IMG/VR virus record: IMGVR_UViG_3300031867_000045
Span: 1 to 64,000 of that record
Length of the DNA: 64,000 nucleotides
Strand: one strand, 5' to 3'
From: a virus
Shown piece after piece: positions 1 through 64,000 of this stretch (position 1 is its first letter; the number at the start of each line of letters is the position of its first letter). The position numbers were made by a program, and so were the translations under genes. The notes under the pieces were generated by a model, which was not told where the DNA came from, made no database searches, and saw only the letters and a list, made by a program, of their open reading frames with translations.

Positions 1-667
1 GTTCTTTTTCAGATTGGTTAAGAATGACATAATTATTTCTCCTTTTCTTATGTTTTTTTCAAGACGCTTCAAATTTTAGCAAATTTTCAAAGTAAATAAA
101 AACTATATTTGATTGCCATTTTCGGCAATCTATTTTTCTTTAGTAGAAGAATAGCAACTCTCGCAAGAATCACATTCCCATATTTGATTTAATCTAATAT
201 GTAATATCATTTTATTGTTTTGTTATTATTGCTGTATACCAGTAACATTTAACCGGCGCGTCTTATCACGACACTTCAATTATCGGGACAAGTGCAGGAT
301 TTTAACCTGCGTTTTCTCCTTTAAAGGGAGACGATCTAAACGCTGATCTAACTCGTCAATAATATTGCTGTCGATGTCGTATCATTCTATATGCTAAACG
401 CAAAATGCGTTAAAGCCAAAACTTCAAGACTCCATAAGGTATTAAAAGAGGCACTGTGCTACCGTTACACTACCATGCCGGAATCGAACCGAACCTGCGC
501 CTTGGAATATTTTATAACCAAAAATTGCTGTCGGAGTCTTATCAAATATTAAATTATCAAGACACATTGTTTGCGACCCTATCGGGTTTGGCGGACTTGA
601 ACCGCCTAAATATAACAGCCAAAAGTAATATTATTATCCATGCGTAAATTTGCTGTATGTGTCTTAT

Positions 668-1213
668 TTATTTACTGTAAATAAATTTTTCAAAATACTT
701 CGGTGGAACATATTTAGTCAAATATACTCCATTTTCTGATTTGAAAAATTTAATACCGTTTTTGTACATTAGCCTTGAATTAATGACAATTACCACGGGA
801 TTTCCGTGCCGCCTTCCTACATTAAATGCCGTCTTTTCATCGGAAGATAAATGAACATATAAACGGCTTTGCGGTTTGATACCTTGCTTTGAAATTGAAT
901 CATAAAATTTAGTGCAGGTTCCATGATACAATATAGAGGGCGGTTCAACCTCTTTCAATTCAACATCTACATTGATCGAATGACCTTGATTTGCCCTAAT
1001 CTTTGTTTTATCAGAATTAAATGAATATCTTTGTTTACTGTCCGACTTGACAATTTCTTCAAGTATAGACATATCTATACGATATTTCCTATTAATTCCC
1101 GCTATCAGTTGTTTTACGTCAGCCCAGCCGTGAGAGTCGAGTGTGATCCCTGCTTCTTCTGGCTTATGCCTCAGAATTAAACTGATATATTTACTTAAAT
1201 TAGTGTAAGACAT
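668..1213 (-). CDS. kptA: RNA 2'-phosphotransferase (Tpt1/KptA family)
   Basis: 181 aa, alignable along its whole length to E. coli KptA: FLSxxLRHKPE, GWAD, RANQGHS, LYHGT, RLYVHLS, ARxHGxPVV motifs all present. Confidence 0.8.
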   Translation of the reverse strand: MSYTNLSKYISLILRHKPEEAGITLDSHGWADVKQLIAGINRKYRIDMSILEEIVKSDSKQRYSFNSDKTKIRANQGHSINVDVELKEVEPPSILYHGTCTKFYDSISKQGIKPQSRLYVHLSSDEKTAFNVGRRHGNPVVIVINSRLMYKNGIKFFKSENGVYLTKYVPPKYFEKFIYSK

Positions 1214-1235
1214 ATCTATCCACCTTTGAACTAAT

Positions 1236-1310
1236 TGGTGCGCGTAGTGGGAGTCGAACCCACCTAAACACGATTAAAAGTCGTGTGCATAGCCGCTTTG
1301 CTACACGCGC
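1236..1310 (-). tRNA. tRNA-Lys (anticodon TTT)
   Basis: 75-nt cloverleaf on minus strand; anticodon stem cacga/tcgtg, loop cTTTTaa; T-arm gtggg-ttcgact-cccac; CCA encoded. Confidence 0.75.
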
Positions 1311-1546
1311 ATAAATCGATATATACGAATAGCAAATCCGCGTTGACCCACATATATCAGATGGGATTAAGTTCTTTTTGTTTTAATATGCCATAAATAT
1401 CGTTTGTTCTGGTAAAACGGTGTAGAACTTTTGTAGAATAACACCAAATAACCCACCAATCATTTAAGAATCGTTTGGTCGCGACAATACCGCCGGATTA
1501 ACATAGGCGTTCGACTATTTGTATGGCTACTACGCATAGCTGCGTT

Positions 1547-1620
1547 TGGAGGGAGGTGCAAGATTTGAACTTGCCCGGACAGTGCCACAAACTGACGTGC
1601 TACCGCTACACTAACCACCC
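1547..1620 (-). tRNA. tRNA-His (anticodon GTG); position -1 is U, so no G-1 is encoded
   Basis: 74 nt; D-stem gtgt/gcac; anticodon loop ttGTGgc with G37; T-arm gcaag-ttcaaat-cttgc; acceptor gggtggt/acctccc; CCA encoded; base 5' of position 1 is U. Confidence 0.65.
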
Positions 1621-1689
1621 ATATACAAAGGACAAAATGATAAACAAATTGCCCTCAATATCCATTATTCTTTATGGGGCTTCTAATTC

Positions 1690-2013
1690 TTAAATGGATT
1701 CACTTTGTTTTGTCTCATAATCCTTACGATATACACATTCTGCAATTACTTCCATATCGCCACAAATCACCATTTGAAGAACTATAATGTCTTTATCTGG
1801 ATCATCTACATAACGAGTGCGACAAAATCTATCATCAAAATCTGTTTTTGTCTTTTGAGCCTTATTTCCACCCTCATGGAGTAATTCATTAGCTCGTTTA
1901 CTGTTGAGGTTAAATCTCTCAAACCAACTTTTAGAATGATTTTTGAGGATGGCACCTGTCACAGCATTGATCTTGATGCTCTGGCTACTCGAACTTGAAT
2001 AACTGTTGAACAT
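1690..2013 (-). CDS. hypothetical protein
   Basis: 107-aa ORF between tRNA-His and a membrane protein gene; no recognisable motif. Confidence 0.4.
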   Translation of the reverse strand: MFNSYSSSSSQSIKINAVTGAILKNHSKSWFERFNLNSKRANELLHEGGNKAQKTKTDFDDRFCRTRYVDDPDKDIIVLQMVICGDMEVIAECVYRKDYETKQSESI

Positions 2014-2015
2014 TA

Positions 2016-2426
2016 CTATGAAATCAATCCTTTAACAACACCATAGAATTGAACTTCCGGAATAAAACACCATTTCAATAATGAGGTTAAATTTATAGCA
2101 ACCAATACGATGCAGGTGATAAATAATACGCCTATTCCGCAAGCCAAAATTGTCGTTACAAGTATAACATCTTCATCATCTTCGTCCGAATCATTGTCCC
2201 ATTTTTTATACTTTTTCTTTAATTTAAAAGATAAGAAAATACCAACGATAATGCCAATGATACCAATACCAAGCCAAATAGAGTTATTTGTAATTGAGTA
2301 AGCACGATATCTCTCCATAATATCTTGGATATACGGAACGATATTCTCAGCACTCCAATTGATTGCAATATTAAATTTTTCGGCAAGATAATTCAATACT
2401 TCTATGATCTGTTCAGAAACTTCCAT
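2016..2426 (-). CDS. hypothetical membrane protein
   Basis: 136 aa with two hydrophobic helices (IVGIFLSF..., ILACGIGVLFITCIVLVAI). Confidence 0.45.
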   Translation of the reverse strand: MEVSEQIIEVLNYLAEKFNIAINWSAENIVPYIQDIMERYRAYSITNNSIWLGIGIIGIIVGIFLSFKLKKKYKKWDNDSDEDDEDVILVTTILACGIGVLFITCIVLVAINLTSLLKWCFIPEVQFYGVVKGLIS

Positions 2427-2437
2427 TACTATCTCCT

Positions 2438-3211
2438 TTACTCACCAACAAAAATTAAATCATCAATATATTTCCGACCTTCGCCCTTGAAAACGGGAAT
2501 TTCATCATCAATCACCCACGAACTTCTGCCGGTAGTCTGATCGACTTTGCGAATACAACAACTGCCACGCTTATATTTTGTCGGATAACTATTCCAGTCA
2601 ATTCCCTTTTCATTGAGCAACATCTTGATGATCTCGCTCGTATTTTTACCGTGCATTTGCTTATCGGAAAAGTTTGCATGACCGACCATTTGAATCGAAT
2701 TTCTGATCGCGTCCTGCTGCCGCCAATAAATATTATTGGCTACTTCCTCTTTCGGAATGTTAAATACACGAGCATCAAACATAGCGCCCTTTGTTTCTGC
2801 TATTCCATGTGCGCAATCCCAGCCGATAACCCAACCGCGTGAGAACGCTTTATTAAAAGCTAACGTCGCCATGCTTGCCGCTACGCTTGCACATTTTTGA
2901 ATGTTGTAATCAAACCACGCGGTGGTATTAAGTTCTTTGTAGTCGATCAAAACTAATGTGATCTCGTCCGACTGAGTATAACCAAGAACGCAACCTTGAA
3001 TATTCTCACATAGATATCGCATAGTGTCTTGCATAGCCGCCGAAAGAACAGTATCAAATGGTCTTTGGAATCCGCGAGTGAAAGTATGAAATGCCTTACC
3101 GTCGATTCTGATAATGACCGGCGTTCTCGTAGTTAAATAATTCCGAGAAACATATTCATATTTTTTCATTCTCTTATCGAAGTCGCTGTATTTGCTCATA
3201 ACGTATTTCAA
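2438..3211 (-). CDS. Thg1-like tRNA-His guanylyltransferase
   Basis: 257 aa with Thg1 signature blocks: TPVIIRIDGKAFHTFTRGF, GYTQSDEITLVL, plus the downstream acidic/aromatic regions typical of Thg1/TLP. Confidence 0.7.
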   Translation of the reverse strand: MKYVMSKYSDFDKRMKKYEYVSRNYLTTRTPVIIRIDGKAFHTFTRGFQRPFDTVLSAAMQDTMRYLCENIQGCVLGYTQSDEITLVLIDYKELNTTAWFDYNIQKCASVAASMATLAFNKAFSRGWVIGWDCAHGIAETKGAMFDARVFNIPKEEVANNIYWRQQDAIRNSIQMVGHANFSDKQMHGKNTSEIIKMLLNEKGIDWNSYPTKYKRGSCCIRKVDQTTGRSSWVIDDEIPVFKGEGRKYIDDLIFVGE

Positions 3212-3399
3212 TCTCCGTTGTAATGTTTATTGAATAGTTCTTCCGCCCGTTTCATATCTTCATCAAATTGTTGTTTGGTTTTGTAAAAAGGGCAATTTCC
3301 ACGAGTTTCGCATAACTTTTCGCGTAGAATAACACATTTTTCGCGAAATTCGTTTCCTCCTGGATTTGCGAAACAATCGTAATATTTCTTATCCGTCAT
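3208..3399 (-). CDS. small Cys-rich protein, translationally coupled upstream of thg1
   Basis: 63 aa with CxxxxxxxxC...CxxxGNC pattern; its stop overlaps the thg1 start (ATGA). Confidence 0.35.
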   Translation of the reverse strand: MTDKKYYDCFANPGGNEFREKCVILREKLCETRGNCPFYKTKQQFDEDMKRAEELFNKHYNGD

Positions 3400-3422
3400 A
3401 TGTATTTTCCTTTACTTGTTCA

Positions 3423-3497
3423 TGGCAGGGTGACAAAGACTCGAACTCTGACTTTCGGTTTTGGAGACCGACGTTCTACCAGTTAAACTACCACCCT
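3423..3497 (-). tRNA. tRNA-Trp (anticodon CCA)
   Basis: 75 nt; anticodon stem tcggt/accga, loop ctCCAaa; T-loop ttcgagt; CCA encoded. Confidence 0.7.
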
Positions 3498-3675
3498 GTA
3501 GTTGGGCGTTTTTGAGTTGTCGCCCGCAACTGTTTAGGTTAAAACAATATTGTAATTATCATGTTCGATGATTCCTCGCTGACCTATATCAGCAATTACT
3601 ACATCTTCGTTATCCGTTACGGTAAGAGGTAAAACATGATAATAAAACTATTCAGTTCAATGAGTTATGAACCGA

Positions 3676-3752
3676 TGGTGACTGCGGAGGGAATCGAACC
3701 CTCACTCTCCACCTTGAAGGGGTGGCGACTTATACCGTTCGTCTACGCAGCC
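3676..3752 (-). tRNA. tRNA-Glu (anticodon TTC), with an unusual C33
   Basis: 77 nt; anticodon stem ccacc/ggtgg, loop ccTTCaa; T-arm gaggg-ttcgatt-ccctc; CCA encoded. Confidence 0.5.
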
Positions 3753-3946
3753 ACATATGTCCTCGTCTTTCCGAGGTGCCACTTATTATTGGATTCCAAC
3801 CCCCAACGTTAATAAGAAACGCGGATGGTTTTTCTGGAATTAGAGGACATAACCATCAACCTCTTAACATTCTCTGCATACGGATTTGCACCGTTTCTCC
3901 ATCTTTTCTTCGATGGCGTTTTACCTTATAAACTATATAACAGAGA

Positions 3947-4022
3947 TGGTAGCTCTGGCGGGAGTCGAACCCAGCGTCACACGATTGAGAGCCGCGTATC
4001 TTAACCGCTTGACTACAGAGCC
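3947..4022 (-). tRNA. tRNA, anticodon tentatively CTC (Glu)
   Basis: 76 nt; D-arm gtca...agcggtta; anticodon stem cgcgg/tcgtg (two G-U pairs), loop ctCTCaa; T-loop ttcgact; ACCA encoded. Confidence 0.4.
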
Positions 4023-4239
4023 ATATAGATTATCCAACAACCGCCGTTAATTAGTGGCGACCCGATTTTTACGTTTATCGGAAAACGCTTTTTTGATCGG
4101 CAATTTATTAATCGCATAAGCCTTATAGCGATAATCTCTGTTGTTGGCTTTTGCCGTCTTTCCAGCTGTCGTCGATGGTTTCATTCCGAATCCAAGAATA
4201 AAACCAAGAGAAGAAATTTAAAATGAACTTAGCGGTTCA

Positions 4240-4692
4240 TGGTGGAGCTGGTGGGTGTCGAACCCACGTCCAAAATTCATACTCAAATTAACTATTTTTA
4301 CGCAATAGACTAATTTTCACTGAATCCGTATTAGTCAAACGCTGGGTTCATTCAAATAGGTCGCCAGTTACCTTTGGGAATGTAAAGGTTTATACTTTAC
4401 AATCGTCCACCACTTACTTTTTAGGAAAGCAAGAAAACCATCGCATGCGGCACCACTTGTTTTTAAGGCTCAAACAAGAAACCATCATTCAATATTCGTC
4501 CGACAAATTAACCGAATGACAGGTGTTTACCGGAATCTGGATCAAGCCGCAGTTCTCTTAGAGAGAGCAGCGACAAGAGCCGGATGAAATACAACAGTAG
4601 TATTGTCGTTTATTTTTGTTTTGCGCCGTAAGGTGGATCGCCAACCTGCGAAGTTAATTCTTTCAAAACCCTGTCGAATCCAATTCAGCCCC
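4240..4692 (-). ncRNA. ssrA: tmRNA (ssrA-like transfer-messenger RNA)
   Basis: 5' end GGGGCTGAATTGGATTCGACAG and 3' end GGACGTGGGTTCGACACCCACCAGCTCCACCA match the tmRNA tRNA-like domain (E. coli GGGGCUGAUUCUGGAUUCGACGGG and GGACGGGGGUUCAAAUCCCCCCGGCUCCACCA). An internal frame ends ...NDNTTVVFHPALVAALSKRTAA-TGA, which looks like a tag peptide. Confidence 0.65.
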
Positions 4693-4838
4693 ATATTATA
4701 GAAACTTGTTACCGACATTTGCGGAAAGAAAGTTGTTGGCAAGCGCACATTTTACTAAAACTTGCCGATTTGACGATGTGCTTTAATTTAGTTAATGGTA
4801 TATATCGATGCCAATGGGCGTACCGCCAAGAATGGCGG

Positions 4839-4933
4839 TGGCGGAGCGGGTGGGACTCGAACCCACACACCGAGATCGCTCGGCTACTTTCTGTGTAGCA
4901 AACAGATACCTTACCAATTAGGTTTACCGCTCC
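4839..4933 (-). tRNA. tRNA-Ser (anticodon GCT), class II with long variable arm
   Basis: 95 nt; anticodon stem tctgt/acaga, loop ttGCTac; long variable arm; T-arm gtggg-ttcgagt-cccac; CCA encoded. Confidence 0.7.
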
Positions 4934-5550
4934 ATTTCTATCGGTTTTAGACTCCATTTATATCCAAAAGCTGTTTTACTCAAACCTCTGGCACAATCAC
5001 TAATATGACCTGGTTTTTTACCAATAAATCTTGCAGCATCAGAATATGATTCAAATGTATGTAATAAGTTGCCGTTAAGATCATATTGATAAATAATCAT
5101 ATGATTTTCTAAATTACTATAATCTTTATTATTAATTGCGTAGTCAATAATATTTTCTGCCGTAAAGTCATCCACACAAAGAGGGATTGAAGCATTTACT
5201 TTTCTTCTACTAAATGCCAATGTCCTTGTAGAACCATTGCAAAATTCAATCGGTAAAAGATAACATTGATTATTGTAATATGTTCCAATCATATCAATTT
5301 CATTTTTCGTGTATTCATGTTTTACATTTTCTTTGCCGGAAGTTGTAATTGAATATGCTTTAATTTTGATTCCCGTTTCAACTTCTACGCAACTTTTTAT
5401 TTGAACTCTTAATAATAAGTTATTAACATCAAGTATAAAATCGTATTTGCAATCTTCTCCAATAGGAACACTCACATTATATCCAAGAGAAGTTAGATAT
5501 GCCTCACACAATAATTCTGTTGCTATCCCTTTTGCTTTACCATTAAACAA
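4924..5550 (-). CDS. homing-endonuclease-like protein (PD-(D/E)XK-like N-domain plus C-terminal NUMOD/AP2-like DNA-binding repeat)
   Basis: 208 aa. N-terminal motif ELLCEAYLTSLGY...DxxxDFIL..RVQIKS resembles a restriction-endonuclease-like core. C-terminal IYQYDLNGNLLHTFESYSDAARFIG..GxISDCARGLSKTAFGYKW is a typical homing-endonuclease DNA-binding module. The stop lies in the 10 nt overlap with the 5' acceptor strand of tRNA-Ser. Confidence 0.5.
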   Translation of the reverse strand: MFNGKAKGIATELLCEAYLTSLGYNVSVPIGEDCKYDFILDVNNLLLRVQIKSCVEVETGIKIKAYSITTSGKENVKHEYTKNEIDMIGTYYNNQCYLLPIEFCNGSTRTLAFSRRKVNASIPLCVDDFTAENIIDYAINNKDYSNLENHMIIYQYDLNGNLLHTFESYSDAARFIGKKPGHISDCARGLSKTAFGYKWSLKPIEMER

Positions 5551-5989
5551 ATTATTCGTTCACCTATTCGCCTATTCAATTTATGGAACTTTGCACTCCG
5601 CAAATATTTAATTTATCACGGAGTGCTTACCGCTCCATATATCCCGCGACTTCCGCCAAAACTATTATGTATCAAATGGTTGCCTTTTGCGAGCCGCGAG
5701 GAATATAGTTTGTTACCTTAGCTGTTATCTCTTTGAATGTTGCAATCAATCTCAGAAGTAGGTTGCTATCCTAATCGTTTATCATCAATTCCGTAGCCAA
5801 TTCGGAAAGATGGATAATCGAAGCCGTGAATCCCGACTCAACATATTGTTCATTTCGCTAAAATGTCACAAAACACGCTGCTTTAGTTGAAACAGTACCC
5901 CATTCTTTGCGGTAAAGAATATGAAAACCCCAATTTCCATAAAGTCTATCGGATAACCAAACTTTGCGGCTAAAGGCAGTTCGACCTTT

Positions 5990-6065
5990 TGGCTGGGTCA
6001 CTCGGAATCGAACCGAGAGCGGTGGGGTCAAAGCCCACTATGTTGACCGGTTACACCACAACCCA
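5990..6065 (-). tRNA. tRNA-Gln (anticodon TTG)
   Basis: 76 nt; anticodon stem gtggg/cccac, loop ctTTGac; T-arm ctcgg-ttcgatt-ccgag; CCA encoded. Confidence 0.6.
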
Positions 6066-6225
6066 TCGTGTGATCGAGCCACAGGACTCACACCTGCGGG
6101 AATGAAGGTTAGGGTTGACTGCGCACATCTCACCTAACAGCATTTATTATTAATCTCGTTCTTTTACTTTACTTCATTACTTCATAATCCGTGCTTTTAA
6201 GAGATTTTCTTTTTGGTCAAGATGT

Positions 6226-6296
6226 TGTGGGAGTCGAACCACACCCTTCCGCCCTTACGCGGGCAGCGTGCTATCCGCTACACTATCACTCTAATC
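6226..6296 (-). tRNA. atypical tRNA-like element (possible pseudogene), anticodon unresolved
   Basis: Canonical D-arm (tagtgtagcggatagcac) and T-loop (ggttcgactccc) are present, but I cannot fold a 7-nt anticodon loop or a matching acceptor stem. Confidence 0.3.
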
Positions 6297-6387
6297 TCTG
6301 CCACCCATCAACAAAATTGTACGGTTTCATTAATGGTTGTACGTTGTGGCACATTTCATATGGCTTTATACTCACTACTCGATCAAA

Positions 6388-6461
6388 TGGAGCGAATAAA
6401 GGGATTTGAACCCTCACAATCAGAATGGAAATCTGATGTGCTACCGTTACACCATATCCGC
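6388..6461 (-). tRNA. tRNA-Gly (anticodon TCC)
   Basis: 74 nt; anticodon stem tcaga/tctga, loop ttTCCat; T-loop ttcaaat; CCA encoded; acceptor gcggata/tattcgc. Confidence 0.7.
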
Positions 6462-6524
6462 AGATTTGTGGGAGGGAAGCGAGGTGTGAAACCCTCCCAC
6501 GAGGTAATCTATAGTTACAAATTA

Positions 6525-8174
6525 TTAGGTGTTATCTGTATTTTCCGGCAAGGTGTCCTTTTTCTGAACGCCATCGGCAGGTACTACCTGAGTAGTAGAT
6601 AGCAGACCCTTTACAGGTTCGGCGATGCTACCCACCAATCCACGAAGTTCATCATTGATCGGCTTGCCGTTAAGGGCTTCATTCTGAACATTCAGAGTTT
6701 TCATCAGCGCAGGAATACTGGATAAGGTATCGACAAGAACGTTGCCGGAACCACTGCCCTGAGAACTTCCGCCGAAGTTGATAAACTCAGCCTTGCTACC
6801 AACTGAACCCATAAGTTCCGCGGCTTTGGTTGCAATCTGCACTTTACCCTCTGTTTCGATCTTCAACTTCTCGATCTCGAAGTTTACTTTCTCGTTAGAC
6901 GCTCTCGCTTCTGCAAGTGCGCGTTCACCTTCGGCTTGTGCCATAAGTTTCTGCTTTTCTACCTCAGCTTCCGCAAGACCTTTCTGCTTGATGACTTCCG
7001 CATCGGCAAGACCTTGCTGTTTTGCAACCTCAGCTTGTGCAAGACCTTTCTGCTTGGTAACGTCAGCTTCGGCATTACCTTTCTGCTTGATGACTTCCGC
7101 AGAAGCATTACCCTCTGTCTTAACCTTTTCCGCTTCTGCTTGTGCTGCGATCTTGATGGCATCCGCGTGGTTTCGTGATACCTGCACCTCTGCCTCTGCA
7201 CTGATAGTCTTTACATTCGCTTCCGCTTCGGCTTCGATGCGCTTCTTCTTCTTTTCTGATTCTGCTCTTGTGGAGATAACTTCCTGCTCCTTGATTGCTG
7301 CGAGATTTGCCTGTTCCTGCTTGACAACCTCAACACGACCCTTTTGCTGTTCTACCTCCTGCGCTCGAATGGTTCTCTGCAACTGACCGGCAACTTCGGC
7401 ATCGGCGTCTGCCTTATCAGTTTCAACCTTGAACGCAGCCATTTTCAGTTTATTATCTCTTTCTTTCTCAGCGATAGCCAACTCGGATTCCAATTCGGTC
7501 TGAGAAGCTGTACGCTCAGATTCAGCGTTTTGAGTACGGATAGCCTGATCTACCTTTGCTTTCTTGCTTTCGGCTTCACGGCGCTTATCCTGCATATCAA
7601 GTTCGGCAATGTTATCATAATAACCATTGTTGTCGTTGATGTCTTGGATGTTAAGGCTTACAAGTTCCATACCCATGTTGAGCATTTCATCCTGAATAAT
7701 ATCCTTAACCTTATTAGCAAATACCGCCTTTTCAGATAGTACACTTTCGGGGGTCATTGATGCTACTACATCACGAACACCACCCATAAGTGTCATTCTG
7801 GTGTCGCTGATAATCGCATCCTTTCCTCTTTCCTTAAAGGAAATGATTGCTTTCAGCAACGTTTCCGGATTTGAAGTATCGGGGCGAATCTGCGCCGTCC
7901 AGTCAATAGTAATCGGTACTGATGTTGCCGTCATAATCTCGTCACCATTTGCCGTTACCGTTAGCATTGACAAATCAAAATAATCATACTTGCGAATAAT
8001 CGGCATTACGAACGCACCGCCCGAAACATGAATTTGCGGTTTCTTGCCGCCCGTTACGATCAGTGCCTTGTCTACGCTTGCGACCTTATACATTGATTTT
8101 CCGATCAGGAAGATAGCCACAAGGATAACCAACGCAATTCCGACAGGAATGAGGATTGATAAATATTGTTCCAT
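6525..8174 (-). CDS. SPFH/band-7 (flotillin/YqiK-like) membrane protein with a long Ala/Glu/Lys-rich repeat tract
   Basis: 549 aa with an N-terminal TM helix and a band-7 core. It contains an 11-aa tandem repeat (KQKGLAEAEVx, about 6 copies, also visible as ~33-bp DNA repeats at 6950-7110) and a long coiled-coil. Confidence 0.65.
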   Translation of the reverse strand: MEQYLSILIPVGIALVILVAIFLIGKSMYKVASVDKALIVTGGKKPQIHVSGGAFVMPIIRKYDYFDLSMLTVTANGDEIMTATSVPITIDWTAQIRPDTSNPETLLKAIISFKERGKDAIISDTRMTLMGGVRDVVASMTPESVLSEKAVFANKVKDIIQDEMLNMGMELVSLNIQDINDNNGYYDNIAELDMQDKRREAESKKAKVDQAIRTQNAESERTASQTELESELAIAEKERDNKLKMAAFKVETDKADADAEVAGQLQRTIRAQEVEQQKGRVEVVKQEQANLAAIKEQEVISTRAESEKKKKRIEAEAEANVKTISAEAEVQVSRNHADAIKIAAQAEAEKVKTEGNASAEVIKQKGNAEADVTKQKGLAQAEVAKQQGLADAEVIKQKGLAEAEVEKQKLMAQAEGERALAEARASNEKVNFEIEKLKIETEGKVQIATKAAELMGSVGSKAEFINFGGSSQGSGSGNVLVDTLSSIPALMKTLNVQNEALNGKPINDELRGLVGSIAEPVKGLLSTTQVVPADGVQKKDTLPENTDNT

Positions 8175-8190
8175 TAAATTCTCCTTTTAT

Positions 8191-8312
8191 GCTTTTCGAG
8201 ATATTTACTGAATATCCCGATATTTTAACCGCATTTCCAGCGGCTCTTGACTACATTTAATATTGTAGCAAATCACCATTCAGTTGTCAAGTGTTTTCGA
8301 GTAATTTCTTAA
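8191..8312 (-). promoter_or_regulatory. promoter cassette: conserved motif, TTGACA-17 bp-TACAAT, hairpin, second motif copy, RBS (drives the SPFH gene)
   Basis: On the minus strand: AAGAAATTACTCGAAAACAC-TTGACA-17-TACAAT, then ccgctggaaatgcgg hairpin, then AAATATCTCGAAAAGCA followed by AAGGAG and ATG. Confidence 0.7.
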
Positions 8313-8320
8313 ATATTTTT

Positions 8321-9061
8321 TTAGAATGTATACCCGTCCATTAATCTCATTTTGAATTTATTTTTCTGATGGAGTGCATCAATCTTGTTCTTTACTGCCC
8401 CATCTTCGCAAATGCCTGTCCGAATATACCGATCAAGCGTTTCGTATGTAAAACCCAGGTTTTCCTCGTCAGTCTTTCCGCACAAACCATCTGATGGCTC
8501 TTTATCCATCAAATAGTCCGATAATCCGAGAGCATACCCAATGTCAATGACTTCACTTTTTGTAAACGGGGCAAGCGGCGACAAATCACCAACAGAATCT
8601 CCGTATCTCGTTGAATATCCGATATAGTCCTCAGATAAATTGCAAGTATTGACAACTCTACCGTTACTGCTCTGTGAAACAGCGTATAATGCAGCCATGC
8701 GGATTCTCGCAGGGAGATTGGTAGTTGTCTGACCGGAAATATTAAGAGTAGGCTCTTTTTCCATTCCGTCTAAAATTCCATCTACGGAATTGCCGATATT
8801 GATGGTAAAACTCTTAATTCTAAGAGTATTCACAAGCGTTTCAGCATATTTAATATCGTCCTGCTCGTGGTCTGGAAGTAAAACGCCGATGACGCGGTTT
8901 TCTCCCAAAGCCTTTACGCACAACGCGGCAACCACAGAGCTATCAATTCCGCCGGAAATTCCGACAATGGCTTTTCCAAAATTGCTATTCTTTCTGAACC
9001 AATCCTTAATCCATTCAGCACACTTTTCAGCATGATAATTTCCAAATCCAAATCTATTCAT
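8321..9061 (-). CDS. nadE: NH3-dependent NAD+ synthetase
   Basis: 246 aa; SGGIDS PP-loop motif and overall NadE-like sequence (GISGGIDSSVVAAL...). Confidence 0.75.
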   Translation of the reverse strand: MNRFGFGNYHAEKCAEWIKDWFRKNSNFGKAIVGISGGIDSSVVAALCVKALGENRVIGVLLPDHEQDDIKYAETLVNTLRIKSFTINIGNSVDGILDGMEKEPTLNISGQTTTNLPARIRMAALYAVSQSSNGRVVNTCNLSEDYIGYSTRYGDSVGDLSPLAPFTKSEVIDIGYALGLSDYLMDKEPSDGLCGKTDEENLGFTYETLDRYIRTGICEDGAVKNKIDALHQKNKFKMRLMDGYTF

Positions 9062-10530
9062 TAGAAATCACCGCCGTGCAAAGTTTTTCTGATTTCTTTC
9101 AGACTGGTTTCTTTCAGCATTTCACCATCACGGAAAATAGGCTTTAACATATTGCAAGGATCATTACTTGCTTCTTCCCAAGTCTTTTGATCTGTATAAG
9201 CAATCCCGCCATAATAATCCTCATAAACAAGACAACAACCCTTTTGAGAAGTCTTGAATCCGCCCTCTTTCGGGTCTTTGAAAATGGGAGTAGGCTTTCC
9301 GTCAATCTCACAATATGTCGCCTTAATACAAGAACTGAAAGTATCACGAGTAAACGGTTTTAGAATCCCATCTTCTTCAATGCACTGGAATGAGAACGAA
9401 CCGACACCGAGAGATACATTACAAGCCGCAAATCCGTTTTCTTTGAGAATTTCATAAATCTTCTCGCAACGCTGAACGGTAATTGAATCACCGTACAGAG
9501 CTTTCACACGAGGATCGAGGACTTTATATCCCTTGCTATTAATATAACCGCCGAACTGATCCCATAACTTGAATACCGTCTTTGTTACGACTTCCACGCA
9601 ATCGCCGGAATCTCCGCGCATAAGCATACAACCATTATGGTTCATAATTTCCTTTTTGAGTTTCGGAAGTACGTTATCAATTACATTCCAGTAATCATAA
9701 GAATCCAAAACGCAAGAAAATGATGTATTCGGGTAAATCTCCGTCAACAGTCTGCGGAGCAAAGTAATTTCATCACCGTCAACCGCAAAATTAGAACACA
9801 TTACAGAATGTTCGGTACTCGGAGCGCCAAATCCAACAGGTTCATTTTTGCAATCACAATTATAATTCTTTTCCAAATACGGAATTGCGGGAACCGTTGC
9901 AGTATTCAAGAATGAAAGCAACCAACCCGCAGCCGCCTTCGTTGCAGACTGTAAACATTCCTCACCGCGAAAATCAAAATCTCCCAACGCTCTTGCTCTC
10001 GGCATATCGTCGTCACAGGTTTCAGCATAATACTTGTTCACGATTTCACGATAAGTTGCGCCGACGGTGGCAGCCAACATGGGGTGCCACATTTCAGCCG
10101 AGATCAGCGATTCAAGCGACTGAGGAAGCCATGCAAAATCGGGATGGGTATTTGTGATTCCGAACATCGGAACGTGCATAGGCACTTTCGTTCCTTCGGG
10201 CAACGCCACAATTTCAATGGGTAAATATCCGAGATTATGCAGTTTCTTGATTTTGTTGATATTATATGTATCTTTTCCAAGAGTGGCGTCCATGATTCTT
10301 TGATATTCAACCAAAATCAGGTCGAGGGGCTTTTCAAAAAATTCTCTGTTGAAGTAATCAATCAGATATTCCTTAATAAATCCCTGCAATCCAAAGAATA
10401 CAACTTCATTCCAGCGCTTTACTCTGCTCATTCTCGGAGTAAAATAAGATACCGATTTTGTGATCTTTTCCGGCAACATTTCAGCGTGTACCGCCTTATA
10501 GTAGTCGATCAATAACATCGGATTCGTCAT
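9061..10530 (-). CDS. nadV: nicotinamide phosphoribosyltransferase (NadV/NAMPT)
   Basis: 489 aa; NAMPT-like blocks (DSYDYWNVI, LMRGDSGD, GVGSFSFQ...TRDTF) and the right length. Confidence 0.75.
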   Translation of the reverse strand: MTNPMLLIDYYKAVHAEMLPEKITKSVSYFTPRMSRVKRWNEVVFFGLQGFIKEYLIDYFNREFFEKPLDLILVEYQRIMDATLGKDTYNINKIKKLHNLGYLPIEIVALPEGTKVPMHVPMFGITNTHPDFAWLPQSLESLISAEMWHPMLAATVGATYREIVNKYYAETCDDDMPRARALGDFDFRGEECLQSATKAAAGWLLSFLNTATVPAIPYLEKNYNCDCKNEPVGFGAPSTEHSVMCSNFAVDGDEITLLRRLLTEIYPNTSFSCVLDSYDYWNVIDNVLPKLKKEIMNHNGCMLMRGDSGDCVEVVTKTVFKLWDQFGGYINSKGYKVLDPRVKALYGDSITVQRCEKIYEILKENGFAACNVSLGVGSFSFQCIEEDGILKPFTRDTFSSCIKATYCEIDGKPTPIFKDPKEGGFKTSQKGCCLVYEDYYGGIAYTDQKTWEEASNDPCNMLKPIFRDGEMLKETSLKEIRKTLHGGDF

Positions 10531-11393
10531 AGATTAAACACCTCGATTTTAGATGGCATTAAGTCAATATCTTTCGCATACTTCTGCGTACTCTTGACAA
10601 AAATGCTATCTGTAGTATATAGTTTCTCGATTAAATCTCCGTGTAACAATTCACCACGAAAAACGGTAAATTCACAATGAGTTACAAATAGATATATCTT
10701 ATCCGCGCCGAGTTCTTTTAACTTCTTCGCAGAATGTAAGAATGTTCCGCCTTTACTGCAAATATCATCAATGATTAAAACTATTTTGTTTTTAATCAAA
10801 TTTGTATCTCCGCAAACATCAAGCCCAAGAATATTTCCAGTTTCCCAATCTCGCCGTTTGATACCAAAAGCGTATGGTCGATTGATCTTGCCGGAATACC
10901 GTTTCATGGCACCTTCATCGGGAAAGAATATCGTTGGATTTGTTATGTAATTATCCTTGCAAACATTCTTAATTGCCTGTTCGATATAGGGAGTAGGTTC
11001 CAAAACGGTCAAATTATCGAACAACGCTTCACTCACAGAAGAATGAGGGTCTAAGACAACCACATTCAAGAATTTCAGCGCATTGATAAATTCCGCAAAA
11101 TATTTCAAAGTGAAAACATCCGATTTTCCCTTTACCCTATCCATTCTGGCGTTCGGAATATACGGCAAGAATAGCTCAACATCATAACCCAATCTTTGCA
11201 GGTGTTTTGTCAGAAATAAGATTGCTGCCATTTCACCGTCATTCTCGTAATGCCATGAAATAGTCACGGATTCTTGAATAGGCTCGACAGACTTCAACTC
11301 GGGTTTCAAGTGCAAAGTTCCATCGGGAAAATGATCGAGGACAACTTCGTTTCCATCAATTTTAATCATTCTGTTACCTCGTCGATCTGGCAA
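10527..11393 (-). CDS. prs: ribose-phosphate pyrophosphokinase (PRPP synthetase)
   Basis: 288 aa; PRPP-binding loop IVLIIDDICSKGGTF and PRPP synthetase N-domain. Confidence 0.7.
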   Translation of the reverse strand: MPDRRGNRMIKIDGNEVVLDHFPDGTLHLKPELKSVEPIQESVTISWHYENDGEMAAILFLTKHLQRLGYDVELFLPYIPNARMDRVKGKSDVFTLKYFAEFINALKFLNVVVLDPHSSVSEALFDNLTVLEPTPYIEQAIKNVCKDNYITNPTIFFPDEGAMKRYSGKINRPYAFGIKRRDWETGNILGLDVCGDTNLIKNKIVLIIDDICSKGGTFLHSAKKLKELGADKIYLFVTHCEFTVFRGELLHGDLIEKLYTTDSIFVKSTQKYAKDIDLMPSKIEVFNL

Positions 11394-11929
11394 GAGTGCA
11401 TGACCATCTTAGCAGCGTTATGTAATTCGGGAGTCACACCCGCACAACAAGAGAAGTCACAAGCGATTTGGATTTCCGGCGCGGCTGTCTTGATAACCAG
11501 TGCGTTAGTCACTACACAAATATCGGTACACAATCCAACAAGTTCAACGTAATCGAATCCGCCCTGAACAACAGCCTGAGCCAATGCGAAAGAGCCGAAA
11601 GACTCCTTCAAGAAAACTCTTTTATCATCGTTGTAAGTGAATTTTTCGTTCTTCTCGGCAAGACGATCTCTGAAAGCCTTTTCAATGGTTGGATTCAACT
11701 GCCAACCCTCGGTATGTAAGATACAGTGTTTCACGGGCAAGTGTTTGCCCTCATTAGAATCGAGGTATGAGTCCTCAAAATGTGTGTCATATGTAGCCGC
11801 GATCTCACCGTCGAATGTTTTGATTTTTTCTGCAACCTTATCAACGATTGCCATAGCTTCGGGAGTTCCGAGAGAGCCGTCAATAAAATCGTTTTGACAG
11901 TCAACCACGACAAGTAAACGTTTTTCCAT
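11366..11929 (-). CDS. pncA: isochorismatase-family nicotinamidase (PncA-like)
   Basis: 187 aa; VVVDCQNDF N-terminal motif and catalytic-cysteine block GLCTDICV typical of PncA. Confidence 0.65.
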   Translation of the reverse strand: MEKRLLVVVDCQNDFIDGSLGTPEAMAIVDKVAEKIKTFDGEIAATYDTHFEDSYLDSNEGKHLPVKHCILHTEGWQLNPTIEKAFRDRLAEKNEKFTYNDDKRVFLKESFGSFALAQAVVQGGFDYVELVGLCTDICVVTNALVIKTAAPEIQIACDFSCCAGVTPELHNAAKMVMHSCQIDEVTE

Positions 11930-12099
11930 TTAATTCTCCTTAAAAACTCTAAAATAGCGCCGATCTGTTGATTTTATGCGATAATCTTCTTCATCTTGTG
12001 CCTCCTTGATTTTGACATACTATATATAGTGGTTATAATATTTTATACCACAATATCTTGTGCTAAAAAGTGAATAAAACAGCGATTTGATTCACTTTC

Positions 12100-12513
12100 T
12101 TAAAATCCGTTAAATCCATTCGGATTTCCGTTCATAATGTTGTCGTATTGGTTAATCAAATTCTGTAACTCAGGATCGCTTTTTGCCAACTCACGGTACA
12201 AAGAAAGATTACGATTTTCCTTAACATGCTTATCCATAGCCGTAACGAGCTTGTTAATTGTAGCAGTGTTTTCCTTTCTTCTGTTCCACGCAGAAAAATC
12301 CACCTTACAGATAATATCTTTTGTTGCGGCGACGCCAAAGTAATTGTTGGGTGAAATAATGTTCACCACTTTAGCTACAACAAAATCATTTGCGCTATCT
12401 GTAAGAACATAATCTCCGACACGGATATTTGTATCGTACAGCCGGAAAGCGTATTCCTTAGATGTGTTGAAGCCCCTAACAAAAGTCACCTTTGCGATTA
12501 AATAATGGTTCAT
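12100..12513 (-). CDS. hypothetical protein
   Basis: 137-aa ORF preceded by the conserved UTR motif and an RBS. Confidence 0.45.
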   Translation of the reverse strand: MNHYLIAKVTFVRGFNTSKEYAFRLYDTNIRVGDYVLTDSANDFVVAKVVNIISPNNYFGVAATKDIICKVDFSAWNRRKENTATINKLVTAMDKHVKENRNLSLYRELAKSDPELQNLINQYDNIMNGNPNGFNGF

Positions 12514-12607
12514 ATTCTTTTTCCTTTCTTTTGCTTTTCGAGTTATTTCTTGATTGCCTTGAAATAAAAACCGCAGGATCGCGGTCTTATTTCAAGTTCG
12601 ATTTTGA

Positions 12608-12684
12608 TGGTGTGCCATCAGGGAATCGAACCCTACACCTACAGATTATGAGTCTGTTGCTCTAACCGAATGAGCTAATGGCAC
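12608..12684 (-). tRNA. tRNA-Met or tRNA-Ile2 (anticodon CAT)
   Basis: 77 nt; anticodon stem acaga/tctgt, loop ctCATaa; T-arm taggg-ttcgatt-cccta; CCA encoded; followed by a GATC-loop hairpin and T-run. Confidence 0.7.
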
Positions 12685-12687
12685 ATA

Positions 12688-13689
12688 TTATTCTGTCGGA
12701 AGATATAACCTCAATCGAGTTTTAATGTCTGCCGCTCTTACATCTGATGATACACCAAATTCAGAAGCGATTGATAGTAACTCATTTATATCATCGGAAT
12801 TGCGGAAGGACATAACTAATTTTTTAGTATGTTCCAAACCACATTTTTCGATAAAGAAATCATACATTCCGAGCCAATATATATTACGAAATGTGATCTT
12901 TAAATCATACCAATTTCGTATATATTCTGACAATAACTTGTTTAACGCGATTGCAACCTCTTTTTCCGGTCGTTCATCAAATGTATCTTCATGGCTGGGA
13001 CTTACAACAAAGTGCATATAACTACCATTCCAACTTCTCATTAACGAATTACGGAAAGAATTGAAAGTCGTTGTTTGATGATTGGCTTGAAGCAAAGTGA
13101 TTGTTCTCACATCAAGTTTAACAACTCTGCCCGGCAATACCACTTGCCTTGTTCGGAAATTAATATCCTTTTCTTTTAGATTGATAACTTCCGACAATTC
13201 ATAAAATCCACAATGGAATAAACCGCACAACAATTCAATTAAATCGGCACGATCATTCTTACCTTGCTTTCTCATATCGGTGAAAATATCCAGTAAATCT
13301 TGCCATTCCAAAGGCTTCGCAGCAGTTTCTAATATTTTCATCAATCCCTTGTTCCCTTTTAGATCGGGTGATCTCAACCAAATTGGAATAGGCTCAATAT
13401 TATATGAGTACCACTCGCAAACAACCGTCAACATGAGTTTCACTTGTTTATAAGTGAAGAACAAAATCGGCGACTGTTCTTTGGGATCAAGCGACTGTGT
13501 AAGAAGCACACGCACGAGCTGTATGGTTTCCTCTTTATTCATATCGACAAGTTCTTTACCGATCTTTTCCTCATACTTAAACAATAAATCATTGTCGATT
13601 GTATTTCTAACGGTATTCCTGCGGGTTTGATTATAACTTTCGTCAGCATAGAATCTGTCTAAGAGTTCTCTTGTGGATAATTTTCCCAT
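12688..13689 (-). CDS. hypothetical protein
   Basis: 333 aa; no confident motif. The central region (LIELLCGLFHCGFYELSEVINLKEKDINFRTRQVVLPGR) weakly resembles tyrosine-recombinase box I but lacks the catalytic Arg. Confidence 0.4.
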   Translation of the reverse strand: MGKLSTRELLDRFYADESYNQTRRNTVRNTIDNDLLFKYEEKIGKELVDMNKEETIQLVRVLLTQSLDPKEQSPILFFTYKQVKLMLTVVCEWYSYNIEPIPIWLRSPDLKGNKGLMKILETAAKPLEWQDLLDIFTDMRKQGKNDRADLIELLCGLFHCGFYELSEVINLKEKDINFRTRQVVLPGRVVKLDVRTITLLQANHQTTTFNSFRNSLMRSWNGSYMHFVVSPSHEDTFDERPEKEVAIALNKLLSEYIRNWYDLKITFRNIYWLGMYDFFIEKCGLEHTKKLVMSFRNSDDINELLSIASEFGVSSDVRAADIKTRLRLYLPTE

Positions 13690-13756
13690 AACAACACCTC
13701 ATTTAATACGATTATAGCAATATAATTCACCATTGTCAAGAAATAAATCGAAAAAA

Positions 13757-14125
13757 TCAGTGAACCAAGATAGGAAATTGTATGCAGATAGCGTCTGTAA
13801 TATGTGTCAGAATCGCATTGTCCGCAATTTCTCCGATACACTTATCTAATCTTTCGATGTTTACGGTCTGAATCTGCTCGATCAACAATGTACTCGGCGC
13901 TTTCAGCCCGTATTCATTGTAATCCCACAATTCAACGTGTACCGGCAACTTCTTCTTGCTCATTCTCGATGTAATGGGAATGACATTGAGCGTAGTGCTA
14001 TATGTATTATTTTTGTTGTTGGAGAGGATAAAGACAGGTCTATATCCGCCCTGTACGCTACCCTCCGAAGTAAGGTAGCATAGCCAGATTTCGCCGCAGC
14101 GAGGTCTTGTGTTTGAGCGCAGCAT
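13757..14125 (-). CDS. MazF/PemK/Kid-family endoribonuclease toxin, with no antitoxin ORF
   Basis: 122 aa; GEIWLCYLTSEGSVQGGYRPVFILSNN...TTLNVIPITSRM...PVHVEL...LKAPSTLLIEQIQTVNIERL matches the PemK/MazF fold signature. Confidence 0.6.
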   Translation of the reverse strand: MLRSNTRPRCGEIWLCYLTSEGSVQGGYRPVFILSNNKNNTYSTTLNVIPITSRMSKKKLPVHVELWDYNEYGLKAPSTLLIEQIQTVNIERLDKCIGEIADNAILTHITDAICIQFPILVH

Positions 14126-14276
14126 AATTCCGTACCACCTTATGATAAAATATGTAAGAAATCATAGGACTGGAACTACACAACTCGCCCTGAGTGCTGT
14201 TATGAAATTGTTATTCGGGCTTCACGTCACCTCCAGCCCCTTTGGTTTCTGTGCAACCTCTCTTGATTGCACCTAT

Positions 14277-14327
14277 ATAATACCACATCATGGATAGTTT
14301 GTCAAGCATTTCGAGATATTTCTTTTT
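14277..14327 (-). promoter_or_regulatory. promoter cassette upstream of the mazF-like gene (motif, TTGACA-17 bp-TATTAT), followed by a ~150-nt structured leader
   Basis: On the minus strand: AGAAATATCTCGAAATGC-TTGACA-17-TATTAT. The leader contains a gtgcaa...ttgcac hairpin before the AAGGTGG RBS. Confidence 0.6.
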
Positions 14328-14678
14328 ATTTTATTTCAAAATACTTTTCGGATAAATCCAACGGTGTTTTAGCTTTTCCTAATTTGGTGGCTTTTCCGTC
14401 GATCAGCCGGTAGCAAAAATAATAATCTCTGATCGGCTTTGATGTAATATAGAACACGGAGCCATCAATTCGTGTGTATGTCTGCCAGATGATTTCCGTC
14501 TTTGGAATCCCTGGGATTGGTTTAGGTTTACTCATTATGTATTTCCTTTTTAATAAAGGTAATTGTTACCTCGCTGCCGCTCAATCCAACTAAACATTTA
14601 TTGATGATGTTGGATTCCCTGAGATTTTCCAGCGTCCTCACAATTTCCCGATCAAACAACCTTGTCGGAAATGTAACT

Positions 14679-15050
14679 TTAACTGTCTGCGTGTATGTAA
14701 TGCGTAAAGGTGTCATTTGCTAACACGCTCCGATCTACACACAGTTGTAAACAGGCTTTGTCATTTTCTATTGTATAGTCAACCCGCGCAGAATAAGGGC
14801 AAGTATCACACTTATTACATGATCCGCAAAATCCATTCTTAATATCTTCCGATTCCTCTGTTTGTTCAGATAGGATAGGACACAGAAAACCGAAAGTTTC
14901 CGCTCCGCCCGTCAACCTTGCAAGGCAGACATGGTAATGGTTGAATTTGTTAAACTGCAATTCAGACGAATGGCGGGGATAAAAGAAATAATAAGGATAT
15001 TTCAAAAATTCCGCCATTGTCCGAAATGCGTTCTTAATTTTACTTAGCAT
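14679..15050 (-). CDS. Cys-rich hypothetical protein
   Basis: 123 aa with CPILS...CGSCNKCDTCPY cysteine cluster, possibly metal or Fe-S binding. Confidence 0.4.
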   Translation of the reverse strand: MLSKIKNAFRTMAEFLKYPYYFFYPRHSSELQFNKFNHYHVCLARLTGGAETFGFLCPILSEQTEESEDIKNGFCGSCNKCDTCPYSARVDYTIENDKACLQLCVDRSVLANDTFTHYIHADS

Positions 15051-15053
15051 TAA

Positions 15054-16025
15054 TTATTTCGCAACTCCTTCGATTAAGCTCATAAACTCATTCATGGCTT
15101 CAATATGAATCGCAGGATCAGAATTTCCGGCGTTCTCTGCCCCACTCTGATAAACCATAGCAATAATATCACGCAGGTCTGCAACATCGAGCGTCATAAC
15201 GGGATTTGTAGATTCCGCAGTGAAATTTTCGCCGCCCTGAACGTGCCTATTATAGAAATCTCCAAAATCCTTGAAATACTGATCGACCTTGCTTTTTGTC
15301 AAGCCGATATATCTCTTGGTGGTTTTCGTATCGCTATGATTGTAAATGGTCTGCAAGAGTTCCATGCTGTCATAGTCATTCGGGTGCAGCATACGACTGA
15401 TCTTTCCGAAAGTCTTTCGTGTGCTGTGCGTTCCAATATTGTATTCAATCCCGCAATTTTCCGCTGCACGTTTCAGCGCTTTTCTCCAACCATCGGGAGA
15501 AAGAACGTTGCCTTTTCCAGTTCCCGAAAGCTGCATGAATACAAATCCGTGATAGTTTTCCGCAGATGGATCACAGCCCGTCTTTTCGAGATACAGATTA
15601 ATGGCGTCCTTGCAAGCCTGATTGATATAAGGATTCGCCAGTTTGTCGGTCTTGTCCTCTACGATTTCCATTAATTCCGTGCGAAATTTTCCGTTTTTCG
15701 GATTAAAGAAATGTTCCCATGTCAAGCTCAGAGTATCACCGACACGACGAGCCATATTCAAAGAAATCACAAACAGCATATAATGAAGCCATGATTTGTT
15801 TTCAATAAAGTAATTCATCATTTTCCGCAAATCCGCGACTTCAAATGCGAATACTTCCGACTTCTTGCCCTTCTGCTTGTTTTGCTTGATCTTCTTGGGC
15901 TTGCCGTCCTTACGAAGTTTCGGGGCATTTTCCGGCTGAGGATCAACAGGCATTTCGGTAAAGAAAGTCTGTCCGGGAAAAAGTGGTGATGTTACCATAA
16001 CGGTATTAGTCTGAATATTTTTCAT
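15054..16025 (-). CDS. int: tyrosine-type site-specific recombinase (phage integrase)
   Basis: 323 aa; box I ARRVGDTLSLTWEHF, box II/III HSTRKTF...LLQTIYNHSDTKTTKRYI (R-H-R-Y catalytic residues); basic N-terminal arm. Confidence 0.75.
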   Translation of the reverse strand: MKNIQTNTVMVTSPLFPGQTFFTEMPVDPQPENAPKLRKDGKPKKIKQNKQKGKKSEVFAFEVADLRKMMNYFIENKSWLHYMLFVISLNMARRVGDTLSLTWEHFFNPKNGKFRTELMEIVEDKTDKLANPYINQACKDAINLYLEKTGCDPSAENYHGFVFMQLSGTGKGNVLSPDGWRKALKRAAENCGIEYNIGTHSTRKTFGKISRMLHPNDYDSMELLQTIYNHSDTKTTKRYIGLTKSKVDQYFKDFGDFYNRHVQGGENFTAESTNPVMTLDVADLRDIIAMVYQSGAENAGNSDPAIHIEAMNEFMSLIEGVAK

Positions 16026-16056
16026 AGTTTTAACCCCCTATGTATTCATTGACTAA

Positions 16057-16107
16057 ATTATACCATTTGTGATTTAGTTTGTCAAGCATTTCGAGATATT
16101 TCTTTTA
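16057..16107 (-). promoter_or_regulatory. promoter cassette for the integrase (motif, TTGACA-17 bp-TATAAT)
   Basis: On the minus strand: AAGAAATATCTCGAAATGC-TTGACA-aactaaatcacaaatgg-TATAAT, about 30 nt upstream of the int ATG. Confidence 0.65.
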
Positions 16108-16247
16108 ATTTCTTTTATATGACGCAAACAATAATATCGTCATAGCGGTCAACCACATCCAATTACCATTATTGAAATAAATGGTTAGCGTAATTGCACT
16201 TGCAAAAACGATTAAAACCATCAATATATTATATATCATTGTCGGCT

Positions 16248-16676
16248 TCATGCTGAGTTCTCCATATCTTTTAATTGCTGAATAACATTTTTAACTTCCG
16301 CCATTATTTCCTCTGTTCGCCACATTTTTCCGTTAATTGAAAGAGCTAATCCCGGCAGAAAGTCGCCATAATGGGTATAATCCCAGCCGATCACAAAAGT
16401 ATCTCCGAATAACTTATATAATTCCTGATTCTTTATCCGAGCATTTGCGCCTCTGAAATTTTCCATGAAAGAAATACCGCCATGACATTGAATTGATCGT
16501 TCAATCATTGTGCGATTTCCCCGAAGTGGGTGCTTGTCTGGAATATTGACATAAGCACAAGGGTGATACCCATAATTGATGATAACGTACTGATATCCGT
16601 CGATTTCTCCACCCGCAAGAGGATAAAAAAGACGTATCACAGAGTAGATCATTTCAGTTGGCTCTATTGTTTGCAT
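16248..16676 (-). CDS. hypothetical protein
   Basis: 142-aa ORF in the minus-strand operon. Confidence 0.4.
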   Translation of the reverse strand: MQTIEPTEMIYSVIRLFYPLAGGEIDGYQYVIINYGYHPCAYVNIPDKHPLRGNRTMIERSIQCHGGISFMENFRGANARIKNQELYKLFGDTFVIGWDYTHYGDFLPGLALSINGKMWRTEEIMAEVKNVIQQLKDMENSA

Positions 16677-17118
16677 GATTTCTCACCACATTTTTTGATG
16701 AAATTATATATCGTTTCAGCAGCTTCTTTGAGTTCTTCCAAAGGGTACATTAGAACAATATCTTTATATGTAATATCTTCCTTGACTGAACCATCTGGAT
16801 ATTTCCAAATCATTGTGCCGACCATATCCATAGCTTCCAACAATTTTTTAAATTCCGTTTCAGGCATTTTCTTCCTCTTTTTCCGATATTATTGTCCGAG
16901 TTGTAAAATCAAGGATGATCCCGTTTTCTAAGTGGAGTCGCTGCATACCATTATCATACATGGTTGCAATATAACACATGACTTTATAATACCGAGATTT
17001 CAGCCACCAACCGATAATGGTTCTCGGAATTTTGAAACGCTTTCTTTTCTGAGTATAACATTTATTGCCGGATTTATTATTTTGATCGAAATACTTGTCG
17101 CAAACTTCATTCCACATA

Positions 17119-17547
17119 TCATTCACCAAGAGCCGTGCTACCGAGCATAGCAAGAGTAGTCAAAACATTAGGATTTGAATAATCAAAAGTAATACGCATA
17201 GGATCATAATTCGGATCAAGTTCGGGTATTTCCTTAACCCAACAATCCCAATAAGCATTTCTGCGAAAAGGAGAGAAATCGTGATCCTTTTCATAAAGAT
17301 TTACGATTGCATTCCATTTATTGTTTAATTCCCGAACAATTCCTCTCACGGCGTCGTTTCGTTGTGCTTTCCGAGATACGATAAGCTCTTTTGCTTCCTT
17401 GTTTAATCCGCTGACAATTTCTCCGGTAATTGCTCCAAACTCGTCCGCCGTTTGGGGATTTGCTTCAACGATCTTTTTATAATAATCTTTAGCTTTCATG
17501 TAATTTCCGCCTTTCATACTCTTTTTCATAACAAGATTCACATACAC
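17119..17547 (-). CDS. hypothetical protein
   Basis: 142-aa ORF. Confidence 0.4.
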   Translation of the reverse strand: MYVNLVMKKSMKGGNYMKAKDYYKKIVEANPQTADEFGAITGEIVSGLNKEAKELIVSRKAQRNDAVRGIVRELNNKWNAIVNLYEKDHDFSPFRRNAYWDCWVKEIPELDPNYDPMRITFDYSNPNVLTTLAMLGSTALGE

Positions 17548-17669
17548 CGTAGCCGAATCCCGCGTGATTAAAGTGTTCCATTGAGGTATACGCTTCTCCG
17601 AAAGTGATAACCTTATTGCAACCTTTACAAAGGATTTTCTTATTCATATCGGTTGAATAAAGGCAATAA

Positions 17670-18200
17670 TCAAGATTTTCCGGCATTGTTATTCTCCTTT
17701 CCAAGCCCTAAAATCAAGTCCATGAAGTTCCATTTTCTCCGTCCTTCCCATACTTGTGAAGAAAACATTGGAGTATAGAAAATTTCCTGCCCTTCCTTTT
17801 CATCAGGAAATAATACGTGTACTCCCGTCGCTGGATTTGATAATGTATCTCCGATCACAACATATCCAGCACAACCAAGCAGCGATAATTGAATGTAGCA
17901 CATTAAGGCGACAATTCTGCTAATATCCTGAGCAATAAACAAAGCATGATTCTGATAATCAAGCTCATTTTTCCGCATGACGTTTGCCGCAGCGATCAAT
18001 GTAGCACCAGCGCCACAAGCACAATCATAAATCGTAGTCCACCCGCGATTCTTGATATTTTCCGCTATGCCGTCATAATTGATCTTAGACATCATTTCAC
18101 ACAAATGATAAGGTGTGAAGAATTGACCCGCCCAATGGTTGCCTAATTCAAGGCTCATATAAAGATGACCGAGGAAATCTTGATCGGGATTTTCCGTCAT
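17670..18200 (-). pseudogene. N6-adenine DNA methyltransferase-like, C-terminal part (motifs X and I), separated from its N-terminal part by an in-frame TAA
   Basis: GQFFTP (motif X) and IYDCACGAGATL (motif I) are present but there is no clear NPPY/F motif IV. ORF 18204-18434 is in the same frame and ends in TAA, one codon before this ATG. Confidence 0.45.
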
Positions 18201-18203
18201 GGC

Positions 18204-18434
18204 TTAAATCACGATAGAAAACAATTCAGCAGGTTTTTCCATTCCACCAAGTCGCTCAATACATTGTTCATATTCCTTTTCGTTGGATTCTCTCTGCTTT
18301 GCGCGGGTTTCCGTTCGGTTTGCTAATGACATAGCGGTTGCCGTGATGAAATCCGTCCAGACTTGCCAACTATTTCGGGAATAGCACAATCCATCAAAGA
18401 TTTTTAAAAACTCTTTTTCGTATTGACTTGACAT
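18204..18434 (-). pseudogene. N6-adenine methyltransferase N-terminal (HsdM-N-like) fragment
   Basis: 76 aa; ...SWQVWTDFITATAMSLANRTE... resembles the HsdM N-terminal helical domain; same frame as 17670-18200. Confidence 0.4.
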
Positions 18435-18467
18435 TTGGATTCTCCTATGGTTTATTATTTTCCTTTA

Positions 18468-19040
18468 TTATTCGTCCTCATTAAATGGCGTACACATTTC
18501 ATCGAGCGTCGGCAAATTATCCAGTTGCCATTCTGCAACAAGTTTAACCGGCATATATCCATCTTCTGCTTTATCCGACAAGAAATAAAATCTTTCGTTT
18601 TCCGTTAATGCTTCTTTATTGAATCCCTCATATCCCTCAAACGTATTCTTATCGAGATCGATAACCCACGCATATTCACAGAATAAACTATTCGCCGCAA
18701 AGTTTATTCTATTTCTGAGTTTCAGCCCATTTTCCGACTTGTAAACAAGTTCAAGAATATCCGCGCCGGTATCTCTTGAAAGTTCGGGATATACTCTTGT
18801 GTAATCGTCCAGTTCGCCCGATTTGATTCTCTCGTTAATGGCGTCGATATATTCAGAAGTTGCCCAACTGCAAGCCTTTAATTTCTGCTCAAATTCTCTG
18901 CGAAAACCACCATCAGAAAGATTCTGACAGAATTTAAGGCACGTTGCCCCCTGACCTTCGGGATAGCCGTCCCACTGGCTGTATTGTGCTACCCTATATT
19001 CTCCATCGAAAAATACTGCAATTAGATTTCTTGTACCCAT
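18468..19040 (-). CDS. hypothetical protein
   Basis: 190-aa ORF. Confidence 0.4.
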   Translation of the reverse strand: MGTRNLIAVFFDGEYRVAQYSQWDGYPEGQGATCLKFCQNLSDGGFRREFEQKLKACSWATSEYIDAINERIKSGELDDYTRVYPELSRDTGADILELVYKSENGLKLRNRINFAANSLFCEYAWVIDLDKNTFEGYEGFNKEALTENERFYFLSDKAEDGYMPVKLVAEWQLDNLPTLDEMCTPFNEDE

Positions 19041-19245
19041 TTTATGACTCCTTTTTATTTATAACATCTTCGATTTCGGCTTTTGTGTACCGTGATAGAT
19101 CATGTTTAAAATATTTATACTGCCTGTATTTACTCATACATTCTTTCAGCGTTTCCGCCTCGATTGTTTTTGAATGTTTCTTATTAAACAGCGGGCGCAT
19201 TTCCGCATCACGTTCATAATAAACAATCGTGATTATATATTGCAT

Positions 19246-21180
19246 TTAGTTATTCCTTCCGTATTCAAATACCGGCTTGTAAGTGTTGAAAATCGGTTTC
19301 AGCCCTTTTTTAAGGCAATAATCAATTACAATGTCAAACTGCTTCGGATCACAAGCTGAGATAATCGATCTCTGAATACTTACACCAGGCGTTTTACTCT
19401 CGACAGGCGTATAGAAAATATCTTTCGGAATATCCACCCAGCCGTCATAAATCAGAGCTTCGCCATAAATGCGAATTGAGTATAAGCCGCGCTTTCTCGG
19501 CAGCTTTACAATCAGTTTCACGGTGTTTTCGTACTGTGCATATTTTCCGATCTCGTAACTCTCGAATGTTACATGGTTGATCGATACCCAGCCGAATCCA
19601 TTAGATTGTATGACGGTATATTTTCCGCCCTGTTTCATATCGGCATATCGCATTTGATCTACCCTATTAATGGTTTCATTCAGTACACGATACATACAAT
19701 ACTTGAATTTTCCGACAGGAATAGCACGAACGATATTAACGTTGAACGGCACTTTATGACTATTGATGTAATTAACCATCTCGGCGCGGAACAGTTCAAA
19801 ACCCATTGAATTGTAATCACTTTCGGATTTATCATCATCAACAATGTAATCACTGTTGGCAGCGAGAATATCGTCCTTTGCCTTTTCCAGTTCTTCCGCC
19901 ACGGCTTCGTATTCTTTGAGCTTTTCCAATGTCATGGTGCCGGTGTTCGGTGCGAAAGTTTCCGTCACAACAGATTTTTCATCAACCTCATACACATAAC
20001 GACCATAATTATATCCCTGCGGATCAATAACCAGTTTCAAAACGTTTTCACAATAAATGGCAACACAATTTGTATTGTACCACTCAACTGTTTCACGTTC
20101 TTCCTTGCTCATGCGGGTGTAATCTTCCATATCCTTAACTCTGTAATCATCAGTATCGGAACCACCCATCTGTTCAAGGAACGAAAAATCAGTAATAAGA
20201 TGTTCATTGATAAACAGATTGTAAATATACTCAGACATGAATACTTTTCTTGCGATCTTGCAATTCACACGACCATGACGAGTATAATATTCATCTTCCT
20301 TTGAATCAAGATTGGGTACTTTGTTAGCAACCAACTTAACGCCTACCGCCCACATTTCGCAATCTTCCGTAGTGTGATTTGCTTCGATCTCGGCGGTTTC
20401 CGCTTCCATACGCTTTCTAAATTCTTCTGCACGTTTCCGGGCAATCTCATACTCGCGCATGGCTTCTTCATGTTCACGCTGCTTGCGTTCTTCCTCGGAC
20501 TTCTCAAACTCAGCAAGATCAATTTTGAATTGCTCGGAAATCGTATGTTCACCGACTGTTTCCTCGCGCTGTTCATACTCATATCTGCTTACAATATTAT
20601 TAGGATGATAGGAACCGTAAAAATTGACATCGAAATAGTCAGAATAATAATCGGAATTGTTATAATTATAACTATCAACAAATCTATAAACATACTCTGC
20701 GATAGCCTGTACCTCTGCGCTCTCACGATCCCAGGGACTTGACTTCATGGTAACGTCGATAGAATTATAATCCGATCTTACCGACCATTTGCACATCGGG
20801 AATCTCGCGCGAATGTGCTTACGAATAATAGTGGCGATCTCTTTGGTGTCGGTCAAATGGCTTTCCGCGTAATGATTCTTGATATTATCCGTTCTCGTCA
20901 TTTCAAACAGATTATAAGGTTTCTCGGACTTTTCGAGAGATTTCTTGACTTCGGCACAATTATCAAGGCTGTTAGCAAATGCCATACGCTCGTCGCTCTG
21001 CTTTGCGTACCACATTTTCTGCTTACCGCTCCAACGAAAACCGTTTGTCTTTAAACCCTCGATCACGCTTGCCGCGGGCTTACAATCAAATCTGATTTCG
21101 ATTCCGTTTTTCTCGTTATTGATCGTGATTGTCGTCATTTTGATGATCTCCTTTACTTGCGTTGTTGTCGTTGTTTTCAT
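19246..21180 (-). CDS. large hypothetical protein (644 aa) with a central charged coiled-coil
   Basis: Long ORF with its own consensus promoter (21188-21238); EEERKQREHEEAMREYEIARKRAEEFRKRMEAE coiled-coil; no recognisable catalytic motif. Confidence 0.5.
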   Translation of the reverse strand: MKTTTTTQVKEIIKMTTITINNEKNGIEIRFDCKPAASVIEGLKTNGFRWSGKQKMWYAKQSDERMAFANSLDNCAEVKKSLEKSEKPYNLFEMTRTDNIKNHYAESHLTDTKEIATIIRKHIRARFPMCKWSVRSDYNSIDVTMKSSPWDRESAEVQAIAEYVYRFVDSYNYNNSDYYSDYFDVNFYGSYHPNNIVSRYEYEQREETVGEHTISEQFKIDLAEFEKSEEERKQREHEEAMREYEIARKRAEEFRKRMEAETAEIEANHTTEDCEMWAVGVKLVANKVPNLDSKEDEYYTRHGRVNCKIARKVFMSEYIYNLFINEHLITDFSFLEQMGGSDTDDYRVKDMEDYTRMSKEERETVEWYNTNCVAIYCENVLKLVIDPQGYNYGRYVYEVDEKSVVTETFAPNTGTMTLEKLKEYEAVAEELEKAKDDILAANSDYIVDDDKSESDYNSMGFELFRAEMVNYINSHKVPFNVNIVRAIPVGKFKYCMYRVLNETINRVDQMRYADMKQGGKYTVIQSNGFGWVSINHVTFESYEIGKYAQYENTVKLIVKLPRKRGLYSIRIYGEALIYDGWVDIPKDIFYTPVESKTPGVSIQRSIISACDPKQFDIVIDYCLKKGLKPIFNTYKPVFEYGRNN

Positions 21181-21187
21181 TATCTGT

Positions 21188-21238
21188 ATTATATCACAGG
21201 TTTATACGATTGTCAACACTTTTCGAGAAATTTCCTGA
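21188..21238 (-). promoter_or_regulatory. promoter cassette (motif variant AGGAAATTTCTCGAAAAGTG, TTGACA-17 bp-TATAAT)
   Basis: Perfect -35 and -10 hexamers with 17-bp spacer on the minus strand. Confidence 0.65.
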
Positions 21239-22243
21239 TTTTTTCTTGAAAAAAATGCTCAATAATTGAACACTTTTTCAGCCGATTTTGACGATAAAAT
21301 TACCATTTGATTTACATTGTTATTTGCTTAGTTTTTTATATATTCTTTCTCTATATTGGTTTACTTTCTTTTGGTATATATTTCCTTTGACCATATCCAA
21401 TATTCTCAAAGCATCATTATACCTCTTTCCAGAAATGTAAAGATCAACGAGCCTAAAAGTCCAGCTCATACTATCAAAGGCTAAACCGCCATTTTGAAAA
21501 ATCAATTCCCAAAAAGATGTGATTTTTTCGTAATCACAATCATTTTCATATTGTTCTTCCGCCTTATTGATTGCCTCAATTTGCATTTCTTGCAATACCA
21601 ATATTTGATATTGCCTCGGAGCAACCTCTTTAAATCTTTCTAATTCTGATTTATCTAATGGGAGTATTCTTTTTACTTTTTTACCAATATACATATTTCT
21701 TACCTCTTATATTCATAATTTTCCGCGCCGGTGATATACTTCTGAAAATCTACGCGAATCAAATCATCGTTTCCGATCTTTTTCACTCCGCTGCCGAATG
21801 CAATTCTTCCGTTTGCTCCGACAAAGTTAATTGTCTTGTTTCCATTCACCGCCATAATCTCGGCATAACATCTTTCTGTCGGCTTTGCGCCGTCGCAAAA
21901 GGTGAATCCCTCGTCCTCGGCAAGCTGCATAAACTTTTCGCCGATTGCCACGTTTGCAAGATATACATATACTCTGCCGTTTTTCTTGCTTAATTCTTCG
22001 ATTGTTCTCATTGATATTTTCCTTTCAAAATAGAATTTTCGTAAAATAAAATCCTATCTTAACCGATAGGATATATCTCACTCCTATCGGTCAAGCATTA
22101 CCACCTTGCCTATTTATCGTCAGATTTTCCGCAAATTGCCGATTGATATGGTAGGTTGGTGTACGGTCATCGGGCTTGCCCCTCGCGTACTCTATATAGG
22201 ACTTATTCTATTACTTATAGTATAGCCAGATTTTCCGGTATTG

Positions 22244-23425
22244 TCAAGCGGATTTCTTCATGTATGACAAAATTGCCTCGCTATGCTCGTCCTGCATTCT
22301 CATAGGAACGATCATACATTCATATTCTCCCTGCTGAATGTAAATCGGTTTCAAACTGTTATCCGATGTGATAACAATATGATCTTGAATTTTTGAATCG
22401 TTTTTCAGAACTCCCAAAATTCGGGACATGAAATGCGGATTGATCATCTTGACAAAATCCTCGGAGATTTCGCCGGTATGCTCCAAAATTTCCATAGTCT
22501 TGAATCTGCTTGTACCGAATCCAACGGTCAGATTGTCGCCGATCATGGCGATAATCGCGCCTTTACTCATATGAGAATCAATATCTGCAAATTCCTTGAA
22601 TGTTTCATACGCTGCCGGAATGTTCAATTTGAATCTCAAATTTTCCTCTTTGACGGGATCAATGGCAAGAGAGTAATCAAAAAATTCTCCCTCGGTCAGC
22701 ATAAAGGTGTATTCAAAATCTCCACCGACAAATGCGCCGTACTTTCCGTCCTCAGATACACGGATTTCGATTGTTTCCTTTGTCTTATAATCCACAATCT
22801 TTTTCAAATTTGTGAGATAGCCGGAATCAATGCCACGAATGAGCATACCGGAATAATCCTCTTTCACAAAATCCCATTCGACGTTTCTTTTCACCATGAT
22901 AAAACCATCACAAGTGACAATTACATGATGTTTCGGATCAAGGAAATATGACTGATATACCGGCTTATTCGGATTATCCGATAATCCCGCCGCTACGTTC
23001 TTGAATGTTTCCAGTAAATCGGATTTATCAACGCGGATCGCCGGTAATACTGCGGAATGCGCTTCGGGCATTTCCTTTTCATATCGGTCATTCTCGGCAA
23101 CCAGCTCGCATTTCTTCTTTCCGGTGCTGATAGTAAAATACTTTTCCTCGCTACATTCCACCATGAGCATACTGTCTTTTACCTTGATGTATTTCGTTTC
23201 ATTGTAGTTAATAAATGCAAAACCACCTTCGATGACGTTGGCGCCGGGAACGCTGATTTTCAAATGTTCGTCGATCTGCTGCGTTTCCATTGTAACGGTA
23301 TTTTCCACCTGATTCGCCGTGATCTTGATATACTCGAAAATCTGAATGCGTGTTTTCTTTTTCGCGATAACCGTTACACGATCCAGGGCGTTCATAAATT
23401 CCTTTGTCGGTACTGTAAATTTCAT
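22244..23425 (-). CDS. dnaN: DNA polymerase III beta subunit (sliding clamp)
   Basis: 393 aa; starts MKFTV and ends ...ECMIVPMRMQ, like bacterial beta clamps (MKFTVERE...YVVMPMRL); clamp-like length. Confidence 0.65.
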   Translation of the reverse strand: MKFTVPTKEFMNALDRVTVIAKKKTRIQIFEYIKITANQVENTVTMETQQIDEHLKISVPGANVIEGGFAFINYNETKYIKVKDSMLMVECSEEKYFTISTGKKKCELVAENDRYEKEMPEAHSAVLPAIRVDKSDLLETFKNVAAGLSDNPNKPVYQSYFLDPKHHVIVTCDGFIMVKRNVEWDFVKEDYSGMLIRGIDSGYLTNLKKIVDYKTKETIEIRVSEDGKYGAFVGGDFEYTFMLTEGEFFDYSLAIDPVKEENLRFKLNIPAAYETFKEFADIDSHMSKGAIIAMIGDNLTVGFGTSRFKTMEILEHTGEISEDFVKMINPHFMSRILGVLKNDSKIQDHIVITSDNSLKPIYIQQGEYECMIVPMRMQDEHSEAILSYMKKSA

Positions 23426-24633
23426 TTTGTTGCTCCTTATTTCTTACATTTTCTCATGGTGTAAATAATCTGCTCAATCTCGCTCATTCTCAAATCAACT
23501 CTGATTGCTAATCCTCCGTCGATGACACTGAATGATACAACATTGATTTTCAAAAGCAAACCACCATTATAATAAAAGTCGTTTATGGTCTTTTCTCTGC
23601 GAATCGGCTGCAAGTTATCATCATTAATAACTATCGGGATATTCCAGTTAGAATACAGAGCAAGTAATTCTTTTACAGTCATGTTATTACCTCACTTTTC
23701 TGCTTGTTTTAAAGTATTAAATAAACTTCTGAGATCATCATACTTATTAATTGTAGGAATTGAAGCGCCAAAATTTCCACGAATTTCACCGGTGCCCTTC
23801 CAATGATTCACGCTGATTGTCAAATCTGCCGCGGATTTTTCCGGGTAATTTGGCTTATAATCCGCAAAGTATTCATCTCTTGTCTGCGAAAAATATAAAT
23901 GTTCATCGTCCGCTGCAAGCAATCTTCTGATGATATTTTTAAAACTTTTCATCGTTAATGAGATTTGAGGATCAATAATTTTAGCCATTGTCTGCCTCCG
24001 TATAGTTATTTATCAAATCGTTTCGTTATCCCCAATTGCCCTATAATGTTTTGCAAAATATTCCATATCCTTTGCAGTCGGGATATAGCCATCTTCCCAT
24101 ATAGGGAGGCGAATCAAATAAGGTTCACTCCGCTGATCTAAAAACTCGCATTCTTTACATTCCTGCGGGATATTCTTGTAAAACTCTTTACGAAATCTAC
24201 AATTACGGCAAATAGAATTACACTCTATGGTATAGCCGTACAAGTTAGGGTATTTAATTCTTTCGGTAATAACTCCCGATTTCTTGCTCATATTATTTCA
24301 CCTCATTATCACCACAATTCCGATTGATCGAAAACTTCAATTTGCCTGACATTCTTATCTTTATACTTCGCATTTCTTTGATTGTAATGCTTGATTCTGT
24401 CTGCAATCTCAGATTCGCTACCAGTAAAGATATATCCCTCGCCGGAAATAATATATCCGCCATCGACCTTCATATATTTGATAGTTCCATCTATCGGCTC
24501 AACTCTCACACGAAATAAACCCTGCGGATTATCTTCACTTTTGAATATATCATCATAATCCAAAGAAGAATTATAATATCCCGACTTATTCAGCCTTTTT
24601 ACAATGATTGTACTTGTCATACAAAATCACTCC

Positions 24634-25404
24634 TTAATGTGCTGCTGCAAAAGCCATACAAAGTAATCCGGCTTCCGCTGCGCTGCTCGAACCCTGGATC
24701 AGAGATTCAAGATCATTCATCAGTTTGTTGCCGTCGCCGTGCTGCTTGTTCGGTTTAACTTTTACAAGCTCCGGCATATGGACTTCGATCATCTTTTCAA
24801 ATTTACCTACATCATCGGTATCTCCACGCCGCGCCGCTATCAAGTTAGCATATGCGACTGCTTCATCACCCTGTAAAGCTGAGAAATAACGATCCTTACT
24901 GATATTCGGATTGTAATGGTATGTCACGAATAAACCGGTTCCTCCGTGATTATGACCTAAGCCAAATGTGGTAATATCATATCTCGGCTCGGCTGTCTGT
25001 GAATAAACTTCTCCATCAATAATGATGTAGTTTTTATTCGCGTCCTTTACGGCTTGAATCATCCTTTTTCTATCCGGATGTTCACCGTCGCGCCATTCTC
25101 GCGGAAAGAACACAGAAGAATGTTCGCTTTTCCATTTCAACTCGTCCAGAGTAGATGTGATCCCCTTTTCTTCCGGATCATATACAAATGTTCCGGACTT
25201 TACTTTGCTCCACAGTTTACCCTTGAAAAAATAAATCTTACCTTTGCCGTTGTATGAATTATCTTCAAATGCAAGTTGCATTTCTTCCGGCGCAACCTCT
25301 CGGATATTTGCGTCATAGTATTCTTCACAAACACGGTAACGTGTTTTTCTACATCTTGGCGGGATATATCCTTCCTCATATTTGATCCATGTCTTGATTT
25401 TCAT
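24634..25404 (-). CDS. hypothetical protein
   Basis: 256 aa; its leader and first codons (cgaaaagcgagggaaacgaaATGAAAAT) are identical to those of the gene at 33998-34444. Confidence 0.45.
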   Translation of the reverse strand: MKIKTWIKYEEGYIPPRCRKTRYRVCEEYYDANIREVAPEEMQLAFEDNSYNGKGKIYFFKGKLWSKVKSGTFVYDPEEKGITSTLDELKWKSEHSSVFFPREWRDGEHPDRKRMIQAVKDANKNYIIIDGEVYSQTAEPRYDITTFGLGHNHGGTGLFVTYHYNPNISKDRYFSALQGDEAVAYANLIAARRGDTDDVGKFEKMIEVHMPELVKVKPNKQHGDGNKLMNDLESLIQGSSSAAEAGLLCMAFAAAH

Positions 25405-25419
25405 TTCGTTTCCCTCGCT

Positions 25420-25534
25420 TTTCGAGATATTTCTTTTACTGGATTATTTTATAAGGGCGATCCGCCCTGTTTCATTGTATACATTATACCATATACATTT
25501 TAGATTGTCAATGCTTTTCGAGTAATTTCTTGAT
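25420..25534 (-). promoter_or_regulatory. full promoter cassette: motif, TTGACA-17 bp-TATAAT, agggcgGATcgccct hairpin, second motif, RBS
   Basis: On the minus strand: CAAGAAATTACTCGAAAAGCA-TTGACA-atctaaaatgtatatgg-TATAAT, then GGGCGGATCGCCC hairpin, then AGAAATATCTCGAAAAGCG-AGGGAAACGAA-ATG. Confidence 0.7.
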
Positions 25535-25552
25535 TATTTTACGCGATATTTT

Positions 25553-26014
25553 TCAATCGCGATCCGCCCAAAACAGATTACCACTTGCCAAATTTCCGAT
25601 AACCATGCCATAGATTTCTTTTTCATCGCCAGGATTGCAAGGCAAGCCGAATTGATATTCTACCGCGCCACTACCCTCATAATTCGTGAAAACCTCGGCA
25701 ATCATTTTATGGTCTGCGTCCACTTCCTGCGGGATAAAATGAATTGTGATAATTTTCTTTTCTTCATCGTTCAGTTTAACACGCAGCGTTTTGATTTCTT
25801 CTTTTGTGATTTTCTGAAAATCCGTCATAGCTTCCGCGCCAACTGCAACCGATAGAACCTCATAACTGTCTACATTTTTCAAGTTATCGGTAATCCAATC
25901 CTCGATATACTCATAGTATTCTGCGGATTCCGGCTTGATATCATCAGCCATATGGATTTTAACTGTAAAATTAGCGTCCATAGCCGAATGAATTAAAAGA
26001 ATAACATCATACAT
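25553..26014 (-). CDS. hypothetical protein
   Basis: 153-aa ORF. Confidence 0.4.
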   Translation of the reverse strand: MYDVILLIHSAMDANFTVKIHMADDIKPESAEYYEYIEDWITDNLKNVDSYEVLSVAVGAEAMTDFQKITKEEIKTLRVKLNDEEKKIITIHFIPQEVDADHKMIAEVFTNYEGSGAVEYQFGLPCNPGDEKEIYGMVIGNLASGNLFWADRD

Positions 26015-27250
26015 ATTGATAGCTCCTTTAGATAAAATATCATGTTTAGTATAACATATTTTCTTATAATTGCAAGGGATAGGCGGTAGTTAAACCGCCC
26101 AGCCCTGCGCTTTCCATTCCTCGATCACATCATAGCCATCATGGTACTTTGTGATGATTTCATCGTCCCATGAATAATAACCGTTCATATACTCGGTTAA
26201 ATCGTTAATGATCTTTTGCGGCGCTTTCTTATACTTATTCAGCCACCAGATATAATTGACGATCTTCTCAGTCGAAAACTCAGGATAACCACCGGCGACA
26301 TGACGATCAATGTTTTCTTTGATTCTGATAACCTTGCGCAATATTCCATTTTTGATCTGTTGCTTCTTTGCCATGATCTTGCCCCCTTGATTATCTTACA
26401 AGTCAATTATACTATATCATTTTAGTAATGTCAATACTTTTCGAGAAATTTCCCGAATTATTTTTTGCGGGCTTGCTTTCCGATCTGCTTCCAGTATTTT
26501 CGGCGTGACTTCTGATCCTTTAACTGCATAGCCCTCATGTTATGCTTTTTAAAATCGTCAATAGGCGGATTTGACGGCGTTGCTTTTTGGATAATACCGT
26601 ACACCGCCCAAACAAGCAAGATTAAAAAAACCACCACCAACCACATTGAATCACTCCCTCACAATCTCGTCCAATTTTTCAATAATGCCATTTGCGCCAT
26701 GAAGAACGCCCAAGGATTCCAGATCGTATATCAAGCCGATCAACTGACTATATGCCCTGCTGCCGGTCTTTGTAAAGTAATTATAATGCTTCTCGCCGTC
26801 ATAATCAATACATTCGATTGTTGGATTTTTCAAAAACGGTTTATTGCAACCAAAATATTCTTTTAAAATCTCGTCAAGTGCTTTCATGTGATCCTCCTTA
26901 AATTGTATTGTAGAAGATTTCCCGATACTCCGGTAATTTTTCTTTGATCGGTCTTTTATCGTTTAATGCTTTGATTAAATCGCTCGTTTTTAAAGTATCA
27001 AGGATTTTAAACCATTGATTTTGAGCGGGTAGCTGCTCAAATTTAAAGGCTTGATCTGCTCGCCTGTCTTTTGCTTCCCTCTCGATTCTCTCGATAATAT
27101 TGGCGGGCATTTTATCCTTTGAAATATACCATGTGATCCTGCCGCCGTCTGAGATATGCGCTACTGTAGGATAATCATTATTGATCTTGACCGCTACATT
27201 ATAAGCTGTGATCCCGTTGCCAAAGAATCCAAAGTGAATATCATATTTTG

Positions 27251-27592
27251 TCATGCTGATACCTCCGTTATGCTTTCTTCGAGAAAACGATCTACATTAG
27301 AATACATACATTCAACTTTATTTCTAAGAATATCATTGCCAAATGTTCTAACTAATTTTTCATCATAAATGTTGGTAAATCCTCTCGTATTCACCAAATA
27401 ATAAGGCATTGAAACAACTTTAGCATGACCATAATCATAAAGTATCAATACTAAATCGGTAATATGCTTTGCAAGTAATCTATCAACCTGTGACCATTTC
27501 ATCTGTCCCTGCTGCTCGATGAAATCCATAAGAGAAATAACTTCTGAATTTGATAATTTATATCTCTTTTCCTTTTTCATATTGCTCTCCAC
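27251..27592 (-). CDS. hypothetical protein
   Basis: 113-aa ORF preceded by a full promoter cassette (27593-27660). Confidence 0.4.
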   Translation of the reverse strand: MESNMKKEKRYKLSNSEVISLMDFIEQQGQMKWSQVDRLLAKHITDLVLILYDYGHAKVVSMPYYLVNTRGFTNIYDEKLVRTFGNDILRNKVECMYSNVDRFLEESITEVSA

Positions 27593-27699
27593 CTTTTCGA
27601 GTAATTTCTTGTAATGGATTTAACTTTAGGCGGATCGCCCGCCTTTCGATTACATATAGATTATAGCATATCATTTTAGTAATGTCAATACTTTTTTAA

Positions 27700-27896
27700 A
27701 AAAAGTTTTAAAAAGTAAAAATGTGCGCCTTTTGTGTCCGACTGGATATAAAAGCGCACCACATTACTATATATATAAATATATTATATACTATACATAA
27801 CTTATTATTACCGTATATATAGTAATGTGATTATATATTAATTACTATACATTACTTATAGTAATTATATATTATATACTTATATATGCGATTTTT
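27700..27896. repeat. AT-rich array of 29-bp palindromes (TAATTACTATA-N7-TATAGTAATTA and variants), copy A
   Basis: ttactatacattacttatagtaa and related palindromes; the array ends tatatgcgattttttt; a near-copy lies at 38760-38960 in the same orientation. Confidence 0.6.
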
Positions 27897-28238
27897 TTAA
27901 TTGTGTGAAATGAAGAAGTGAAACATATCGCGGAACACTTGCGCAAAATTCCGACCGGCTGCCTTTTGATCGTCCAGGTACTCAATAATTTTTCGATCTT
28001 CTTCGCTGTTTTGCCGTAGATTTAAAGTGTATGTTTTATAGTTTTGTTTATTCCATTCTGATGTATGTTTTGTGTGCTGCTTTTTGCGCTGCTCGATAGT
28101 TTCCTGACTTGTTTCTAATTCGTAACAGTCACGATGAAAATAACGATTTCTGTACGGTGTTACATAGTCCTCTTTATCAATGTTGATCTTGCCGCCGTGT
28201 AGACAATTTTTACATCTACATACCTTGATATTATCCAT
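27897..28238 (-). CDS. zinc-finger protein (possible DNA-binding regulator)
   Basis: 113 aa with CRCKNCLHGG...YFHRDCY zinc-ribbon and a basic region; adjacent to palindrome array A. Confidence 0.4.
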   Translation of the reverse strand: MDNIKVCRCKNCLHGGKINIDKEDYVTPYRNRYFHRDCYELETSQETIEQRKKQHTKHTSEWNKQNYKTYTLNLRQNSEEDRKIIEYLDDQKAAGRNFAQVFRDMFHFFISHN

Positions 28239-28264
28239 TTTATCCGCTCCTTTACCTCAGTATA

Positions 28265-28771
28265 TCATAACTCACTGGAATAATCAACCTTAGCGCCGTC
28301 AAATCCGCCGTATGTACCCGTGATTTCAAGGCTGCCGACAAGCTCTGAATTGATCCTATTGAGCGGAATAAAATCTAATTTGCCGGTATTGACGGGCTTG
28401 CCGATCTTGCTAACAGAAATTGTGATATGAGGATTTGAAATAGTAAAAAATTCTTTTGCTAAATCGTTGGATTCTGTAGTGTGTAAACAAACCGATACGC
28501 CCTGATTGTTTTCGTCGCAAGCATATCCAATGATATTGAATGTTGCTTTTTTGCCGAAAAGCGCGGGATCGATCTTGCTCGGTCTGAACGCAAAGGTGAT
28601 ATGCGGATTATCAATCACGCGGTAAAGCCTTGTTTTTGTGATCTTATCAATAATGTTTTGTAATTCTTCTTGATCGAAAAATACACCTGTATAAATATAT
28701 GCCATGTTATATCTCCTATCTGATAATATAGCAATTACGTCTTGCATTATATTGCAAAACAACTTGCCCAT
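28265..28771 (-). CDS. 2H phosphoesterase family protein (LigT/CPDase/Acb1-like)
   Basis: 168 aa with two H-x-T-x motifs at the expected spacing: NPHITFAF and NPHITISV. Confidence 0.55.
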   Translation of the reverse strand: MGKLFCNIMQDVIAILSDRRYNMAYIYTGVFFDQEELQNIIDKITKTRLYRVIDNPHITFAFRPSKIDPALFGKKATFNIIGYACDENNQGVSVCLHTTESNDLAKEFFTISNPHITISVSKIGKPVNTGKLDFIPLNRINSELVGSLEITGTYGGFDGAKVDYSSEL

Positions 28772-29492
28772 CTTTGATTTCGCATTCTGTTATAATTAAA
28801 TCTGAATGCCTTGCTTCCGAAGAAAAATAATTAACTTTTTTGATTGTTTTATCTGGAAATTTCCGCCTTACTGCGTTAATAGGGGAATTACCGTATATAA
28901 CCTCGCTTTTTGCTAAAACTACATCACTTTTAACATGAAAACGATTAAACCCAATAAGATAACATTTCATCATAATTCCCTCTCAATAATGTTATTTTAT
29001 ACCTCAGCTAAATAGCCTAAATGGTACTCCCTGACGCTGATCCCGCATTGTTTTAATGTAGGGATAACCATATCTGTGTAAAAGCAGAAATAGCATTTCT
29101 TATTCGTTGATAATTCATCATAGATGTGTTCTAATTGACGAAAACCATCTAATGAATATCTTTTACTCGGCATTTTACCGGTATCATACACTCTCTCGAT
29201 GATCTCTTTTAACTTCTTCATTGTTTACCTCCCGATAGATTTTACCGTCTGAAAATGTCAAGCCGTCACGCTCGATGATGTACATATAAGAAATAATGTT
29301 ATTGATAGTTTTGATACGTTCCTGCGCTGCTGCCCTAATCACCTTATTCTTTCCATATAAAGGGTTTAATGGCATTAACTGTGATTCCGCTATGCTTTTA
29401 TCTCTCCAAAGATAATTATAAAGTATATTAAAATCATTACGTTCAAATTTCTTTTCTGCGTTATTATTAATCAATTCCATTGTTGGATTCTC

Positions 29493-30080
29493 CTATCTTT
29501 TACTGATGAAATACTCAACCGGCGCGGATTTCTCGATCAACGGTATAACCTCCGACAAGTCGTAATGATATTTCAAATTTCTGCGATATTTAATTCCGCC
29601 GCCCGGAATGCCTGCAAATTCTCCTGTACGATAAAGAATATCATAGAATACACGACTAAATTCTTTCGGCGAAAAAACCATTGTGATCGGCTCTGTGACT
29701 TCTATGTTGACAAGCTCCGCCGCATGAAAATGATTATTGTTTTTAAACTGTTCGATATTTTCCGCACGTTTTAACATTCTCAACAAGTGCATACCGTAGT
29801 CATAGCAACTCGCATATCTGCTGCCGATTTTTAACTCAAAATCTCCGCCGTCCTTATAAGGCTTTGATCCTTCCATATATTTTTTAGCGTTATCAATAAA
29901 CTGATCTTTGCTATAAACCAAGGCATGAAATACGTTCTTTTCTCTGCCCTCGTTATCGTTATTGCAACCGCTCCGGTTGAAATGAATGATCCTGCCATCG
30001 CCCAGGTCTACGATCTTTGTCTGAAAAATAATGCTATAACTCATGCTATTTACTCCTTTATAAATTCTTATTAAAACCAT
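29493..30080 (-). CDS. hypothetical protein
   Basis: 195-aa ORF. Confidence 0.4.
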   Translation of the reverse strand: MVLIRIYKGVNSMSYSIIFQTKIVDLGDGRIIHFNRSGCNNDNEGREKNVFHALVYSKDQFIDNAKKYMEGSKPYKDGGDFELKIGSRYASCYDYGMHLLRMLKRAENIEQFKNNNHFHAAELVNIEVTEPITMVFSPKEFSRVFYDILYRTGEFAGIPGGGIKYRRNLKYHYDLSEVIPLIEKSAPVEYFISKR

Positions 30081-30163
30081 CGACTGATAACTTTAATAAA
30101 AATTTATATGCCCGTATAGCCGATAGCTCAGCTTTATGTAATTACTTAAACATATAATCCTCC

Positions 30164-30427
30164 TTATACCTGCGCCGTGATTTTTCCGACCTTGCCGCTC
30201 ATGGTCTTATGTACTGCGACAAAGTACAAAATGATAAATTTAACGCCCTTGATAGCCCATGCGGGCGCGTAGAAGATAGCCGCCGCGATCCTGCCGACAA
30301 TGCAATTACCATCGACAAAACGCTCCTTCATTTCATGCGCCGAAAACTTCAAGGCGGTAAATACGTTAATTGCGATATACGCAACTCCGATTGCTGCTAA
30401 AACGATAGTGATAATGAGATTTGACAT
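30164..30427 (-). CDS. small membrane protein
   Basis: 87 aa with two hydrophobic helices. Confidence 0.4.
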   Translation of the reverse strand: MSNLIITIVLAAIGVAYIAINVFTALKFSAHEMKERFVDGNCIVGRIAAAIFYAPAWAIKGVKFIILYFVAVHKTMSGKVGKITAQV

Positions 30428-30472
30428 GATGATTTTCCTTTCTGTTTCTGTTTTTTGTTTTATCTAACCGCT

Positions 30473-30955
30473 TCACGCGGATTTCTGACATATTTGGTAT
30501 TCTGCCGGAATGCTGCTCTCGTTACAGATATACGGGAGAATGTTAATAAGCGCGTCATATCGTTTCCAATAATTCGCTCCGTATTCGACACAAAGACAAT
30601 GCCGGATATAATTGTGGTTGTCATCTGTAATCACATACGCGAATATATCTTCGTAACTTCCGCGCCATACTCTGAACTTATAGAGAATCACGCTGCGCTC
30701 TCTCGCCTTGTCATAGATGATCTCACGGATCGGCTCCGGAATACTGCGGAATGTCTGCAAATCAAAATTCATCAAATGCCCTTTCGGATTCTCCCTGCCA
30801 TTGCATTCTGTTTCGTTGTACGGTCTGATGAATAAACTTGTCTGAGTGTTAGCAAACACATTTCCGGTGCTGATGACGTTCGTTTGCTTATTGAATGTCT
30901 TGAACTCACTATCAAAGTGCATTTTGTTCGGATTATCCCATGTGATCTTTTTCAT
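30473..30955 (-). CDS. hypothetical protein
   Basis: 160-aa ORF with a UTR-type motif and RBS upstream. Confidence 0.4.
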   Translation of the reverse strand: MKKITWDNPNKMHFDSEFKTFNKQTNVISTGNVFANTQTSLFIRPYNETECNGRENPKGHLMNFDLQTFRSIPEPIREIIYDKARERSVILYKFRVWRGSYEDIFAYVITDDNHNYIRHCLCVEYGANYWKRYDALINILPYICNESSIPAEYQICQKSA

Positions 30956-30994
30956 CTTTGTTTCCTCCTTTGACCTGTTCGAGATATTTCTTGA

Positions 30995-31513
30995 TTAGAA
31001 TATTTGTGCAAACTTGCCGCCACAAATAGCGCATTTGTAATTGCCGGGATTCTTCGTGAATTTGCTTGCGCGTTCACGTGTGATCGTCTGCCCGCAACAA
31101 GTACATTCAAACATATACTTGATACTGTGATCTATTCGGCGCGGCTTATAAGGGATTCTCGTTTCCTCTGCTACTCCCTTTTCTTCTGCCGATGAAGTTC
31201 TCTTGATCTCGATTCCGTAGGCTCTGTATACCTTATCAGCTTGACGCTTCCAGTTTTCGCCGTGATTCATACAGCCTTTGACGGAATGCAACAACTCATG
31301 CAAGATCGTATTTATCAAGCCTTTATCGTCGTTTCTCTCGTCCAGTAAAGCGGAATTGATATTGATTGAATAGCCGCCCGGAATTGCCTTGATCTGACCC
31401 CATCTTTTTCTTGCCCTGGTGTTCGGCACCATTTCAATGATATTGCCATACTCAATGCCGATCTCGTCCAGCATTTCCATGCACTTGACGCCGTATGCGA
31501 TTAAATCTCTCAT
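30995..31513 (-). CDS. SprT-like zinc metalloprotease with C-terminal zinc ribbon
   Basis: HELLH zinc-binding motif plus CTCCGQ...CAICGG ribbon. The start was placed at the MRDLIAYG Met because a full promoter cassette and RBS lie immediately upstream (31525-31620). Confidence 0.55.
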   Translation of the reverse strand: MRDLIAYGVKCMEMLDEIGIEYGNIIEMVPNTRARKRWGQIKAIPGGYSININSALLDERNDDKGLINTILHELLHSVKGCMNHGENWKRQADKVYRAYGIEIKRTSSAEEKGVAEETRIPYKPRRIDHSIKYMFECTCCGQTITRERASKFTKNPGNYKCAICGGKFAQIF

Positions 31514-33997
31514 GGTATACTCTCCTTTGTTTTTCGAGATATTTCTTGTAATCCGCGCTGTTTTGTGGATCGCTCTCTTGATTACATATAAAGTATACCA
31601 TATCATTTTAGTAATGTCAATACATTTTTAAAAAATATTTATTACATGTTTGTAATTATTTCTTCCATTCATCACACCAATTATAAATCGTATTGTTGTT
31701 TGTTCCGTGTTCACAACAATGATTATATAACTGTGTGATAAAATCTCTTTCGATATCTGCACCGGTTATGTTCATATAATCTAACATACCCATTAGATAT
31801 ACAAGTCTATATCCTTCTGTAATGTTTAATAACTTTCCTATGATCCTGCGCTGCCTATCGTTCATTGTAAACCTCCGAAAAGTAAATCAAATTAGTTTTT
31901 TATCGTCATTAACTATCCCAATTATGAATATATTTCTCTTTATAGAATCCGGCGTGATATGCCGATAATTTACCGATATATGCGTCAAGCTCATGCTCTC
32001 CGCCGCTGCCATGATAAAATCCGATCACACTTGTTTCTAAATCTTCGCCCGTTCTCCGATCCAACATGATGAAAGTCAAATCCGTGTCCGGTGCATACGT
32101 TGTATATACTTTGTATTCTCTGATGATCTTCTCTCCGGCAATCATTCCGCCGTGTGTTTCAACCTCGGTAATAATACCATATTGTACTTTTTCCAGTAAA
32201 CCGTTATTTGCTTCGGCTCCGTCACGCACCATATCCAGTAAATCATTGACCGCCTCAAAATCATCGGAATATGTGTCGCTGATTGAATTTCCAAATACTG
32301 TTTCCACTTCAAGATTATAGTGCTTCATGCTGATTCCTCCTATTCTATAACCATGAATCCAGTGTAAAGGCTTCTGTTGATCTTGACCGGATAATCCTCG
32401 ATAAAGTGATGACTTGCGCCTGATTTTCCGTAAAAGCCCTTGATATGCTCGATATTCTTCTCATTTATCGTGTCCGGCGTCGCTTTGCCGATTAAACCAA
32501 CAACAACCGGATTTGCGCCGATCTCTGATACTCTTTGAAAACGTCCTGCAATATTCATGTTATTTCCTCCTTAACTGAAAACGATATATTCTCCGCCGAT
32601 TCTGCCGATCAAATCCAAAATGCGGATAACGTCTTGACCGGATTCAATCGCGTTATTGACCTTCTTCAAATTTTCCTCTGTGCCATTAAATACCATATCA
32701 CAATGGAAATTATATATCTTGTCCGTGATCTCGACTATGCCCTCATGTGCTTTATATCCGACCGCTGCGGGATAGAACATCTTATAGGTTTTAATAAGCT
32801 CGATTGCCGTGCAATTCAAAAGATTGTTTGCTTCCGGCATTCCGTTATATTCCCATATTGAAAATGCCTGATTATAGTCTGCTTTCGCTCTCTCTAATCT
32901 CTTTTCTATTGTCATTGTTATTCTCCCTTTTATGCAATTCTACGGCTGCCAGGTCTGTACTTGTATAGGGTCTTTTCTGCTTCTTCAAATGTGTTAAACC
33001 GCTGCGCTGTTGCTACTCCGTCCGGATTATCCGCCGTGACCTGCTTTTTGATCTGAAATTTATGATTCGGCAATTCAACGATCTTTGCATAGATTGTATG
33101 ACCTTTTTTATATGTTTTATATACTGCTGATATTGTGATCCTCCTTAGATGAATAAATGTCTAAAATAGGGCTTTGCTTCGGTAAATGTGATATATCTGT
33201 TGTGAATTTCCGCCGTTTCCTTTGCCATGCTCATATCGGCGCATACCGTGTAGATGTTGACCGTTCCGACCGCTGCCGATTCAGTTTTGTATACTGCCGG
33301 AATTTCGCTTGTCCTGCTGCTCTTGAATGTTCCGGCTGTATAGATGTTTACCCTCTTGATCCGCGGGCGACTTTTCAATAATACGGCTTCCGCCGCTTCG
33401 TATGTGTTAAACTCTCCGCTGGTTGTTACGCCGTATGGATTCCGCTTGTCGATCCCGTATGTGATACAAAATCCGCGATTCTCGATATACTTGATCTCGT
33501 ATAACTCCGCCGTGTTATCGTGTTTATAGATTGCCATGATTATACCCTCGCTTCATAACTTCTAAATGGATCGGTAAAAGAATTAACATAATGATAGCAA
33601 TAAACCATATGATTTAATACTCCGTAAATTCCGCCCTTGATAGCTTCCTTTACTTTCCGCGCGGCTTCCGTCCTGCTGATTCCGTCATGCCACATGACCG
33701 TCTTGATATATTCCGATTTAGTATAAAACAGTTTATTGCTTTTCATGCCGTGACCCTCCTTGTTTCCTTTGCTTTACGCCATGCGGCTCTGATTTCCGCC
33801 CGCGCTTCTTCGCTCATTTCATATAAATGTGTTCGGCTTCCCATGCCCCATATCTGCATTTTATAGCCTTTATCGCGGGCAACCTGTCGCGCTGCCGTGC
33901 CGCCGTCAATCTGTATTCCTTGATACATGATCCCGCCCTGCTTGTCCGTCAAGATGACGAATACATTATTATTATTTTTCATCGTTTCCGCCCTCTC

Positions 33998-34444
33998 TTA
34001 AAACAAAATAGAATATTTAGGGATATCGTCCACGGTTTCCAGATTTGCCGCCGCCCATTCCTGCGCGAATTTCTCCGCGTCATATTCGCCGCTGATTCTG
34101 CAAAGTGTAGAATACTTTTTTGTCTTTTCCGGCTCTCCCATCGGGATTCCGCGGCTGATTGGTACGCTGTTATACATATCACCTGTTCCGGTATGCCTTA
34201 AAAGATCGATCCTAAGTTCCGGAATTTGCCGACCTGTTTGTGCGTTCCAACTGCAATATTCATTCGATCTTCTTTCGTATTCCGGCATAAACCAGATTCT
34301 AAACTCGATCACAACATCGTCATTCAGCTTGACATACTTGACAAGTGTTTTCTCACCGTGCGTCAAATAATAATTGACATCAAACCTAAATCCGCCCTGC
34401 GCCTGTTTATTCCACTTGATCGCCTGTTCTCTTGTAATTTTCAT
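33998..34444 (-). CDS. hypothetical protein
   Basis: 148 aa; shares its leader with 24634-25404. Confidence 0.4.
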   Translation of the reverse strand: MKITREQAIKWNKQAQGGFRFDVNYYLTHGEKTLVKYVKLNDDVVIEFRIWFMPEYERRSNEYCSWNAQTGRQIPELRIDLLRHTGTGDMYNSVPISRGIPMGEPEKTKKYSTLCRISGEYDAEKFAQEWAAANLETVDDIPKYSILF

Positions 34445-34595
34445 TTCGTTTCCCTCGCTTTTCGAGTAATTTACTGATTAATATTGATTTGTTGGCGGGA
34501 TTTCCGGCTCCCGCCCTGCCTGATCTGTTGTATATATCTTATCACATATATTTAGTAATGTCAATAGCTTTTCGAGATATTTCTTGAATTTTTTT
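34445..34595 (-). promoter_or_regulatory. full promoter cassette (motif, TTGACA-17 bp-TAAGAT, gggcgggagccggaaatcccgcc hairpin, motif, RBS)
   Basis: On the minus strand: TTCAAGAAATATCTCGAAAAGCTA-TTGACA-ttactaaatatatgtga-TAAGAT, hairpin, AAATTACTCGAAAAGCG-AGGGAAACGAA-ATG. Confidence 0.65.
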
Positions 34596-34850
34596 AAATC
34601 CTTATGTTCTGATCTTCCGCCGACGTCCTCAGCCTAAATTTAAAGTAATATCCCGCCGCGTCCGCGTGATCGAATACAATGTTATAGTATAGCCCAGGAT
34701 ATAGCCGATCCAGTTCTCTATATAACTCTGTGATGATTCCGCGCGGTATGCTCTCTTTTGCTTCCTCGCGCTCTCTGTTGCATTTATCCAGTTTATCCAT
34801 ATAGGTTTATACCTCCGTTATATCGTCCGATTTAGGCTATTTTAGGGCAT

Positions 34851-35465
34851 TTATTCCGCGTATAGCTTTTTAAATCTCAGCCAATAGCTTTTATCAAAAT
34901 CCATTAAAGTATATCCGCCGATCTGCGTATCTTCTCCAAATTCGCCGTGATTTCCTTTTGCCGCGATATTTTCCAAAAAGCGATAAAGTCCTTTGGCTCC
35001 GCCCTGAGCGCGGATTCTCGTCTTTAATAGTTTGAATACATAACCATAATCGGGGATAACTTCAAGTGATTTTCCGTTGATTTTGATTTTGTTTTCTGAT
35101 TCATATTCTACCGTCATACCGTCATATTCGCACTTCATGCCGATCTCGATTTGATTTTCCTGCAAGCTCCTAATCTCGATCTTTTCCGGCGTTCTCTGAT
35201 CCAGTTCATAGACGTGCATATCGTCCGGCGTAAATGCAAAGATAGAATAATTCTGCGACGGCTGCCATGATATAGCAATTTCAAAACACTTGACGATCTC
35301 GCCGTTCTGCATTTTGTGGTAATAATATTTTCCGCTTTTCGGATCGTGCAAAATTCGGATTCTAATATTATCCGTTTCATTGGTACGATCCGCGATAATA
35401 TCGCAGTATTGAATTTTTACATTCGATTCTTTTTCGAGCGTCAAAAGTTCCGATATGCGTTTCAT
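34851..35465 (-). CDS. hypothetical protein
   Basis: 204-aa ORF. Confidence 0.4.
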   Translation of the reverse strand: MKRISELLTLEKESNVKIQYCDIIADRTNETDNIRIRILHDPKSGKYYYHKMQNGEIVKCFEIAISWQPSQNYSIFAFTPDDMHVYELDQRTPEKIEIRSLQENQIEIGMKCEYDGMTVEYESENKIKINGKSLEVIPDYGYVFKLLKTRIRAQGGAKGLYRFLENIAAKGNHGEFGEDTQIGGYTLMDFDKSYWLRFKKLYAE

Positions 35466-35681
35466 GCTGATTTCCTCCGATCAAAACATATATCCCATAT
35501 ATTCCATATCTTCAAGAACGGATATTAAACCGTCAAAATCCTCTGATTCGCCCAGAATATCCGCTAAACATTCGACGGTATAATAATCAACGCCATAATC
35601 CGCCGCGACTGATTCCAAATATTCCACCCTGTTTTTATATCCGTTTTTCTCGTAAATGTTCGGCATTATAATTCCCTCCTC

Positions 35682-36203
35682 TTAATATTCCATTATTTCT
35701 TGATTTTCCAGTATCAAGGATTCATAATCAGTTTCAGCATAATGATTATTAAACCATCCGATATTAGCGACCGGCTCCCACGGGATCAGCTTTTCGATCA
35801 CAATATCATCAATTTTTCCGCCGTCGTTTCCGTCGATCATCATATGAATATTGCTATATGTTACTTGATTTATTCGGCTATATTCGGATAAACCATTCAT
35901 GAGAATTTCCGTTTTGTTAAATTCAAATGATATTGAATTACTCGCCGCGCTACCGTGCCTCCGATATTTCCGCCATAAGTCAATACATTGCTTCATGATT
36001 TCCGCGCTCGATTTAGTTAATAATGATATATTCCAATCAGTGGGAGCCGCCGCTGTAATCGCGTTAATCATTCCGATCCTATTCATTATTGATTCCTCCG
36101 TTTCAGTTATACGCCGGGCATAACGATCTTGCCGCCGCTTCTTTTGCTTTTCTTCTATCCGATTCGACTTTACAAGCCGCCATATATCCGTAATGAAAAG
36201 CAT
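35682..36203 (-). CDS. hypothetical protein
   Basis: 173-aa ORF. Confidence 0.4.
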   Translation of the reverse strand: MLFITDIWRLVKSNRIEEKQKKRRQDRYARRITETEESIMNRIGMINAITAAAPTDWNISLLTKSSAEIMKQCIDLWRKYRRHGSAASNSISFEFNKTEILMNGLSEYSRINQVTYSNIHMMIDGNDGGKIDDIVIEKLIPWEPVANIGWFNNHYAETDYESLILENQEIMEY

Positions 36204-36491
36204 TTACAAGTGCAAATAATACTTCCCTTTTTACGTTCATTTCTTTTGCCGTTCCCGCCATAAATGAATCATTATTTAAAAAGAATGTTACATATACATC
36301 TTCGCCATCTTCCTCATATTTCATGCTGATTTTGAAATTGTCACGGTATAAACCATCATTTAAAGAGTAGACAAGATTCTGTAAATCTTTGATTATTTTA
36401 GCGTTTTGATTTGTCATTGTGATTTCCTCCTATCGCGCCGGGCGTCGATCCGTTTCCGGCGCTATCCATTTATTTTTACGTTTCAATAGGT

Positions 36492-37001
36492 TTATGCAAT
36501 TTGCGGGATGGATTCCGTTGCTATCGTTTCCGATCCCCATTTTTCTTTTAATTCATCCAGGTTTTTATGTTTAGGATAACGGCTATAGTGTACATAATAT
36601 TCCGGGTGCCAATACCATGCCTTCTTTTTACTCCCCCATTTAAAGCCTAAATCCTTTAATACATCTTTGTATGGATATGTATTTCCTGTGATCCAGATAA
36701 AGATTCCTACAAGTTCAATAGTGATATTAGGAATGTGAATTAAACCGTTAATGACTTTTTTAAATTCGGCGGGGATTTCAGTTTTTGCCGATTCGGTTTT
36801 ATTTTCGTATGTTTTACCGTCTACCGATCTATGAATATTTTTATACTTTTCAAATGCTATTTCATATTCGGCATTGATTTCCTTCATGATTTTATTGGAT
36901 TCTGCGGAATTGTTATTCCTATCGGGATGATACTTGAATATCAATTTGTGATATCTGCTTTTTACATCTTCAATACATTTACACTCTGTAAACCATTTCA
37001 T
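36492..37001 (-). CDS. J-domain (DnaJ-like) protein
   Basis: 169 aa; YHKLIFKYHPDRN contains the HPD tripeptide in J-domain helix II-III context. Confidence 0.55.
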   Translation of the reverse strand: MKWFTECKCIEDVKSRYHKLIFKYHPDRNNNSAESNKIMKEINAEYEIAFEKYKNIHRSVDGKTYENKTESAKTEIPAEFKKVINGLIHIPNITIELVGIFIWITGNTYPYKDVLKDLGFKWGSKKKAWYWHPEYYVHYSRYPKHKNLDELKEKWGSETIATESIPQIA

Positions 37002-37226
37002 TACATTTACCTCCGATCATGCTATTACTAACAATCCGTAATTGTCTGTTAAATCCGATAACATTTCATTATGTGATTCGTAGCTATCGGGATCGACGAT
37101 CAAATTGTCTATGTATTCGGTATAATTCCCGTCATTGGATTCTGCGTTATAGCCGTATCTATCTATCAATCTACCATTAAGGATATTAGCAAGGATTCTT
37201 GACAATTTCATTTCGTATACCTCCTA

Positions 37227-37622
37227 TTAGATGAATTGAATATCTGATTCGGTAATTTCTACCATAACAGATTCTTGATTCAATTCGGTTTTAATATCAC
37301 TAACCATATCATGCAAGGATTCGATCATGCTATCGCTTGCAATTTCAACGCGGATTGACGGCTCATTAACAATGTTACCGGTAGATTGCATTTTGTAATA
37401 GCCGTTACATTCGATCATCGTAAAAGCGAAAATATCATAGACATTTAATAAGATATTAGCTATAATATTTTTTGCGGATTCAGTGCCGATCTTTTGTGAT
37501 TCAGTGTCCTTATCGAATAAACCGATTGTTAATACTGTTTTTGTCATTGTAATTACCTCCTGATTTGATTGCTTTTTGATTTCGAGTATTTTCTTGATTG
37601 CAAGGCTATTATATAATATCAT
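37227..37622 (-). CDS. hypothetical protein, first gene of the leftward block
   Basis: 131 aa; preceded by TTGACA-17 bp-TATAAT, the motif and an AGGAGG RBS (37575-37640). Confidence 0.45.
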   Translation of the reverse strand: MILYNSLAIKKILEIKKQSNQEVITMTKTVLTIGLFDKDTESQKIGTESAKNIIANILLNVYDIFAFTMIECNGYYKMQSTGNIVNEPSIRVEIASDSMIESLHDMVSDIKTELNQESVMVEITESDIQFI

Positions 37623-37640
37623 TTTAGTATTGTCAATAGA

Positions 37641-38970
37641 TTATTTAAACTTTTTTGATGAATTATTGCATTTTGGCGGATTGCACAAACCAACATGATA
37701 TTACTTGTATAATTTGCACAATGCCGGGATCGTGCTGCTATTACTGGATATAGTATTATATATTATACTTATTATATACCACAATATTATATTGCTATAA
37801 AAGAATATTACATACTGTAATATGATATCGGATCAATTACTATTTGTATATTTTATTATTCTATAATAGAATATTGTATAGTCCTGGATCATGCTTATTA
37901 TTCTATTGTAGAATTATAATTTTGTGGGATAAAGTACCGTTTATTGGACTTTGTTTGTATTGAGTACAATAAATTGGACTTTGTAAAGTACATTATTGCG
38001 ATGATATAACTTTAATTGTGATGATTAAATTTGATTGAATTGTGATTATTTTTGATTAAATTTGAGGGAATTTGACTGAGTTTGCTTTTAGGTGTAAAGC
38101 ATTTTACTTTACACCTCTCGAAAAATCTGAAAATCCTTTATTTCTTTTAAAGCATAATAATTTCATAGAATCCATCGGGATCATGCTACAATTCCAAAAT
38201 GTGAATAAAACATTTATTTGATGACTATATTGTAATTCTGTTTTTTGCACTATTACAGAATTAAAGCCCAAAAATTGAGCATTTATACTACTTGCCTACT
38301 TGATAGGTAGGTAGGGGGTAGGTTTACATCTCGAACATCTGTTCGAGCCGGATGCCGGTTTTAATGTGCTCCCCTCTACTCTCACCTCAAAATTTAAATC
38401 CCCCTTACCTGTTCAATTTTTGAACACTCACCGAAAATTACAGTCAACAATTAAAGGTGTTCAATAATTGGTACTTTTTCTGAAAATTAGTCGTTTATCG
38501 AAAACGCAAAAAATTTATTAAAGTGTTCAATAACTGATACTTTTTTGGTGAAATTTTCGACGTACCGAAAACTGAGTAAAAATCCCGCAATTTTTCGTTT
38601 TTATAAAAGCTCAGTTTTTGAACAAAAATATTTTAAGGTAAACGATCAAAACAATCGATCATGGTGGTTTCGAGATAAAAGTTGCGGAAAATTGATGAAA
38701 ACATTTCGGTAATTTTGCTCCGAAATTCTGGTAAGCAACCCGAAAAATCATTCCGAAAATTACCTTAAAACGAAACTGCGACCGCAACTTAATCTATTTA
38801 CTATATACTATACGTTACTTATATAATTACATTGTATATAGATTAAGTAAAGTATATAATTACTATACATAACGTATAGTAAATAATAATTACTATAAGT
38901 AATGTATAGTAATTAATATATATATAATATATATACCTATTTATATGCGATTTTTTAGATCAATTTAAAC
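37641..38970. promoter_or_regulatory. large non-coding divergent control region with several repeat families (candidate replication origin or regulatory hub)
   Basis: No ORF of 60 aa or more. Three copies of GGGATC(G/A)TGCT-type sites (about 37725, 37883, 38173). Perfect inverted repeats ggtgtaaag/ctttacacc and tcgaaca/tgttcga. Two ~32-nt direct repeats (gtgttcaataa-tg-tactttttt) at about 38456 and 38520. At least 8 CCGAAAA repeats at 38400-38760. Palindrome array B at 38760-38960. Confidence 0.5.
38760..38960. repeat. AT-rich 29-bp palindrome array, copy B
   Basis: aattactatacataacgtatagtaa and aattactataagtaatgtatagtaatta; ends tatatgcgatttttt like copy A. Confidence 0.6.
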
Positions 38971-38974
38971 TTAT

Positions 38975-39025
38975 TCAAGAAATATCTCGAAAAGACTTGA
39001 CAACCGAGGAAATATGCTCTACAAT
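38975..39025 (+). promoter_or_regulatory. rightward promoter cassette (motif, TTGACA-17 bp-TACAAT)
   Basis: TCAAGAAATATCTCGAAAAGAC-TTGACA-accgaggaaatatgctc-TACAAT, followed by aacctgcgggattgcaggtt hairpin, then GAGG RBS and ATG at 39085. Confidence 0.7.
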
Positions 39026-39084
39026 GAATATTAGAACATTAAATCAAACCTGCGGGATTGCAGGTTCTTTTATTTGAGGTGTTT

Positions 39085-39654
39085 ATGAAAGATAAGCAAA
39101 CAAATGTGATTTACACTGACGGTCAAAAGAAAATCGTTATCAATGGGAACAATCTCTATATCTCAAAAAGAAATCCTAAAATCAAAACGATTATTTCAAC
39201 CATTGCAATTATCATCATCATTATCTTGCTGGTTCTTCTTGGTTTGAAATCCTGTGACCGCGTTAAACAATATATGGTCGCTACTCCCGACCAAAGTGCC
39301 GTGGAGTGGCAAGGTGAGCAGACAATCAAAAATCCTAATCCGAAAACATCTGCCGGTTCGTATATTCCCGGATTCGCTGTTCTCAATCTTGTATCTAATA
39401 CAAAGAATCAAAAGGTTAATTTTTATAACCCATCTGAGAATAGCTGCTACTTCAAAATGTATTTGTTTATTGACAACGAGCTTGTATGGAAATCTGATTA
39501 CATTAAGCCCGGAACCGGATTTTATGATATTCAGCTTAGTCGCACATTCGTGCCTTGTACGACAAAAGGATATTTGAAAATTGAATGCTACACCATGGCT
39601 GAAACGCGATTAACGAAAACCGTTAATGTAAATTTTGACGTAGAAATATATTAA
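39085..39654 (+). CDS. membrane protein (single TM)
   Basis: Hydrophobic stretch IISTIAIIIIIILLVLLGL. The ATG at 39085 is preferred over the TTG at 39058 because the upstream part forms the leader hairpin. Confidence 0.45.
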   Translation: MKDKQTNVIYTDGQKKIVINGNNLYISKRNPKIKTIISTIAIIIIIILLVLLGLKSCDRVKQYMVATPDQSAVEWQGEQTIKNPNPKTSAGSYIPGFAVLNLVSNTKNQKVNFYNPSENSCYFKMYLFIDNELVWKSDYIKPGTGFYDIQLSRTFVPCTTKGYLKIECYTMAETRLTKTVNVNFDVEIY

Positions 39655-39680
39655 TAATTTTATGAAAGGATTGGTACGAA

Positions 39681-40214
39681 ATGAGAAAATTCATTTCCCT
39701 TGTACTTGCCGTAGCCATGTTGGTTTCTGCTGTTGGCATCGTTACGGCTTATGCTGAGGATTATCGTGAGGACGGTAATACTTTCGCAAATTCAACAGTT
39801 ACATTTAGACAGCCGAGTTCATATTGTATTTTTATCCCCGACATGATTGGTCTTGATTATGACTATCAGATCAGCGGATCAGATATGAACATTTCTGATC
39901 GTGAGTGTTTACGAGTCCTATTGAGCGGTCTTGATTCTGAGAACCATGTGACTTTTGAAAGCCAGGACGGAACCGCTACTTTGAAGAAGTCTATCGAACC
40001 CAAGGTTTTGTTGAACGGCGGCACTACACTCAGCGATTTGGGTTGCCCATCGAATTGTGTGGGTTATTTTCTAAAAGGCGATACAATGTCGGAAGTTGCT
40101 TTCGGACTTAGTGAAGGCTATTCTGATTTTCATTCAAATAACGGCATGACGCAGCCGCCCGCCGGAGAATATTTTGCTCCTGTTACATTTGAAATTTCTT
40201 TAAATAGTTTCTAA
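39681..40214 (+). CDS. secreted or lipoprotein-like hypothetical protein
   Basis: N-terminal signal peptide MRKFISLVLAVAMLVSAVGIVTAYA. Confidence 0.45.
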   Translation: MRKFISLVLAVAMLVSAVGIVTAYAEDYREDGNTFANSTVTFRQPSSYCIFIPDMIGLDYDYQISGSDMNISDRECLRVLLSGLDSENHVTFESQDGTATLKKSIEPKVLLNGGTTLSDLGCPSNCVGYFLKGDTMSEVAFGLSEGYSDFHSNNGMTQPPAGEYFAPVTFEISLNSF

Positions 40215-40234
40215 TTAAATAGGAGATTTGCCTA

Positions 40235-43048
40235 TTGGAGCAAAAAAGCTGTCATCGTCTTGTTTATAAGATTGACAGTTCAATGTTAAAGAGGGCAAAT
40301 TGGAAGCTCAATTTATCACTTCAAACCGCCATGAGAACTTGCCCCGATGTTATTGTTGCACTGAACGATAGCCAGTGTTTGAGATTCATTGATGAAATCA
40401 ATGGCGTCGCAGATGTCAATAATAAAGTTCGAGCTATCCAAAACAAAATCAAAAAAATAAAGAAGAAGCCGAAAAGCAGAGAGAATCTTAAACTGATTAA
40501 CTGCTATTACGAAACTCTTTATGGTTTACAATTTCAGCGCGACTATATCAGCGTTGTAATGAATAGCAAAGAAGACTATGATCGGGCTAATTTAGGGTTC
40601 TCAATAAATTATGGCTTAATTGACAATAAAGAGTGTATTATTCATTACCGCCGTTTTTTAGGCACGAACGGCGGTATCAAGAAATCCACTATTGTATATG
40701 TCAATGAACAAATCTATACAGAGTTGAAACGCCGACTTGATAATGGCAGAAATCCAAACGGAGAATTTGTACCTGCAAAATTAGAAGCCTATCAAGGTTT
40801 GATTTGTTCTGGTTCCATTCCTCTCCCATCTCCAAAAGGAGTGATTGTCGTTAGAGATTGTATCACCCATTTTAAGGAAGATGTTATACTAATTGATGAC
40901 AGTGGAGAAGGCGAACCAAAATTAACATACGAAGACAATTATGAAATTGAACATAATGATTCTGATGGATATGGGTTAATGACACCGGAATATTCACGTG
41001 TTGTTAATAATTTTCTTTGCGGAGAGGATAAACCGATTTCCGGAATGAATACTCGTTCTGCATTTACTAAGGGTATGCTTTACACCTTTGATTTTAAAGA
41101 ATTTGCAGAAAAGATAGCAGGTACTTTTGAGGTCGAGGACGTATGGGGAGATAAGCGCGATATCCGAGATGCCGATGTAATACTCACGGAATCCATGCTC
41201 AAATTGTGGTCAAGTTATGATAGTTGGGAAGATTATCTTGAAAATTGCAAAAAAAACAATTATCACTTGTCGGCAACAAAGACTACTCCCGATCAATTAG
41301 AAAACGTCCGAGATACGAACTATCAATTTTTGCAATCGTATGAGTTTTCAGACGATGATCTGTATAATTTGTGTTTGCCGACCATCAAAGAAATTAAGGA
41401 TGTAATTGGTTTAGACTACCGTAAAAGTTTAACGTTTCTTGCCGGATTCGGTTTAGACGACAATACAGCATTTAGTCAAAACCTTAATTCATATATTAAG
41501 GCATTGATGGTTGAGCCTAAATTAATCAATGATCCGTTTATCCGAAAGAAAATATACCATATGATTCGTAAACGAATTGAAATGGGTGAGCGTGGCGCAA
41601 TTCGTATTAAGGCGAATTACGCTATGATAAGTGGTGATCCATACGCACTTTGCCAGTCTATTTTTAATCTTACCGTTACAGGATTGTTAAAAGCAGGAGA
41701 AGTATATCACAAATATTGGATTGATCGCGGTTCGGATGAAATAGCTTGTTTCCGTGCTCCGATGACGTGTCACAATAATATCCGCAAAATGAAACTCTCG
41801 CGCTCACCCGAAGCTGCTTATTGGTATCGTTACATTGATACGGCACTGATCTACAATGCGTGGGATAGTTCATGCGAGGCTATGAACGGCGCGGATAAAG
41901 ACGGCGATACTAATATGTGTACCGATGATCCAATTATTGTTCAAAACACAAAACCACTTCGGACAATAATTTGTTTACAGAAAAACGCAAAAAAAATCAT
42001 TCCTACCGAGGAATCTATTATTGAAGCAAATAAATTAGCTTTTAATGATGAAATCGGAGAAGTAACGAACCGAGTTACAAGCATGATTTGTATTGCCGAT
42101 GGTTTTCCAAAGGAATCAGAAGAATATAAGGTTTTGCAATACCGCATTATGTGTGGTCAGTTATTCCAGCAAAATACAATAGACCGAGCAAAAGGTATTA
42201 TTTCAAAATCCATGCCCGTTCATTGGTATTCAATGCGAGATAATCTTATCGGAGAAGATGATAATGAGGAATCAAAAGCAAAAAAGATATTCAATCAAAA
42301 AATTGTTGCTTCTCGGAAACCTTATTTTATGGGATATGTTTATCCTAAACTTCGTGCTGAAAATAATACTTACATTAAAAATAATACTTTAGGTGCAATT
42401 CGCCGCTTTAGTGAATTTGGTATTAATGATATTACCGATTTGATTTCATATGAAAACCCAACTCCTGAAATGAAGGAATATTTGGATTACTACAATAAGC
42501 TGACGCCAGTTGATAATAATAAATGTGTTATTAATCGAATTGCATGGTTATTTGAATCAGAGTTCAAAACGTTTATGTCGGATTATTCAAGAAAGATACG
42601 CGAGTCAGATAATTGCATATTTGATTATAGAATCATGAAATCCGGCGTTGAATATAGCCAGTTGCAGTATGATAAAATATCGGAAATATACAAAGAGTAC
42701 CAACTAAGGACTAAAGAATACCGCAAAGAATCTCGAATCAAAAAGGTCGAGAAGTATGACAATATCGAGCAACACATGATTTTGGTAAATTTCTTTAAAC
42801 GAGAGTGTGAGGAAATTTGCCCGAATGAATATGAATTATGTGATATTCTTTTGGATATGTGCTATCAAGCGGAAACTTCAAAACAATTTGTATGGGATAT
42901 GTGCGGAGATACTATCCTTCAAAATCTTTTAAAGAAACATGATTATGAATTAACATATCCTAAACTGGTTTCCGATCAAGGTGAATTTGAATATTGCGGA
43001 GAACAATTCATTATGCAGAAAACGCGAATCGAGGTGATTGATGTATGA
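40235..43048 (+). CDS. large protein (937 aa) with a NADFDGD-like motif; candidate non-canonical two-barrel RNA polymerase (YonO/QDE-1-like)
   Basis: TTG start 9 nt after AGGAG. The motif AMNGADKDGDTNM resembles the metal-binding NADFDGD loop of multisubunit RNAP beta-prime, YonO, and the DYDGD of QDE-1. No other polymerase family motif (PolB, primase) is evident. Confidence 0.35.
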   Translation: MEQKSCHRLVYKIDSSMLKRANWKLNLSLQTAMRTCPDVIVALNDSQCLRFIDEINGVADVNNKVRAIQNKIKKIKKKPKSRENLKLINCYYETLYGLQFQRDYISVVMNSKEDYDRANLGFSINYGLIDNKECIIHYRRFLGTNGGIKKSTIVYVNEQIYTELKRRLDNGRNPNGEFVPAKLEAYQGLICSGSIPLPSPKGVIVVRDCITHFKEDVILIDDSGEGEPKLTYEDNYEIEHNDSDGYGLMTPEYSRVVNNFLCGEDKPISGMNTRSAFTKGMLYTFDFKEFAEKIAGTFEVEDVWGDKRDIRDADVILTESMLKLWSSYDSWEDYLENCKKNNYHLSATKTTPDQLENVRDTNYQFLQSYEFSDDDLYNLCLPTIKEIKDVIGLDYRKSLTFLAGFGLDDNTAFSQNLNSYIKALMVEPKLINDPFIRKKIYHMIRKRIEMGERGAIRIKANYAMISGDPYALCQSIFNLTVTGLLKAGEVYHKYWIDRGSDEIACFRAPMTCHNNIRKMKLSRSPEAAYWYRYIDTALIYNAWDSSCEAMNGADKDGDTNMCTDDPIIVQNTKPLRTIICLQKNAKKIIPTEESIIEANKLAFNDEIGEVTNRVTSMICIADGFPKESEEYKVLQYRIMCGQLFQQNTIDRAKGIISKSMPVHWYSMRDNLIGEDDNEESKAKKIFNQKIVASRKPYFMGYVYPKLRAENNTYIKNNTLGAIRRFSEFGINDITDLISYENPTPEMKEYLDYYNKLTPVDNNKCVINRIAWLFESEFKTFMSDYSRKIRESDNCIFDYRIMKSGVEYSQLQYDKISEIYKEYQLRTKEYRKESRIKKVEKYDNIEQHMILVNFFKRECEEICPNEYELCDILLDMCYQAETSKQFVWDMCGDTILQNLLKKHDYELTYPKLVSDQGEFEYCGEQFIMQKTRIEVIDV

Positions 43049-43929
43049 TTATCTTGAATGAGCGAGAGTATGCTGAGGATTGCTTGAAAAACGGGATCAT
43101 AAACGACAATCCATATATCACGGTATCAATTTTAGCAAAGTATTATTATCATTGTCATGGATTCCGCAAAAAGAAGATAACGAGATTGTTGCTTGAATTT
43201 CTTTCTAAATATTATTCAAGATATGAAATAAATGAAATAAGTTGGATTTCGAGCGTCGAAAAACTCGCAGCCAACGCAGGTAAATATCCGTTATTTGAAA
43301 TTCCCGGCGTAAAGATAACAAAAGCGGAAATGAAAACCATCACTGATCTTAACAATAAAGTATTAGAACGGCTGGCTTTTACGATGCTCTGCCTTGCTAA
43401 ATTATGTGATGCTAAAAACTCCGAAAATAATGGCTGGGTCAATTCCGATTCAAAAGATATATTCAAATATGCGAGAATTTCATCTACTATAAAAGAGAGA
43501 GAAAAAAAGATAGGAAGGCTATGGCAGTTAGGATTGTTAGAATTTCCGAAAAGAAATGATAACCTGAATTGCCGTGTAACATTCATTAATGATAATGATG
43601 AAGAAGAACTATTTATATCCGATTTTCGTGAACTTGGATATGAGTATTTAAAGTATAAGGGAGAAAATTTCATTCGTTGCGCTGAGTGTGGAATTTTAAC
43701 TCGTGGTAATAAGGCAGGAACAAAAAAATATTGCGGTTCTTGCGCGACCTATACTCCACAACTAACAAAGACAATAGTATGTATTGATTGTGGTAAAGAA
43801 ATCTTTGTTAATTCAAAAAATAATCAATCTTGTCGTTGCGAACAATGTCAAAATAAGCGAAATATAGAATTAAATCGTATATCATCAAAAGAAAGAATGA
43901 AAAAATATCGTGCATCTCAAAACAAATAA
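43045..43929 (+). CDS. zinc-finger protein (C-terminal multi-CxxC), function unknown
   Basis: 294 aa; C-terminus CAECG...CGSC...CIDCG...CRCEQC; overlaps the upstream gene by 4 nt (coupled). Confidence 0.45.
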   Translation: MIILNEREYAEDCLKNGIINDNPYITVSILAKYYYHCHGFRKKKITRLLLEFLSKYYSRYEINEISWISSVEKLAANAGKYPLFEIPGVKITKAEMKTITDLNNKVLERLAFTMLCLAKLCDAKNSENNGWVNSDSKDIFKYARISSTIKEREKKIGRLWQLGLLEFPKRNDNLNCRVTFINDNDEEELFISDFRELGYEYLKYKGENFIRCAECGILTRGNKAGTKKYCGSCATYTPQLTKTIVCIDCGKEIFVNSKNNQSCRCEQCQNKRNIELNRISSKERMKKYRASQNK

Positions 43930-44162
43930 TTAATTTTGTTACGGATAGCAATTTGTAGATGAAACAATTAGGTGTAGATACAACATATAGTAAAACCCAC
44001 TATTTAAGCCATTTTTAACACTATATATTGTGTTAAAAGAAATTTTCAAAATTTCGTTAAATGAAGGGAATATACCCTTTATACTCTCATTTCTTTATCT
44101 TTCTCTTTCTCTTGATGACGCACCAGCTCGGCAAGAGTTGGGCTGGTGCAATCCCTTTATAT

Positions 44163-44239
44163 GCGGATATGGTGTTCAACGGTTAGCACGTTGGCTTGCC
44201 AAGTCAAAAGTACGAGTTCAAATCTCGTTATTCGCTCCA
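44163..44239 (+). tRNA. tRNA-Gly (anticodon GCC)
   Basis: 77 nt; anticodon loop ttGCCaa; T-loop ttcaaat; CCA encoded; acceptor identical to the minus-strand tRNA-Gly(TCC). Confidence 0.65.
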
Positions 44240-44311
44240 TATAAGACACACGCAGCAATTATTCAGAATAATTTTTGCGGTTAAAAAATATTCATGGTGT
44301 CTTGTTCTTAT

Positions 44312-44388
44312 TGCGGGATGGAGCAGATGGTCAGCTCGTCTGCCTCATAAGCAGAAGGTCGTGGGTTCGAGTCCCACTCCCGCAACCA
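44312..44388 (+). tRNA. tRNA-Met or tRNA-Ile2 (anticodon CAT)
   Basis: 77 nt; D-stem gagc/gctc; anticodon stem tctgc/gcaga, loop ctCATaa; T-arm gtggg-ttcgagt-cccac; U1-A72. Confidence 0.6.
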
Positions 44389-44404
44389 CTAATTTAATCA
44401 ATAT

Positions 44405-44489
44405 GGGAGAATCGTATAGCGGCAATTACGGCAGACTGTAAATCTGTTCCCGTAAGGGTTCGATGGTTCGAGTCCATCTTCTCCCACCA
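44405..44489 (+). tRNA. tRNA-Tyr (anticodon GTA), long variable arm
   Basis: 85 nt; anticodon stem gcaga/tctgt, loop ctGTAaa; long variable arm; T-arm gatgg-ttcgagt-ccatc; CCA encoded. Confidence 0.65.
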
Positions 44490-44492
44490 TAT

Positions 44493-44569
44493 GCTTGTGT
44501 AGCTTACGAGGTCGGAGCATCGGTCTGAAAAACCGAAGGATGGTGGTTCGATACCACCCTCAAGCACCA
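44493..44569 (+). tRNA. tRNA-Phe (anticodon GAA)
   Basis: 77 nt; anticodon stem tcggt/accga, loop ctGAAaa; T-arm ggtgg-ttcgata-ccacc; CCA encoded. Confidence 0.6.
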
Positions 44570-44572
44570 TAT

Positions 44573-44648
44573 GGTTCCGTAGTTCAAATGGATAAAACAC
44601 CGCCCTGTCACGGCGGAGTTATGGGTTCAATCCCCGTCGGAATCGCCA
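44573..44648 (+). tRNA. tRNA-Asp (anticodon GTC)
   Basis: 76 nt; anticodon stem ccgcc/ggcgg, loop ctGTCac; T-loop ttcaatc; CCA encoded. Confidence 0.65.
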
Positions 44649-44651
44649 AAT

Positions 44652-44726
44652 GTAGGTGTAAGTCAACGGTAGACGGCTTGCTTTGGGAGCAAGTAGCTGG
44701 GGGTTCGAGTCCTCTCACCTGCACCA
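44652..44726 (+). tRNA. tRNA-Pro (anticodon TGG)
   Basis: 75 nt; anticodon stem cttgc/gcaag, loop ttTGGga; T-loop ttcgagt; CCA encoded. Confidence 0.6.
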
Positions 44727-44776
44727 AACAGAGTTCGGCACGCCTCTGAATATGCGTACCATGCCGAGCCATATAT

Positions 44777-44852
44777 TCCCACGTAGTTCAGTTGATAGAA
44801 CTCTCGACTGTTAATCGAGTAGTCGCAAGTTTGAGTCTTGCCGTGGGAGCCA
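44777..44852 (+). tRNA. tRNA-Asn (anticodon GTT)
   Basis: 76 nt; anticodon stem ctcga/tcgag, loop ctGTTaa; CCA encoded. Confidence 0.55.
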
Positions 44853-44855
44853 AAC

Positions 44856-44930
44856 GGGGGATTAGTTTAATAGGTAAAATCCTCGCCTTGCACGCGAGGG
44901 TCAGCGGTTCGAGTCCGCTATCCTCCACCA
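44856..44930 (+). tRNA. tRNA-Ala (anticodon TGC)
   Basis: 75 nt; anticodon stem ctcgc/gcgag, loop ctTGCac; T-arm agcgg-ttcgagt-ccgct; CCA encoded. Confidence 0.65.
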
Positions 44931-45038
44931 AATACATAAACAGGACAAGGAGTAATTAACCTTTCTCGGTGCTGCTACACCGAGATTACTGTTTGTGTAT
45001 AGAATAAATAGACAAATTTTAGCAGAAAGGAGTTTATT

Positions 45039-45794
45039 ATGATAGGAATATATAAATTTACAAACAAATTAACAGGCAAATCTTATATCGGACAAAGTAG
45101 AGATATACATAAAAGATACATTCAACATAAATGTAGGCACGAAATATGTTTACACGAAGATGCGCCAAAAGAAGATACATACTTCCATTCAATGCTTAGA
45201 CATTATGGATTTCATAATTTTGATTTTGAAATTTTAGAAGAATGTGAAATATCGGAATTGAACGAAAAGGAAGTTTATTATATTCAAAAATACAACACTT
45301 TATATCCGAATGGTTATAACAAAGATAAAGGTGGAAACACACCTCATCCTAATGCACTTAAATCTTATGAAGATGTTGATGAAATAATAGAACTGTTAAA
45401 AACAACAAAACTTTCAAATATCGAAATTGGAAACAAATATGGAGTATCAGACCAATCAATTTCAGATATAAACAATGGTAGGACTTGGATAAGAGATGAT
45501 ATTAAATATCCAATCCGAAATACATTTGAAGCAAAAAAGATTATTTGGAAATGTAATTCATGTGGGAAAGTATTATCTGGTAAAACCAAAAGCGGATTAT
45601 GCAGAAGTTGTTTGAATAAAAACATACAGGATAATTCTTCTATGCCTGATAAAGAAATATTATATAATTTATTATTACAATATTCGTTTACTTATGTGGG
45701 TGATAAATTTGGAGTTACCAGTAACGCTGTAAGAAAATGGTGTGACAAATATAATATCCCACGACATTCTTCATATTACAAAAATGTTGCTTAA
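45039..45794 (+). CDS. GIY-YIG homing endonuclease (I-TevI/Seg-like) with C-terminal zinc finger and HTH
   Basis: N-terminal GIYKFTNKLTGKSYIGQS...R...YFHSML..G..NFDFEILE...NEKEVYYIQKYNTLYPNGYN is a textbook GIY-YIG core; C-terminal CNSCG...CRSC zinc finger; sits inside the tRNA cluster. Confidence 0.75.
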   Translation: MIGIYKFTNKLTGKSYIGQSRDIHKRYIQHKCRHEICLHEDAPKEDTYFHSMLRHYGFHNFDFEILEECEISELNEKEVYYIQKYNTLYPNGYNKDKGGNTPHPNALKSYEDVDEIIELLKTTKLSNIEIGNKYGVSDQSISDINNGRTWIRDDIKYPIRNTFEAKKIIWKCNSCGKVLSGKTKSGLCRSCLNKNIQDNSSMPDKEILYNLLLQYSFTYVGDKFGVTSNAVRKWCDKYNIPRHSSYYKNVA

Positions 45795-45812
45795 TACCCG
45801 CAAGGGTAATAT

Positions 45813-45886
45813 GCTGAAATAGTATAATGGTAGTACCGCGGATTTGTAACCCGCTAATCTGAGTTCGACTCTCAGTTTCAGCTCCA
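45813..45886 (+). tRNA. tRNA-Thr (anticodon TGT)
   Basis: 74 nt; D-stem gtat/gtac; anticodon loop ttTGTaa; T-arm ctgag-ttcgact-ctcag; CCA encoded. Confidence 0.6.
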
Positions 45887-45927
45887 CACAATAGCGAAAG
45901 CTAAATAAAAAATAGGAGAAAAAGATA

Positions 45928-46101
45928 TTGAAAGAAATTACAAAGCAAGAAATCAATTTGCTTGAAAAGCACAACATCATCAAGAACACACATAAAGGCT
46001 ATATTGGAGTAGATGACGGCTATCAGGTTGGATTCTATCGGACGGTGAACAAAAGATACATTCAAGATAAATATGCCGATATAGCAAAAACACTTAAATA
46101 A
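45928..46101 (+). CDS. small hypothetical protein (58 aa, TTG start)
   Basis: AGGAG RBS 8 nt upstream of TTG; ORF LKEITKQEINLLEKHNIIKNTHKGYIGVDDGYQVGFYRTVNKRYIQDKYADIAKTLK fills the gap between tRNA-Thr and the next gene. It falls below the ORF-track length cut-off. Confidence 0.3.
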   Translation: MKEITKQEINLLEKHNIIKNTHKGYIGVDDGYQVGFYRTVNKRYIQDKYADIAKTLK

Positions 46102-46111
46102 GGAGCTATAT

Positions 46112-47554
46112 ATGGCTAAAAAGAAATTAAAATCTGATGGAATCTTTTTCACGGGAAAAGCCTCGGAAGATGTTACTGGATCACAATACTTGGTAAAATT
46201 TGGAGAAACACAATGCCTATTAGAATGCGGCTTGCACCAATCATCAAGTAATGATTATTTAGATTCGTACAAAATCAACTCAGAGAAATTTCAATTTAAG
46301 CCAAAAGAAATTGATTATGTTTTTGTGGCACATGCTCATATCGACCATTGCGGTTTAATTCCAAGATTGGTTAAAGAAGGATTTGCCGGAAAAATTATTG
46401 CAACAAAAAATACAGCGGAAATTATGAAGCCCTTGCTTTTCAATTCTTGCGCAATAGTGCAGGAAGAAGCAAGGGTTTTGTCATATCGTTATAAAAGAGA
46501 ATATAAACCATTGTATGAACAGGCAGATGTTGAGAAAGCATTGAACATGATCGAGGTATTCAATGAGTATGATTATATTTACAAACTAAACGATAACATC
46601 AGTTTTAAATGGCTGCATAATTCTCATTGTGTCGGAGCGGCACAGCTATTATTAATATTGAAAAATGGATCAAAAACCAAAAAATTGTTATACACATCAG
46701 ATATGGGTTCATTAAAAACAAAAAATCATTATGTTACAAACACCGAAATTCCAACCGATTTTGCGGATTGCGTTATCATGGAAAGTACATATGGTGATTC
46801 TAAGAGAATTTCAAAAAAGAAACGTTCTTACGATATAGAGCATTTAAGAGTTGCTATTAATACGGTTTTGGAACGCAAAGGAACTATAATTCTTCCATGT
46901 TTTAGTTTTAGCCGAACCCAAGAATTATTGACGAATTTATACGATATTTTTTCTGGTGAAAATGATTTTAACACACCAATATATGTAGATTCAAAACTGA
47001 GTTGTGATATTAGTAAACTTTATTCATCAATTCTATCTGGTAGTGATTTAAAATTATGGGATCAAGTATCTAATTGGGATAATGTTCACTTCATTGAAGA
47101 AAAAGATGAATCGAAGTCCATCATAGCAAATACAGCCCCGAAGATAGTATTATCATCTTCTGGATTCTGCACCAATGGCAGGATCATTGGATATTTGAAA
47201 AAATATATTAAAGATAATAATTCGATGGTGGTTTTCTCTGGCTACGTTGGTGATAATCCATCATATTTATCATATCGAATCAAAAATTACCGTGAGAATA
47301 AAGGAATTAAAATCAATAAGGAATACGTGCCAAATCGTGCCGATTGTATTACATTATCTACATTTAGTAGTCATGCTGATTATAATGATTTGATTAAATA
47401 TGGCAGTTCATTAAATACAAACAAATTGATTTTAGTTCACGGATCATCGGAAGCAAAGCATTGTTTGGCGGAAGGCTTACGTCCGGCAATTTCAAAAAAT
47501 GACAAAACATATCGTGTCATAGAGTCCTATAAGGGTATGATGATACGATTATAG
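46112..47554 (+). CDS. metallo-beta-lactamase-fold beta-CASP family nuclease (RNase J/CPSF/Artemis-like)
   Basis: 480 aa; MBL motifs (HAHIDHCG = HxHxDH motif 2, downstream His/Asp ligands) followed by a beta-CASP-like C-terminal region. Confidence 0.55.
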   Translation: MAKKKLKSDGIFFTGKASEDVTGSQYLVKFGETQCLLECGLHQSSSNDYLDSYKINSEKFQFKPKEIDYVFVAHAHIDHCGLIPRLVKEGFAGKIIATKNTAEIMKPLLFNSCAIVQEEARVLSYRYKREYKPLYEQADVEKALNMIEVFNEYDYIYKLNDNISFKWLHNSHCVGAAQLLLILKNGSKTKKLLYTSDMGSLKTKNHYVTNTEIPTDFADCVIMESTYGDSKRISKKKRSYDIEHLRVAINTVLERKGTIILPCFSFSRTQELLTNLYDIFSGENDFNTPIYVDSKLSCDISKLYSSILSGSDLKLWDQVSNWDNVHFIEEKDESKSIIANTAPKIVLSSSGFCTNGRIIGYLKKYIKDNNSMVVFSGYVGDNPSYLSYRIKNYRENKGIKINKEYVPNRADCITLSTFSSHADYNDLIKYGSSLNTNKLILVHGSSEAKHCLAEGLRPAISKNDKTYRVIESYKGMMIRL

Positions 47555-47565
47555 GGGGTAACAAT

Positions 47566-48183
47566 ATGGCATTAAATATGGAAAATGTCACAGAAAATTT
47601 CTCATACGAGTATTACGATAGATTCTTAATAGAAGATATTGAAGATAGAAGAATTTTTATTAATTCTGAAATTGATGAAACAGTTGTTGATTTGGCTTTG
47701 CATCATATCATCGAATTTAACAGGCAAGATAAAGATGTTCCCATCGAAAAACGCAAGCCAATTCGTGTTTATATTAACTCACCAGGGGGAACGGTATCTG
47801 ATGGATTTGGTTTCATAGATAGCATCATCAATTCTAAGACACCTGTTTATACGATTAATCTTGCACAAGCGGCGTCAATGGCATTTTTGATTTTTATTGC
47901 AGGGCATAAGAGATATACGATGCCCCATGCGGAATTTTTAATGCACGATGGCAGCACCGGAAGTTTTGGCAGTTCTTCTAAAGTAAAGGATCGTATTGAA
48001 TTTGAGTCTATTCAATTAGAAGGAATGACGAAGCAATATGTGATTAGCAGAACTAATATAGATGACGATTTATATGAAAACAAACGTCGAGTTGAGTGGT
48101 ACTTTCTTGCAGATGAAGCCAAGGCTATCGGAGCCGTAGATGTAATCGTTGGCAAAGATTGTGATATTGACGAAATTTTATAA
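47566..48183 (+). CDS. ClpP-family serine peptidase (S14)
   Basis: 205 aa; INSPGG, catalytic-Ser context AASMAFLIF, His context FLMHDGSTG, all co-linear with ClpP. Confidence 0.65.
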   Translation: MALNMENVTENFSYEYYDRFLIEDIEDRRIFINSEIDETVVDLALHHIIEFNRQDKDVPIEKRKPIRVYINSPGGTVSDGFGFIDSIINSKTPVYTINLAQAASMAFLIFIAGHKRYTMPHAEFLMHDGSTGSFGSSSKVKDRIEFESIQLEGMTKQYVISRTNIDDDLYENKRRVEWYFLADEAKAIGAVDVIVGKDCDIDEIL

Positions 48184-48204
48184 TTAATAAAAACAAGGAG
48201 AGTT

Positions 48205-49407
48205 ATGAGTTTTAAAAGATTAGAAAATGAGAACGAAGAACAATTCTTGTGGCGGCTGGGACAAGCCAAAGATAAAGGGCTGGTTGATTTAAGTTGGGAT
48301 GATATAGCTTCAATTATGAACAAAGAGTTTAGAGAAGATATTTCCGAATATCGGAGCGAAGCTGCTTATCGAAAACCTTATCAGCAAGCTAAACGATTTT
48401 ATGAAAATGGAACATTTCAAGATTTGACACAAGAGTTGTATATAAAAGAACTTAGAGATGCAAAACATGAAGTTCGTATTGAAAAACAAAAATTATTCGA
48501 CGAGCGCACCGCTCTAAATAAGATTCTTAGAGAATCCGCAAGAGCGGAGGAAGATTTAGCTCGTTTAGAAGTGTTGATAAGAGAAAATGGTGAAACCGTT
48601 TTCCAGAATACTTGTCCGGAAATCAAAACAGCCGACAATGATTTGGTTGTTTGTTTATCTGATTTTCATTTAGGTATGAATACAAATAATTATTTTGGAA
48701 TCTACAATTCTGAAATTGCGGAAAAACGACTTCAAGATTATTTACAGCAAATAATTGACATAGCAGAATTACATAAATCAGAAAATGTATACTTAATTCT
48801 GCTCGGTGATCTCCTAAGTGGTCAGATACATTTTACAACACAACTTGAAAACCGCGAAAATGTGACGCAACAAGTTCAAAAAAGTGCTGAATTGATTTCT
48901 GCATTTGTTTATGAATTAAGCCGACATTTTTCTGCTGTATATGTAAATGGAGTCGCAGGTAATCATTCACGCACTTCATTTAAAGATCAAGTTCTAAGAG
49001 ACAATAGATTAGACAATCTGATACCTTGGTATATGAAAGCAAAACTATCTCATGTTGATAACATCAAATTTATTGACGATCAAAATATAGATGCTACAAT
49101 CGGGTGCTGCGAAATTCGGGGGCAAAAATATTTGATGGTTCATGGTGATTTCGATAGTTTTAGTGAATCAGGTGTTTCAAAACTCGTGTTAATGCTCGGA
49201 TATAAACCATCTGCTATTTTTTATGGTCATTTGCACCGCTGTTCATACGACAGTATAGCTGGCGTCAAAATCATAAGGAGCGGTAGTTTTTGCGGAACTT
49301 CCGATGATTACACAATTTCAAAGAGATTAAGTGGATCAGCTTCACAAATGGTTTGTGTTGTAACAGATAAAGGAGTACGGACTTGTTATCCGATTGATTT
49401 AAATTAA
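48205..49407 (+). CDS. calcineurin-like metallophosphoesterase (Mre11/SbcD-like) with N-terminal coiled-coil extension
   Basis: 400 aa; phosphoesterase motifs DFHLG (I), LLGDL (II), GNHS (III), VHGDFD, GHLH in canonical order in the C-terminal 250 aa. Confidence 0.6.
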   Translation: MSFKRLENENEEQFLWRLGQAKDKGLVDLSWDDIASIMNKEFREDISEYRSEAAYRKPYQQAKRFYENGTFQDLTQELYIKELRDAKHEVRIEKQKLFDERTALNKILRESARAEEDLARLEVLIRENGETVFQNTCPEIKTADNDLVVCLSDFHLGMNTNNYFGIYNSEIAEKRLQDYLQQIIDIAELHKSENVYLILLGDLLSGQIHFTTQLENRENVTQQVQKSAELISAFVYELSRHFSAVYVNGVAGNHSRTSFKDQVLRDNRLDNLIPWYMKAKLSHVDNIKFIDDQNIDATIGCCEIRGQKYLMVHGDFDSFSESGVSKLVLMLGYKPSAIFYGHLHRCSYDSIAGVKIIRSGSFCGTSDDYTISKRLSGSASQMVCVVTDKGVRTCYPIDLN

Positions 49408-49414
49408 TAGAGAA

Positions 49415-49720
49415 ATGGAGAAAGAAATGAGTAGAACAGAAATCGTAAAAGAATTGTTGGATAGAATGTTTGACGATCCAACACCTGAAAATAAACAATT
49501 ATGTGAAAATTTCTGTAATACTTTCACCGATATTATTATTGATACTTTGTTGGACGATCAAGAAATTAGATGGAAGGGATTGTTTACAATTAAAGTTGTT
49601 AATACGCCTCCGAGAAAAGGCAGAAATCCGGCAACAAATAAAGTGGAGGATTTTCCTGCTTCTAAGAAAGTCGTCTGTAAATTAAGTAGAAGTTTAAAAC
49701 AAATGATTAGTGGAAAGTGA
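49415..49720 (+). CDS. HU/IHF-family DNA-binding protein
   Basis: 101 aa; beta-arm signature RKGRNPATNKVEDFPASKKV matches the R-x-G-R-N-P-x-T-G motif. Confidence 0.6.
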   Translation: MEKEMSRTEIVKELLDRMFDDPTPENKQLCENFCNTFTDIIIDTLLDDQEIRWKGLFTIKVVNTPPRKGRNPATNKVEDFPASKKVVCKLSRSLKQMISGK

Positions 49721-50211
49721 TATATATTATGGAAATAATGAAATTTAAAGATATTGAGGATGTATACGGTTTTATGAGTGATATCGTTACATCTGATAGT
49801 AAGAACATTACTGCCGTGTTGTTTTATGAACAGGCAGAGGAATTAATGAGGCTATTTTTAGAAGACCTCGATGTAACGGTTGGTCATATTGAAATTGGAA
49901 ATCATGATTATAGTAATTATTCGCGTGAATATTACGTTTCAATAGATTCTGATTTGATTTTAGATGTATGTCCCGTTATGCCGCACTACAAACAAGATTT
50001 TGGGTACGTTCCAATTCAAGAAGCAGATATTATTTTATACGATGAAAGTGCAAAACAATCCATTGTAAGAATAAATGATTGTAAAGAATCATATCAAATT
50101 GAATTTGGATATGATGAAGATGAATGTGGAAATTGTTGCAACGATTGTTGCAGTTGCTCCAAGTCGCTTTGCACGGCGATTCGCTTGTTCATGAATTTAT
50201 TAAATGAATAA
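49717..50211 (+). CDS. hypothetical protein with C-terminal Cys cluster
   Basis: 164 aa; C-terminus CGNCCNDCCSCSKSLC. Confidence 0.4.
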   Translation: MIYIMEIMKFKDIEDVYGFMSDIVTSDSKNITAVLFYEQAEELMRLFLEDLDVTVGHIEIGNHDYSNYSREYYVSIDSDLILDVCPVMPHYKQDFGYVPIQEADIILYDESAKQSIVRINDCKESYQIEFGYDEDECGNCCNDCCSCSKSLCTAIRLFMNLLNE

Positions 50212-50260
50212 GCAATTTTATAGTTGATATTATTTTAATAGTTGATATGGAGGTGGCGAT

Positions 50261-51181
50261 ATGCCAAAACCAACAGGGAAAAGCGAGTGCTGCTGTTGCG
50301 GTGAATCGCTCTCCCCCACTCATTTTTATAAATCCAATAGTGGATTTTATAAAACAGGTCGCTTACCTATTTGCCAAGATTGTTTTAAGGCAAAATTTGG
50401 GCAATATGCGGCTGAATATTTAAGTAATAAAAAGGCTATGCAACGAATGTGCATAGCCTTTGACATTTATTTCAACGAAGATGTTTTTGATAAATGTGAT
50501 AACAATGATGAAACAGTTATTGGAAATTATTTTCGGCAATTAAACTTATCACAATGTAAAGGAAAAACTTTTGAGCATACAATCAACGAGGGTAATTTCA
50601 CGTTATCCGGCGCAAGAAAAACCGTCAAAGATGGTGGTCGCGTTGCCGTGGTTGATGAATACGGAAACGAGAACGAAGAAGTATCTGTTGATCCTAAAGA
50701 TGTTGAACGCTGGGGTGAAGGATTAGACCCTGTTGATTATGTGAATCTCAATAACCATTATCAATATTTGAAAAATGCGAATCCTCATTGTGATAGCAAC
50801 CAAGAAATTTTTATAAACGATCTTTGTTACGCGAAAATGCAACAACTTCAATGCGTTCGCAGTCAAGATAGAGATGGGTTTAAGAAAATGGGCGAATATT
50901 ATAATGCAACATTTCAAAAGTCAGGTTTAAAAATATCTAACGACTCTGAAAATAAAGGGGACGATACCCTTGGAACTTGGCTTGGAAGAATTGCTCAGTA
51001 CACTCCCGAAGAATATTACAAAAATAAAACATTGTATCAGGATCACGATGGATTGAGAGATTACATCGAAAGGTTCTTATTGCGTCCATTAAGAAATTTA
51101 CAACATGGAACTAAAGATAGAGATAGAGAGTTCTATGTTAAGGAAGATGGTGAAACTCGTGAAATTGACAACTCCGACTAA
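50261..51181 (+). CDS. hypothetical protein with N-terminal zinc ribbon (small terminase candidate by position only)
   Basis: 306 aa; CCCCGES...CQDC ribbon; lies immediately upstream of and overlapping the large terminase ORF. Confidence 0.3.
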   Translation: MPKPTGKSECCCCGESLSPTHFYKSNSGFYKTGRLPICQDCFKAKFGQYAAEYLSNKKAMQRMCIAFDIYFNEDVFDKCDNNDETVIGNYFRQLNLSQCKGKTFEHTINEGNFTLSGARKTVKDGGRVAVVDEYGNENEEVSVDPKDVERWGEGLDPVDYVNLNNHYQYLKNANPHCDSNQEIFINDLCYAKMQQLQCVRSQDRDGFKKMGEYYNATFQKSGLKISNDSENKGDDTLGTWLGRIAQYTPEEYYKNKTLYQDHDGLRDYIERFLLRPLRNLQHGTKDRDREFYVKEDGETREIDNSD

Positions 51182-52988
51182 GCCATACAAAAGCCGCTAT
51201 GCGGATAATAAACAATCAGAACTATATACAAAATTTCCTACCACCAATTTTCTTGGAAACCCTCAAAATGTAGACCATGTTTTAAAATGGTGTACTTTCT
51301 TTCGTAGAAATTTACATCGTGTAGCAACAGATTATCTTGGATTAAAACTACATATGTATCAAGTTTTGGTTTTGTATTTAATGGGTATTTGTAAAACAAT
51401 GGTGATTGTTGCCGCTCGAAGTGCTGCAAAATCATTCATTATTGCAATATACGCTTGTTGTGTATGTATTGTTTATCCATATTCTGAGGTCGTATTAACC
51501 TCTGCAACAAAGAAACAAGCTAAACTTATTGTTTCGGCAAAGATACAACAGTTGCAGAATTTCTCTCCTGTATTGAGAAAAGAAATAACAAAAATTAAAG
51601 ATAACCAAAATGAAGTAATTGTATTTTTCAGAAGTGGAAGTACAATCACGGTTGTCCCTGCTAACGAAAATGGGCGCGGCTATAGGTCAAATTTTGCTAT
51701 TCGAGAGGAATTTAGACAAATCAAAAAAAATATAGAAGATAGTGTTATTGCTCCGTTCCAAGTTATTAGACAAGTCCCTTATATGGTTGATCCATATTAT
51801 GCTGATATGCCAGTTGGAGTTTGCATTCAAGATTCAGTTGATGTTTATATCAGTTCATCTTGGCTTGATCCGCATTGGATGTGGACTGTTGTTGATAATG
51901 CGTATGAATCAATGTTGGATGGAACTGGGCAATTCTTGATAGCTTTTGACGAAAGTATAGTATTAAAACATAAAATCAAATCGCAGGATTATTACCAAAA
52001 AGAAAAGAAGAAACAAGATAGAATCACATGGGAATGTGAGTTCTTAAATGTTCGTATTAAGGAAAACCAGTTTGCTTTCTTTACATATAAGATGTTTAAT
52101 GACAATCAACATTTAAAACAAGTATTCTATCCAAGAACTACTGCTGATTTTATTATTGGTAGGAAAAATCCATATGCGATATCAAAACAAAAAGGTGAAA
52201 TCAGATTAATCGGAGCAGACTTATCATTTGTGACCCGCAAAGGTAATGATAGGTCTGTTTTTACTTGTATGAGATTATTGCCAGAAACAAAGAGGTATAA
52301 ACGCTCAGAAATGGATGATCTCGAAGTAAGTGGTGGTTACAGACGTATTGTTCCATATATGGAATCATTGCAGGGTGGCGAGATAAGTAATCAAGCACAA
52401 AGGCTAAGACAATTATATGAAGATTTTGAAGCGGATTATATTGTCCTCGATTGCCGGAACGCCGGAATAGCTGTATATGACTGTCTTGCAAGAGTAATGT
52501 ATGACGAAGAACGCAAGGTCGAATATTCACCTTTAAAATGTATGAATGACGAAGCAATCGCAGATCGAATCCAATCGGAGGGTGCATTGGAGTGTATATA
52601 TGCTATAAATGCTTCTCAAAAGCTCAATAGCGATATTGCATTGGATTTTTTACGTGTATTGGAACAAGAAATGATTAATTTCCTTATTCCGTATGAATCT
52701 GCGCAAGACGAAATTTTATCTCAAAATGATAACTATTTAAGTACGCCCGATGCGGACGTTCAATTCTTTTATGAAAGTCCATTTCTTGAAACACAGGCTT
52801 TAATTACAGAATGTATCGAACTGTCTTACGAAAAGAAAGAATCTGGAATAATTGTTGTCAAGGAAGGTTCAACATCACATAAAGACCGTTATTCTTCATG
52901 TAGCTATGCTTCATATGTAGCAACATTATTTGAAAAAGATTTATTTTCCGTTTCAGACGAGTACGCATACGGCGTTTATATTAACTAA
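51105..52988 (+). CDS. terL: terminase large subunit
   Basis: 627 aa; Walker-A-like VIVAARSAAKS after LHMYQVLVLYLM; size and position ahead of the portal; the true start is probably internal, because the listed start overlaps the upstream gene by 77 nt. Confidence 0.55.
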   Translation: MELKIEIESSMLRKMVKLVKLTTPTKPYKSRYADNKQSELYTKFPTTNFLGNPQNVDHVLKWCTFFRRNLHRVATDYLGLKLHMYQVLVLYLMGICKTMVIVAARSAAKSFIIAIYACCVCIVYPYSEVVLTSATKKQAKLIVSAKIQQLQNFSPVLRKEITKIKDNQNEVIVFFRSGSTITVVPANENGRGYRSNFAIREEFRQIKKNIEDSVIAPFQVIRQVPYMVDPYYADMPVGVCIQDSVDVYISSSWLDPHWMWTVVDNAYESMLDGTGQFLIAFDESIVLKHKIKSQDYYQKEKKKQDRITWECEFLNVRIKENQFAFFTYKMFNDNQHLKQVFYPRTTADFIIGRKNPYAISKQKGEIRLIGADLSFVTRKGNDRSVFTCMRLLPETKRYKRSEMDDLEVSGGYRRIVPYMESLQGGEISNQAQRLRQLYEDFEADYIVLDCRNAGIAVYDCLARVMYDEERKVEYSPLKCMNDEAIADRIQSEGALECIYAINASQKLNSDIALDFLRVLEQEMINFLIPYESAQDEILSQNDNYLSTPDADVQFFYESPFLETQALITECIELSYEKKESGIIVVKEGSTSHKDRYSSCSYASYVATLFEKDLFSVSDEYAYGVYIN

Positions 52989-53003
52989 GAAAGGAGGGGT
53001 TAG

Positions 53004-54599
53004 ATGCCAGAAAGTTCTCAAAAATCACAGACTCATGCGTATGAATTTTCTTCATATGAAAGTCAAATGACATATTCAAATTATTATTTTAGCTTAGATA
53101 TTTTTGATACATATACGCAGGAGCAATTAGAATCATTAGTTCGTGATCCGATTGCCAATAATGCGTTATTACGCGAAATCTCACGTATTCTATATGGAAC
53201 GAGCGGTGTTTACACAAATACAGTTGACTATATGGTCGCTATGCCAACGTTGGATAAAGTAATTATTCCGTATGGTAAAAATGTATCTAAAAAGCGTAAG
53301 TACAAAGAATTAATCGAATCTACTTTACGCACCATTAAAGATAAGGAGTTTATTCGTGATGCTTTATTTAGAGGCATGATTGACGGTATTGCATTTTATT
53401 ATTTTGAAGTTGCAAGTCGCCCAAACGCATTAGGCAAAATGTTGACGGATTATGATGTAAATAGCATTATTGAGATCAATGAACTTGGCATAAATGCAAG
53501 TATTATTTCCCTCCCTACTGATTATACACGAATCGTAGGAATTAAAAACAATTCTTATGTTATTGCTTTCAATTTAGATTATTTTACAAATGGAAATGGC
53601 GAAAAAGTTGAAAATAAATTAAAAAAATATCCGAAAGAGATTCGTGAGGCATATTATCGCCGAAAGAAAGATGAAGGATTTACAGGTGGGAATTGGGTTG
53701 TTTTAGACAATACGAAGACTATTGTTCATAAAATACGCAGTGATCGCTCTGAAAAATATGGTAGACCATTGGTTCTTGCGGCAATTCGAGATATTTTATA
53801 TGATGATTATTTTATCAAAACCAAGAGAAATGTTCTTGGTGAGATTAACAACAAAATTATTTATCAAACCTTGCCGGAAGGACAAAAGAAAGGTACTTGC
53901 GCATTAACGAGACCACAACAAGACGATCAACACGCTAAAGTTAAAAGTGCTGTAATGAAAAAGAATAGTCGTGGAGGAATTTCATTCTTTACCGTTGCAT
54001 CTGGAACAAAAATCAGTTCTCTTGATGTTGGCAATACAGATATTTTCGATGATAAATATGAATCAAATCTCGATAATCGTATTGCCCTTGCACTTGGTTT
54101 CGCGGCTTCTGCGCTTAATGGTGTTGGTTCTGGTAGCTATTCCGCACAAGAAACCAACTTAGAATTAGTAACTCAACAAATCTTTCAATGGATAGATCAG
54201 ATAACTAATGAACTGAATAAGTGTTTGATTTCAAGTATTATTAAGGACAAAACAAATTGGGCGGAAGTTAAATATCTACCGATCACTCTTGTAAACCGCG
54301 GAAAAATGGTTGAATATTGCAAAGACCTTTACCTACAAGGTAAAGGTTCTTTATCTTTATGGGCAAGTGCGTGTGGTATTGCGCCGGATATATTCTTTGC
54401 ACTACTCGATCAAGAATTGGACGATGAAATTGAGGAAAAATATCCTGTTCATAAGACAAGCTATGTGCTATCCGCAAGAGACGAATTTGCATTGTCCGAT
54501 AAGGGTGGTAGACCAAAAACTGATAACCCAACTGAAAATACAATTAAATCACAAAATAATAACGGTAATGCGACGCCCACACCGTCCGATAAAAAATAA
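53004..54599 (+). CDS. portal protein (by position and size)
   Basis: 531 aa, directly after terL with an RBS; acidic C-terminus; followed by terminator gaagcccgcaatttgcgggtttttt. Confidence 0.45.
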   Translation: MPESSQKSQTHAYEFSSYESQMTYSNYYFSLDIFDTYTQEQLESLVRDPIANNALLREISRILYGTSGVYTNTVDYMVAMPTLDKVIIPYGKNVSKKRKYKELIESTLRTIKDKEFIRDALFRGMIDGIAFYYFEVASRPNALGKMLTDYDVNSIIEINELGINASIISLPTDYTRIVGIKNNSYVIAFNLDYFTNGNGEKVENKLKKYPKEIREAYYRRKKDEGFTGGNWVVLDNTKTIVHKIRSDRSEKYGRPLVLAAIRDILYDDYFIKTKRNVLGEINNKIIYQTLPEGQKKGTCALTRPQQDDQHAKVKSAVMKKNSRGGISFFTVASGTKISSLDVGNTDIFDDKYESNLDNRIALALGFAASALNGVGSGSYSAQETNLELVTQQIFQWIDQITNELNKCLISSIIKDKTNWAEVKYLPITLVNRGKMVEYCKDLYLQGKGSLSLWASACGIAPDIFFALLDQELDDEIEEKYPVHKTSYVLSARDEFALSDKGGRPKTDNPTENTIKSQNNNGNATPTPSDKK

Positions 54600-54600
54600 T

Positions 54601-54626
54601 TGATAAGAAGCCCGCAATTTGCGGGT
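54601..54626 (+). terminator. rho-independent terminator
   Basis: gcccgcaaTTTgcgggc stem followed by TTTTTT. Confidence 0.7.
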
Positions 54627-54666
54627 TTTTTATATATACAGATTTGCCAAGAAAGGTGGTGAATGA

Positions 54667-55869
54667 ATGATAAAACCATTTGAGATGTTTAGTGAGTCTA
54701 AGAAAAAAGGTGAGAATGGTAAACGTAAATTCAAGATGATCCTATATAAGATTTTTCCTGATTCAGTAATTGATGCCGAGCATGAAGTCGGAACAGAATA
54801 CAACGGAAATGGAATCACTTGGATTGAAGAATACTGTCGAAAGGCTTTAGACAGTATTAAAGGTATGTTTTTGCGTTGTGAATTTTTAGATGATGAACGC
54901 ACAGAAATTTGCGGACACGGTTTCACCGAAATTGTAGACGATCAGCCTTTATTTGAAAACGCGACCACAATCGGCGTCTTTACCGATGGTTATATTGATG
55001 AAATCGAGGAAAATGGCGAAAAGATTAAGGTCTGTATCGGCGTTGGAGAAATTGACAGTAGTTGTTATCACAAATTCTGCGAAAAATTAGATGAATGTTT
55101 GGTAAAAGGTATTTACCCACAAGGCAGTGTTGAGATTTTGAAAACTCCAGGAAATCAAGGAATTGTATATAAATATGGCTACAAAGAAAAAGGCAGAATC
55201 CCGATGGATTTTATTCACTCAGGCTATGCTTTGTTAAACATAGCTCCCGCCGATTCTACGGCAAAATTATTAGAACTCAATGAACATAAGGAGGACAAGA
55301 CAACTATGACTGATGTTGAAATGAACGCTCTTGTGGATAAAGTTGTTGCGACATATACCAATCAAGAAGAAGCTATTGCTCAGGCTAAGGCTGAATGTGC
55401 GCAACAAATTGCTGAGATTAACGAGCAGATGGAGTCAACTATTTCTGAGAAAAATGAGCTTGCCGCTACAGTGGACGAGTTAAAAGCCGCCATCGAGAAA
55501 TGGAAGGCAGACTTCGACGCTTTGACTCAGGAACGCGAAGCACTTTGGGCTGAGAGAGATGAACTTCAAAAGGCTCTTGGCGAGGCAAAGGCAAAAGAGC
55601 GCTTAGGCGAAATGAACGCCGCTATCGCTGATTTCAGCGACACTGAAAAGGAATATGCTAAGGCGGAAATTGACGCTTTTACCGCTGATCCGATTAACTC
55701 TGAAATCAATTCTATTATCGGAAAGATTTATGAGGGAATTGGTAAGGCTGCAAAAGCTGACGCAGCTCAGAAAGAGGCTGAAATCGCCGAGCAAAATTCA
55801 AAGCAAGATGCCGAAGATATTTTTGGCATTGTTGAAACTTCCGAGCCGGAAGACACTAATATCTTTTGA
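54667..55869 (+). CDS. scaffolding protein (coiled-coil C-terminus), possibly fused to an N-terminal protease-like domain
   Basis: 400 aa; the C-terminal 200 aa are Ala/Glu/Lys-rich coiled-coil typical of scaffolds; located between the portal and the capsid genes. Confidence 0.4.
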   Translation: MIKPFEMFSESKKKGENGKRKFKMILYKIFPDSVIDAEHEVGTEYNGNGITWIEEYCRKALDSIKGMFLRCEFLDDERTEICGHGFTEIVDDQPLFENATTIGVFTDGYIDEIEENGEKIKVCIGVGEIDSSCYHKFCEKLDECLVKGIYPQGSVEILKTPGNQGIVYKYGYKEKGRIPMDFIHSGYALLNIAPADSTAKLLELNEHKEDKTTMTDVEMNALVDKVVATYTNQEEAIAQAKAECAQQIAEINEQMESTISEKNELAATVDELKAAIEKWKADFDALTQEREALWAERDELQKALGEAKAKERLGEMNAAIADFSDTEKEYAKAEIDAFTADPINSEINSIIGKIYEGIGKAAKADAAQKEAEIAEQNSKQDAEDIFGIVETSEPEDTNIF

Positions 55870-55930
55870 TAATTAAAACACACTTTACTTACATTATTAC
55901 TCAAAAATTTTAGAAAGGAAGATTATTACT

Positions 55931-56353
55931 ATGATTAAAGTTAGAACTATTGGTATGCTAACACGCGATATCACTAATCCCGTTTTGACTTCTGTAAGCG
56001 CCGTTAAGAATTATGATTTTATTACTGGCGCTGATGGCGAGACTTATCTTGTAGCAAATACAATCACTGGCGATAATGCTTATGTTGATGACAACACTTT
56101 CGCCGCTGGCGAGTATCTGAATGGTCACGCTCTGCGTGCATGGGTTGGTGAGCAACTTATGGTTGATAAGAAACACTTGACTCTTGGTTCTGGCGATACT
56201 TTTGCCGATGTTGCAAAGAATGATATTTTCACAATCGCTAACGGCGGTCTTGTAGCTGCAAATGCAGCCCCCCAAACTGGCTATTACTTTGTTGTTGACG
56301 AGAAGACACGTCTAACTGAGGATGCTGTTGTTGTCACAATTAAAAAGGCTTAA
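55931..56353 (+). CDS. small structural protein (head decoration candidate)
   Basis: 140 aa with Gly/Ala/Val-rich composition and strong RBS between the scaffold and major capsid genes. Confidence 0.3.
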   Translation: MIKVRTIGMLTRDITNPVLTSVSAVKNYDFITGADGETYLVANTITGDNAYVDDNTFAAGEYLNGHALRAWVGEQLMVDKKHLTLGSGDTFADVAKNDIFTIANGGLVAANAAPQTGYYFVVDEKTRLTEDAVVVTIKKA

Positions 56354-56392
56354 TTTATTTAAGAAATCTATAGAAAGGATTGAAGTTTAATT

Positions 56393-57502
56393 ATGAAGAC
56401 TACATTTGAATTAAACAATCAGCGTAAGGACGCGGATTATATTAGCAATACTCAGCTAAACAAATTCTCTCCCGTATCAGAAGTTTTCTCTGCTATGGTT
56501 GATGGTAAAAGCCTGTCAAGCCTAAATCTTGGCGCAAAGGCTGACGCTGCTGTTTCTTACATTAAGAAACTTGGCGAGCGTGCAGAGAACGGCGACTTCG
56601 GTGCTGTTGCAGAGCTGAACACTCTGAGACGCTTCTACATCGAGCAGCCTGTTCTTGATGAAATCAAACTGTTGAGCATTTTTGGTACATATAAGGGTCT
56701 TGGTTATGAGGATTCTATCGAGCGTGTAATTCGTAAGCACGTTGGCGAGCGTTCTCGTAAGCAAGCAGCTATTGGCGACACTGTGTTCCCTGCAATCGTT
56801 GAGGAAAGATACCCTGTCGGTACACAGACCATCTCTGGTGGTTATGCTATTGATTACCGCAGAGTTGCACTTGGCGATATGACAACCGAGAACGAGGGTC
56901 TGGCTATGGTTAAGACCGACATTCAGAACAATGCTCTGCTTTATGTTGTTGATAAGGTTTACAAGGCTATCAAGGCGGCTACTGGCGTTAAGTGTTTCTT
57001 GGAATGCGATAACGGTCTGGTTAAGAACGATGTTGATGGCGTTATTAAGGACGTTCGTAAGTTTGGTCATACTACCGTTCTTGGTGAGTATGGTTTCGTT
57101 TCTCAGTTCAATGGCTGGGCTGGTTACACTGGTTCATCTCCCGCTATTAATGGTATTTCTGAGAAGGCTATGAATGAAATCGCAGCTACCGGTCTGATTG
57201 GCAACTACAATGGTACTACCATTAAGGAAATCCCTAATCCTTACAATGAGTTAGCTTTGAATGAGGCTGGTACTAATTTCGAGACTATGCTACCTGCTGG
57301 TCTTGGTTTCGTTCTTCCCGCTAATGCTCAGTCTCCGATTGCTACTTGGACTCGTGGCGGTCTGACTTCATTTACTGGTAACAATGTTGAGACTGGTAAG
57401 ATCATGACCCGTTTTGATCTTGAAGTTGCTGCTGATGTGGCAAAAGGTCAAGAGTACAAGATTGGCGTTATCTACGATAAGGGTCTTGGCGGTTTAGACT
57501 AA
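56393..57502 (+). CDS. major capsid protein (by position, codon usage and terminator)
   Basis: 369 aa; strongly biased GGT/GCT/GTT/ACT codon usage typical of highly expressed genes; followed by the strongest terminator in the window. Confidence 0.5.
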   Translation: MKTTFELNNQRKDADYISNTQLNKFSPVSEVFSAMVDGKSLSSLNLGAKADAAVSYIKKLGERAENGDFGAVAELNTLRRFYIEQPVLDEIKLLSIFGTYKGLGYEDSIERVIRKHVGERSRKQAAIGDTVFPAIVEERYPVGTQTISGGYAIDYRRVALGDMTTENEGLAMVKTDIQNNALLYVVDKVYKAIKAATGVKCFLECDNGLVKNDVDGVIKDVRKFGHTTVLGEYGFVSQFNGWAGYTGSSPAINGISEKAMNEIAATGLIGNYNGTTIKEIPNPYNELALNEAGTNFETMLPAGLGFVLPANAQSPIATWTRGGLTSFTGNNVETGKIMTRFDLEVAADVAKGQEYKIGVIYDKGLGGLD

Positions 57503-57535
57503 TCAAGAAATATCTCGAACGGTATTTTTTATTTA

Positions 57536-57575
57536 GTTTACTAATGGTTTGGGCGGTTTTCCTTAAACCGCCCTT
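57536..57575 (+). terminator. rho-independent terminator after the capsid gene
   Basis: gggcggttttccttaaaccgccc stem followed by tttatt; a degenerate motif copy (TCAAGAAATATCTCGAACGG) lies just upstream. Confidence 0.7.
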
Positions 57576-57830
57576 TATTATATATTCGCAGGAGAGAAAA
57601 CAATGAAAAATAATGATAATTATTATTGCTATTCCTTGCGACAATTTCATTTTATCTCTGCGTTTGGCGAGCGTTGTTACGTGTCTAAGATCAATTCTGT
57701 TAGTAAAAACAGATATTGGATTTTTAAAAAATCGGAACGTTTAGATAGGATTATTCAGCTCTATAATGAGTGCAAACATAAAATTTAGTTGAAATCTCAA
57801 AAATAATAATTGAAACGAGGTATTTGAAAT

Positions 57831-58373
57831 ATGGCAGGAAAAAGTACAACAAGAAGTAACACTTCAACTACTACAAAGGCAACATCGGAAACCCCTAAAA
57901 CCACAAAGAAAATTGATTTGGAAAACATAAATCTCGACGAGAGAGTAACGGTCAAAAATTTGGCTGGATGGAGAGTTTCATTTAATATGACGCAAGATAA
58001 GGGTTCGGTTTCATTCGCACCAAATGGAGTACAGCGTGTAACTCGTAACGAAATTGCCGCACAAGTAAACAACGGACTGAAATTGTTTGTCGGCAACGAT
58101 GGAGATGGCAGTCACCCAACTCTTTATATTGATGACGAAGCAACTCGTCGTTATGTTGGTTTTGAAACAGATGACACAGAACAAATTGTAGTGAATGACG
58201 CTCTTATTAAAAAGATTTATAATTTGCCATTTGAGGATTTCAAAGCAAAACTATCTTATTATATTACAACCAGAGCGGAAAAACTCGCTTTGATCGAAAC
58301 TATTAAAAGGTTGAATTTAGATAGTTATACAAAGAACAGATATGCTATGGAGTATTCTGGATTCCCGATGTAA
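57831..58373 (+). CDS. hypothetical structural protein
   Basis: 180 aa; Ser/Thr-rich N-terminus; in the structural operon. Confidence 0.4.
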   Translation: MAGKSTTRSNTSTTTKATSETPKTTKKIDLENINLDERVTVKNLAGWRVSFNMTQDKGSVSFAPNGVQRVTRNEIAAQVNNGLKLFVGNDGDGSHPTLYIDDEATRRYVGFETDDTEQIVVNDALIKKIYNLPFEDFKAKLSYYITTRAEKLALIETIKRLNLDSYTKNRYAMEYSGFPM

Positions 58374-58386
58374 TTAGAAAGGAAAG

Positions 58387-58782
58387 GTGCTTATGAATAC
58401 AACCGCGCAAGAAGTATTTGACAGTTTTGAGTCATCATTCCAAGATAAAGTTGTTATTCCGGAGGCACTTGAACTGATTTGGTTGAAGAAAGCCATCGGC
58501 AGATATTCTGTCGAGCTTGACCCCCTCACATTTGATTCCGAGAGTGGGGAATTTGACGGCGAGATCGGTCAATATGTAATTGATACACTTGCCGCTTTTA
58601 TGAAGCAATATTATCAAGAACGTGAAGTTTCCAGAATAAATAAACAAGTTTCTATTTCAAGTAAAGATGTCAGTATTAACGGCGGACAAGGTGCTAAGGC
58701 TGCGGCAAAAAGTGAACTTGATTATTGTGAGAATCAAAGCATACAAATGTTAGCCAATCAAAAACCAACGGCTTATGACTAA
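58387..58782 (+). CDS. hypothetical protein (head-tail connector region)
   Basis: 131 aa in the structural operon. Confidence 0.35.
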   Translation: MLMNTTAQEVFDSFESSFQDKVVIPEALELIWLKKAIGRYSVELDPLTFDSESGEFDGEIGQYVIDTLAAFMKQYYQEREVSRINKQVSISSKDVSINGGQGAKAAAKSELDYCENQSIQMLANQKPTAYD

Positions 58783-58794
58783 GGCGGTGGTTGA

Positions 58795-59877
58795 ATGGCA
58801 GAACAATGGTACTTGATAAACTCTAATCACGATACAGTTAGTGGTTTTGAAAGTGATGATTTTGATTATTATACACAAGATGCTTTTCGAGAGGCTTTAG
58901 AGTCGTCTTTAGGTGATGATATTAAAATCTGTCGTTACGACATGGAGGTATTGACCTCAACAAGAGCCATTCCTATAGGCGGAGTTTCAGATACGAAACT
59001 AAAATCGACCACAAGGCAATTACTTCTACCTATCGGCACTTGTCAAGCTGGTCAATACATCTATTACGAAGATAAATATTGGCTTATCGTAAATTACGTT
59101 GACAACAACAAGGTATATGAAAAAGCAATAATTTATCTATGTAATTATTTATTATCTTGGAAAAACATAAGTGGAGATGTGATTCAACGATGGGTTAGTC
59201 TTACTTCCGCTTCTCAATATAATAATGGTGAAACAGGCGACAAAACATATGTTGTACGGAGCGACCAGCTAATGGTATTGACTCCTGATGACGACGAGTG
59301 TTTATTAATGCCACACAATCAAAGAGTTATTATAGATAGGCGTTGCGAAATTTATGAACGCAATTATTTGGATCAACTCAAAGCAGGAGAAAAGTTCAAT
59401 TTAATGGTTTATAAACTCACACGACTTGATAACGTAATTTACAACTATCAAGGTAGTGGTCATTCCGAATTTATGGCTACACAAACCGAGCAAGGCGAAA
59501 ATGATGGATATTGCGAAATTGACGAACAATGGTATTGGCTTTGTGCCGAATCCGACAACGAAAATCCGCCGATCCCCCCTACCCCATCTGAACAGTATTG
59601 TTCAATTTTGTGTGATGAACCAATTATTTATGTTGGTTTGGAATCTACGATATTTACCGCAAAATTCTATGGTTCTGACGGAAAAGAAAACTACTTGATA
59701 CCACAATGGGAAATTAACTGTGATTTTGTTGACAAACTCAATGTTAAGTATACTAATTCTGCGATTATTATTTCTGTCGATGACGAGAAATTAATAAATA
59801 ATTCGTTTGAGTTATTATTAAATGCTGATAATTATGAGTCCGATTCAATAACAGTTAAGATTAAAGAGTTCATTTGA
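58795..59877 (+). CDS. hypothetical structural protein
   Basis: 360-aa ORF. Confidence 0.4.
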   Translation: MAEQWYLINSNHDTVSGFESDDFDYYTQDAFREALESSLGDDIKICRYDMEVLTSTRAIPIGGVSDTKLKSTTRQLLLPIGTCQAGQYIYYEDKYWLIVNYVDNNKVYEKAIIYLCNYLLSWKNISGDVIQRWVSLTSASQYNNGETGDKTYVVRSDQLMVLTPDDDECLLMPHNQRVIIDRRCEIYERNYLDQLKAGEKFNLMVYKLTRLDNVIYNYQGSGHSEFMATQTEQGENDGYCEIDEQWYWLCAESDNENPPIPPTPSEQYCSILCDEPIIYVGLESTIFTAKFYGSDGKENYLIPQWEINCDFVDKLNVKYTNSAIIISVDDEKLINNSFELLLNADNYESDSITVKIKEFI

Positions 59878-59889
59878 GGAGGCGTATTT

Positions 59890-60381
59890 ATGGCTGTTGA
59901 AATTGCGACAATAAAAGCTCGCGGAAAGTACAAGCGTAAATTAAACGCTGCTCTAATTAATTATGAACCAATCAAGACTTTATTGCTTGGCGATATTAAA
60001 GATAAATCAGCGAAAGAGATACGCAATCTATTTAAAAAGCACGTTAAATCTCATTTATATATAGACGATACAGTAACCGAACAAGATTCCTATATCTTTT
60101 ATGATGTAATAATTCCCAAAATACACAATAGCACCAAAGAGTGCAAAATAATGGTTTATGCCCTATGCCATAAAGACATTATAGATAATTACGAACAAGA
60201 TGGCTATTACGGAAATCGTGTAGACATTTTATCGGAAATGATTGAAGATTGTTTGATCTATAATGAAAAAATCTCGCGTGATTTCGGAATCGGAGAAATA
60301 ACGCTTGATGGCATGGACGTATTTCGATCAAATACTCTATATGGTTATATCTTGAAATTTGTAGTCGAGGATTTCAGATAA
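59890..60381 (+). CDS. hypothetical protein
   Basis: 163-aa ORF. Confidence 0.35.
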   Translation: MAVEIATIKARGKYKRKLNAALINYEPIKTLLLGDIKDKSAKEIRNLFKKHVKSHLYIDDTVTEQDSYIFYDVIIPKIHNSTKECKIMVYALCHKDIIDNYEQDGYYGNRVDILSEMIEDCLIYNEKISRDFGIGEITLDGMDVFRSNTLYGYILKFVVEDFR

Positions 60382-61199
60382 TGAAACTTGATTATGGCAC
60401 TCGGATAAGTTATTCCCCGATTGGTCTACCATTTGGATTGATCCGCAAGCCAACGCTTGAAGAATGTACTACATATCCGATGTCTTTTGAGAAATTTAAT
60501 TCTTATGAATCGATGCTGTTATTGACGCCCGATTTGTTTTTTACAGAGATTGCTAAAGAAGACGTGAAAGAAACATGGTTATCTTTAGCAGAAGAAGAAC
60601 GGGATAAAATGACGCTCTATGATTTAATTACTCTTTATTCGGAACTTGCCAAAGAGTATGAGGAAATTTTCGATTTCTTTTTTATTGAAAAAGTAATATA
60701 TGAAAATGGCATATTCTTTGTTATTGATCCAAATAAAGATATAACCAAATCGCAAGTGGTCGAAAAAGATATACATGGGTTTATTGGGAGAAAAGAATTT
60801 GACATCACATTGAGCGTATTACGACAGATATGCTGTATAGGTAAAGAAGAAGTTTCTGTAGAGGAAATGAAATTCAAGAATGAATTTCAAAAAAATTTAT
60901 ATTTGAAATATTTGAAAGACAAAGAGGAAGAAGAAAAAAAGCAAAAAAAGACTAAGCAAGATAACAAAATGCTTCTTTCAAACATCATTTCTGCGGTAGC
61001 AAATAAACATAATTCATTAAATTATATAAACATATGGAAATTAACAGTGTTCCAGTTGTTTGATACTTTTGAACGTTTACAAGCTAACGCTTACTATGAT
61101 ATAGGTGCCACGAGGACATCTGTATGGGGTGATGAAAAGAAAGTTTTTGAATCTTCCCTTTGGTACAAGAATCATTATGAAGACAATAAGTCGGTTTAA
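60381..61199 (+). CDS. hypothetical protein
   Basis: 272 aa; start overlaps the upstream stop (ATAATG). Confidence 0.35.
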   Translation: MKLDYGTRISYSPIGLPFGLIRKPTLEECTTYPMSFEKFNSYESMLLLTPDLFFTEIAKEDVKETWLSLAEEERDKMTLYDLITLYSELAKEYEEIFDFFFIEKVIYENGIFFVIDPNKDITKSQVVEKDIHGFIGRKEFDITLSVLRQICCIGKEEVSVEEMKFKNEFQKNLYLKYLKDKEEEEKKQKKTKQDNKMLLSNIISAVANKHNSLNYINIWKLTVFQLFDTFERLQANAYYDIGATRTSVWGDEKKVFESSLWYKNHYEDNKSV

Positions 61200-61245
61200 C
61201 AACCGGCTTATTTTTATATAACAAAATTTATAAGGAGGATTTACA

Positions 61246-62031
61246 ATGTTCAAGAACAAGGCAAATAGAGAAGTTTGTAATGTTCAAATTTTGGATTACA
61301 AGACTAAAGCACCTTATATGGAGTATAAACTTGCTAATACAACCGGACTGAACATTTCTTCTGATTCTGTTTATGCTATGGGTCATGGTTCACGCCAGAT
61401 CGCTTTCCAGAATCCGTTAGAGGGCACCGTTACTATTGAGGCGCAAGTTGTTCCATTTAAGGTATATGCACTTTATTCTGACGGTATCATTGACAGTAAG
61501 GCTGACTGCTACACCAGAGCCACTATCAAGTGTGCTACCGCTGACGAACTGCCTTTGGCTGTTTCTGATGGTACTATTGTAGAGGGTACTGTTTTCGTTT
61601 ACCCGAAAGATCAGTTTGGTGGTACACCTATTGCCGCTACATATTCAAGCACAACTCATAAGATTACTCCTGCTGATTCTGCTACAGGTGTATTTGCGGT
61701 AAATACAGAATATGAAGTTGGATTTCTGTTGACTCGTGAGCAGGGAGTTCAGAGCGTTGCACTTAATAACGCACGTCTGCCTAAAGATGTTATTATTTAT
61801 ATGGACACCTTTGATAAGGCTGATGATGGTACAATCGTGCCGTTCCGCATTACCATTAAGAAAGCAACGATTCAGAGAAATCTTGATTTGTCATTCAGCT
61901 CTGAGGGCGATCCTCAGTCTATAACTCTGACATTTGATGTTTTAGAGCAGGATAAGAATAACTTTATCGAGATCACTGAGATCACTGAGGACGTCACTAT
62001 CAACCCTACCACTGAGCAAACCACTCCCTGA
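61246..62031 (+). CDS. major tail (tube) protein candidate
   Basis: 261 aa; high-expression codon bias like the capsid gene; strong RBS; followed by a terminator at 62048-62085. Confidence 0.4.
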   Translation: MFKNKANREVCNVQILDYKTKAPYMEYKLANTTGLNISSDSVYAMGHGSRQIAFQNPLEGTVTIEAQVVPFKVYALYSDGIIDSKADCYTRATIKCATADELPLAVSDGTIVEGTVFVYPKDQFGGTPIAATYSSTTHKITPADSATGVFAVNTEYEVGFLLTREQGVQSVALNNARLPKDVIIYMDTFDKADDGTIVPFRITIKKATIQRNLDLSFSSEGDPQSITLTFDVLEQDKNNFIEITEITEDVTINPTTEQTTP

Positions 62032-62047
62032 TAGCTAATTTCGTTAA

Positions 62048-62085
62048 GAAATAAGACCACCACGATAATGTGGTGGTCTTTAGTT
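62048..62085 (+). terminator. rho-independent terminator
   Basis: aagaccaccacgataatgtggtggtcttt hairpin followed by T-rich sequence. Confidence 0.65.
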
Positions 62086-62692
62086 GATAGGAGGTTTTTA
62101 TGATTCAGAAATGTTTGGTCACAATCAATAACGAAGCTGTGACCGTAGTGAAATATGGCGAGGGGTTCATTCAATTTCCGTCAATCCATAAAGAAGCGGA
62201 ATACGTATTCGTTGAAGAAAAGAATGGTCGTTATTTTGTAGTGGACGAGCCGAAACAAATTGATGAAACTCCCGTAGAGAAAAAAGAAGAAAAAGAAACA
62301 ACCAAAAAGAAAAGCACAAAAAGGACAAAGAGATAATTTGACAATGCTTGGAGTTGTATGATGTTAGTTAAACCATTAGGGAAAGACCTTACGGCTTCAA
62401 ACACAATTAAGAGTCTTTCCCTTTGTTTTTGCGCTTTTTGGATAGGAGAAAGAAATGAATAAAATTCAATTTAGTTCGCTCGAAGAAGTGTTCGAGTGTT
62501 ATGGGCGCGGCAATCTGATCCCTATTGCGAACTTAGAGCAGATCATTGAATATACCGCTCATGGTTGTCAGCCCAAGTATATTTGTGAAAATGAGGTAAA
62601 GCCCGGCAAATTAACGTGTTGGTTTAGTAAAGATGAAACCGCATACGTGTATAGGAAATGGCTTGAAAAGAAAGCTAAAGAGGGCAAATTAA

Positions 62693-63214
62693 ATGGCTAA
62701 GATAAATCAGGGCAAGAAATTTGAAACCAATTTTTCAAAATCTGTTCCTGATTATGCTTTATTATATCGAATTGCAGATTCCGCACAGTCTTTCGGCGGC
62801 GGAAATTTGCGGTTTAGTAATCGAAATCCATTTGATTATATATTGTTCGATTCGCATAAACACATTTTATATGCGCTTGAATTAAAAACAATAGAGAGCG
62901 GTTCAATACCTTTTGATAGAAAACCAGAAGATAAAAATGGTAAAATCCATTATCACCAGATAATGGGATTGAATAAATGGGCTGAATACGATGGAATTAT
63001 TGCAGCATTAATAATTGAATTTCGTGATATTGAAAAAACGGTGTTTATTCGTATAGAAGATTTTAACAAACTTATGGACGTTATTCCAAAACGTAGTTTT
63101 AGATATGATGATTTACAAAAATACAATATCCCATATACGCCCATTGACCAAGTTAAGAAAAAGGTAAACTACAAGTATTTTGTAGACGCTCTATTAGAAT
63201 CTATCACACTTTAA
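62693..63214 (+). CDS. hypothetical protein
   Basis: 173-aa ORF. Confidence 0.35.
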   Translation: MAKINQGKKFETNFSKSVPDYALLYRIADSAQSFGGGNLRFSNRNPFDYILFDSHKHILYALELKTIESGSIPFDRKPEDKNGKIHYHQIMGLNKWAEYDGIIAALIIEFRDIEKTVFIRIEDFNKLMDVIPKRSFRYDDLQKYNIPYTPIDQVKKKVNYKYFVDALLESITL

Positions 63215-64000
63215 CTCTGTTGCGCTCTGTAACGATTTTACGCTTAAAACGTCAAGTTATATTCCTAAAATAAAAATGCAATACAGGGCAATTCTGAGCA
63301 AAATAGGACTATGCTCTTACAAAAGTATAAGAAGGAGATAATATGCAGAAGATTGAAAAGTTTAGAGTAGCATCGGGAGATGTTGCAACTCAAATTTCGG
63401 ATTATTTAGATGATAATTCAGGATCATCAATAGTTGCCTTAACCGCAGTGTTAAATAAAGGCGACGAATATGTTATTGCCGTAGTAGACGACGGAAACTA
63501 ATCTCTTTTTGCCTGTGGATTTCTCTACTGCATTTTTGTATTAAACCTAAGTGTGTTTATATTAAAAACACAAAAATGCAATACAGGGCAAATCTCGGCA
63601 TTTTAGAGGGTGTTAAAAATAGCAATTAAATAATAGTTTTATTTACGAAAGGATTGATAAATGAATGAAGAATCTGAAACTAATTGAATCAGTTAATTTA
63701 TCTACATACGTTCAAGCTGTCAACGAGATCGTTGACGGCTTTTTTGATGAAGACGGAAATTACACACCCCATATCGGACGAGCCAATGCAATAAGTGTAT
63801 TATTCAATTATTTTGTTGACGAGAAATGTATTGATGAATATTTCCCAGAAGACAACATTGATTCTGGCGTGTTACTTGCCGATAAGGATTGTATGATTTT
63901 CTATAATGACGCTTTAATTGGAAACGGTGTATATTTGTTGGATTTTTCTAACGCATACAGTGACGCTTTAGATATTGTAAATACACGCAAAACTTCACTA

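Follow-up and report, generated by a model that had tools for sequence, protein, structure and literature searches.

The window, as we call the whole 64-kb stretch of DNA analysed here (positions 1 to 64,000 of IMG/VR record IMGVR_UViG_3300031867_000045), is phage-like, with a G+C content of 37.6%. A minus-strand block of genes is followed by a plus-strand block that encodes the terminase and the portal protein (Table 1). Comparison of 20 kb of the window with 50,697 GenBank phage records by megablast gave no match. There are 19 tRNA genes in the window according to ARAGORN, nine of which form a cluster at its left end, and a Tpt1/KptA-type RNA 2′-phosphotransferase and a Thg1-like tRNA 3′-5′ nucleotidyltransferase/polymerase are embedded in this cluster. 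The translated tpt1 gene, which lies directly beside a tRNA-Lys(UUU) gene, shows the LRH, RANQGHS and GRRHG motifs. Its closest relatives are the kptA genes of large Clostridioides difficile phages of the phiCD211 group (62–64% identity), while a pattern search of IMG/VR for close Tpt1 relatives returned none. The Thg1-like gene is located close to a phage tRNA-His gene, and together they suggest phage-encoded G-1 addition or tRNA 5′-end repair. Four contiguous genes for NAD+ synthesis and salvage follow, among which no NMN adenylyltransferase was recognised; this module could counter NAD+-depleting defences or supply Tpt1. The host is probably a gut Firmicute, because Tpt1 is nearest to C. 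difficile phage kptA and the bacterial homologues of the protein described below all come from metagenome-assembled genomes (MAGs) of gut Clostridia.

Table 1. Features of the window referred to in the text, by position.
Feature	Position	Strand	Basis or remark
tRNA cluster	285-6461	minus	ARAGORN; nine tRNAs, with Tpt1 and Thg1-like enzyme embedded
tRNA with anticodon UUA	285-357	minus	ARAGORN; ochre suppressor reading UAA
Minus-strand gene block	668-37622	minus	long, mainly small genes
Tpt1/KptA RNA 2′-phosphotransferase	668-1213	minus	PF01885, E 7.9e-50
tRNA-Lys(UUU)	1236-1310	minus	
tRNA-His	1547-1620	minus	
Thg1-like tRNA 3′-5′ nucleotidyltransferase/polymerase	2438-3211	minus	PF04446, E 5.2e-30
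tRNA-Ser	4839-4933		
Homing-endonuclease-like gene, PD-(D/E)XK + NUMOD1	4924-5550	minus	
SPFH/Band 7 (stomatin/prohibitin-like) protein	6525-8174	minus	549 aa
NAD+ module	8321-11929	minus	Pfam; NadE, NAMPT, Prs-like (PRPP-synthetase-like), isochorismatase/nicotinamidase-like
ORF	12688-13689		333 aa
Tyrosine integrase	15054-16025	minus	
N6 DNA methylase fragment	17670-18200	minus	
Protein with polyvalent-protein LPD29 domain	19246-21180	minus	644 aa
2H gene, ORF as annotated	28265-28771	minus	168 aa; end at 28771 probably an upstream over-extension
2H coding sequence (P0001)	28265-28705	minus	includes stop codon; 146-aa 2H phosphoesterase
Motif 2, H93-I-T95-I96	28418-28429	minus	followed by S-V-S-K-I-G-K-P104-V105-N-T107-G
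Motif 1, H35-I-T37-F38	28592-28603	minus	predicted catalytic His/Thr; F40 at His+5
Shine-Dalgarno-like AGGAG	28713-28717	minus	7 nt upstream of ATG 28703-28705; read from sequence
DnaJ-domain protein	36492-37001	minus	
Homing-endonuclease-like gene, GIY-YIG	45039-45794	plus	
beta-CASP metallo-beta-lactamase nuclease (RNase J/CPSF-like), ClpP, calcineurin-like phosphoesterase	46112-49407	plus	three genes in a row
Terminase	51105-52988	plus	
Portal	53004-54599	plus	

The gene under study has small early ORFs of unknown function as its neighbours and is separated by 27 kb from Tpt1 and the tRNA cluster; a homologue shares this position in three related phage contigs (L011, L022 and L062), where the early region is partly syntenic. 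The original prediction had read the annotated ORF as a 2H phosphoesterase, either LigT-like or an Acb1-like anti-CBASS enzyme, from two motifs, NPHITFAF and NPHITISV. Both are indeed present in the 168-aa minus-strand translation, but the catalytic histidines are 58 residues apart (H57 and H115 in the annotated ORF, H35 and H93 in the 146-aa reading) and not approximately 90 as had been stated. Translation most likely starts at the ATG at 28705, giving a 146-aa protein that begins MAYIYTG, because a Shine-Dalgarno-like sequence stands 7 nt ahead of it, the neighbouring upstream ORF terminates at 28716, the homologues all begin M-x-Y-I-Y-T-G and two independent gene calls in public contigs yield the identical 146-aa protein; the 168-aa reading was rejected on these grounds. 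The hallmark of the 2H superfamily, two H-x-T/S-x motifs in which x is hydrophobic, is present as HITF (residues 35–38) and HITI (93–96). When the ORFs of 50 aa or more in any of the six reading frames of the window were scanned for two H-hydrophobic-[TS]-hydrophobic motifs separated by 40–120 residues, the 2H gene was the sole ORF recovered, hence its paired motifs exceed chance.

An AlphaFold2 model of the protein, computed from a 7-sequence alignment, has a pLDDT of 85.4 and a pTM of 0.82 and adopts the bilobed alpha+beta 2H fold. The two HxT motifs are placed on beta-strands (residues 35–39 and 93–95) within this confidently predicted fold, not outside it, and both histidines are invariant among 110 diverse family representatives, so that the assignment to the 2H superfamily is upheld. 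The original prediction had named T4 Acb1 and Escherichia coli LigT as the structures for comparison, whereas the nearest relative by predicted structure is CNPase and not Acb1 or LigT. In a Foldseek search of the PDB, ranks 1 to 47 are all entries of the CNPase catalytic domain (E from 9e-4, probability 1.00), followed by E. coli LigT and a fungal tRNA-ligase kinase-CPD entry. The closest fold match is therefore the CNPase/tRNA-ligase CPD branch; the nearest structural neighbours are not those of Acb1, over which CNPase leads by almost 4 Z units.

The similarity to CNPase appears to extend to the nucleotide-binding residues. In CNPase the base is sandwiched by Phe235 and Val321 and the ribose is touched by Tyr168, and the beta5-alpha7 loop (residues 319–321) has been described as a feature that no 2H enzyme other than CNPase has (PMC4643303). 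Mouse CNPase, checked against the PDB, reads Y168-F-G-W-F, H230-C-T-T-K-F235 and H309-V-T-L-G-C-A-A-D-V-Q-P-V321-Q-T-G, and the phage protein reads Y5-T-G-V-F, H35-I-T-F-A-F40 and H93-I-T-I-S-V-S-K-I-G-K-P-V105-N-T-G. The offsets are identical in the two proteins, with an aromatic residue at His+5 and a valine at His+12 that follows a proline and precedes x-T-G, pairing His230/Phe235 with H35/F40, His309/Val321 with H93/V105 and Tyr168 with Y5. We infer from these alignments that Y5, F40 and V105 are equivalent to Tyr168, Phe235 and Val321. A profile alignment with hhalign places the second half of the protein in register with this clamp alignment, but it is weak (probability 4%). A phage and prokaryotic relative of CNPase would thus appear to keep the clamp residues thought to be unique to that enzyme, which bears on the origin of the CNPase/tRNA-ligase CPD branch.

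Like CNPase and the CPD domains of fungal and plant tRNA ligases, members of the new family carry two HxT motifs. In contrast to CNPase, the phage protein is about 70 residues shorter (146 versus approximately 215 aa), its histidines are 58 rather than 79 residues apart and the sequence match is not significant, with no hit to the Pfam CNPase or tRNA_lig_CPD profiles; the family is also prokaryotic and phage-borne. Acb1 of phage T4 (gp57B) resembles the protein studied here in that both are 2H enzymes which phages encode as small stand-alone proteins of comparable length. Membership of the Acb1 family, one of the two identities originally proposed, was rejected, as PF23474 gives no match even at E≤1, hhalign pairs the family profile with T4 Acb1 over no more than 17 columns, those around the second motif (probability 17.5%), and CNPase is structurally closer. 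The other proposed identity fares no better: E. coli ThpR/LigT belongs to the same superfamily and probably has the same chemistry, opening RNA 2′,3′-cyclic phosphate to a 2′-phosphate, but the LigT/ThpR families (PF02834, PF13563 and TIGR02258) were rejected since neither Pfam nor NCBIfam gives a match and hhalign against E. coli ThpR aligned nothing (probability 1%).

Neither the single protein nor a 110-sequence profile has a usable match in Pfam, PHROGs, NCBIfam, PADLOC or the PDB. The 50,697 GenBank phage records likewise contain no match to the protein by tblastn. A word-indexed search returned seven relatives only. An exhaustive HMMER search with a profile of these seven found 788 cluster representatives at E≤1e-3 and 457 at E≤1e-10, the clusters being drawn at 50% identity. 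Members are mostly 125–150 aa long, and the public sources that name any of them use the term 'hypothetical protein'. Among the 110 diverse representatives, F9, H35, H93 and T95 never vary, and T37 is kept in 109; the putative clamp is likewise conserved, with Y5 in 108, an aromatic residue (F/Y) at position 40 in 108, V105 in 88 and T107 in 98. Sub-threshold Pfam matches are scattered over the 2H clan (LigT_PEase in 11 of the 110, 2_5_RNA_ligase2 in 9, Acb1 in 5, 2H-SAK in 3 and tRNA_lig_CPD in 2), and since none of the members reaches the gathering threshold of any 2H-clan model, the family is, as far as sequence profiles can tell, an unannotated member of that clan. In our best explanation, the phage protein would be a catalytically intact, metal-independent 2H phosphodiesterase of this family. 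A sizeable family is thus defined beyond the coverage of Pfam, PHROGs, NCBIfam and PADLOC, so that its members are under-annotated in the genomes of phages and gut bacteria. A neighbour-joining tree, built without bootstrap support, places the phage copies in a clade of their own, apart from the bacterial copies that are linked to the membrane protein discussed below. For the retrieval of loci by pattern the family-wide alignment was too diverse, and narrower alignments returned four IMG/VR contigs only. Some phage copies, of about 216 aa (in L007, L009 and L010/L063), are extended at the C-terminus by about 70 residues that are conserved and rich in Cys.

Several family members are fused to other domains. 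In P0067 and P0163 a Pnkp-type polynucleotide kinase (AAA_33, E 1.7e-22) precedes the 2H domain, and among NCBIfam models it matches most closely the kinase region of bacterial Pnkp (TIGR04075, 5e-18). CNPase and Trl1 likewise carry a polynucleotide-kinase-like domain N-terminal to the phosphodiesterase, and the domain order of P0067 and P0163 is that of KIN-CPD, which characterises CNPase as well as the healing half of fungal tRNA ligase (PMC7145591). In P0119 a polynucleotide-kinase-like domain is found C-terminal to the 2H domain, P0132 combines the 2H domain with an HD/HDIG domain, and P0086 contains a second, canonical LigT-like 2H domain. Neither the phage protein nor the window has a recognisable polynucleotide-kinase-like domain. 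The P0163 gene (L025, 4734–5690) is located amid genes for an AAA_2 ATPase, a ThiF/E1-like protein and an M50 peptidase, together with a transglutaminase-core protein, a NADase_transloc protein and a 1381-aa HSP70-AAA protein, and this island looks like a conflict system.

The commonest fusion partner, however, is a protein of about 450 aa without a Pfam match, here called X, which is found N-terminal to the 2H domain in P0025, P0031, P0048, P0080, P0082 and P0123 and C-terminal to it in P0037, P0045, P0092 and P0110. Stand-alone X genes encode proteins of 430–485 aa. Searches with the 2H protein recovered five Clostridia MAG loci, each with a separate X gene immediately upstream and in the same orientation, and in a metagenome scan seeded with X a family 2H gene lies directly downstream of X in 25 of 25 informative loci, i.e. 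those in which the 3′ end of X and downstream sequence were retained. The same arrangement is seen in L002, L017/L018 and L021, and the exceptions are L019/L020, which have X without a 2H gene. X matches two PADLOC 'CorA-like' models with E-values of 7e-16 to 9e-9, covering the C-terminal 55–60% of the models. It lacks a GMN motif, and two hydrophobic segments predicted to span the membrane are found at its extreme C-terminus. According to an AlphaFold2 model (pLDDT 84), an alpha/beta N-terminal domain is followed by a 60-residue helix and a final helix, and the predicted topology is of the CorA type, in which a long stalk helix joins an N-terminal alpha/beta domain to two C-terminal transmembrane segments. 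The operons (L012–L021 and L027–L056, from Clostridia MAGs and gut metagenomes) lie among housekeeping genes, and no cas, cas10, CD-NTase or other signal-generator gene was found near them. In L014/L015 the operon follows a gene for a 933-aa HSP70-like protein. The 64-kb window contains no X homologue, i.e. the adjacency and fusion hold for the bacterial homologues and not for the phage gene, and tblastn of X against phage and plasmid collections gave no usable match. What is new here, judged from sequence comparison, is an unannotated family in a known superfamily and its near-obligate association with a CorA-like membrane protein, for which CNPase has no counterpart.

The original prediction had held that the sequence cannot discriminate between RNA repair and the degradation of an immune signal. 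This was fair for the sequence by itself, but the two can be told apart to some extent by predicted structure, domain fusions and genome context, which favour a cyclic phosphodiesterase of the CNPase/tRNA-ligase-CPD type. All functional statements on the 2H enzyme made here are in silico. It is well supported that the CNPase-like site would hydrolyse a nucleotide 2′,3′-cyclic phosphate or a closely related phosphodiester. H35/T37 and H93/T95 would oppose each other across the cleft, and the base would be clamped by F40 and V105 with Y5 against the ribose, in the fashion of CNPase, such that hydrolysis would convert a 2′,3′-cyclic phosphate to a 2′-phosphate. In our best explanation, to which we give a little less than an even chance, the protein is a 2′,3′-cyclic phosphodiesterase that serves Tpt1-linked RNA end healing; the substrate, the regiochemistry of the product and the functional coupling to Tpt1 are inferred. 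Host anticodon nucleases, HEPN proteins or toxin RNases would cut tRNAs and other RNAs and leave 2′,3′-cyclic phosphate ends, which the 2H enzyme would turn into 2′-phosphate/3′-OH ends. The phage Tpt1 would then strip the 2′-phosphate with NAD+, helped by supply from the phage NAD+ module, and the 2H enzyme may also open the Tpt1 by-product ADP-ribose 1″,2″-cyclic phosphate. The tRNAs of the cluster are presumed to be clients of this repair, and the NAD+ module may, judging from context, provide the Tpt1 cosubstrate.

RNA end healing is favoured because the phage encodes Tpt1 in the same genome as the 2H gene, invests in tRNAs and a Thg1-like enzyme and carries an NAD+ module, and because relatives of the protein are fused to kinase and HD domains. 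A KptA-2H route in phages has been described, in which a 2H enzyme opens the 2′,3′-cyclic phosphate to a 2′-phosphate, KptA moves this phosphate to NAD+ to form ADP-ribose>p, and 2H enzymes can open ADPr>P as well (Iyer et al. 2022; PMC9503650). These systems, described for medium-sized and jumbo phages (PMC9503650), combine KptA, a single 2H protein, tRNAs and NAD+ salvage, as does the phage studied here. In contrast to them, the 2H protein belongs to an unannotated family and is distant from KptA, i.e. the window has neither a Tpt1-2H neighbourhood nor the co-occurrence of an RNA ligase. No RNA ligase or 5′-kinase was recognisable in the window in Pfam searches at a relaxed threshold or in scans for P-loop and KxDG motifs, hence a full heal-and-seal pathway is not encoded there; a 333-aa ORF examined as a repair partner gave no PDB match. 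KptA-2H pairing is also not obligatory, because no 2H gene was found within 12 kb of kptA in the phiCD211-group neighbourhoods. A further point against RNA repair is that the bacterial family members are mostly coupled to the CorA-like protein and not to RNA-repair genes. If the explanation holds, the phage 2H enzyme would supply the missing step that opens the cyclic phosphate upstream of Tpt1, in a ligase-independent route from 2′,3′>p via 2′-P to 2′-OH that is tied to the phage NAD+ supply.

The coupling to X is the basis of a second reading, which we regard as possible though doubtful, namely that the phage protein is an anti-defence enzyme that degrades a ligand, Acb1-like in its logic but not by family. 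The idea of a signal-degrading enzyme in the original prediction loses its Acb1 part, but gains unexpected support of a non-CBASS kind, in that the bacterial homologues have a CorA-like partner. In CRISPR systems, CorA effectors are 'obligately associated with degradative enzymes', to which they are sometimes fused (PMC10600005), and a phage homologue of such an enzyme has been proposed to be an anti-CRISPR (PMC12255297). The parallel with the bacterial homologues is striking: in type III CRISPR systems CorA is encoded with, or fused to, NrN, DEDD or SAM-AMP lyase, as a CorA-like protein is here with a putative small-molecule phosphodiesterase, and the phage SAM-AMP lyase AcrIIIB4 is an orphan copy of such an enzyme, likewise the phage 2H protein. 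By analogy, the 2H enzyme of gut Clostridia might be the dedicated phosphodiesterase of a CorA-like effector and hydrolyse the nucleotide ligand of that effector, and the orphan phage enzyme might destroy the same ligand early in infection such that the membrane effector is never triggered. The constancy of the X-2H order in the MAG, X-seeded and further loci, fusion in both orders, the CorA-type topology of X with its PADLOC matches, and the position of the phage gene among small early ORFs in a phage without X all agree with it. The differences from the CRISPR CorA systems are that the enzyme has a 2H fold and not a DHH, DEDD or PII-lyase fold, that no cas genes are near the bacterial pairs and that X matches the PADLOC models in part. 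X is only a putative ligand-gated defence effector, given the housekeeping surroundings of its operons and the absence of a signal generator near them; in the neighbour-joining tree without bootstrap values the phage copies group apart from the X-linked ones, and the phage Tpt1 is the simpler partner. The ligand could itself carry a 2′,3′-cyclic phosphate, which would fit CNPase-like chemistry, and if it does, RNA end healing and the destruction of an effector ligand have their chemistry in common. A true Acb1-family anti-CBASS enzyme that cleaves 3′3′-cGAMP, cA3 and related CD-NTase products is, by comparison, highly improbable. The size is similar (146 versus 152 aa), the 2H fold is common to both and the best of the five sub-threshold Acb1 matches has an E-value of 0.02, but equally weak matches to LigT_PEase and 2_5_RNA_ligase2 are commoner, no homologue context examined has a CBASS association, and the profile and structural comparisons given above speak against it.

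It is also conceivable, but quite unlikely in our estimate, that the enzyme is a scavenger that acts only on free nucleotides, i.e. 2′,3′-cNMPs or ADP-ribose 1″,2″-cyclic phosphate, and serves the nucleotide and NAD+ economy of the phage. The predicted mononucleotide clamp would suit such a role, as would the NAD+ module together with a Tpt1 that generates ADP-ribose>p, and 2H enzymes are known to act on ADPr>P (PMC9503650). However, the 2H gene is not adjacent to the NAD genes, and this role overlaps with RNA end healing. A bolder extension of the ligand-degrading idea, which we consider unlikely, is that gut Clostridia possess a widespread, unrecognised two-gene module of a CorA-like effector and a CNPase-like 2H enzyme, and that the phage enzyme is an orphan off-switch used early. 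By analogy, such a module would resemble CRISPR CorA with NrN but stand alone and sense a nucleotide, possibly one that bears a 2′,3′-cyclic phosphate and stems from RNA cleavage. Were the phage enzyme such an off-switch, it would represent a new class of anti-defence enzyme directed against a new signalling effector. By its near-obligate link to a CorA-like protein, in an operon or as a fusion, the 2H family repeats an unexplained rule of type III CRISPR, namely that CorA needs a degradative enzyme, and as X-2H presents this association in a CRISPR-free setting and with a different enzyme fold, it could be a tractable system for studying the rule.

Other genes of the window can be mentioned briefly. 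The tRNA cluster includes a predicted ochre suppressor tRNA. In both gene blocks TAA is used most often as stop codon (42 of the 62 genes checked), and the large ORFs of the window give no sign of TAA recoding despite this tRNA. Two homing-endonuclease-like genes are found at tRNA clusters, and the 3′ end of the PD-(D/E)XK + NUMOD1 gene is overlapped by a tRNA-Ser gene. Among the further minus-strand genes is one for a tyrosine integrase, which suggests that the phage is temperate; others encode a fragment of an N6 DNA methylase, a large protein with an LPD29 domain, and a protein with a DnaJ domain. Genes for a beta-CASP nuclease, ClpP and a calcineurin-like phosphoesterase stand in a row between the second tRNA cluster and the terminase. 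A homologue of the SPFH/Band 7 protein, 27% identical, is encoded in another phage contig that carries a 2H gene (L010/L063).

Follow-up and report, generated by a model that had tools for sequence, protein, structure and literature searches.

The ORF-free gap between the leftward and rightward gene blocks of the window, i.e., the whole 64-kb stretch of viral DNA that was analysed, reads as a composite in which divergent early and late promoters with operator-like dyads would be combined with a DNA-packaging start or terminus region. This reading is drawn from sequence comparison, and we consider its chance of being right to be about even. The core of the gap is more likely to be a packaging start than a replication origin, as suggested by related elements at the packaging starts of reference phages. 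The strongest evidence that the region exceeds chance is its conservation. In addition, it is placed directly upstream of the late cluster headed by a phage RNA polymerase (RNAP), in the orientation of the terminase genes, and it shares a 16-nt motif, a phased ATGTG and a G-poor tract with the yonR-yonP interval of SPbeta, a homology with modest statistics.

Gene context and edge promoters

The window belongs to a large Firmicutes phage with an SPbeta-type late gene cluster. The ORF at 40235-43048 encodes a homologue of YonO that shares 39% identity with c-st, 37% with Enterocloster phages and 26% with SPbeta yonO. Downstream of it are genes for an exonuclease, an HU-like protein (49415-49720), a YonG-like protein, the large terminase and the portal, an order matching that of SPbeta yonO-yonN...yonJ...yonG-yonF. 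The first genes of the rightward operon encode two small proteins, either membrane-bound or secreted, and this YonO-type single-subunit RNAP, and terminase, portal and capsid genes follow. The genes flanking the gap encode small proteins of unknown function, a DnaJ-domain protein and membrane proteins; the terminase genes are 12 kb and an integrase-family gene is 22 kb away from the region. Two ORFs were considered as candidate small terminases, a 306-aa YonG-like ORF (50261-51181) and a 164-aa ORF (49717-50211), and no functional family was assigned to either.

An earlier note on this DNA had described positions 37641-38970 as free of ORFs, which was borne out, as the largest ORFs within these limits are 55 aa. 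The full gap is wider and extends from 37548 to 39084 (~1.5 kb), between a left gene at 37227-37547 on the minus strand (ATG at 37547, AGGAGG ribosome-binding site) and a right gene with its ATG at 39085. Since the phage carries a suppressor tRNA with the anticodon tta, hidden coding by stop-codon recoding was considered and rejected: all six frames of the gap are closed, all three stop types are present, and no frame is preferentially opened by readthrough of TAA, TAG or TGA. With a GC content of 0.29-0.31, the region is the lowest of the window (~0.38 overall).

At its edges, the gap carries two outward-facing sigmaA-type promoters close to consensus (Table 1). The leftward promoter drives a block of small genes starting with the left gene, and a TTGTCAA block at this promoter is invariant in seven aligned relatives; the rightward promoter serves the operon containing the YonO-like RNAP gene, and its TTGACA and TAnAAT elements are likewise invariant in seven relatives. 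Paired TTGCAYAAT sites occur next to the leftward promoter at the equivalent position in four relatives, and two of the seven TTGCA[CT]AA sequences in the window are located here; they are candidate operators. Upstream of the rightward promoter, the AT-rich dyad block contains an TATACTATAC sequence that is invariant in relatives; in one of them, L017, the counterpart of the block has grown to ~400 bp of tandem repeats. The block may control the promoter from upstream or, alternatively, be a segment that melts easily. The hairpin in the leader of the rightward operon has a covarying stem (AACCTAC/GTAGGTT in L004, CCGCC/GGTGG with a G:T pair in L011) and may act as an attenuator or an RNA-stabilising element. 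The proposal of a regulatory hub is thus supported by the two near-consensus promoters, which relatives share along with operator-like dyads.

Table 1. Sequence features of the divergent gap, in window coordinates.
Feature	Position	Strand	Remarks
Leftward sigmaA-type promoter	37608-37636	-	TTGACA, 17-nt spacer, TATAAT; 12/12 consensus
Two operator-like sites around TATAAT, ATTGCACAAA (37680-37689) and TTTGCACAAT (37713-37722)	37680-37722		read from the sequence
GGATCRTGCT sites (37727-37736, 37886-37895, 38178-38187); GGATCA at 37830	37727-38187	+	
Two GTAC-N8-GGACTTTG sites, 30 nt apart	37934-37983	+	
Phased TGATT/TTGA array, period ~10-10.5 bp	37995-38085		TRF: period 10 (4.3 copies), period 21
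Palindrome AGGTGTAAAG-N7-CTTTACACCT with 10-bp arms, then CTCGAAAAATCTGAAAATCC	38090-38136		
Dyad/stem-loop GTAATTCTGT-N13-ACAGAATTAA, conserved TGCAC in spacer	38232-38264		
Bipartite signature: GGGGGTAGGTTTACAT, 33 variable nt, AATGTG	38314-38368	+	variable part holds palindrome CTCGAACATCTGTTCGAG and CCGGATGCCGG
G-poor, C-rich tract CTCCCCTCTACTCTCACC...AAATCCCCC	38369-38430	+	GC skew -0.60
Three units ~66 bp apart, each a lineage-specific dyad plus conserved CGAAAA (38432, 38499, 38566)	38407-38575		
Further CGAAA/CCGAAA sites, inverted pair TTTCGG-N10-CCGAAA (38704-38725); end of core	38586-38762		
AT-rich ACTATAC/GTATAGT dyad block	38787-38946		e.g. TTACTATAC-N5-GTATAGTAA at 38860-38882; ends in (AT)n
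Rightward sigmaA-type promoter	38997-39025	+	TTGACA, 17-nt spacer, TACAAT; 11/12 consensus
5'-leader hairpin AACCTGC-GGGATT-GCAGGTT, then T-rich run	39047-39075	+	terminator-like match

The conserved core and its repeat families

Analysis by nhmmer delimited a core of ~550 nt (38211-38762), which was found in 15 distinct related loci, always on the strand of the RNAP gene and upstream of it. The order of the modules is kept across related phage contigs within an ORF-free gap of 1.2-2 kb, and the gap persists in relatives whose RNAP is 60-83% identical. A comparison of the region's DNA with 50,697 phage records yielded no match, nor did exact 34-mer scans for this strain in IMG/VR and metagenome contigs or an exact-protein look-up of the left gene.

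The G-rich element pointed out in the earlier note was located at 38296-38323. At least 13 loci carry the G-run motif GGGGGTAGGTTTACAT upstream of the RNAP gene, on the plus strand. In the bipartite signature, 14 of 16 loci have a distance of 43 nt from ACAT to ATGTG (the other two, 42 and 44 nt), and SPbeta and BUCT082 have one of 33 nt, so that the two spacings are exactly one helical turn apart across variable sequence. When IMG/VR was scanned starting from the motif, the only spacers obtained were 33 or 23 nt long, in six contigs; the flank retrieved for each of these showed a homologue of the left gene or of YonO, or a near-identical copy of the SPbeta element. The ACAT..ATGTG segment showed no excess folding compared to shuffled sequences on either strand (mean z -0.7). 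The fixed length without folding therefore suggests a constraint at the level of DNA rather than RNA. Each of the 16 family loci has the G-poor tract at equal offset, as do SPbeta, BUCT082, PMBT24 and Perkons, with GC skews of -0.33 to -0.93. As a separate observation, CTTGATA, the nick core of pC194/phiX-type rolling-circle replication, is present in a hairpin loop at 38295-38311 in the window phage and otherwise only in L017.

Two further parts of the core contain symmetric elements. In the dyad at 38232-38264, 84.6% of the cells are paired, compared to 73% in shuffles and 26-39% with a slid partner, and changes on both sides were observed in 7 of 10 pairs (16 loci). The 66-bp units form TGTTCAA-TTT-TTGAACA once and GTGTTCAATAAYTGRTAC twice, and the third unit forms TTTTCG-N6-CGAAAA; relatives retain the ACCGAAAA of these units and have the dyad swapped for CCCTCAAT..GAGG, CCCTAAAATAGAGG or CGAAAGTTTCG. 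As the unit dyads are symmetric right to the centre, they suit protein sites on double-stranded DNA. Also the ATTCGGTATTTT.ACTCCGAAAATTTG block of the core is conserved in relatives.

Several repeat families listed in the earlier note had to be redefined, and as a whole they exceed chance expectation. The palindrome GGTGTAAAG/CTTTACACC is real (38091-38115), with a spacer of 7 rather than 5 nt and, including flanking A/T, arms of 10 bp. The second palindrome, given as tcgaaca-tctg-ttcgag, was found as CTCGAACA-TC-TGTTCGAG at 38330-38347, its arms being 8 nt and its spacer 2 nt long. The two direct repeats of ~32 nt turned out to be a pair of 26 nt (88% identity), of which the second, at 38520, follows 66 nt after the first at 38454. 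In place of 'eight or more' CCGAAAA(T/C) copies, the region contains three strict ones (38431, 38565, 38753), and the strict pattern occurs at chance level across the window; the copy number had been overstated. The looser CGAAAA is present in nine copies on both strands of the gap, compared to 2.2 expected by length, and TGTTCAA in five compared to 0.4.

The segment to the left of the core is more lineage-specific in sequence. The three GGGATC(G/A)TGCT sites noted earlier exist as GGATCRTGCT, the third G preceding only two of them. The 64-kb window contains no others, and the three lie within the region on the plus strand; 0.22 were expected, and none of 100 shuffles reached three. As a family-wide signal the motif was rejected, its exact form being present in 0 of 36 related loci; it is specific to the lineage of the window phage, as judged by this comparison. 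The closest relative, L003, has GGATCR/GGGATGA islands in the corresponding segment. GTAC-N8-type motifs are also found upstream of the core in L003 and two other relatives, and five relatives have arrays with a period of ~8-10 bp and different unit sequences at the position of the phased array. The palindrome at 38090-38136 is present in L011 too, and an CGAAAAATC-type block is kept in all aligned relatives.

Packaging, replication, transcription and RNA

The shared signature is found near genome ends in several reference phages. The genome opening point (pac) of SPbeta is located between yonR and yonP (10.1101/2021.11.22.469490; PMC8270828), and pac has been localised only to this interval and is reported to have no similarity to SPP1 pac (PMC8270828). 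The interval contains GGGGGTATATTTACAT in the orientation of yonO, an ATGT at fixed distance and a G-poor tract with CCCCTACTCTCAC. The motifs of SPbeta and BUCT082, an SPbeta-like phage, were the top nhmmer matches (E = 0.012 in an 83-kb test set), and the 16-nt link to SPbeta is backed only by its context, namely orientation, spacing, composition and synteny. The BUCT082 record opens between ...ATATGT and CTTCGATTCCC, 198 nt before the motif. Perkons has a PhageTerm-defined terminal repeat of 264 bp (PMC13245101); in YonO orientation its end falls between ...AAGAAGT and CTTACGCTATTCCC, resembling the start of BUCT082, with GGGGGTATA 205 nt inside the end, followed by the G-poor tract, and a second, weak motif candidate ~770 nt inside. 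The opening base of SPbeta can be placed tentatively from the BUCT082 record start and its likeness to the Perkons terminus. In PMBT24, the pac site was assigned by PhageTerm to record position 1 (PMC11035940), and GGGGGGTAC is located at about 247, followed by an extreme G-poor tract; this motif was not detected by the nhmmer model. A distance of 9.6 kb separates the PMBT24 pac element from the RNAP gene, and the AT-rich promoter block stays beside that gene; the CB phages, too, have the AT-rich block beside the RNAP gene and the G-run element elsewhere. The split in PMBT24 indicates that promoter block and pac element are two separable units. In c-st, a CACTCT-rich G-poor tract without a G-run directly follows the 404-bp terminal repeat.

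According to the packaging reading, the leftward promoter would drive small, presumably early genes and the rightward promoter the RNAP and late operon, with the nearby dyads (TTGCACAA twice on the left, the ACTATAC/GTATAGT block and the leader hairpin on the right) probably serving as timing operators. A packaging-initiation or genome-terminus region would most likely be formed by the ~550-nt core together with the adjoining upstream repeat array, and in it the small terminase, perhaps aided by the phage HU-like protein, may bind the ~10-bp phased array and the dyad-plus-CCGAAAA units. The DNA would be cut near 38090-38120; the ~250 bp from the cut to TTTACAT-N-AATGTG (end 38368) would correspond to the short terminal repeat, or 'pac block', of relatives, and packaging would then proceed rightward into the late genes. 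The predicted end of the packaged DNA at 38090-38136 is suggested by the MAFFT alignment, in which the first bases of the BUCT082 record align to about 38108-38117. A Logan contig of a 97%-identical strain begins at the equivalent of 38090, which is weak evidence: the look-up of the right gene gave two Logan contigs (SRR9036512 and DRR595517), and their starts, at the equivalents of 38090 and 38893, would be consistent with breaks in repeats. Contig ends of two IMG/VR relatives, L017 and L021, and of Logan contigs are situated in various tandem or AT-rich repeats and not at one point, which makes them uninformative as proxies for termini. In relatives, ~125 to 220 nt separate the CGAAAAATC block from the motif, and a fixed 250-bp block is therefore not general. 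In addition, the covarying stem-loop-like dyad at 38232-38264 is not explained by the packaging model. Packaging was absent from the interpretations offered in the earlier note.

The earlier note had named a replication origin instead. In such an origin, a phage initiator would use the phased repeats and dyad-plus-CCGAAAA units as iterons, with the AT-rich block at 38787-38946 as the unwinding element, and replication would start bidirectionally at the junction of the gene blocks, possibly primed by a transcript. We regard an origin as quite unlikely, although a number of features agree with it: the low GC content, the long AT-rich palindromes, and repeat arrays that, like iterons, are conserved in position and lineage-specific in sequence. 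In c2-type lactococcal phages, the origin is located in the early/late intergenic region and requires a transcript. The replication of SPbeta has not been mapped (PMC8270828), so that the homologous region could also be an origin. The GC-skew analysis proposed earlier did give a cumulative minimum at 37-39 kb of the 64-kb window; however, the skew flips exactly where the gene orientation flips and is thus inseparable from a transcription effect. DnaA boxes occur at chance level (22 matches to TTATCCACA with at most one mismatch in the window compared to 20.2 expected, a single one-mismatch site being in the region), and no initiator, helicase-loader or other replication gene or domain is encoded beside the region. 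The phased array, the 66-bp units and the AT-rich block are all present in a geometry unlike that of abutting 17-22 bp iterons. Furthermore, the homologous signature in reference phages coincides with packaging starts and not with known origins, and the G-run element and the AT-rich divergent block of PMBT24 are 9 kb apart, arguing against one obligatory origin. What remains for the origin are generic features, i.e., AT-richness, repeats and a confounded skew minimum.

A purely transcriptional early/late switch, with the internal repeats as operators or enhancer-like sites for the edge promoters and no role in packaging or replication, is also unlikely. Both consensus promoters are conserved, dyads symmetric to the centre are typical of dimeric regulators, and a promoter of consensus strength before a late operon needs negative control. 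CodY, or Spo0A at 0A-box-like sites, would be candidate host regulators: the Spo0A consensus is TGNCGAA, the sites here read T(A/G)CCGAA, and two relatives have exact TGNCGAA boxes where others have TACCGAA. However, most internal sites are 250-900 bp away from either promoter, and no gene for an HTH repressor is found beside the region. Conservation of the G-run signature and G-poor tract reaches as far as SPbeta, where the promoter context is different, and both track the packaging start; in PMBT24, the element is at the pac site and far from the RNAP promoter. A lysis-lysogeny switch, as had been suggested before, is poorly supported, since promoters are present but no HTH/Xre-type gene is found on either side.

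The possibility of small RNAs, also raised in the earlier note, is poorly supported as well. A ~550-nt non-coding or structured RNA running rightward from the G-run would resemble the unannotated ncRNA before the YonO-transcribed late operon of SPbeta, where an ncRNA is found downstream of the YonO promoter (PMC5467207); for the window phage we consider it very improbable. The core is strictly conserved in orientation, the stem at 38232-38264 covaries, and the minimum free energy of the plus strand has a z-score of -2.8, but the minus strand folds about equally well (z = -2.4), and the dyads are symmetric through their centres. The Rfam search gave no family at gathering scores and, with the threshold relaxed to E <= 10, nothing credible, and it gave no match for the SPbeta, BUCT082 and Perkons counterparts; neither a consistent promoter before the core nor a terminator after it was found. 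The ACAT..ATGTG segment keeps its length and not its foldability, and a structured RNA there was rejected because of the lack of excess stability on either strand. The G-run motif as a YonO promoter was likewise rejected because the YonO start of SPbeta maps elsewhere: the primer-extension oligos (supplement) map to positions 6575 and 6355 of L038, in the yonN-yonK gap, and the motif to ~10584, in the yonR-yonP gap.

Meaning and comparison with known systems

The signature extends from the Bacillus phage SPbeta to gut and rumen Clostridia phages, which otherwise have little in common beyond a 26%-identical YonO polymerase. It is conceivable, if something of a long shot, that the signature is a new DNA-maturation signal specific to YonO-polymerase phages or, alternatively, an R-loop-primed origin fused to a packaging site. 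Such a signal could, e.g., mark the inner edge of a terminal repeat of ~250 bp, with processing of the repeat linked to transcription or pausing by the phage polymerase, by analogy to T7, in which concatemer processing depends on T7 RNAP. For SPbeta-type pac, the comparison yields a concrete candidate consisting of the 16-nt G-run motif, a helically phased second half-site and the G-poor tract, features common to cultured Bacillus, Psychrobacillus and Enterocloster phages and to many uncultured phages of 100-170 kb from gut and rumen. Confirmation of this candidate would make genome ends and packaging direction predictable from sequence throughout the group, and metagenomic assemblies would be easier to orient. 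For annotation, the region cautions that not every repeat-rich, AT-rich divergent gap is an origin.

With lambda ori, theta plasmids and the c2-type origin, the region shares an AT-rich non-coding segment, repeated protein sites and the position at a divergent junction, but it differs in having neither a nearby initiator gene nor DnaA boxes and in units that are 66 bp apart instead of abutting. Classical pac sites follow the principle of short-repeat clusters on both sides of the cut, phased or bent DNA and help by a histone-like protein: in P1, clusters of TGATCA/G hexamers flank the cut, and SPP1 has a pacL-pacC-pacR arrangement with bent DNA. The GATC-containing GGATCR repeats, the ~10-bp phased array and the phage HU gene may be the counterparts in the window, by analogy, as sequence similarity is absent, the region is much larger and the terminase genes are 12 kb off.

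Closer parallels are found among phages encoding YonO homologues. Perkons and c-st both have short direct terminal repeats. In Perkons, the terminus borders on an ORF-free region of 1.65 kb that precedes the YonO operon, with the G-run ~205 nt inside the end and the G-poor tract starting from the inner edge of the repeat, although the motif is degenerate (GGGGGTATAAAAATAT); c-st differs in having no motif and a disrupted YonO gene 18 kb from the end. The yonR-yonP interval of SPbeta is likewise an ORF-free divergent interval upstream of the YonO/late operon and contains GGGGGTA..TTTACAT, ATGT(G) at fixed distance and a G-poor tract with an CCCCTACTCTCAC-like block in matching orientation, followed by a short repeated motif (TTACGAT in SPbeta, (A)CCGAAAA in the window phage). 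It differs by its spacer (33 instead of 43 nt), by alignable sequence otherwise limited to ~16 nt, and by the Xre-type repressor gene yonR on the far side, which the window phage lacks. PMBT24, also encoding a YonO homologue, has its pac site followed at ~250 nt by the G-run and a long G-poor tract; there, pac and the RNAP promoter region are apart, whereas in the window the two units are fused.

Extent and composition of the gap

The leftward and rightward gene blocks are separated by an ORF-free gap (37548-39084) that is slightly wider than the 37641-38970 described in an earlier note. It is bounded by a gene start with an AGGAGG ribosome-binding site (ATG 37547) on the left and by ATG 39085 on the right. 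The largest internal ORF comprises 55 aa, and read-through of a single stop codon, whichever is chosen, leaves all frames closed. The AT-richness noted earlier was confirmed (GC 0.29-0.31), and the three GGATCRTGCT sites proved to be the only copies in the whole window, all on the plus strand and within the gap (0.22 expected). The G-rich element and two direct repeats (26 nt each, 66 nt apart) were likewise recovered, as were both palindromes, whose spacer lengths had been slightly misread. However, the claim of at least eight CCGAAAA(T/C) repeats was overstated, as the gap contains three copies of the strict pattern, which occurs at chance across the window. The looser core CGAAAA is enriched (nine copies versus 2.2 expected), and TGTTCAA occurs five times versus 0.4 expected.

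Elements of the gap, from left to right, and other mapped features of the window
Feature	Position	Strand	Remark
Leftward sigmaA promoter, near-consensus	37636-37608	minus	TTGACA-17-TATAAT; left edge, fires outward
TTGCACAA sites, two			leftmost interior elements
AT-rich stretch containing GGATCR sites
GTAC-N8-GGACTTTG sites, two
TGATT array			phased at ~10 bp
Palindrome with 10-bp arms, then CTCGAAAAATCTGAAAATCC
Dyad GTAATTCTGT-N13-ACAGAATTAA	38232-38264
G-run GGGGGTAGGTTTACAT, 33 variable nt, AATGTG	AATGTG ends at 38368
G-poor tract CTCCCCTCTACTCTCACC
Three units 66 bp apart			each TGTTCAA-type dyad plus CGAAAA
Additional CCGAAA sites
ACTATAC/GTATAGT dyad block			immediately upstream of rightward promoter
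Rightward sigmaA promoter, near-consensus	38997-39025	plus	TTGACA-17-TACAAT; right edge, fires outward
Leader hairpin, then T-run	39047-39075	plus	leader of rightward operon
tRNA and tmRNA genes (together)	285-357(-), 4240-4692(-), 44163-45886(+)
Thg1-like tRNA-His guanylyltransferase	2438-3211	minus	auxiliary gene
NAD salvage set	8321-11393	minus	auxiliary; NadE, NAPRTase/NAMPT-like, PRPP-synthetase-like
SAM riboswitch	22051-22202	minus	in leftward block
First leftward gene	37227-37547	minus
RNA polymerase gene	40235-43048	plus	937 aa
GIY-YIG homing endonuclease	45039-45794	plus	within tRNA array

The leader hairpin may be an attenuator of the operon encoding the phage RNA polymerase; its stem covaries in the related loci L004 and L011, in the latter with a G:T pair. 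Just 5' of the G-run, a small hairpin (CCTAC..GTAGG, 38295-38311, plus strand) has CTTGATA in its loop. This heptamer is the core of the nick site for rolling-circle initiators of the pC194/phiX174 type and is present only in this phage and in L017 (about 800-822).

Gene content and conservation

The window is part of a large Firmicutes phage, with all long ORFs on the minus strand left of ~37.5 kb and on the plus strand right of ~39.1 kb. It carries a tmRNA, a SAM riboswitch and 19 tRNA genes, one of them for a suppressor whose anticodon tta reads UAA; the long late-gene ORFs are intact under the standard code despite this suppressor and the phage-encoded tmRNA. The leftward block encodes small proteins without known function, a DnaJ-domain protein and NAD-salvage enzymes, and it also contains an integrase-family gene 22 kb off. 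The first leftward gene matches the S-adenosylmethionine lyase family at a level below the Pfam cut-off (E = 0.0017); this sub-threshold match and the riboswitch together hint at manipulation of host SAM.

The RNA polymerase is a homologue of YonO, the single-subunit enzyme of SPbeta, with 39% identity to Clostridium phage c-st, 37% to the Enterocloster phages PMBT24 and CB473P1, and 26% to yonO of SPbeta. Its gene is followed by tRNAs and genes for a beta-CASP RNase, ClpP, an exonuclease, an HU-like protein, a YonG-like protein, the large terminase and the portal, the same order as in the SPbeta late cluster. The polymerase gene is intact in the window; insertions of 0.3-1 kb interrupt it in L014, L017, L020, L021, L023, L032, L035 and c-st (L037 7995-11928) at recurring sites around residues 510, 556 and 650, and look like introns, inteins or homing-endonuclease insertions.

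Scanning IMG/VR with the polymerase protein yielded 34 loci from 100-170 kb contigs. Wherever a homologue of the first leftward gene is present, an ORF-free gap of 1.2-2 kb is kept, and the modules within it align in unchanged order. A profile built from the central portion recovered a ~550-nt core (38211-38762) in 15 distinct loci, on the polymerase strand every time. Both promoters, the G-run, AATGTG, CTCTCACC, ACCGAAAA and TATACTATAC are nearly invariant. Position is kept but sequence is lineage-specific in the array phased at ~10 bp and in the dyads within the 66-bp units, the dyads reading TGTTCAA..TTGAACA in the window and CCCTCAAT..GAGG, CCCTAAAATAGAGG or CGAAAGTTTCG in relatives. As these dyads are symmetric through the centre, they would be expected to fit dimeric proteins on double-stranded DNA rather than RNA hairpins.

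The ACAT-to-ATGTG spacing measures 43 nt at 14 of 16 loci, with 42 and 44 nt at the remaining two. The sequence in between is unrelated between loci, and shuffled versions fold equally well (mean z of -0.7 for the plus and -0.9 for the minus strand). A G-poor tract at +40 to +140 occurs in 16/16 family loci and all reference phages, with a GC skew of -0.33 to -0.93. The dyad 5' of the G-run, with compensatory changes in seven of ten pairs across the 16 loci and TGCAC conserved in its spacer, is an exception explained by none of the models considered; in several relatives the right arm yields a -35-like box, TTGAC. Several assemblies break in the variable left segment of the gap or in AT-rich repeats (L021, L050), and where this segment lies, contig L017 opens (1-230) with a GC-rich tandem repeat of ~80 bp, present in 2.7 copies and bearing GATC(A/G)(G)CACG motifs.

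Possible functions of the gap

Judged from sequence, chances are about even that the gap is a composite of divergent promoter control and a packaging-initiation or terminus region. The edge promoters and adjoining dyads would control divergent early and late transcription, and the core with the phased array 5' of it would form the region where packaging is initiated or the terminus lies in this phage group. The two units are separable, as PMBT24 has an AT-rich promoter block beside the polymerase gene and the G-run element at the pac site 9.6 kb away.

The earlier note had proposed an origin or regulatory hub. The outward sigmaA promoters at both edges bear out the latter; a purely transcriptional hub is nevertheless unlikely, since it leaves unexplained why the signature of G-run motif, AATGTG at fixed distance and G-poor tract tracks packaging starts across differing promoter contexts. 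A replication origin would fit the AT-richness, the iteron-like arrays and the GC-skew minimum, and as SPbeta replication is unmapped (PMC8270828), origin and packaging functions could coexist. We nonetheless regard an origin as improbable, as the gap has neither a flanking initiator gene nor DnaA boxes, and the cumulative skew minimum, although it falls in the gap, coincides exactly with the flip of gene orientation and is thus confounded. The likewise suggested lysis-lysogeny switch was rejected because no repressor gene flanks the gap. A long ncRNA is very improbable, given a central segment that is fixed in length and non-folding, equal foldability of both strands, and no Rfam match in the gap or its counterparts in SPbeta, BUCT082 and Perkons.

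The G-run motif was also considered as a YonO promoter and rejected, as the YonO start of SPbeta lies, according to the primer-extension oligos, in the yonN-yonK gap. This second long ORF-free gap (L038 5154-6834, 1.68 kb, 3' of yonO) holds the start site and an unannotated RNA (PMC5467207); the sole Rfam hit there is a DUF3800-VIII RNA close to the end of the gap (5410-5475).

Relation to packaging starts of reference phages

The composite reading draws on reference phages. The SPbeta genome opening point, or packaging start, was placed between yonR and yonP by restriction mapping and read-coverage analysis (10.1101/2021.11.22.469490; PMC8270828); the opening base itself we infer rather than take from these papers. 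This divergent interval lies just 5' of yonP-yonO, as the gap lies 5' of the polymerase operon, and contains GGGGGTATATTTACAT in yonO orientation with (A/G)ATGT 22 nt later, so that the window's family has a spacing longer by exactly one helical turn. Next comes a strongly G-poor tract with CCCCTACTCTCAC and repeated TTACGAT. The GenBank record of the SPbeta-like BUCT082 opens 198 nt 5' of the motif, at ...ATATGT/CTTCGATTCCC; MAFFT aligns this start to about 38108-38117 of the window, and 252 bp extend from 38117 to the end of AATGTG.

Psychrobacillus phage Perkons has PhageTerm-defined terminal repeats of 264 bp (PMC13245101) and a YonO homologue preceded by 1.65 kb without ORFs. In YonO orientation its end reads ...AAGAAGT/CTTACGCTATTCCC, resembling the BUCT082 opening; 205 nt inward from the end is GGGGGTATA, and a G-poor tract starts at the inner edge of the repeat. 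The PMBT24 record, which begins at the PhageTerm pac site (PMC11035940), has GGGGGGTAC at about 247, then a tract with 1-3% G, and in c-st a G-poor CACTCT tract immediately follows the 404-bp terminal repeat.

A motif-first scan of IMG/VR admitting any spacer of 20-50 nt returned six contigs with two spacer lengths only, 33 nt in window-type contigs and 23 nt in SPbeta-like prophages; in all six, the retrieved flank carries a homologue of the first leftward gene or YonO, or a sequence nearly identical to the SPbeta element. What links window and SPbeta is a short motif (nhmmer E = 0.012) together with its context. Elements of both kinds, pac or terminus regions as well as divergent promoter regions, are well known. 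The new part is a signature, apparently undescribed, that is shared by SPbeta, Perkons, PMBT24 and a large group of uncultured gut and rumen phages, and which offers a candidate, open to direct testing, for the uncharacterised pac signal of the SPbeta type.

Follow-up and report, generated by a model that had tools for sequence, protein, structure and literature searches.

The largest open reading frame of the window (the 64,000-nucleotide stretch of viral DNA analyzed here, positions 1 to 64,000 of IMG/VR record IMGVR_UViG_3300031867_000045) raises the question of which enzyme it encodes and which genes this enzyme serves. Its 937-residue product has the fold of a two-barrel RNA polymerase, is homologous to YonO of Bacillus phage SPbeta and carries the full set of eight active-site residues, and its gene is strictly paired with the gene downstream. 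The best explanation is that the product is a single-polypeptide two-barrel (double-psi beta-barrel, DPBB) RNA polymerase of the YonO family, to which we assign a probability of roughly 85%. Because the YonO type has already been described in Bacillus phage SPbeta, the identity of the gene is not new and no new enzyme class emerges from the window. YonO-type enzymes are very distant kin of cellular RNA polymerase; they are its simplest known relatives and are discussed as models of a single-chain ancestor.

Identification of a YonO-family RNA polymerase

40235-43048, + strand: probable YonO-family single-chain two-barrel RNA polymerase, 937 aa (homology, alignment, Pfam on homologues, fold)

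The ORF listing bears out that this is the largest frame of the window. It begins with TTG, 9 nt past an AGGAG ribosome-binding site. This start is backed by homologues of equal length (P0001 has 937 residues and is 99% identical) with the consensus N-terminus MxQK. The initial annotation had seen no hallmark of PolA, PolB, primase or helicase families, in agreement with the Pfam search, in which the 937-residue protein had no match at all, the RdRP family PF05183 included. YonO itself had no Pfam match either. A search of PDB sequences with the protein or a 100-sequence profile as query found nothing, and PHROGs returned families of unknown function only. Since the window protein alone was uninformative in sequence-level searches, identification depended on tblastn to phage genomes, on Pfam searches with homologues and on fold comparison.

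BLASTP against YonO gave an alignment with E = 6e-27 (residues 124-663), in which ADKDGD stands opposite FDNDGD. This significant homology, which includes the catalytic triad, places the protein among the YonO-like single-chain polymerases. By tblastn, yonO of SPbeta-like phages was matched with E = 1e-20 to 1e-24; Enterocloster phages were also matched, as was CST179/178 of phage c-st (39.5% identity), which is annotated as a YonO homologue and counted among the YonO-like enzymes (PMC7824862). Homologues at 83%, 67%, 63% and ~39% identity scored 29.3, 27.4, 32.5 and 38.1 bits, respectively, against Pfam RdRP PF05183, and c-st CST179 scored 34.2 bits (curated gathering threshold, 23.8 bits). 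The family is very large, comprising 1718 clusters at 50% identity in prophages of gut and rumen Clostridia. Note that homologues, those of PMBT24 and Perkons among them, carry the GenBank label 'RNA-dependent RNA polymerase'.

An AlphaFold2 model of the 937-residue protein (pLDDT 90.0, pTM 0.85) was compared with known structures by Foldseek. The model matched QDE-1 (E = 2.8e-17) and maize RDR2 (E = 2.7e-16), and further the polymerase of crAss-like phage phi14:2, P23-45/P74-type phage polymerases and isolated DPBB domains. Matches to multi-subunit beta'/Rpb1 and beta had E values above 0.1 and were not significant. The structure prediction, suggested at the outset as a check for DPBBs, returned two-barrel enzymes and isolated DPBB domains and no rival family. 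Together with the YonO homology and the Pfam RdRP matches of homologues, it supports the earlier, low-confidence proposal of a YonO/QDE-1-type two-barrel polymerase and places the protein in the two-barrel (DPBB) RNA polymerase superfamily. A T7-like (Pol A-type) single-subunit RNA polymerase was rejected, there being no Pfam match and every significant fold match being a two-barrel enzyme.

Active-site residues

The motif that had been likened to NADFDGD is part of AMNGADKDGDTNMCTDD, encoded at nt 41879-41929. In an alignment of 100 homologues, 36-83% identical to the window protein, D244, R274, K279, R507, P509, D554, D556 and D558 are invariant. The last three are the Asp of this motif, so the resemblance is no chance match. 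The same eight residues are kept in YonO, Perkons and PMBT24. BUCT082 has DFDYD at the triad, which retains the three Asp. FRAPMTCH, the segment with R507-A-P509, resembles the beta' NRAPTLH motif.

40964-41071, + strand: beta-like barrel residues D244 (SDGYG) and R274 with K279 (TRSAFTKGML), invariant in 100 homologues (residue set, PMC2919709)
41753-41761, + strand: R507-A-P509 (FRAPMTCH), counterpart of the invariant pair R446/P448 of Rpb1 (alignment)
41894-41908, + strand: predicted catalytic Asp triad D554-K-D556-G-D558, aligned to the FDNDGD triad of YonO

Two-barrel polymerases have eight invariant residues, namely four Asp, two Arg/Lys plus one Arg, and one Pro (PMC2919709). All eight are present in the window protein, at a spacing of 30/5/.../2/45 versus 29/5/.../2/43 in QDE-1, where the counterparts are D709/R738/K743/R962/P964/D1007-1011; this correspondence was assigned by motifs and spacing. 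For YonO, the mutagenic primer of the published study identifies FDNDGD as the triad with an inactive Asp-to-Asn mutant (PMC5467207). Judging from the alignment, DKDGD is the catalytic triad of the 937-residue polymerase.

Comparison with known RNA polymerases

YonO is a single-chain DNA-dependent RNA polymerase (Forrest et al. 2017, PMC5467207). Its RNA synthesis is processive, DNA-dependent and abolished by mutation of the Asp triad (3D>3N), and for RNA extension it accepts DNA templates but no RNA templates (PMC5467207). The window protein is homologous to YonO over about 540 residues, likewise holds both barrels in a single polypeptide and has the same order of motifs (K182, D208, D244-G, R274...K279-G, R507-x-P509, DxDGD, IDxAK and a C-terminal W...GD..L.N block). 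Its gene also heads an SPbeta-like late module with HU and YonG_N genes. However, the identity is only 26%, and the window protein is longer (937 versus 839 residues), with extra N-terminal and central segments. The hosts differ as well, being gut and rumen Clostridia for the window family and Bacillus for YonO. Moreover, the C-terminal zinc ribbon of YonO is absent from the window polymerase and resides on a separate 294-residue partner, together with a winged-helix domain.

Closer relatives are CST179/CST178 with CST177 of c-st, the 'RdRP' of Enterocloster phage PMBT24 and the gene pair of Bacillus phage BUCT082, which belong to the same subfamily as the window. Their polymerases are 39.5%, 37% and 30% identical, respectively, over nearly the full length, and are followed by the same partner gene. 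The c-st polymerase gene carries a 317-nt insert within the triad, between DxD and GD, and the genes of other relatives are interrupted at residue 650/651, whereas the window gene is intact. Rfam found no group I introns in the insertions of the relatives' polymerase genes.

QDE-1 and RDR2 (PF05183) share the eight active-site residues at matching spacing but are only 13-15% identical to the window protein, whose template would be expected to be DNA by analogy with YonO. The polymerases of crAss-like phage phi14:2 (gp66) and Thermus phages P23-45/P74 (gp64/gp62 and gp96) have no detectable sequence similarity to the window protein. These two-barrel enzymes are delivered with the virion or encoded by early genes. 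In contrast, the window gene is part of a probably host-promoter-driven operon upstream of late genes, as is yonO. With regard to multi-subunit polymerases, the RAP...DxDGD barrel would play the role of beta' and the D...R/K...K-G barrel that of beta. The window enzyme is, however, one chain of 937 residues rather than a five-subunit catalytic core of ~400 kDa, and its motif reads ADKDGD, not NADFDGD. Classification as a multi-subunit beta' subunit, defined by NADFDGD, clamp, bridge helix, trigger loop and a separate beta, was rejected.

A partner gene encoding a winged-helix/zinc-ribbon protein

43045-43929, + strand: partner gene, 294 aa; ATGA, 4-nt overlap with the polymerase stop codon (ORF, homology, locus survey)

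From the N-terminus, the partner protein has a helical region, a winged-helix domain and two zinc ribbons of the Cys4 type. A partner gene was found at every genome locus with enough downstream sequence (76/76), directly adjacent to the polymerase gene in 75. The zinc ribbon of the BUCT082 partner, which is 29% identical to the window partner, matches YonO residues 777-820 (E = 4e-5) and Perkons (E = 2e-6). The window partner itself matched Perkons with E = 2.5e-4 and YonO with E = 0.055 only. By these sequence comparisons, most polymerase genes of the family are strictly coupled to a gene for a winged-helix/zinc-ribbon protein, and YonO carries part of that protein as a fusion.

We propose that the 294-residue partner is a putative accessory DNA-binding or initiation factor, with its ribbon counterpart fused to the polymerase in YonO. 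The combination of a winged helix with two zinc ribbons was considered in comparison with TFE/TFIIE-alpha-like initiation factors. In TFE/TFIIE-alpha, a zinc ribbon comes after an extended winged helix, and the factor binds the polymerase clamp and promoter DNA.

Operon, genome context and a possible transcription programme

38977-38993, + strand: copy of a 20-nt motif, AAGAAATATCTCGAAAA, separated by 3 nt from the -35 box of the polymerase operon promoter that follows (motif search)
38997-39025, + strand: predicted sigma-A/sigma-70-type promoter, TTGACA-17-TACAAT, 11/12 matches
39047-39066, + strand: GC-rich hairpin in the predicted 5' leader, laid out as at early promoters of the same phage
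39058-40214, + strand: two small co-oriented ORFs upstream of the polymerase gene, conserved in position in a close relative (L004)

The operon with the phage polymerase gene is likely transcribed by the host polymerase from the sequence at 38997-39025. By eye, the translations show a membrane-spanning stretch in one of the two small ORFs and an N-terminus resembling a signal peptide in the other. The polymerase gene belongs to an SPbeta-like module that continues with the partner gene, tRNA genes and genes for an HU protein, a YonG_N protein, terminase and portal. L004 and L005, both close relatives, have the module (HU, YonG_N) at the corresponding position, and in every relative examined the polymerase gene stands at the head of the late cluster. 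The source is a large temperate phage, with an integrase gene in the window; Ruminococcus, Lachnospiraceae and other Clostridia carry related prophages.

In SPbeta, YonO transcribes the late operon only, from one start site, and deletion of yonO silences 37 late genes (PMC5467207). By analogy, the 937-residue enzyme would be a processive DNA-dependent RNA polymerase (PMC5467207), made early from the host sigma-A-type promoter at 38997-39025. It would then transcribe the cluster of tRNA and late structural genes on the plus strand, which starts just downstream. The position of the gene at the head of the plus-strand cluster of tRNAs, terminase and portal is compatible with late-operon transcription; template specificity, timing and targets we infer from YonO, which is just 26% identical.

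A conserved element at the head of the late cluster

44034-44160, + strand: single-copy conserved non-coding element; the late-side tRNA array follows 13 nt after its end
44061-44082, + strand: hairpin 1 of the element; stem sequences vary among relatives, with pairing retained
44084-44115, + strand: invariant CU-rich tract CTCTCATTTCTTTATCTTTCTCTTTCTCTTGA, with an exact 23-nt core at 44086-44108 (alignment of relatives)
44120-44149, + strand: hairpin 2, GCACCAGCTCGGCAAGAGTTGGGCTGGTGC, with compensatory changes at 9/11 pairs

The element consists, in this order, of a TATATG-like box, hairpin 1, the CU-rich tract and hairpin 2. The frequent G-U pairs of hairpin 2 indicate an RNA structure on the + strand. 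In IMG/VR the exact core had 29 matches, each single-copy, and in all 26 with upstream sequence visible it sits just past the partner gene. The element was seen only beside the polymerase-partner gene pair, heading the tRNA and late-gene cluster. It was seen solely in the subfamily nearest to the window (roughly at least 45% partner identity or, among the genome loci, roughly at least 56% polymerase identity) and is absent from c-st, PMBT24 and BUCT082. An Rfam search with the element gave no family matches.

The element may mark the start of the late transcript and is a candidate late promoter or 5' leader RNA. Alternatively, hairpin 1 and the T-rich tract that follows could be a terminator of the polymerase operon, or the element could encode a small RNA of its own. 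A sigma-A promoter was dismissed, the TATATG-like box having no -35 partner at 16-18 nt (alignment, by eye), as was a coding sequence, since indels among relatives break every reading frame. Pairing of the element RNA with the 20-nt motif (TTTCTTGATT is complementary to AATCAAGAAA) was also discarded, as the window has an imperfect copy and the element occurs in L005 without such a motif. For comparison, the start site published for YonO of SPbeta (genome position 2225998) was bounded to L001:5916-6158 by the published primer pair, and Rfam detected only the DUF3800-VIII small RNA in the late leader region of SPbeta and BUCT082.

Tentatively, polymerase and partner might form a two-protein system in which the partner recognizes the promoter or opens the DNA and the element serves as cognate late promoter or obligatory 5' leader. 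We regard this combination as possible, though doubtful in its entirety. If true, it would be the first promoter and initiation-factor model for YonO-type polymerases, a question left by Forrest et al. 2017. The promoter of YonO and its need for a helper protein were left open in that study (PMC5467207), and the conserved pair and element offer a way in, as bench-testable candidates for the missing initiation factor and promoter of YonO-type enzymes.

Alternative roles and the 20-nt motif

Could the protein instead be an RNA-dependent RNA polymerase like QDE-1/RDR2, copying or amplifying phage or host RNA? The top structural matches are eukaryotic RNA-dependent polymerases, homologues match Pfam RdRP, and the PMBT24 and Perkons homologues are so annotated in GenBank. 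However, these labels were taken from the Pfam family name, with no experiments behind them; YonO is the sole biochemically studied bacterial or phage member of the clade, and the window gene occupies the same SPbeta-like module, upstream of late genes. We therefore consider RNA-dependent synthesis highly improbable. An active two-barrel polymerase serving a purpose other than transcription, such as making replication primers or one specific non-coding RNA only, would fit the fact that nothing in the sequence data fixes the target, and the adjoining conserved element could be its dedicated single template or product. Against this stand the silencing of 37 late genes upon yonO deletion in SPbeta and the fact that the gene heads the late cluster in each relative examined, which make such a role very hard to credit.

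The initial annotation had further noticed a conserved 20-nt motif and suggested it as the cognate promoter of the polymerase. The motif is real: AAGAAATWWCTCGAAAA, allowing up to 2 mismatches, occurs in 19 copies versus 0.26 expected. Its role as cognate promoter did not hold up, in that the motif is found mostly in the early cluster, is tied to sigma-A-type promoters and is altered, or lacking within 10 kb of the polymerase gene, in relatives. Use of the motif (aatCAAGAAATWWCTCGAAAAGc) by the polymerase to re-transcribe early/middle genes and its own operon, instead of or besides the late cluster, would account for the strong over-representation. The motif is also strand-specific and directly precedes ribosome-binding sites or sigma-A promoters, as tandem phage and host promoters could. 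Moreover, both of these positions are taken by a related variant, AATCAAGAAATAAAGCAAAA, in a phage with a polymerase of 83% identity, compatible with polymerase-promoter co-evolution. However, the minus-strand early/middle cluster accounts for 16 of the 19 copies, whereas YonO of SPbeta serves the late operon only, from a single start site; the late cluster has just one copy (57505). Eight copies stop 3-5 nt short of a TTGACA -35 box, where an UP element or activator site would sit. The polymerase operon's own host-type promoter is also preceded by a copy. Most of the remaining copies are downstream of a sigma-A-type promoter and 5' hairpin, that is, within the leader. The 3' half of the motif differs in the phage with the 83%-identical polymerase, and another phage, at 67% polymerase identity, lacks it within 10 kb on either side of the polymerase gene. 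Transcription from the 20-nt motif by the phage enzyme is thus unlikely, and we retain the late cluster as the probable target. In the phage with the 67%-identical polymerase, plain A-tracts are found upstream of the -35 box in the motif's place.

Identity of the polymerase

40235-43048, + strand: polymerase ORF; TTG start, 9 nt 3' of an AGGAG ribosome-binding site

The initial annotation had proposed, with low confidence, that this ORF encodes a YonO/QDE-1-type two-barrel RNA polymerase, and the guess was correct. The ORF (937 aa, the largest of the window) and its catalytic-motif peptide AMNGADKDGDTNMCTDD, coded by 41879-41929, were confirmed, and the N-terminus is common to same-length homologues. 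The window protein alone matched nothing in Pfam, a sequence search of the PDB gave no match, and matches in PHROGs were limited to families of unknown function. By tblastn against phage genomes, homologues were detected in Clostridium phage c-st (39.5% identity; the c-st annotation calls it a YonO homologue), Enterocloster phages (~37%; that of PMBT24 is annotated 'RNA-dependent RNA polymerase') and Bacillus phage BUCT082 (30%). The yonO genes of SPbeta-like phages were matched by tblastn with E = 1e-20 to 1e-24. BLASTP aligned SPBc2 YonO over residues 124-663 (E = 6e-27), with ADKDGD of the window opposite FDNDGD of YonO. Homologues of 63-83% identity and CST179 of c-st exceeded the gathering threshold of Pfam RdRP (PF05183). 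In an exhaustive profile-free search the family comprised 1718 clusters at 50% identity (E <= 0.001).

Eight active-site residues (D244, R274, K279, R507, P509, D554, D556 and D558) were invariant in an alignment of 100 homologues of 36-83% identity. The same eight are kept in YonO, Perkons and PMBT24; BUCT082 has the triad DFDYD, retaining all three Asp. According to Ruprich-Robert and Thuriaux, these residues are invariant across all two-barrel RNA polymerases (PMC2919709), and those of the window match their QDE-1 counterparts (D709, R738, K743, R962, P964 and D1007/1009/1011; PMC2919709) in order and spacing. An Asp-to-Asn triad mutant of YonO was catalytically dead (PMC5467207, supplement); the mutagenic primer sequence given there identifies this triad as the one aligned to ADKDGD. 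An AlphaFold2 model built on the 100-homologue alignment (pLDDT 90.0, pTM 0.85) was compared with the PDB by Foldseek and matched QDE-1 (E = 2.8e-17), plant RDR2 (E = 2.7e-16) and the phage polymerase 8f72 (E = 2.4e-6). Thus, homology to YonO, the active-site set and the structural matches place the protein with the double-psi beta-barrel enzymes rather than in another family: it is a YonO-type two-barrel RNA polymerase. Since published work (PMC7824862) already lists the c-st protein as YonO-like, the window enzyme adds a member to a known family and is not a new kind of enzyme. Its identity is therefore of moderate interest. The partner gene and the conserved element described below make YonO-type initiation directly testable.

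Among species-representative genomes, the polymerase gene was found on contigs of Ruminococcus sp. YE282 (61% identity), Lacrimispora, Frisingicoccus and [Clostridium] aerotolerans, as well as in numerous Lachnospiraceae genomes and MAGs. The host is therefore likely to be a Clostridia bacterium.

Note that the polymerase genes of relatives are broken at two recurrent, highly conserved sites (loci L002 5665-5983, L007 2026-3134, L154, L170, L197 and L198). Site 1 lies between D556 and G557, within the DxDGD triad, with inserts of 317 nt in c-st, ~1 kb in L154 and 283 nt in L170. Site 2 lies at residue 650/651, in IDRAKG, with inserts of 0.4-1.2 kb in CB473P1, L170, L197 and L198; that of CB473P1 encodes a 250-aa ORF. 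Many metagenomic 'proteins', as well as PHROGs 25339 and 35857, are polymerase halves split at these sites. Rfam detected no group I intron in the inserts, which are probably self-splicing introns or inteins.

The partner protein

43045-43929, + strand: partner ORF, overlapping the polymerase stop codon (ATGA)

The partner is homologous to CST177 of c-st (E = 3e-36), previously linked to the YonO C-terminus by the c-st annotators. In all 76 genome loci whose sequence extends far enough downstream, a partner gene was present, directly adjacent in 75. Eight invariant cysteines make up two Cys4 ribbons. In the BUCT082 partner (29% identical to that of the window), the zinc ribbon matched the Perkons C-terminus (E = 2e-6) as well as YonO residues 777-820 (E = 4e-5); the window partner matched Perkons with E = 2.5e-4 and YonO with just E = 0.055. 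Thus, the ribbon is on a separate protein in the window and is fused in YonO. The overlapping stop and start codons suggest translational coupling. From these codons, the YonO fusion and the strict synteny we infer that the partner would be a DNA-binding polymerase accessory factor. The domain order of the partner, winged helix and then zinc ribbon, is reminiscent of TFE/TFIIE, a resemblance only.

BUCT082, a Spbetavirus (locus L117), carries this polymerase-partner type at 3260-6870, and its polymerase is 25% identical to YonO. Its late leader region (7440-8960, HU to yonK) is almost identical to that of SPbeta, and the shared region brackets the YonO start site. This pairing of a very different polymerase with a near-identical presumptive promoter region suggests that both polymerase types can use the same promoter.

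Genome layout and transcription

1-38 kb, - strand: NAD-salvage genes, integrase, sliding clamp, many tRNAs
38997-39025, + strand: predicted sigma-A-type promoter of the polymerase operon, TTGACA-17-TACAAT, with a 5' hairpin next
+ strand cluster: polymerase, partner, nine-tRNA array, GIY-YIG endonuclease, beta-CASP nuclease, ClpP, exonuclease, terminase, portal

The window is part of a large phage, and its gene layout is that of SPbeta. Synteny with relatives (L004 and L005) places putative HU and YonG_N proteins in the plus-strand cluster as well. In SPbeta, YonO, once induced, transcribes 37 late genes starting from one site (PMC5467207). By analogy, the phage polymerase would most likely be made by the host polymerase and would then transcribe the downstream tRNA and late cluster.

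Candidate promoters

44034-44160, + strand: conserved non-coding element, from 105 nt past the partner stop codon to 13 nt before the first tRNA

The initial annotation had taken a repeated 20-nt motif, AAGAAATWWCTCGAAAA, as a potential promoter for the phage polymerase. With 19 copies in the window against 0.26 expected, the motif is real. The copy positions and the relatives argue against the promoter role, which is improbable. The minus strand carries 16 of the 19 copies, between 8 and 38 kb. In eight copies the end lies 3-5 nt 5' of a TTGACA-17-TATAAT promoter, where an UP element or an activator site would sit; the polymerase operon's own promoter is among those so preceded. Eight copies lie directly 5' of a Shine-Dalgarno sequence; for most of these a sigma-A-type promoter together with a GC hairpin is found further 5', which puts the copy within a 5' leader. 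AATCAAGAAATAAAGCAAAA stands at the same two positions in a phage with 83% polymerase identity. In another, with 67%, the motif was absent from the 10 kb on each side of the polymerase gene, where only A-tracts lie 5' of the -35 boxes. We take the motif to be one component of a recurring early-promoter/leader cassette, acting as an UP element, operator or leader element.

The element at 44034-44160 is the better candidate for a late promoter or leader. It consists of a TATATG-like box, a hairpin (hairpin 1) with variable stem sequence and preserved pairing, an almost invariant tract, CTCTCATTTCTTTATCTTTCTCTTTTCTT, and hairpin 2, and is kept in relatives whose partner proteins are just ~45-80% identical. 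In hairpin 2, 91.8% of cells are paired, with compensatory changes in 9 of 11 pairs; this covariation was reached by 0 of 500 shuffles and was far lower in slid controls. G-U pairs are frequent and point to RNA on the plus strand. The window contains one copy of the element, and each of the 29 exact IMG/VR matches to its 23-nt core is likewise single-copy; in all 26 of them with visible upstream sequence, the core lay 3' of a partner gene on the same strand. It matched no Rfam family. A single-copy candidate late start parallels SPbeta, where a single YonO start site is followed by a non-coding RNA (PMC5467207). Hairpin 1 and a T-rich tract may, however, form a simple terminator of the polymerase operon, and for this reason we hold the element only tentatively, with a probability of about 0.3, to be a late promoter or leader.

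Other features of the window

The early-promoter cassette (19 motif copies, 8193-38993) runs in the order motif, TTGACA-17-TATAAT, GC hairpin, motif, Shine-Dalgarno, with paired copies 96-110 nt apart (25433/25529, 34473/34583 and 8207/8308). Its motif could be an UP element or operator pair, and the arrangement is reminiscent of the PeSL (promoter/stem-loop) cassettes known from T4-type phages.

285-357, - strand: predicted ochre (UAA) suppressor tRNA, anticodon UUA
2438-3211 and 8321-11393, - strand: auxiliary metabolic genes
4240-4692, - strand: phage-encoded tmRNA amid tRNA genes (RF00023, 90.7 bits, full length)
21320-21694: 124-aa ORF downstream of the SAM riboswitch
22051-22202, - strand: SAM riboswitch in the early region (RF00162, 49.6 bits, above threshold)
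45039-45794, + strand: GIY-YIG homing endonuclease gene, splitting the late-side tRNA array between tRNA-Ala and tRNA-Thr
46112-49407, + strand, tRNA array to terminase: beta-CASP/metallo-beta-lactamase nuclease, ClpP protease, metallophosphoesterase exonuclease

The window has 19 tRNA genes, including that with anticodon UUA, and the standard code reads normally through the large ORFs examined. The auxiliary metabolic genes are a Thg1-like tRNA-His guanylyltransferase and an NAD module comprising NAD synthetase, nicotinamide phosphoribosyltransferase and ribose-phosphate pyrophosphokinase. The nuclease, ClpP and exonuclease genes are kept at the same position in relatives, whose copy of the beta-CASP nuclease matches RMMBL and Anti-Pycsar_Apyc1. 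The AT-rich divergent region that separates the two gene clusters (37700-38940) contains arrays of TATACTATACATAAC/TTATAGTAA-type repeats. Such repeats also occur at 27778-27878, with a similar array at 8136-8311 of the close relative L004; the arrays may be an origin or operator set.
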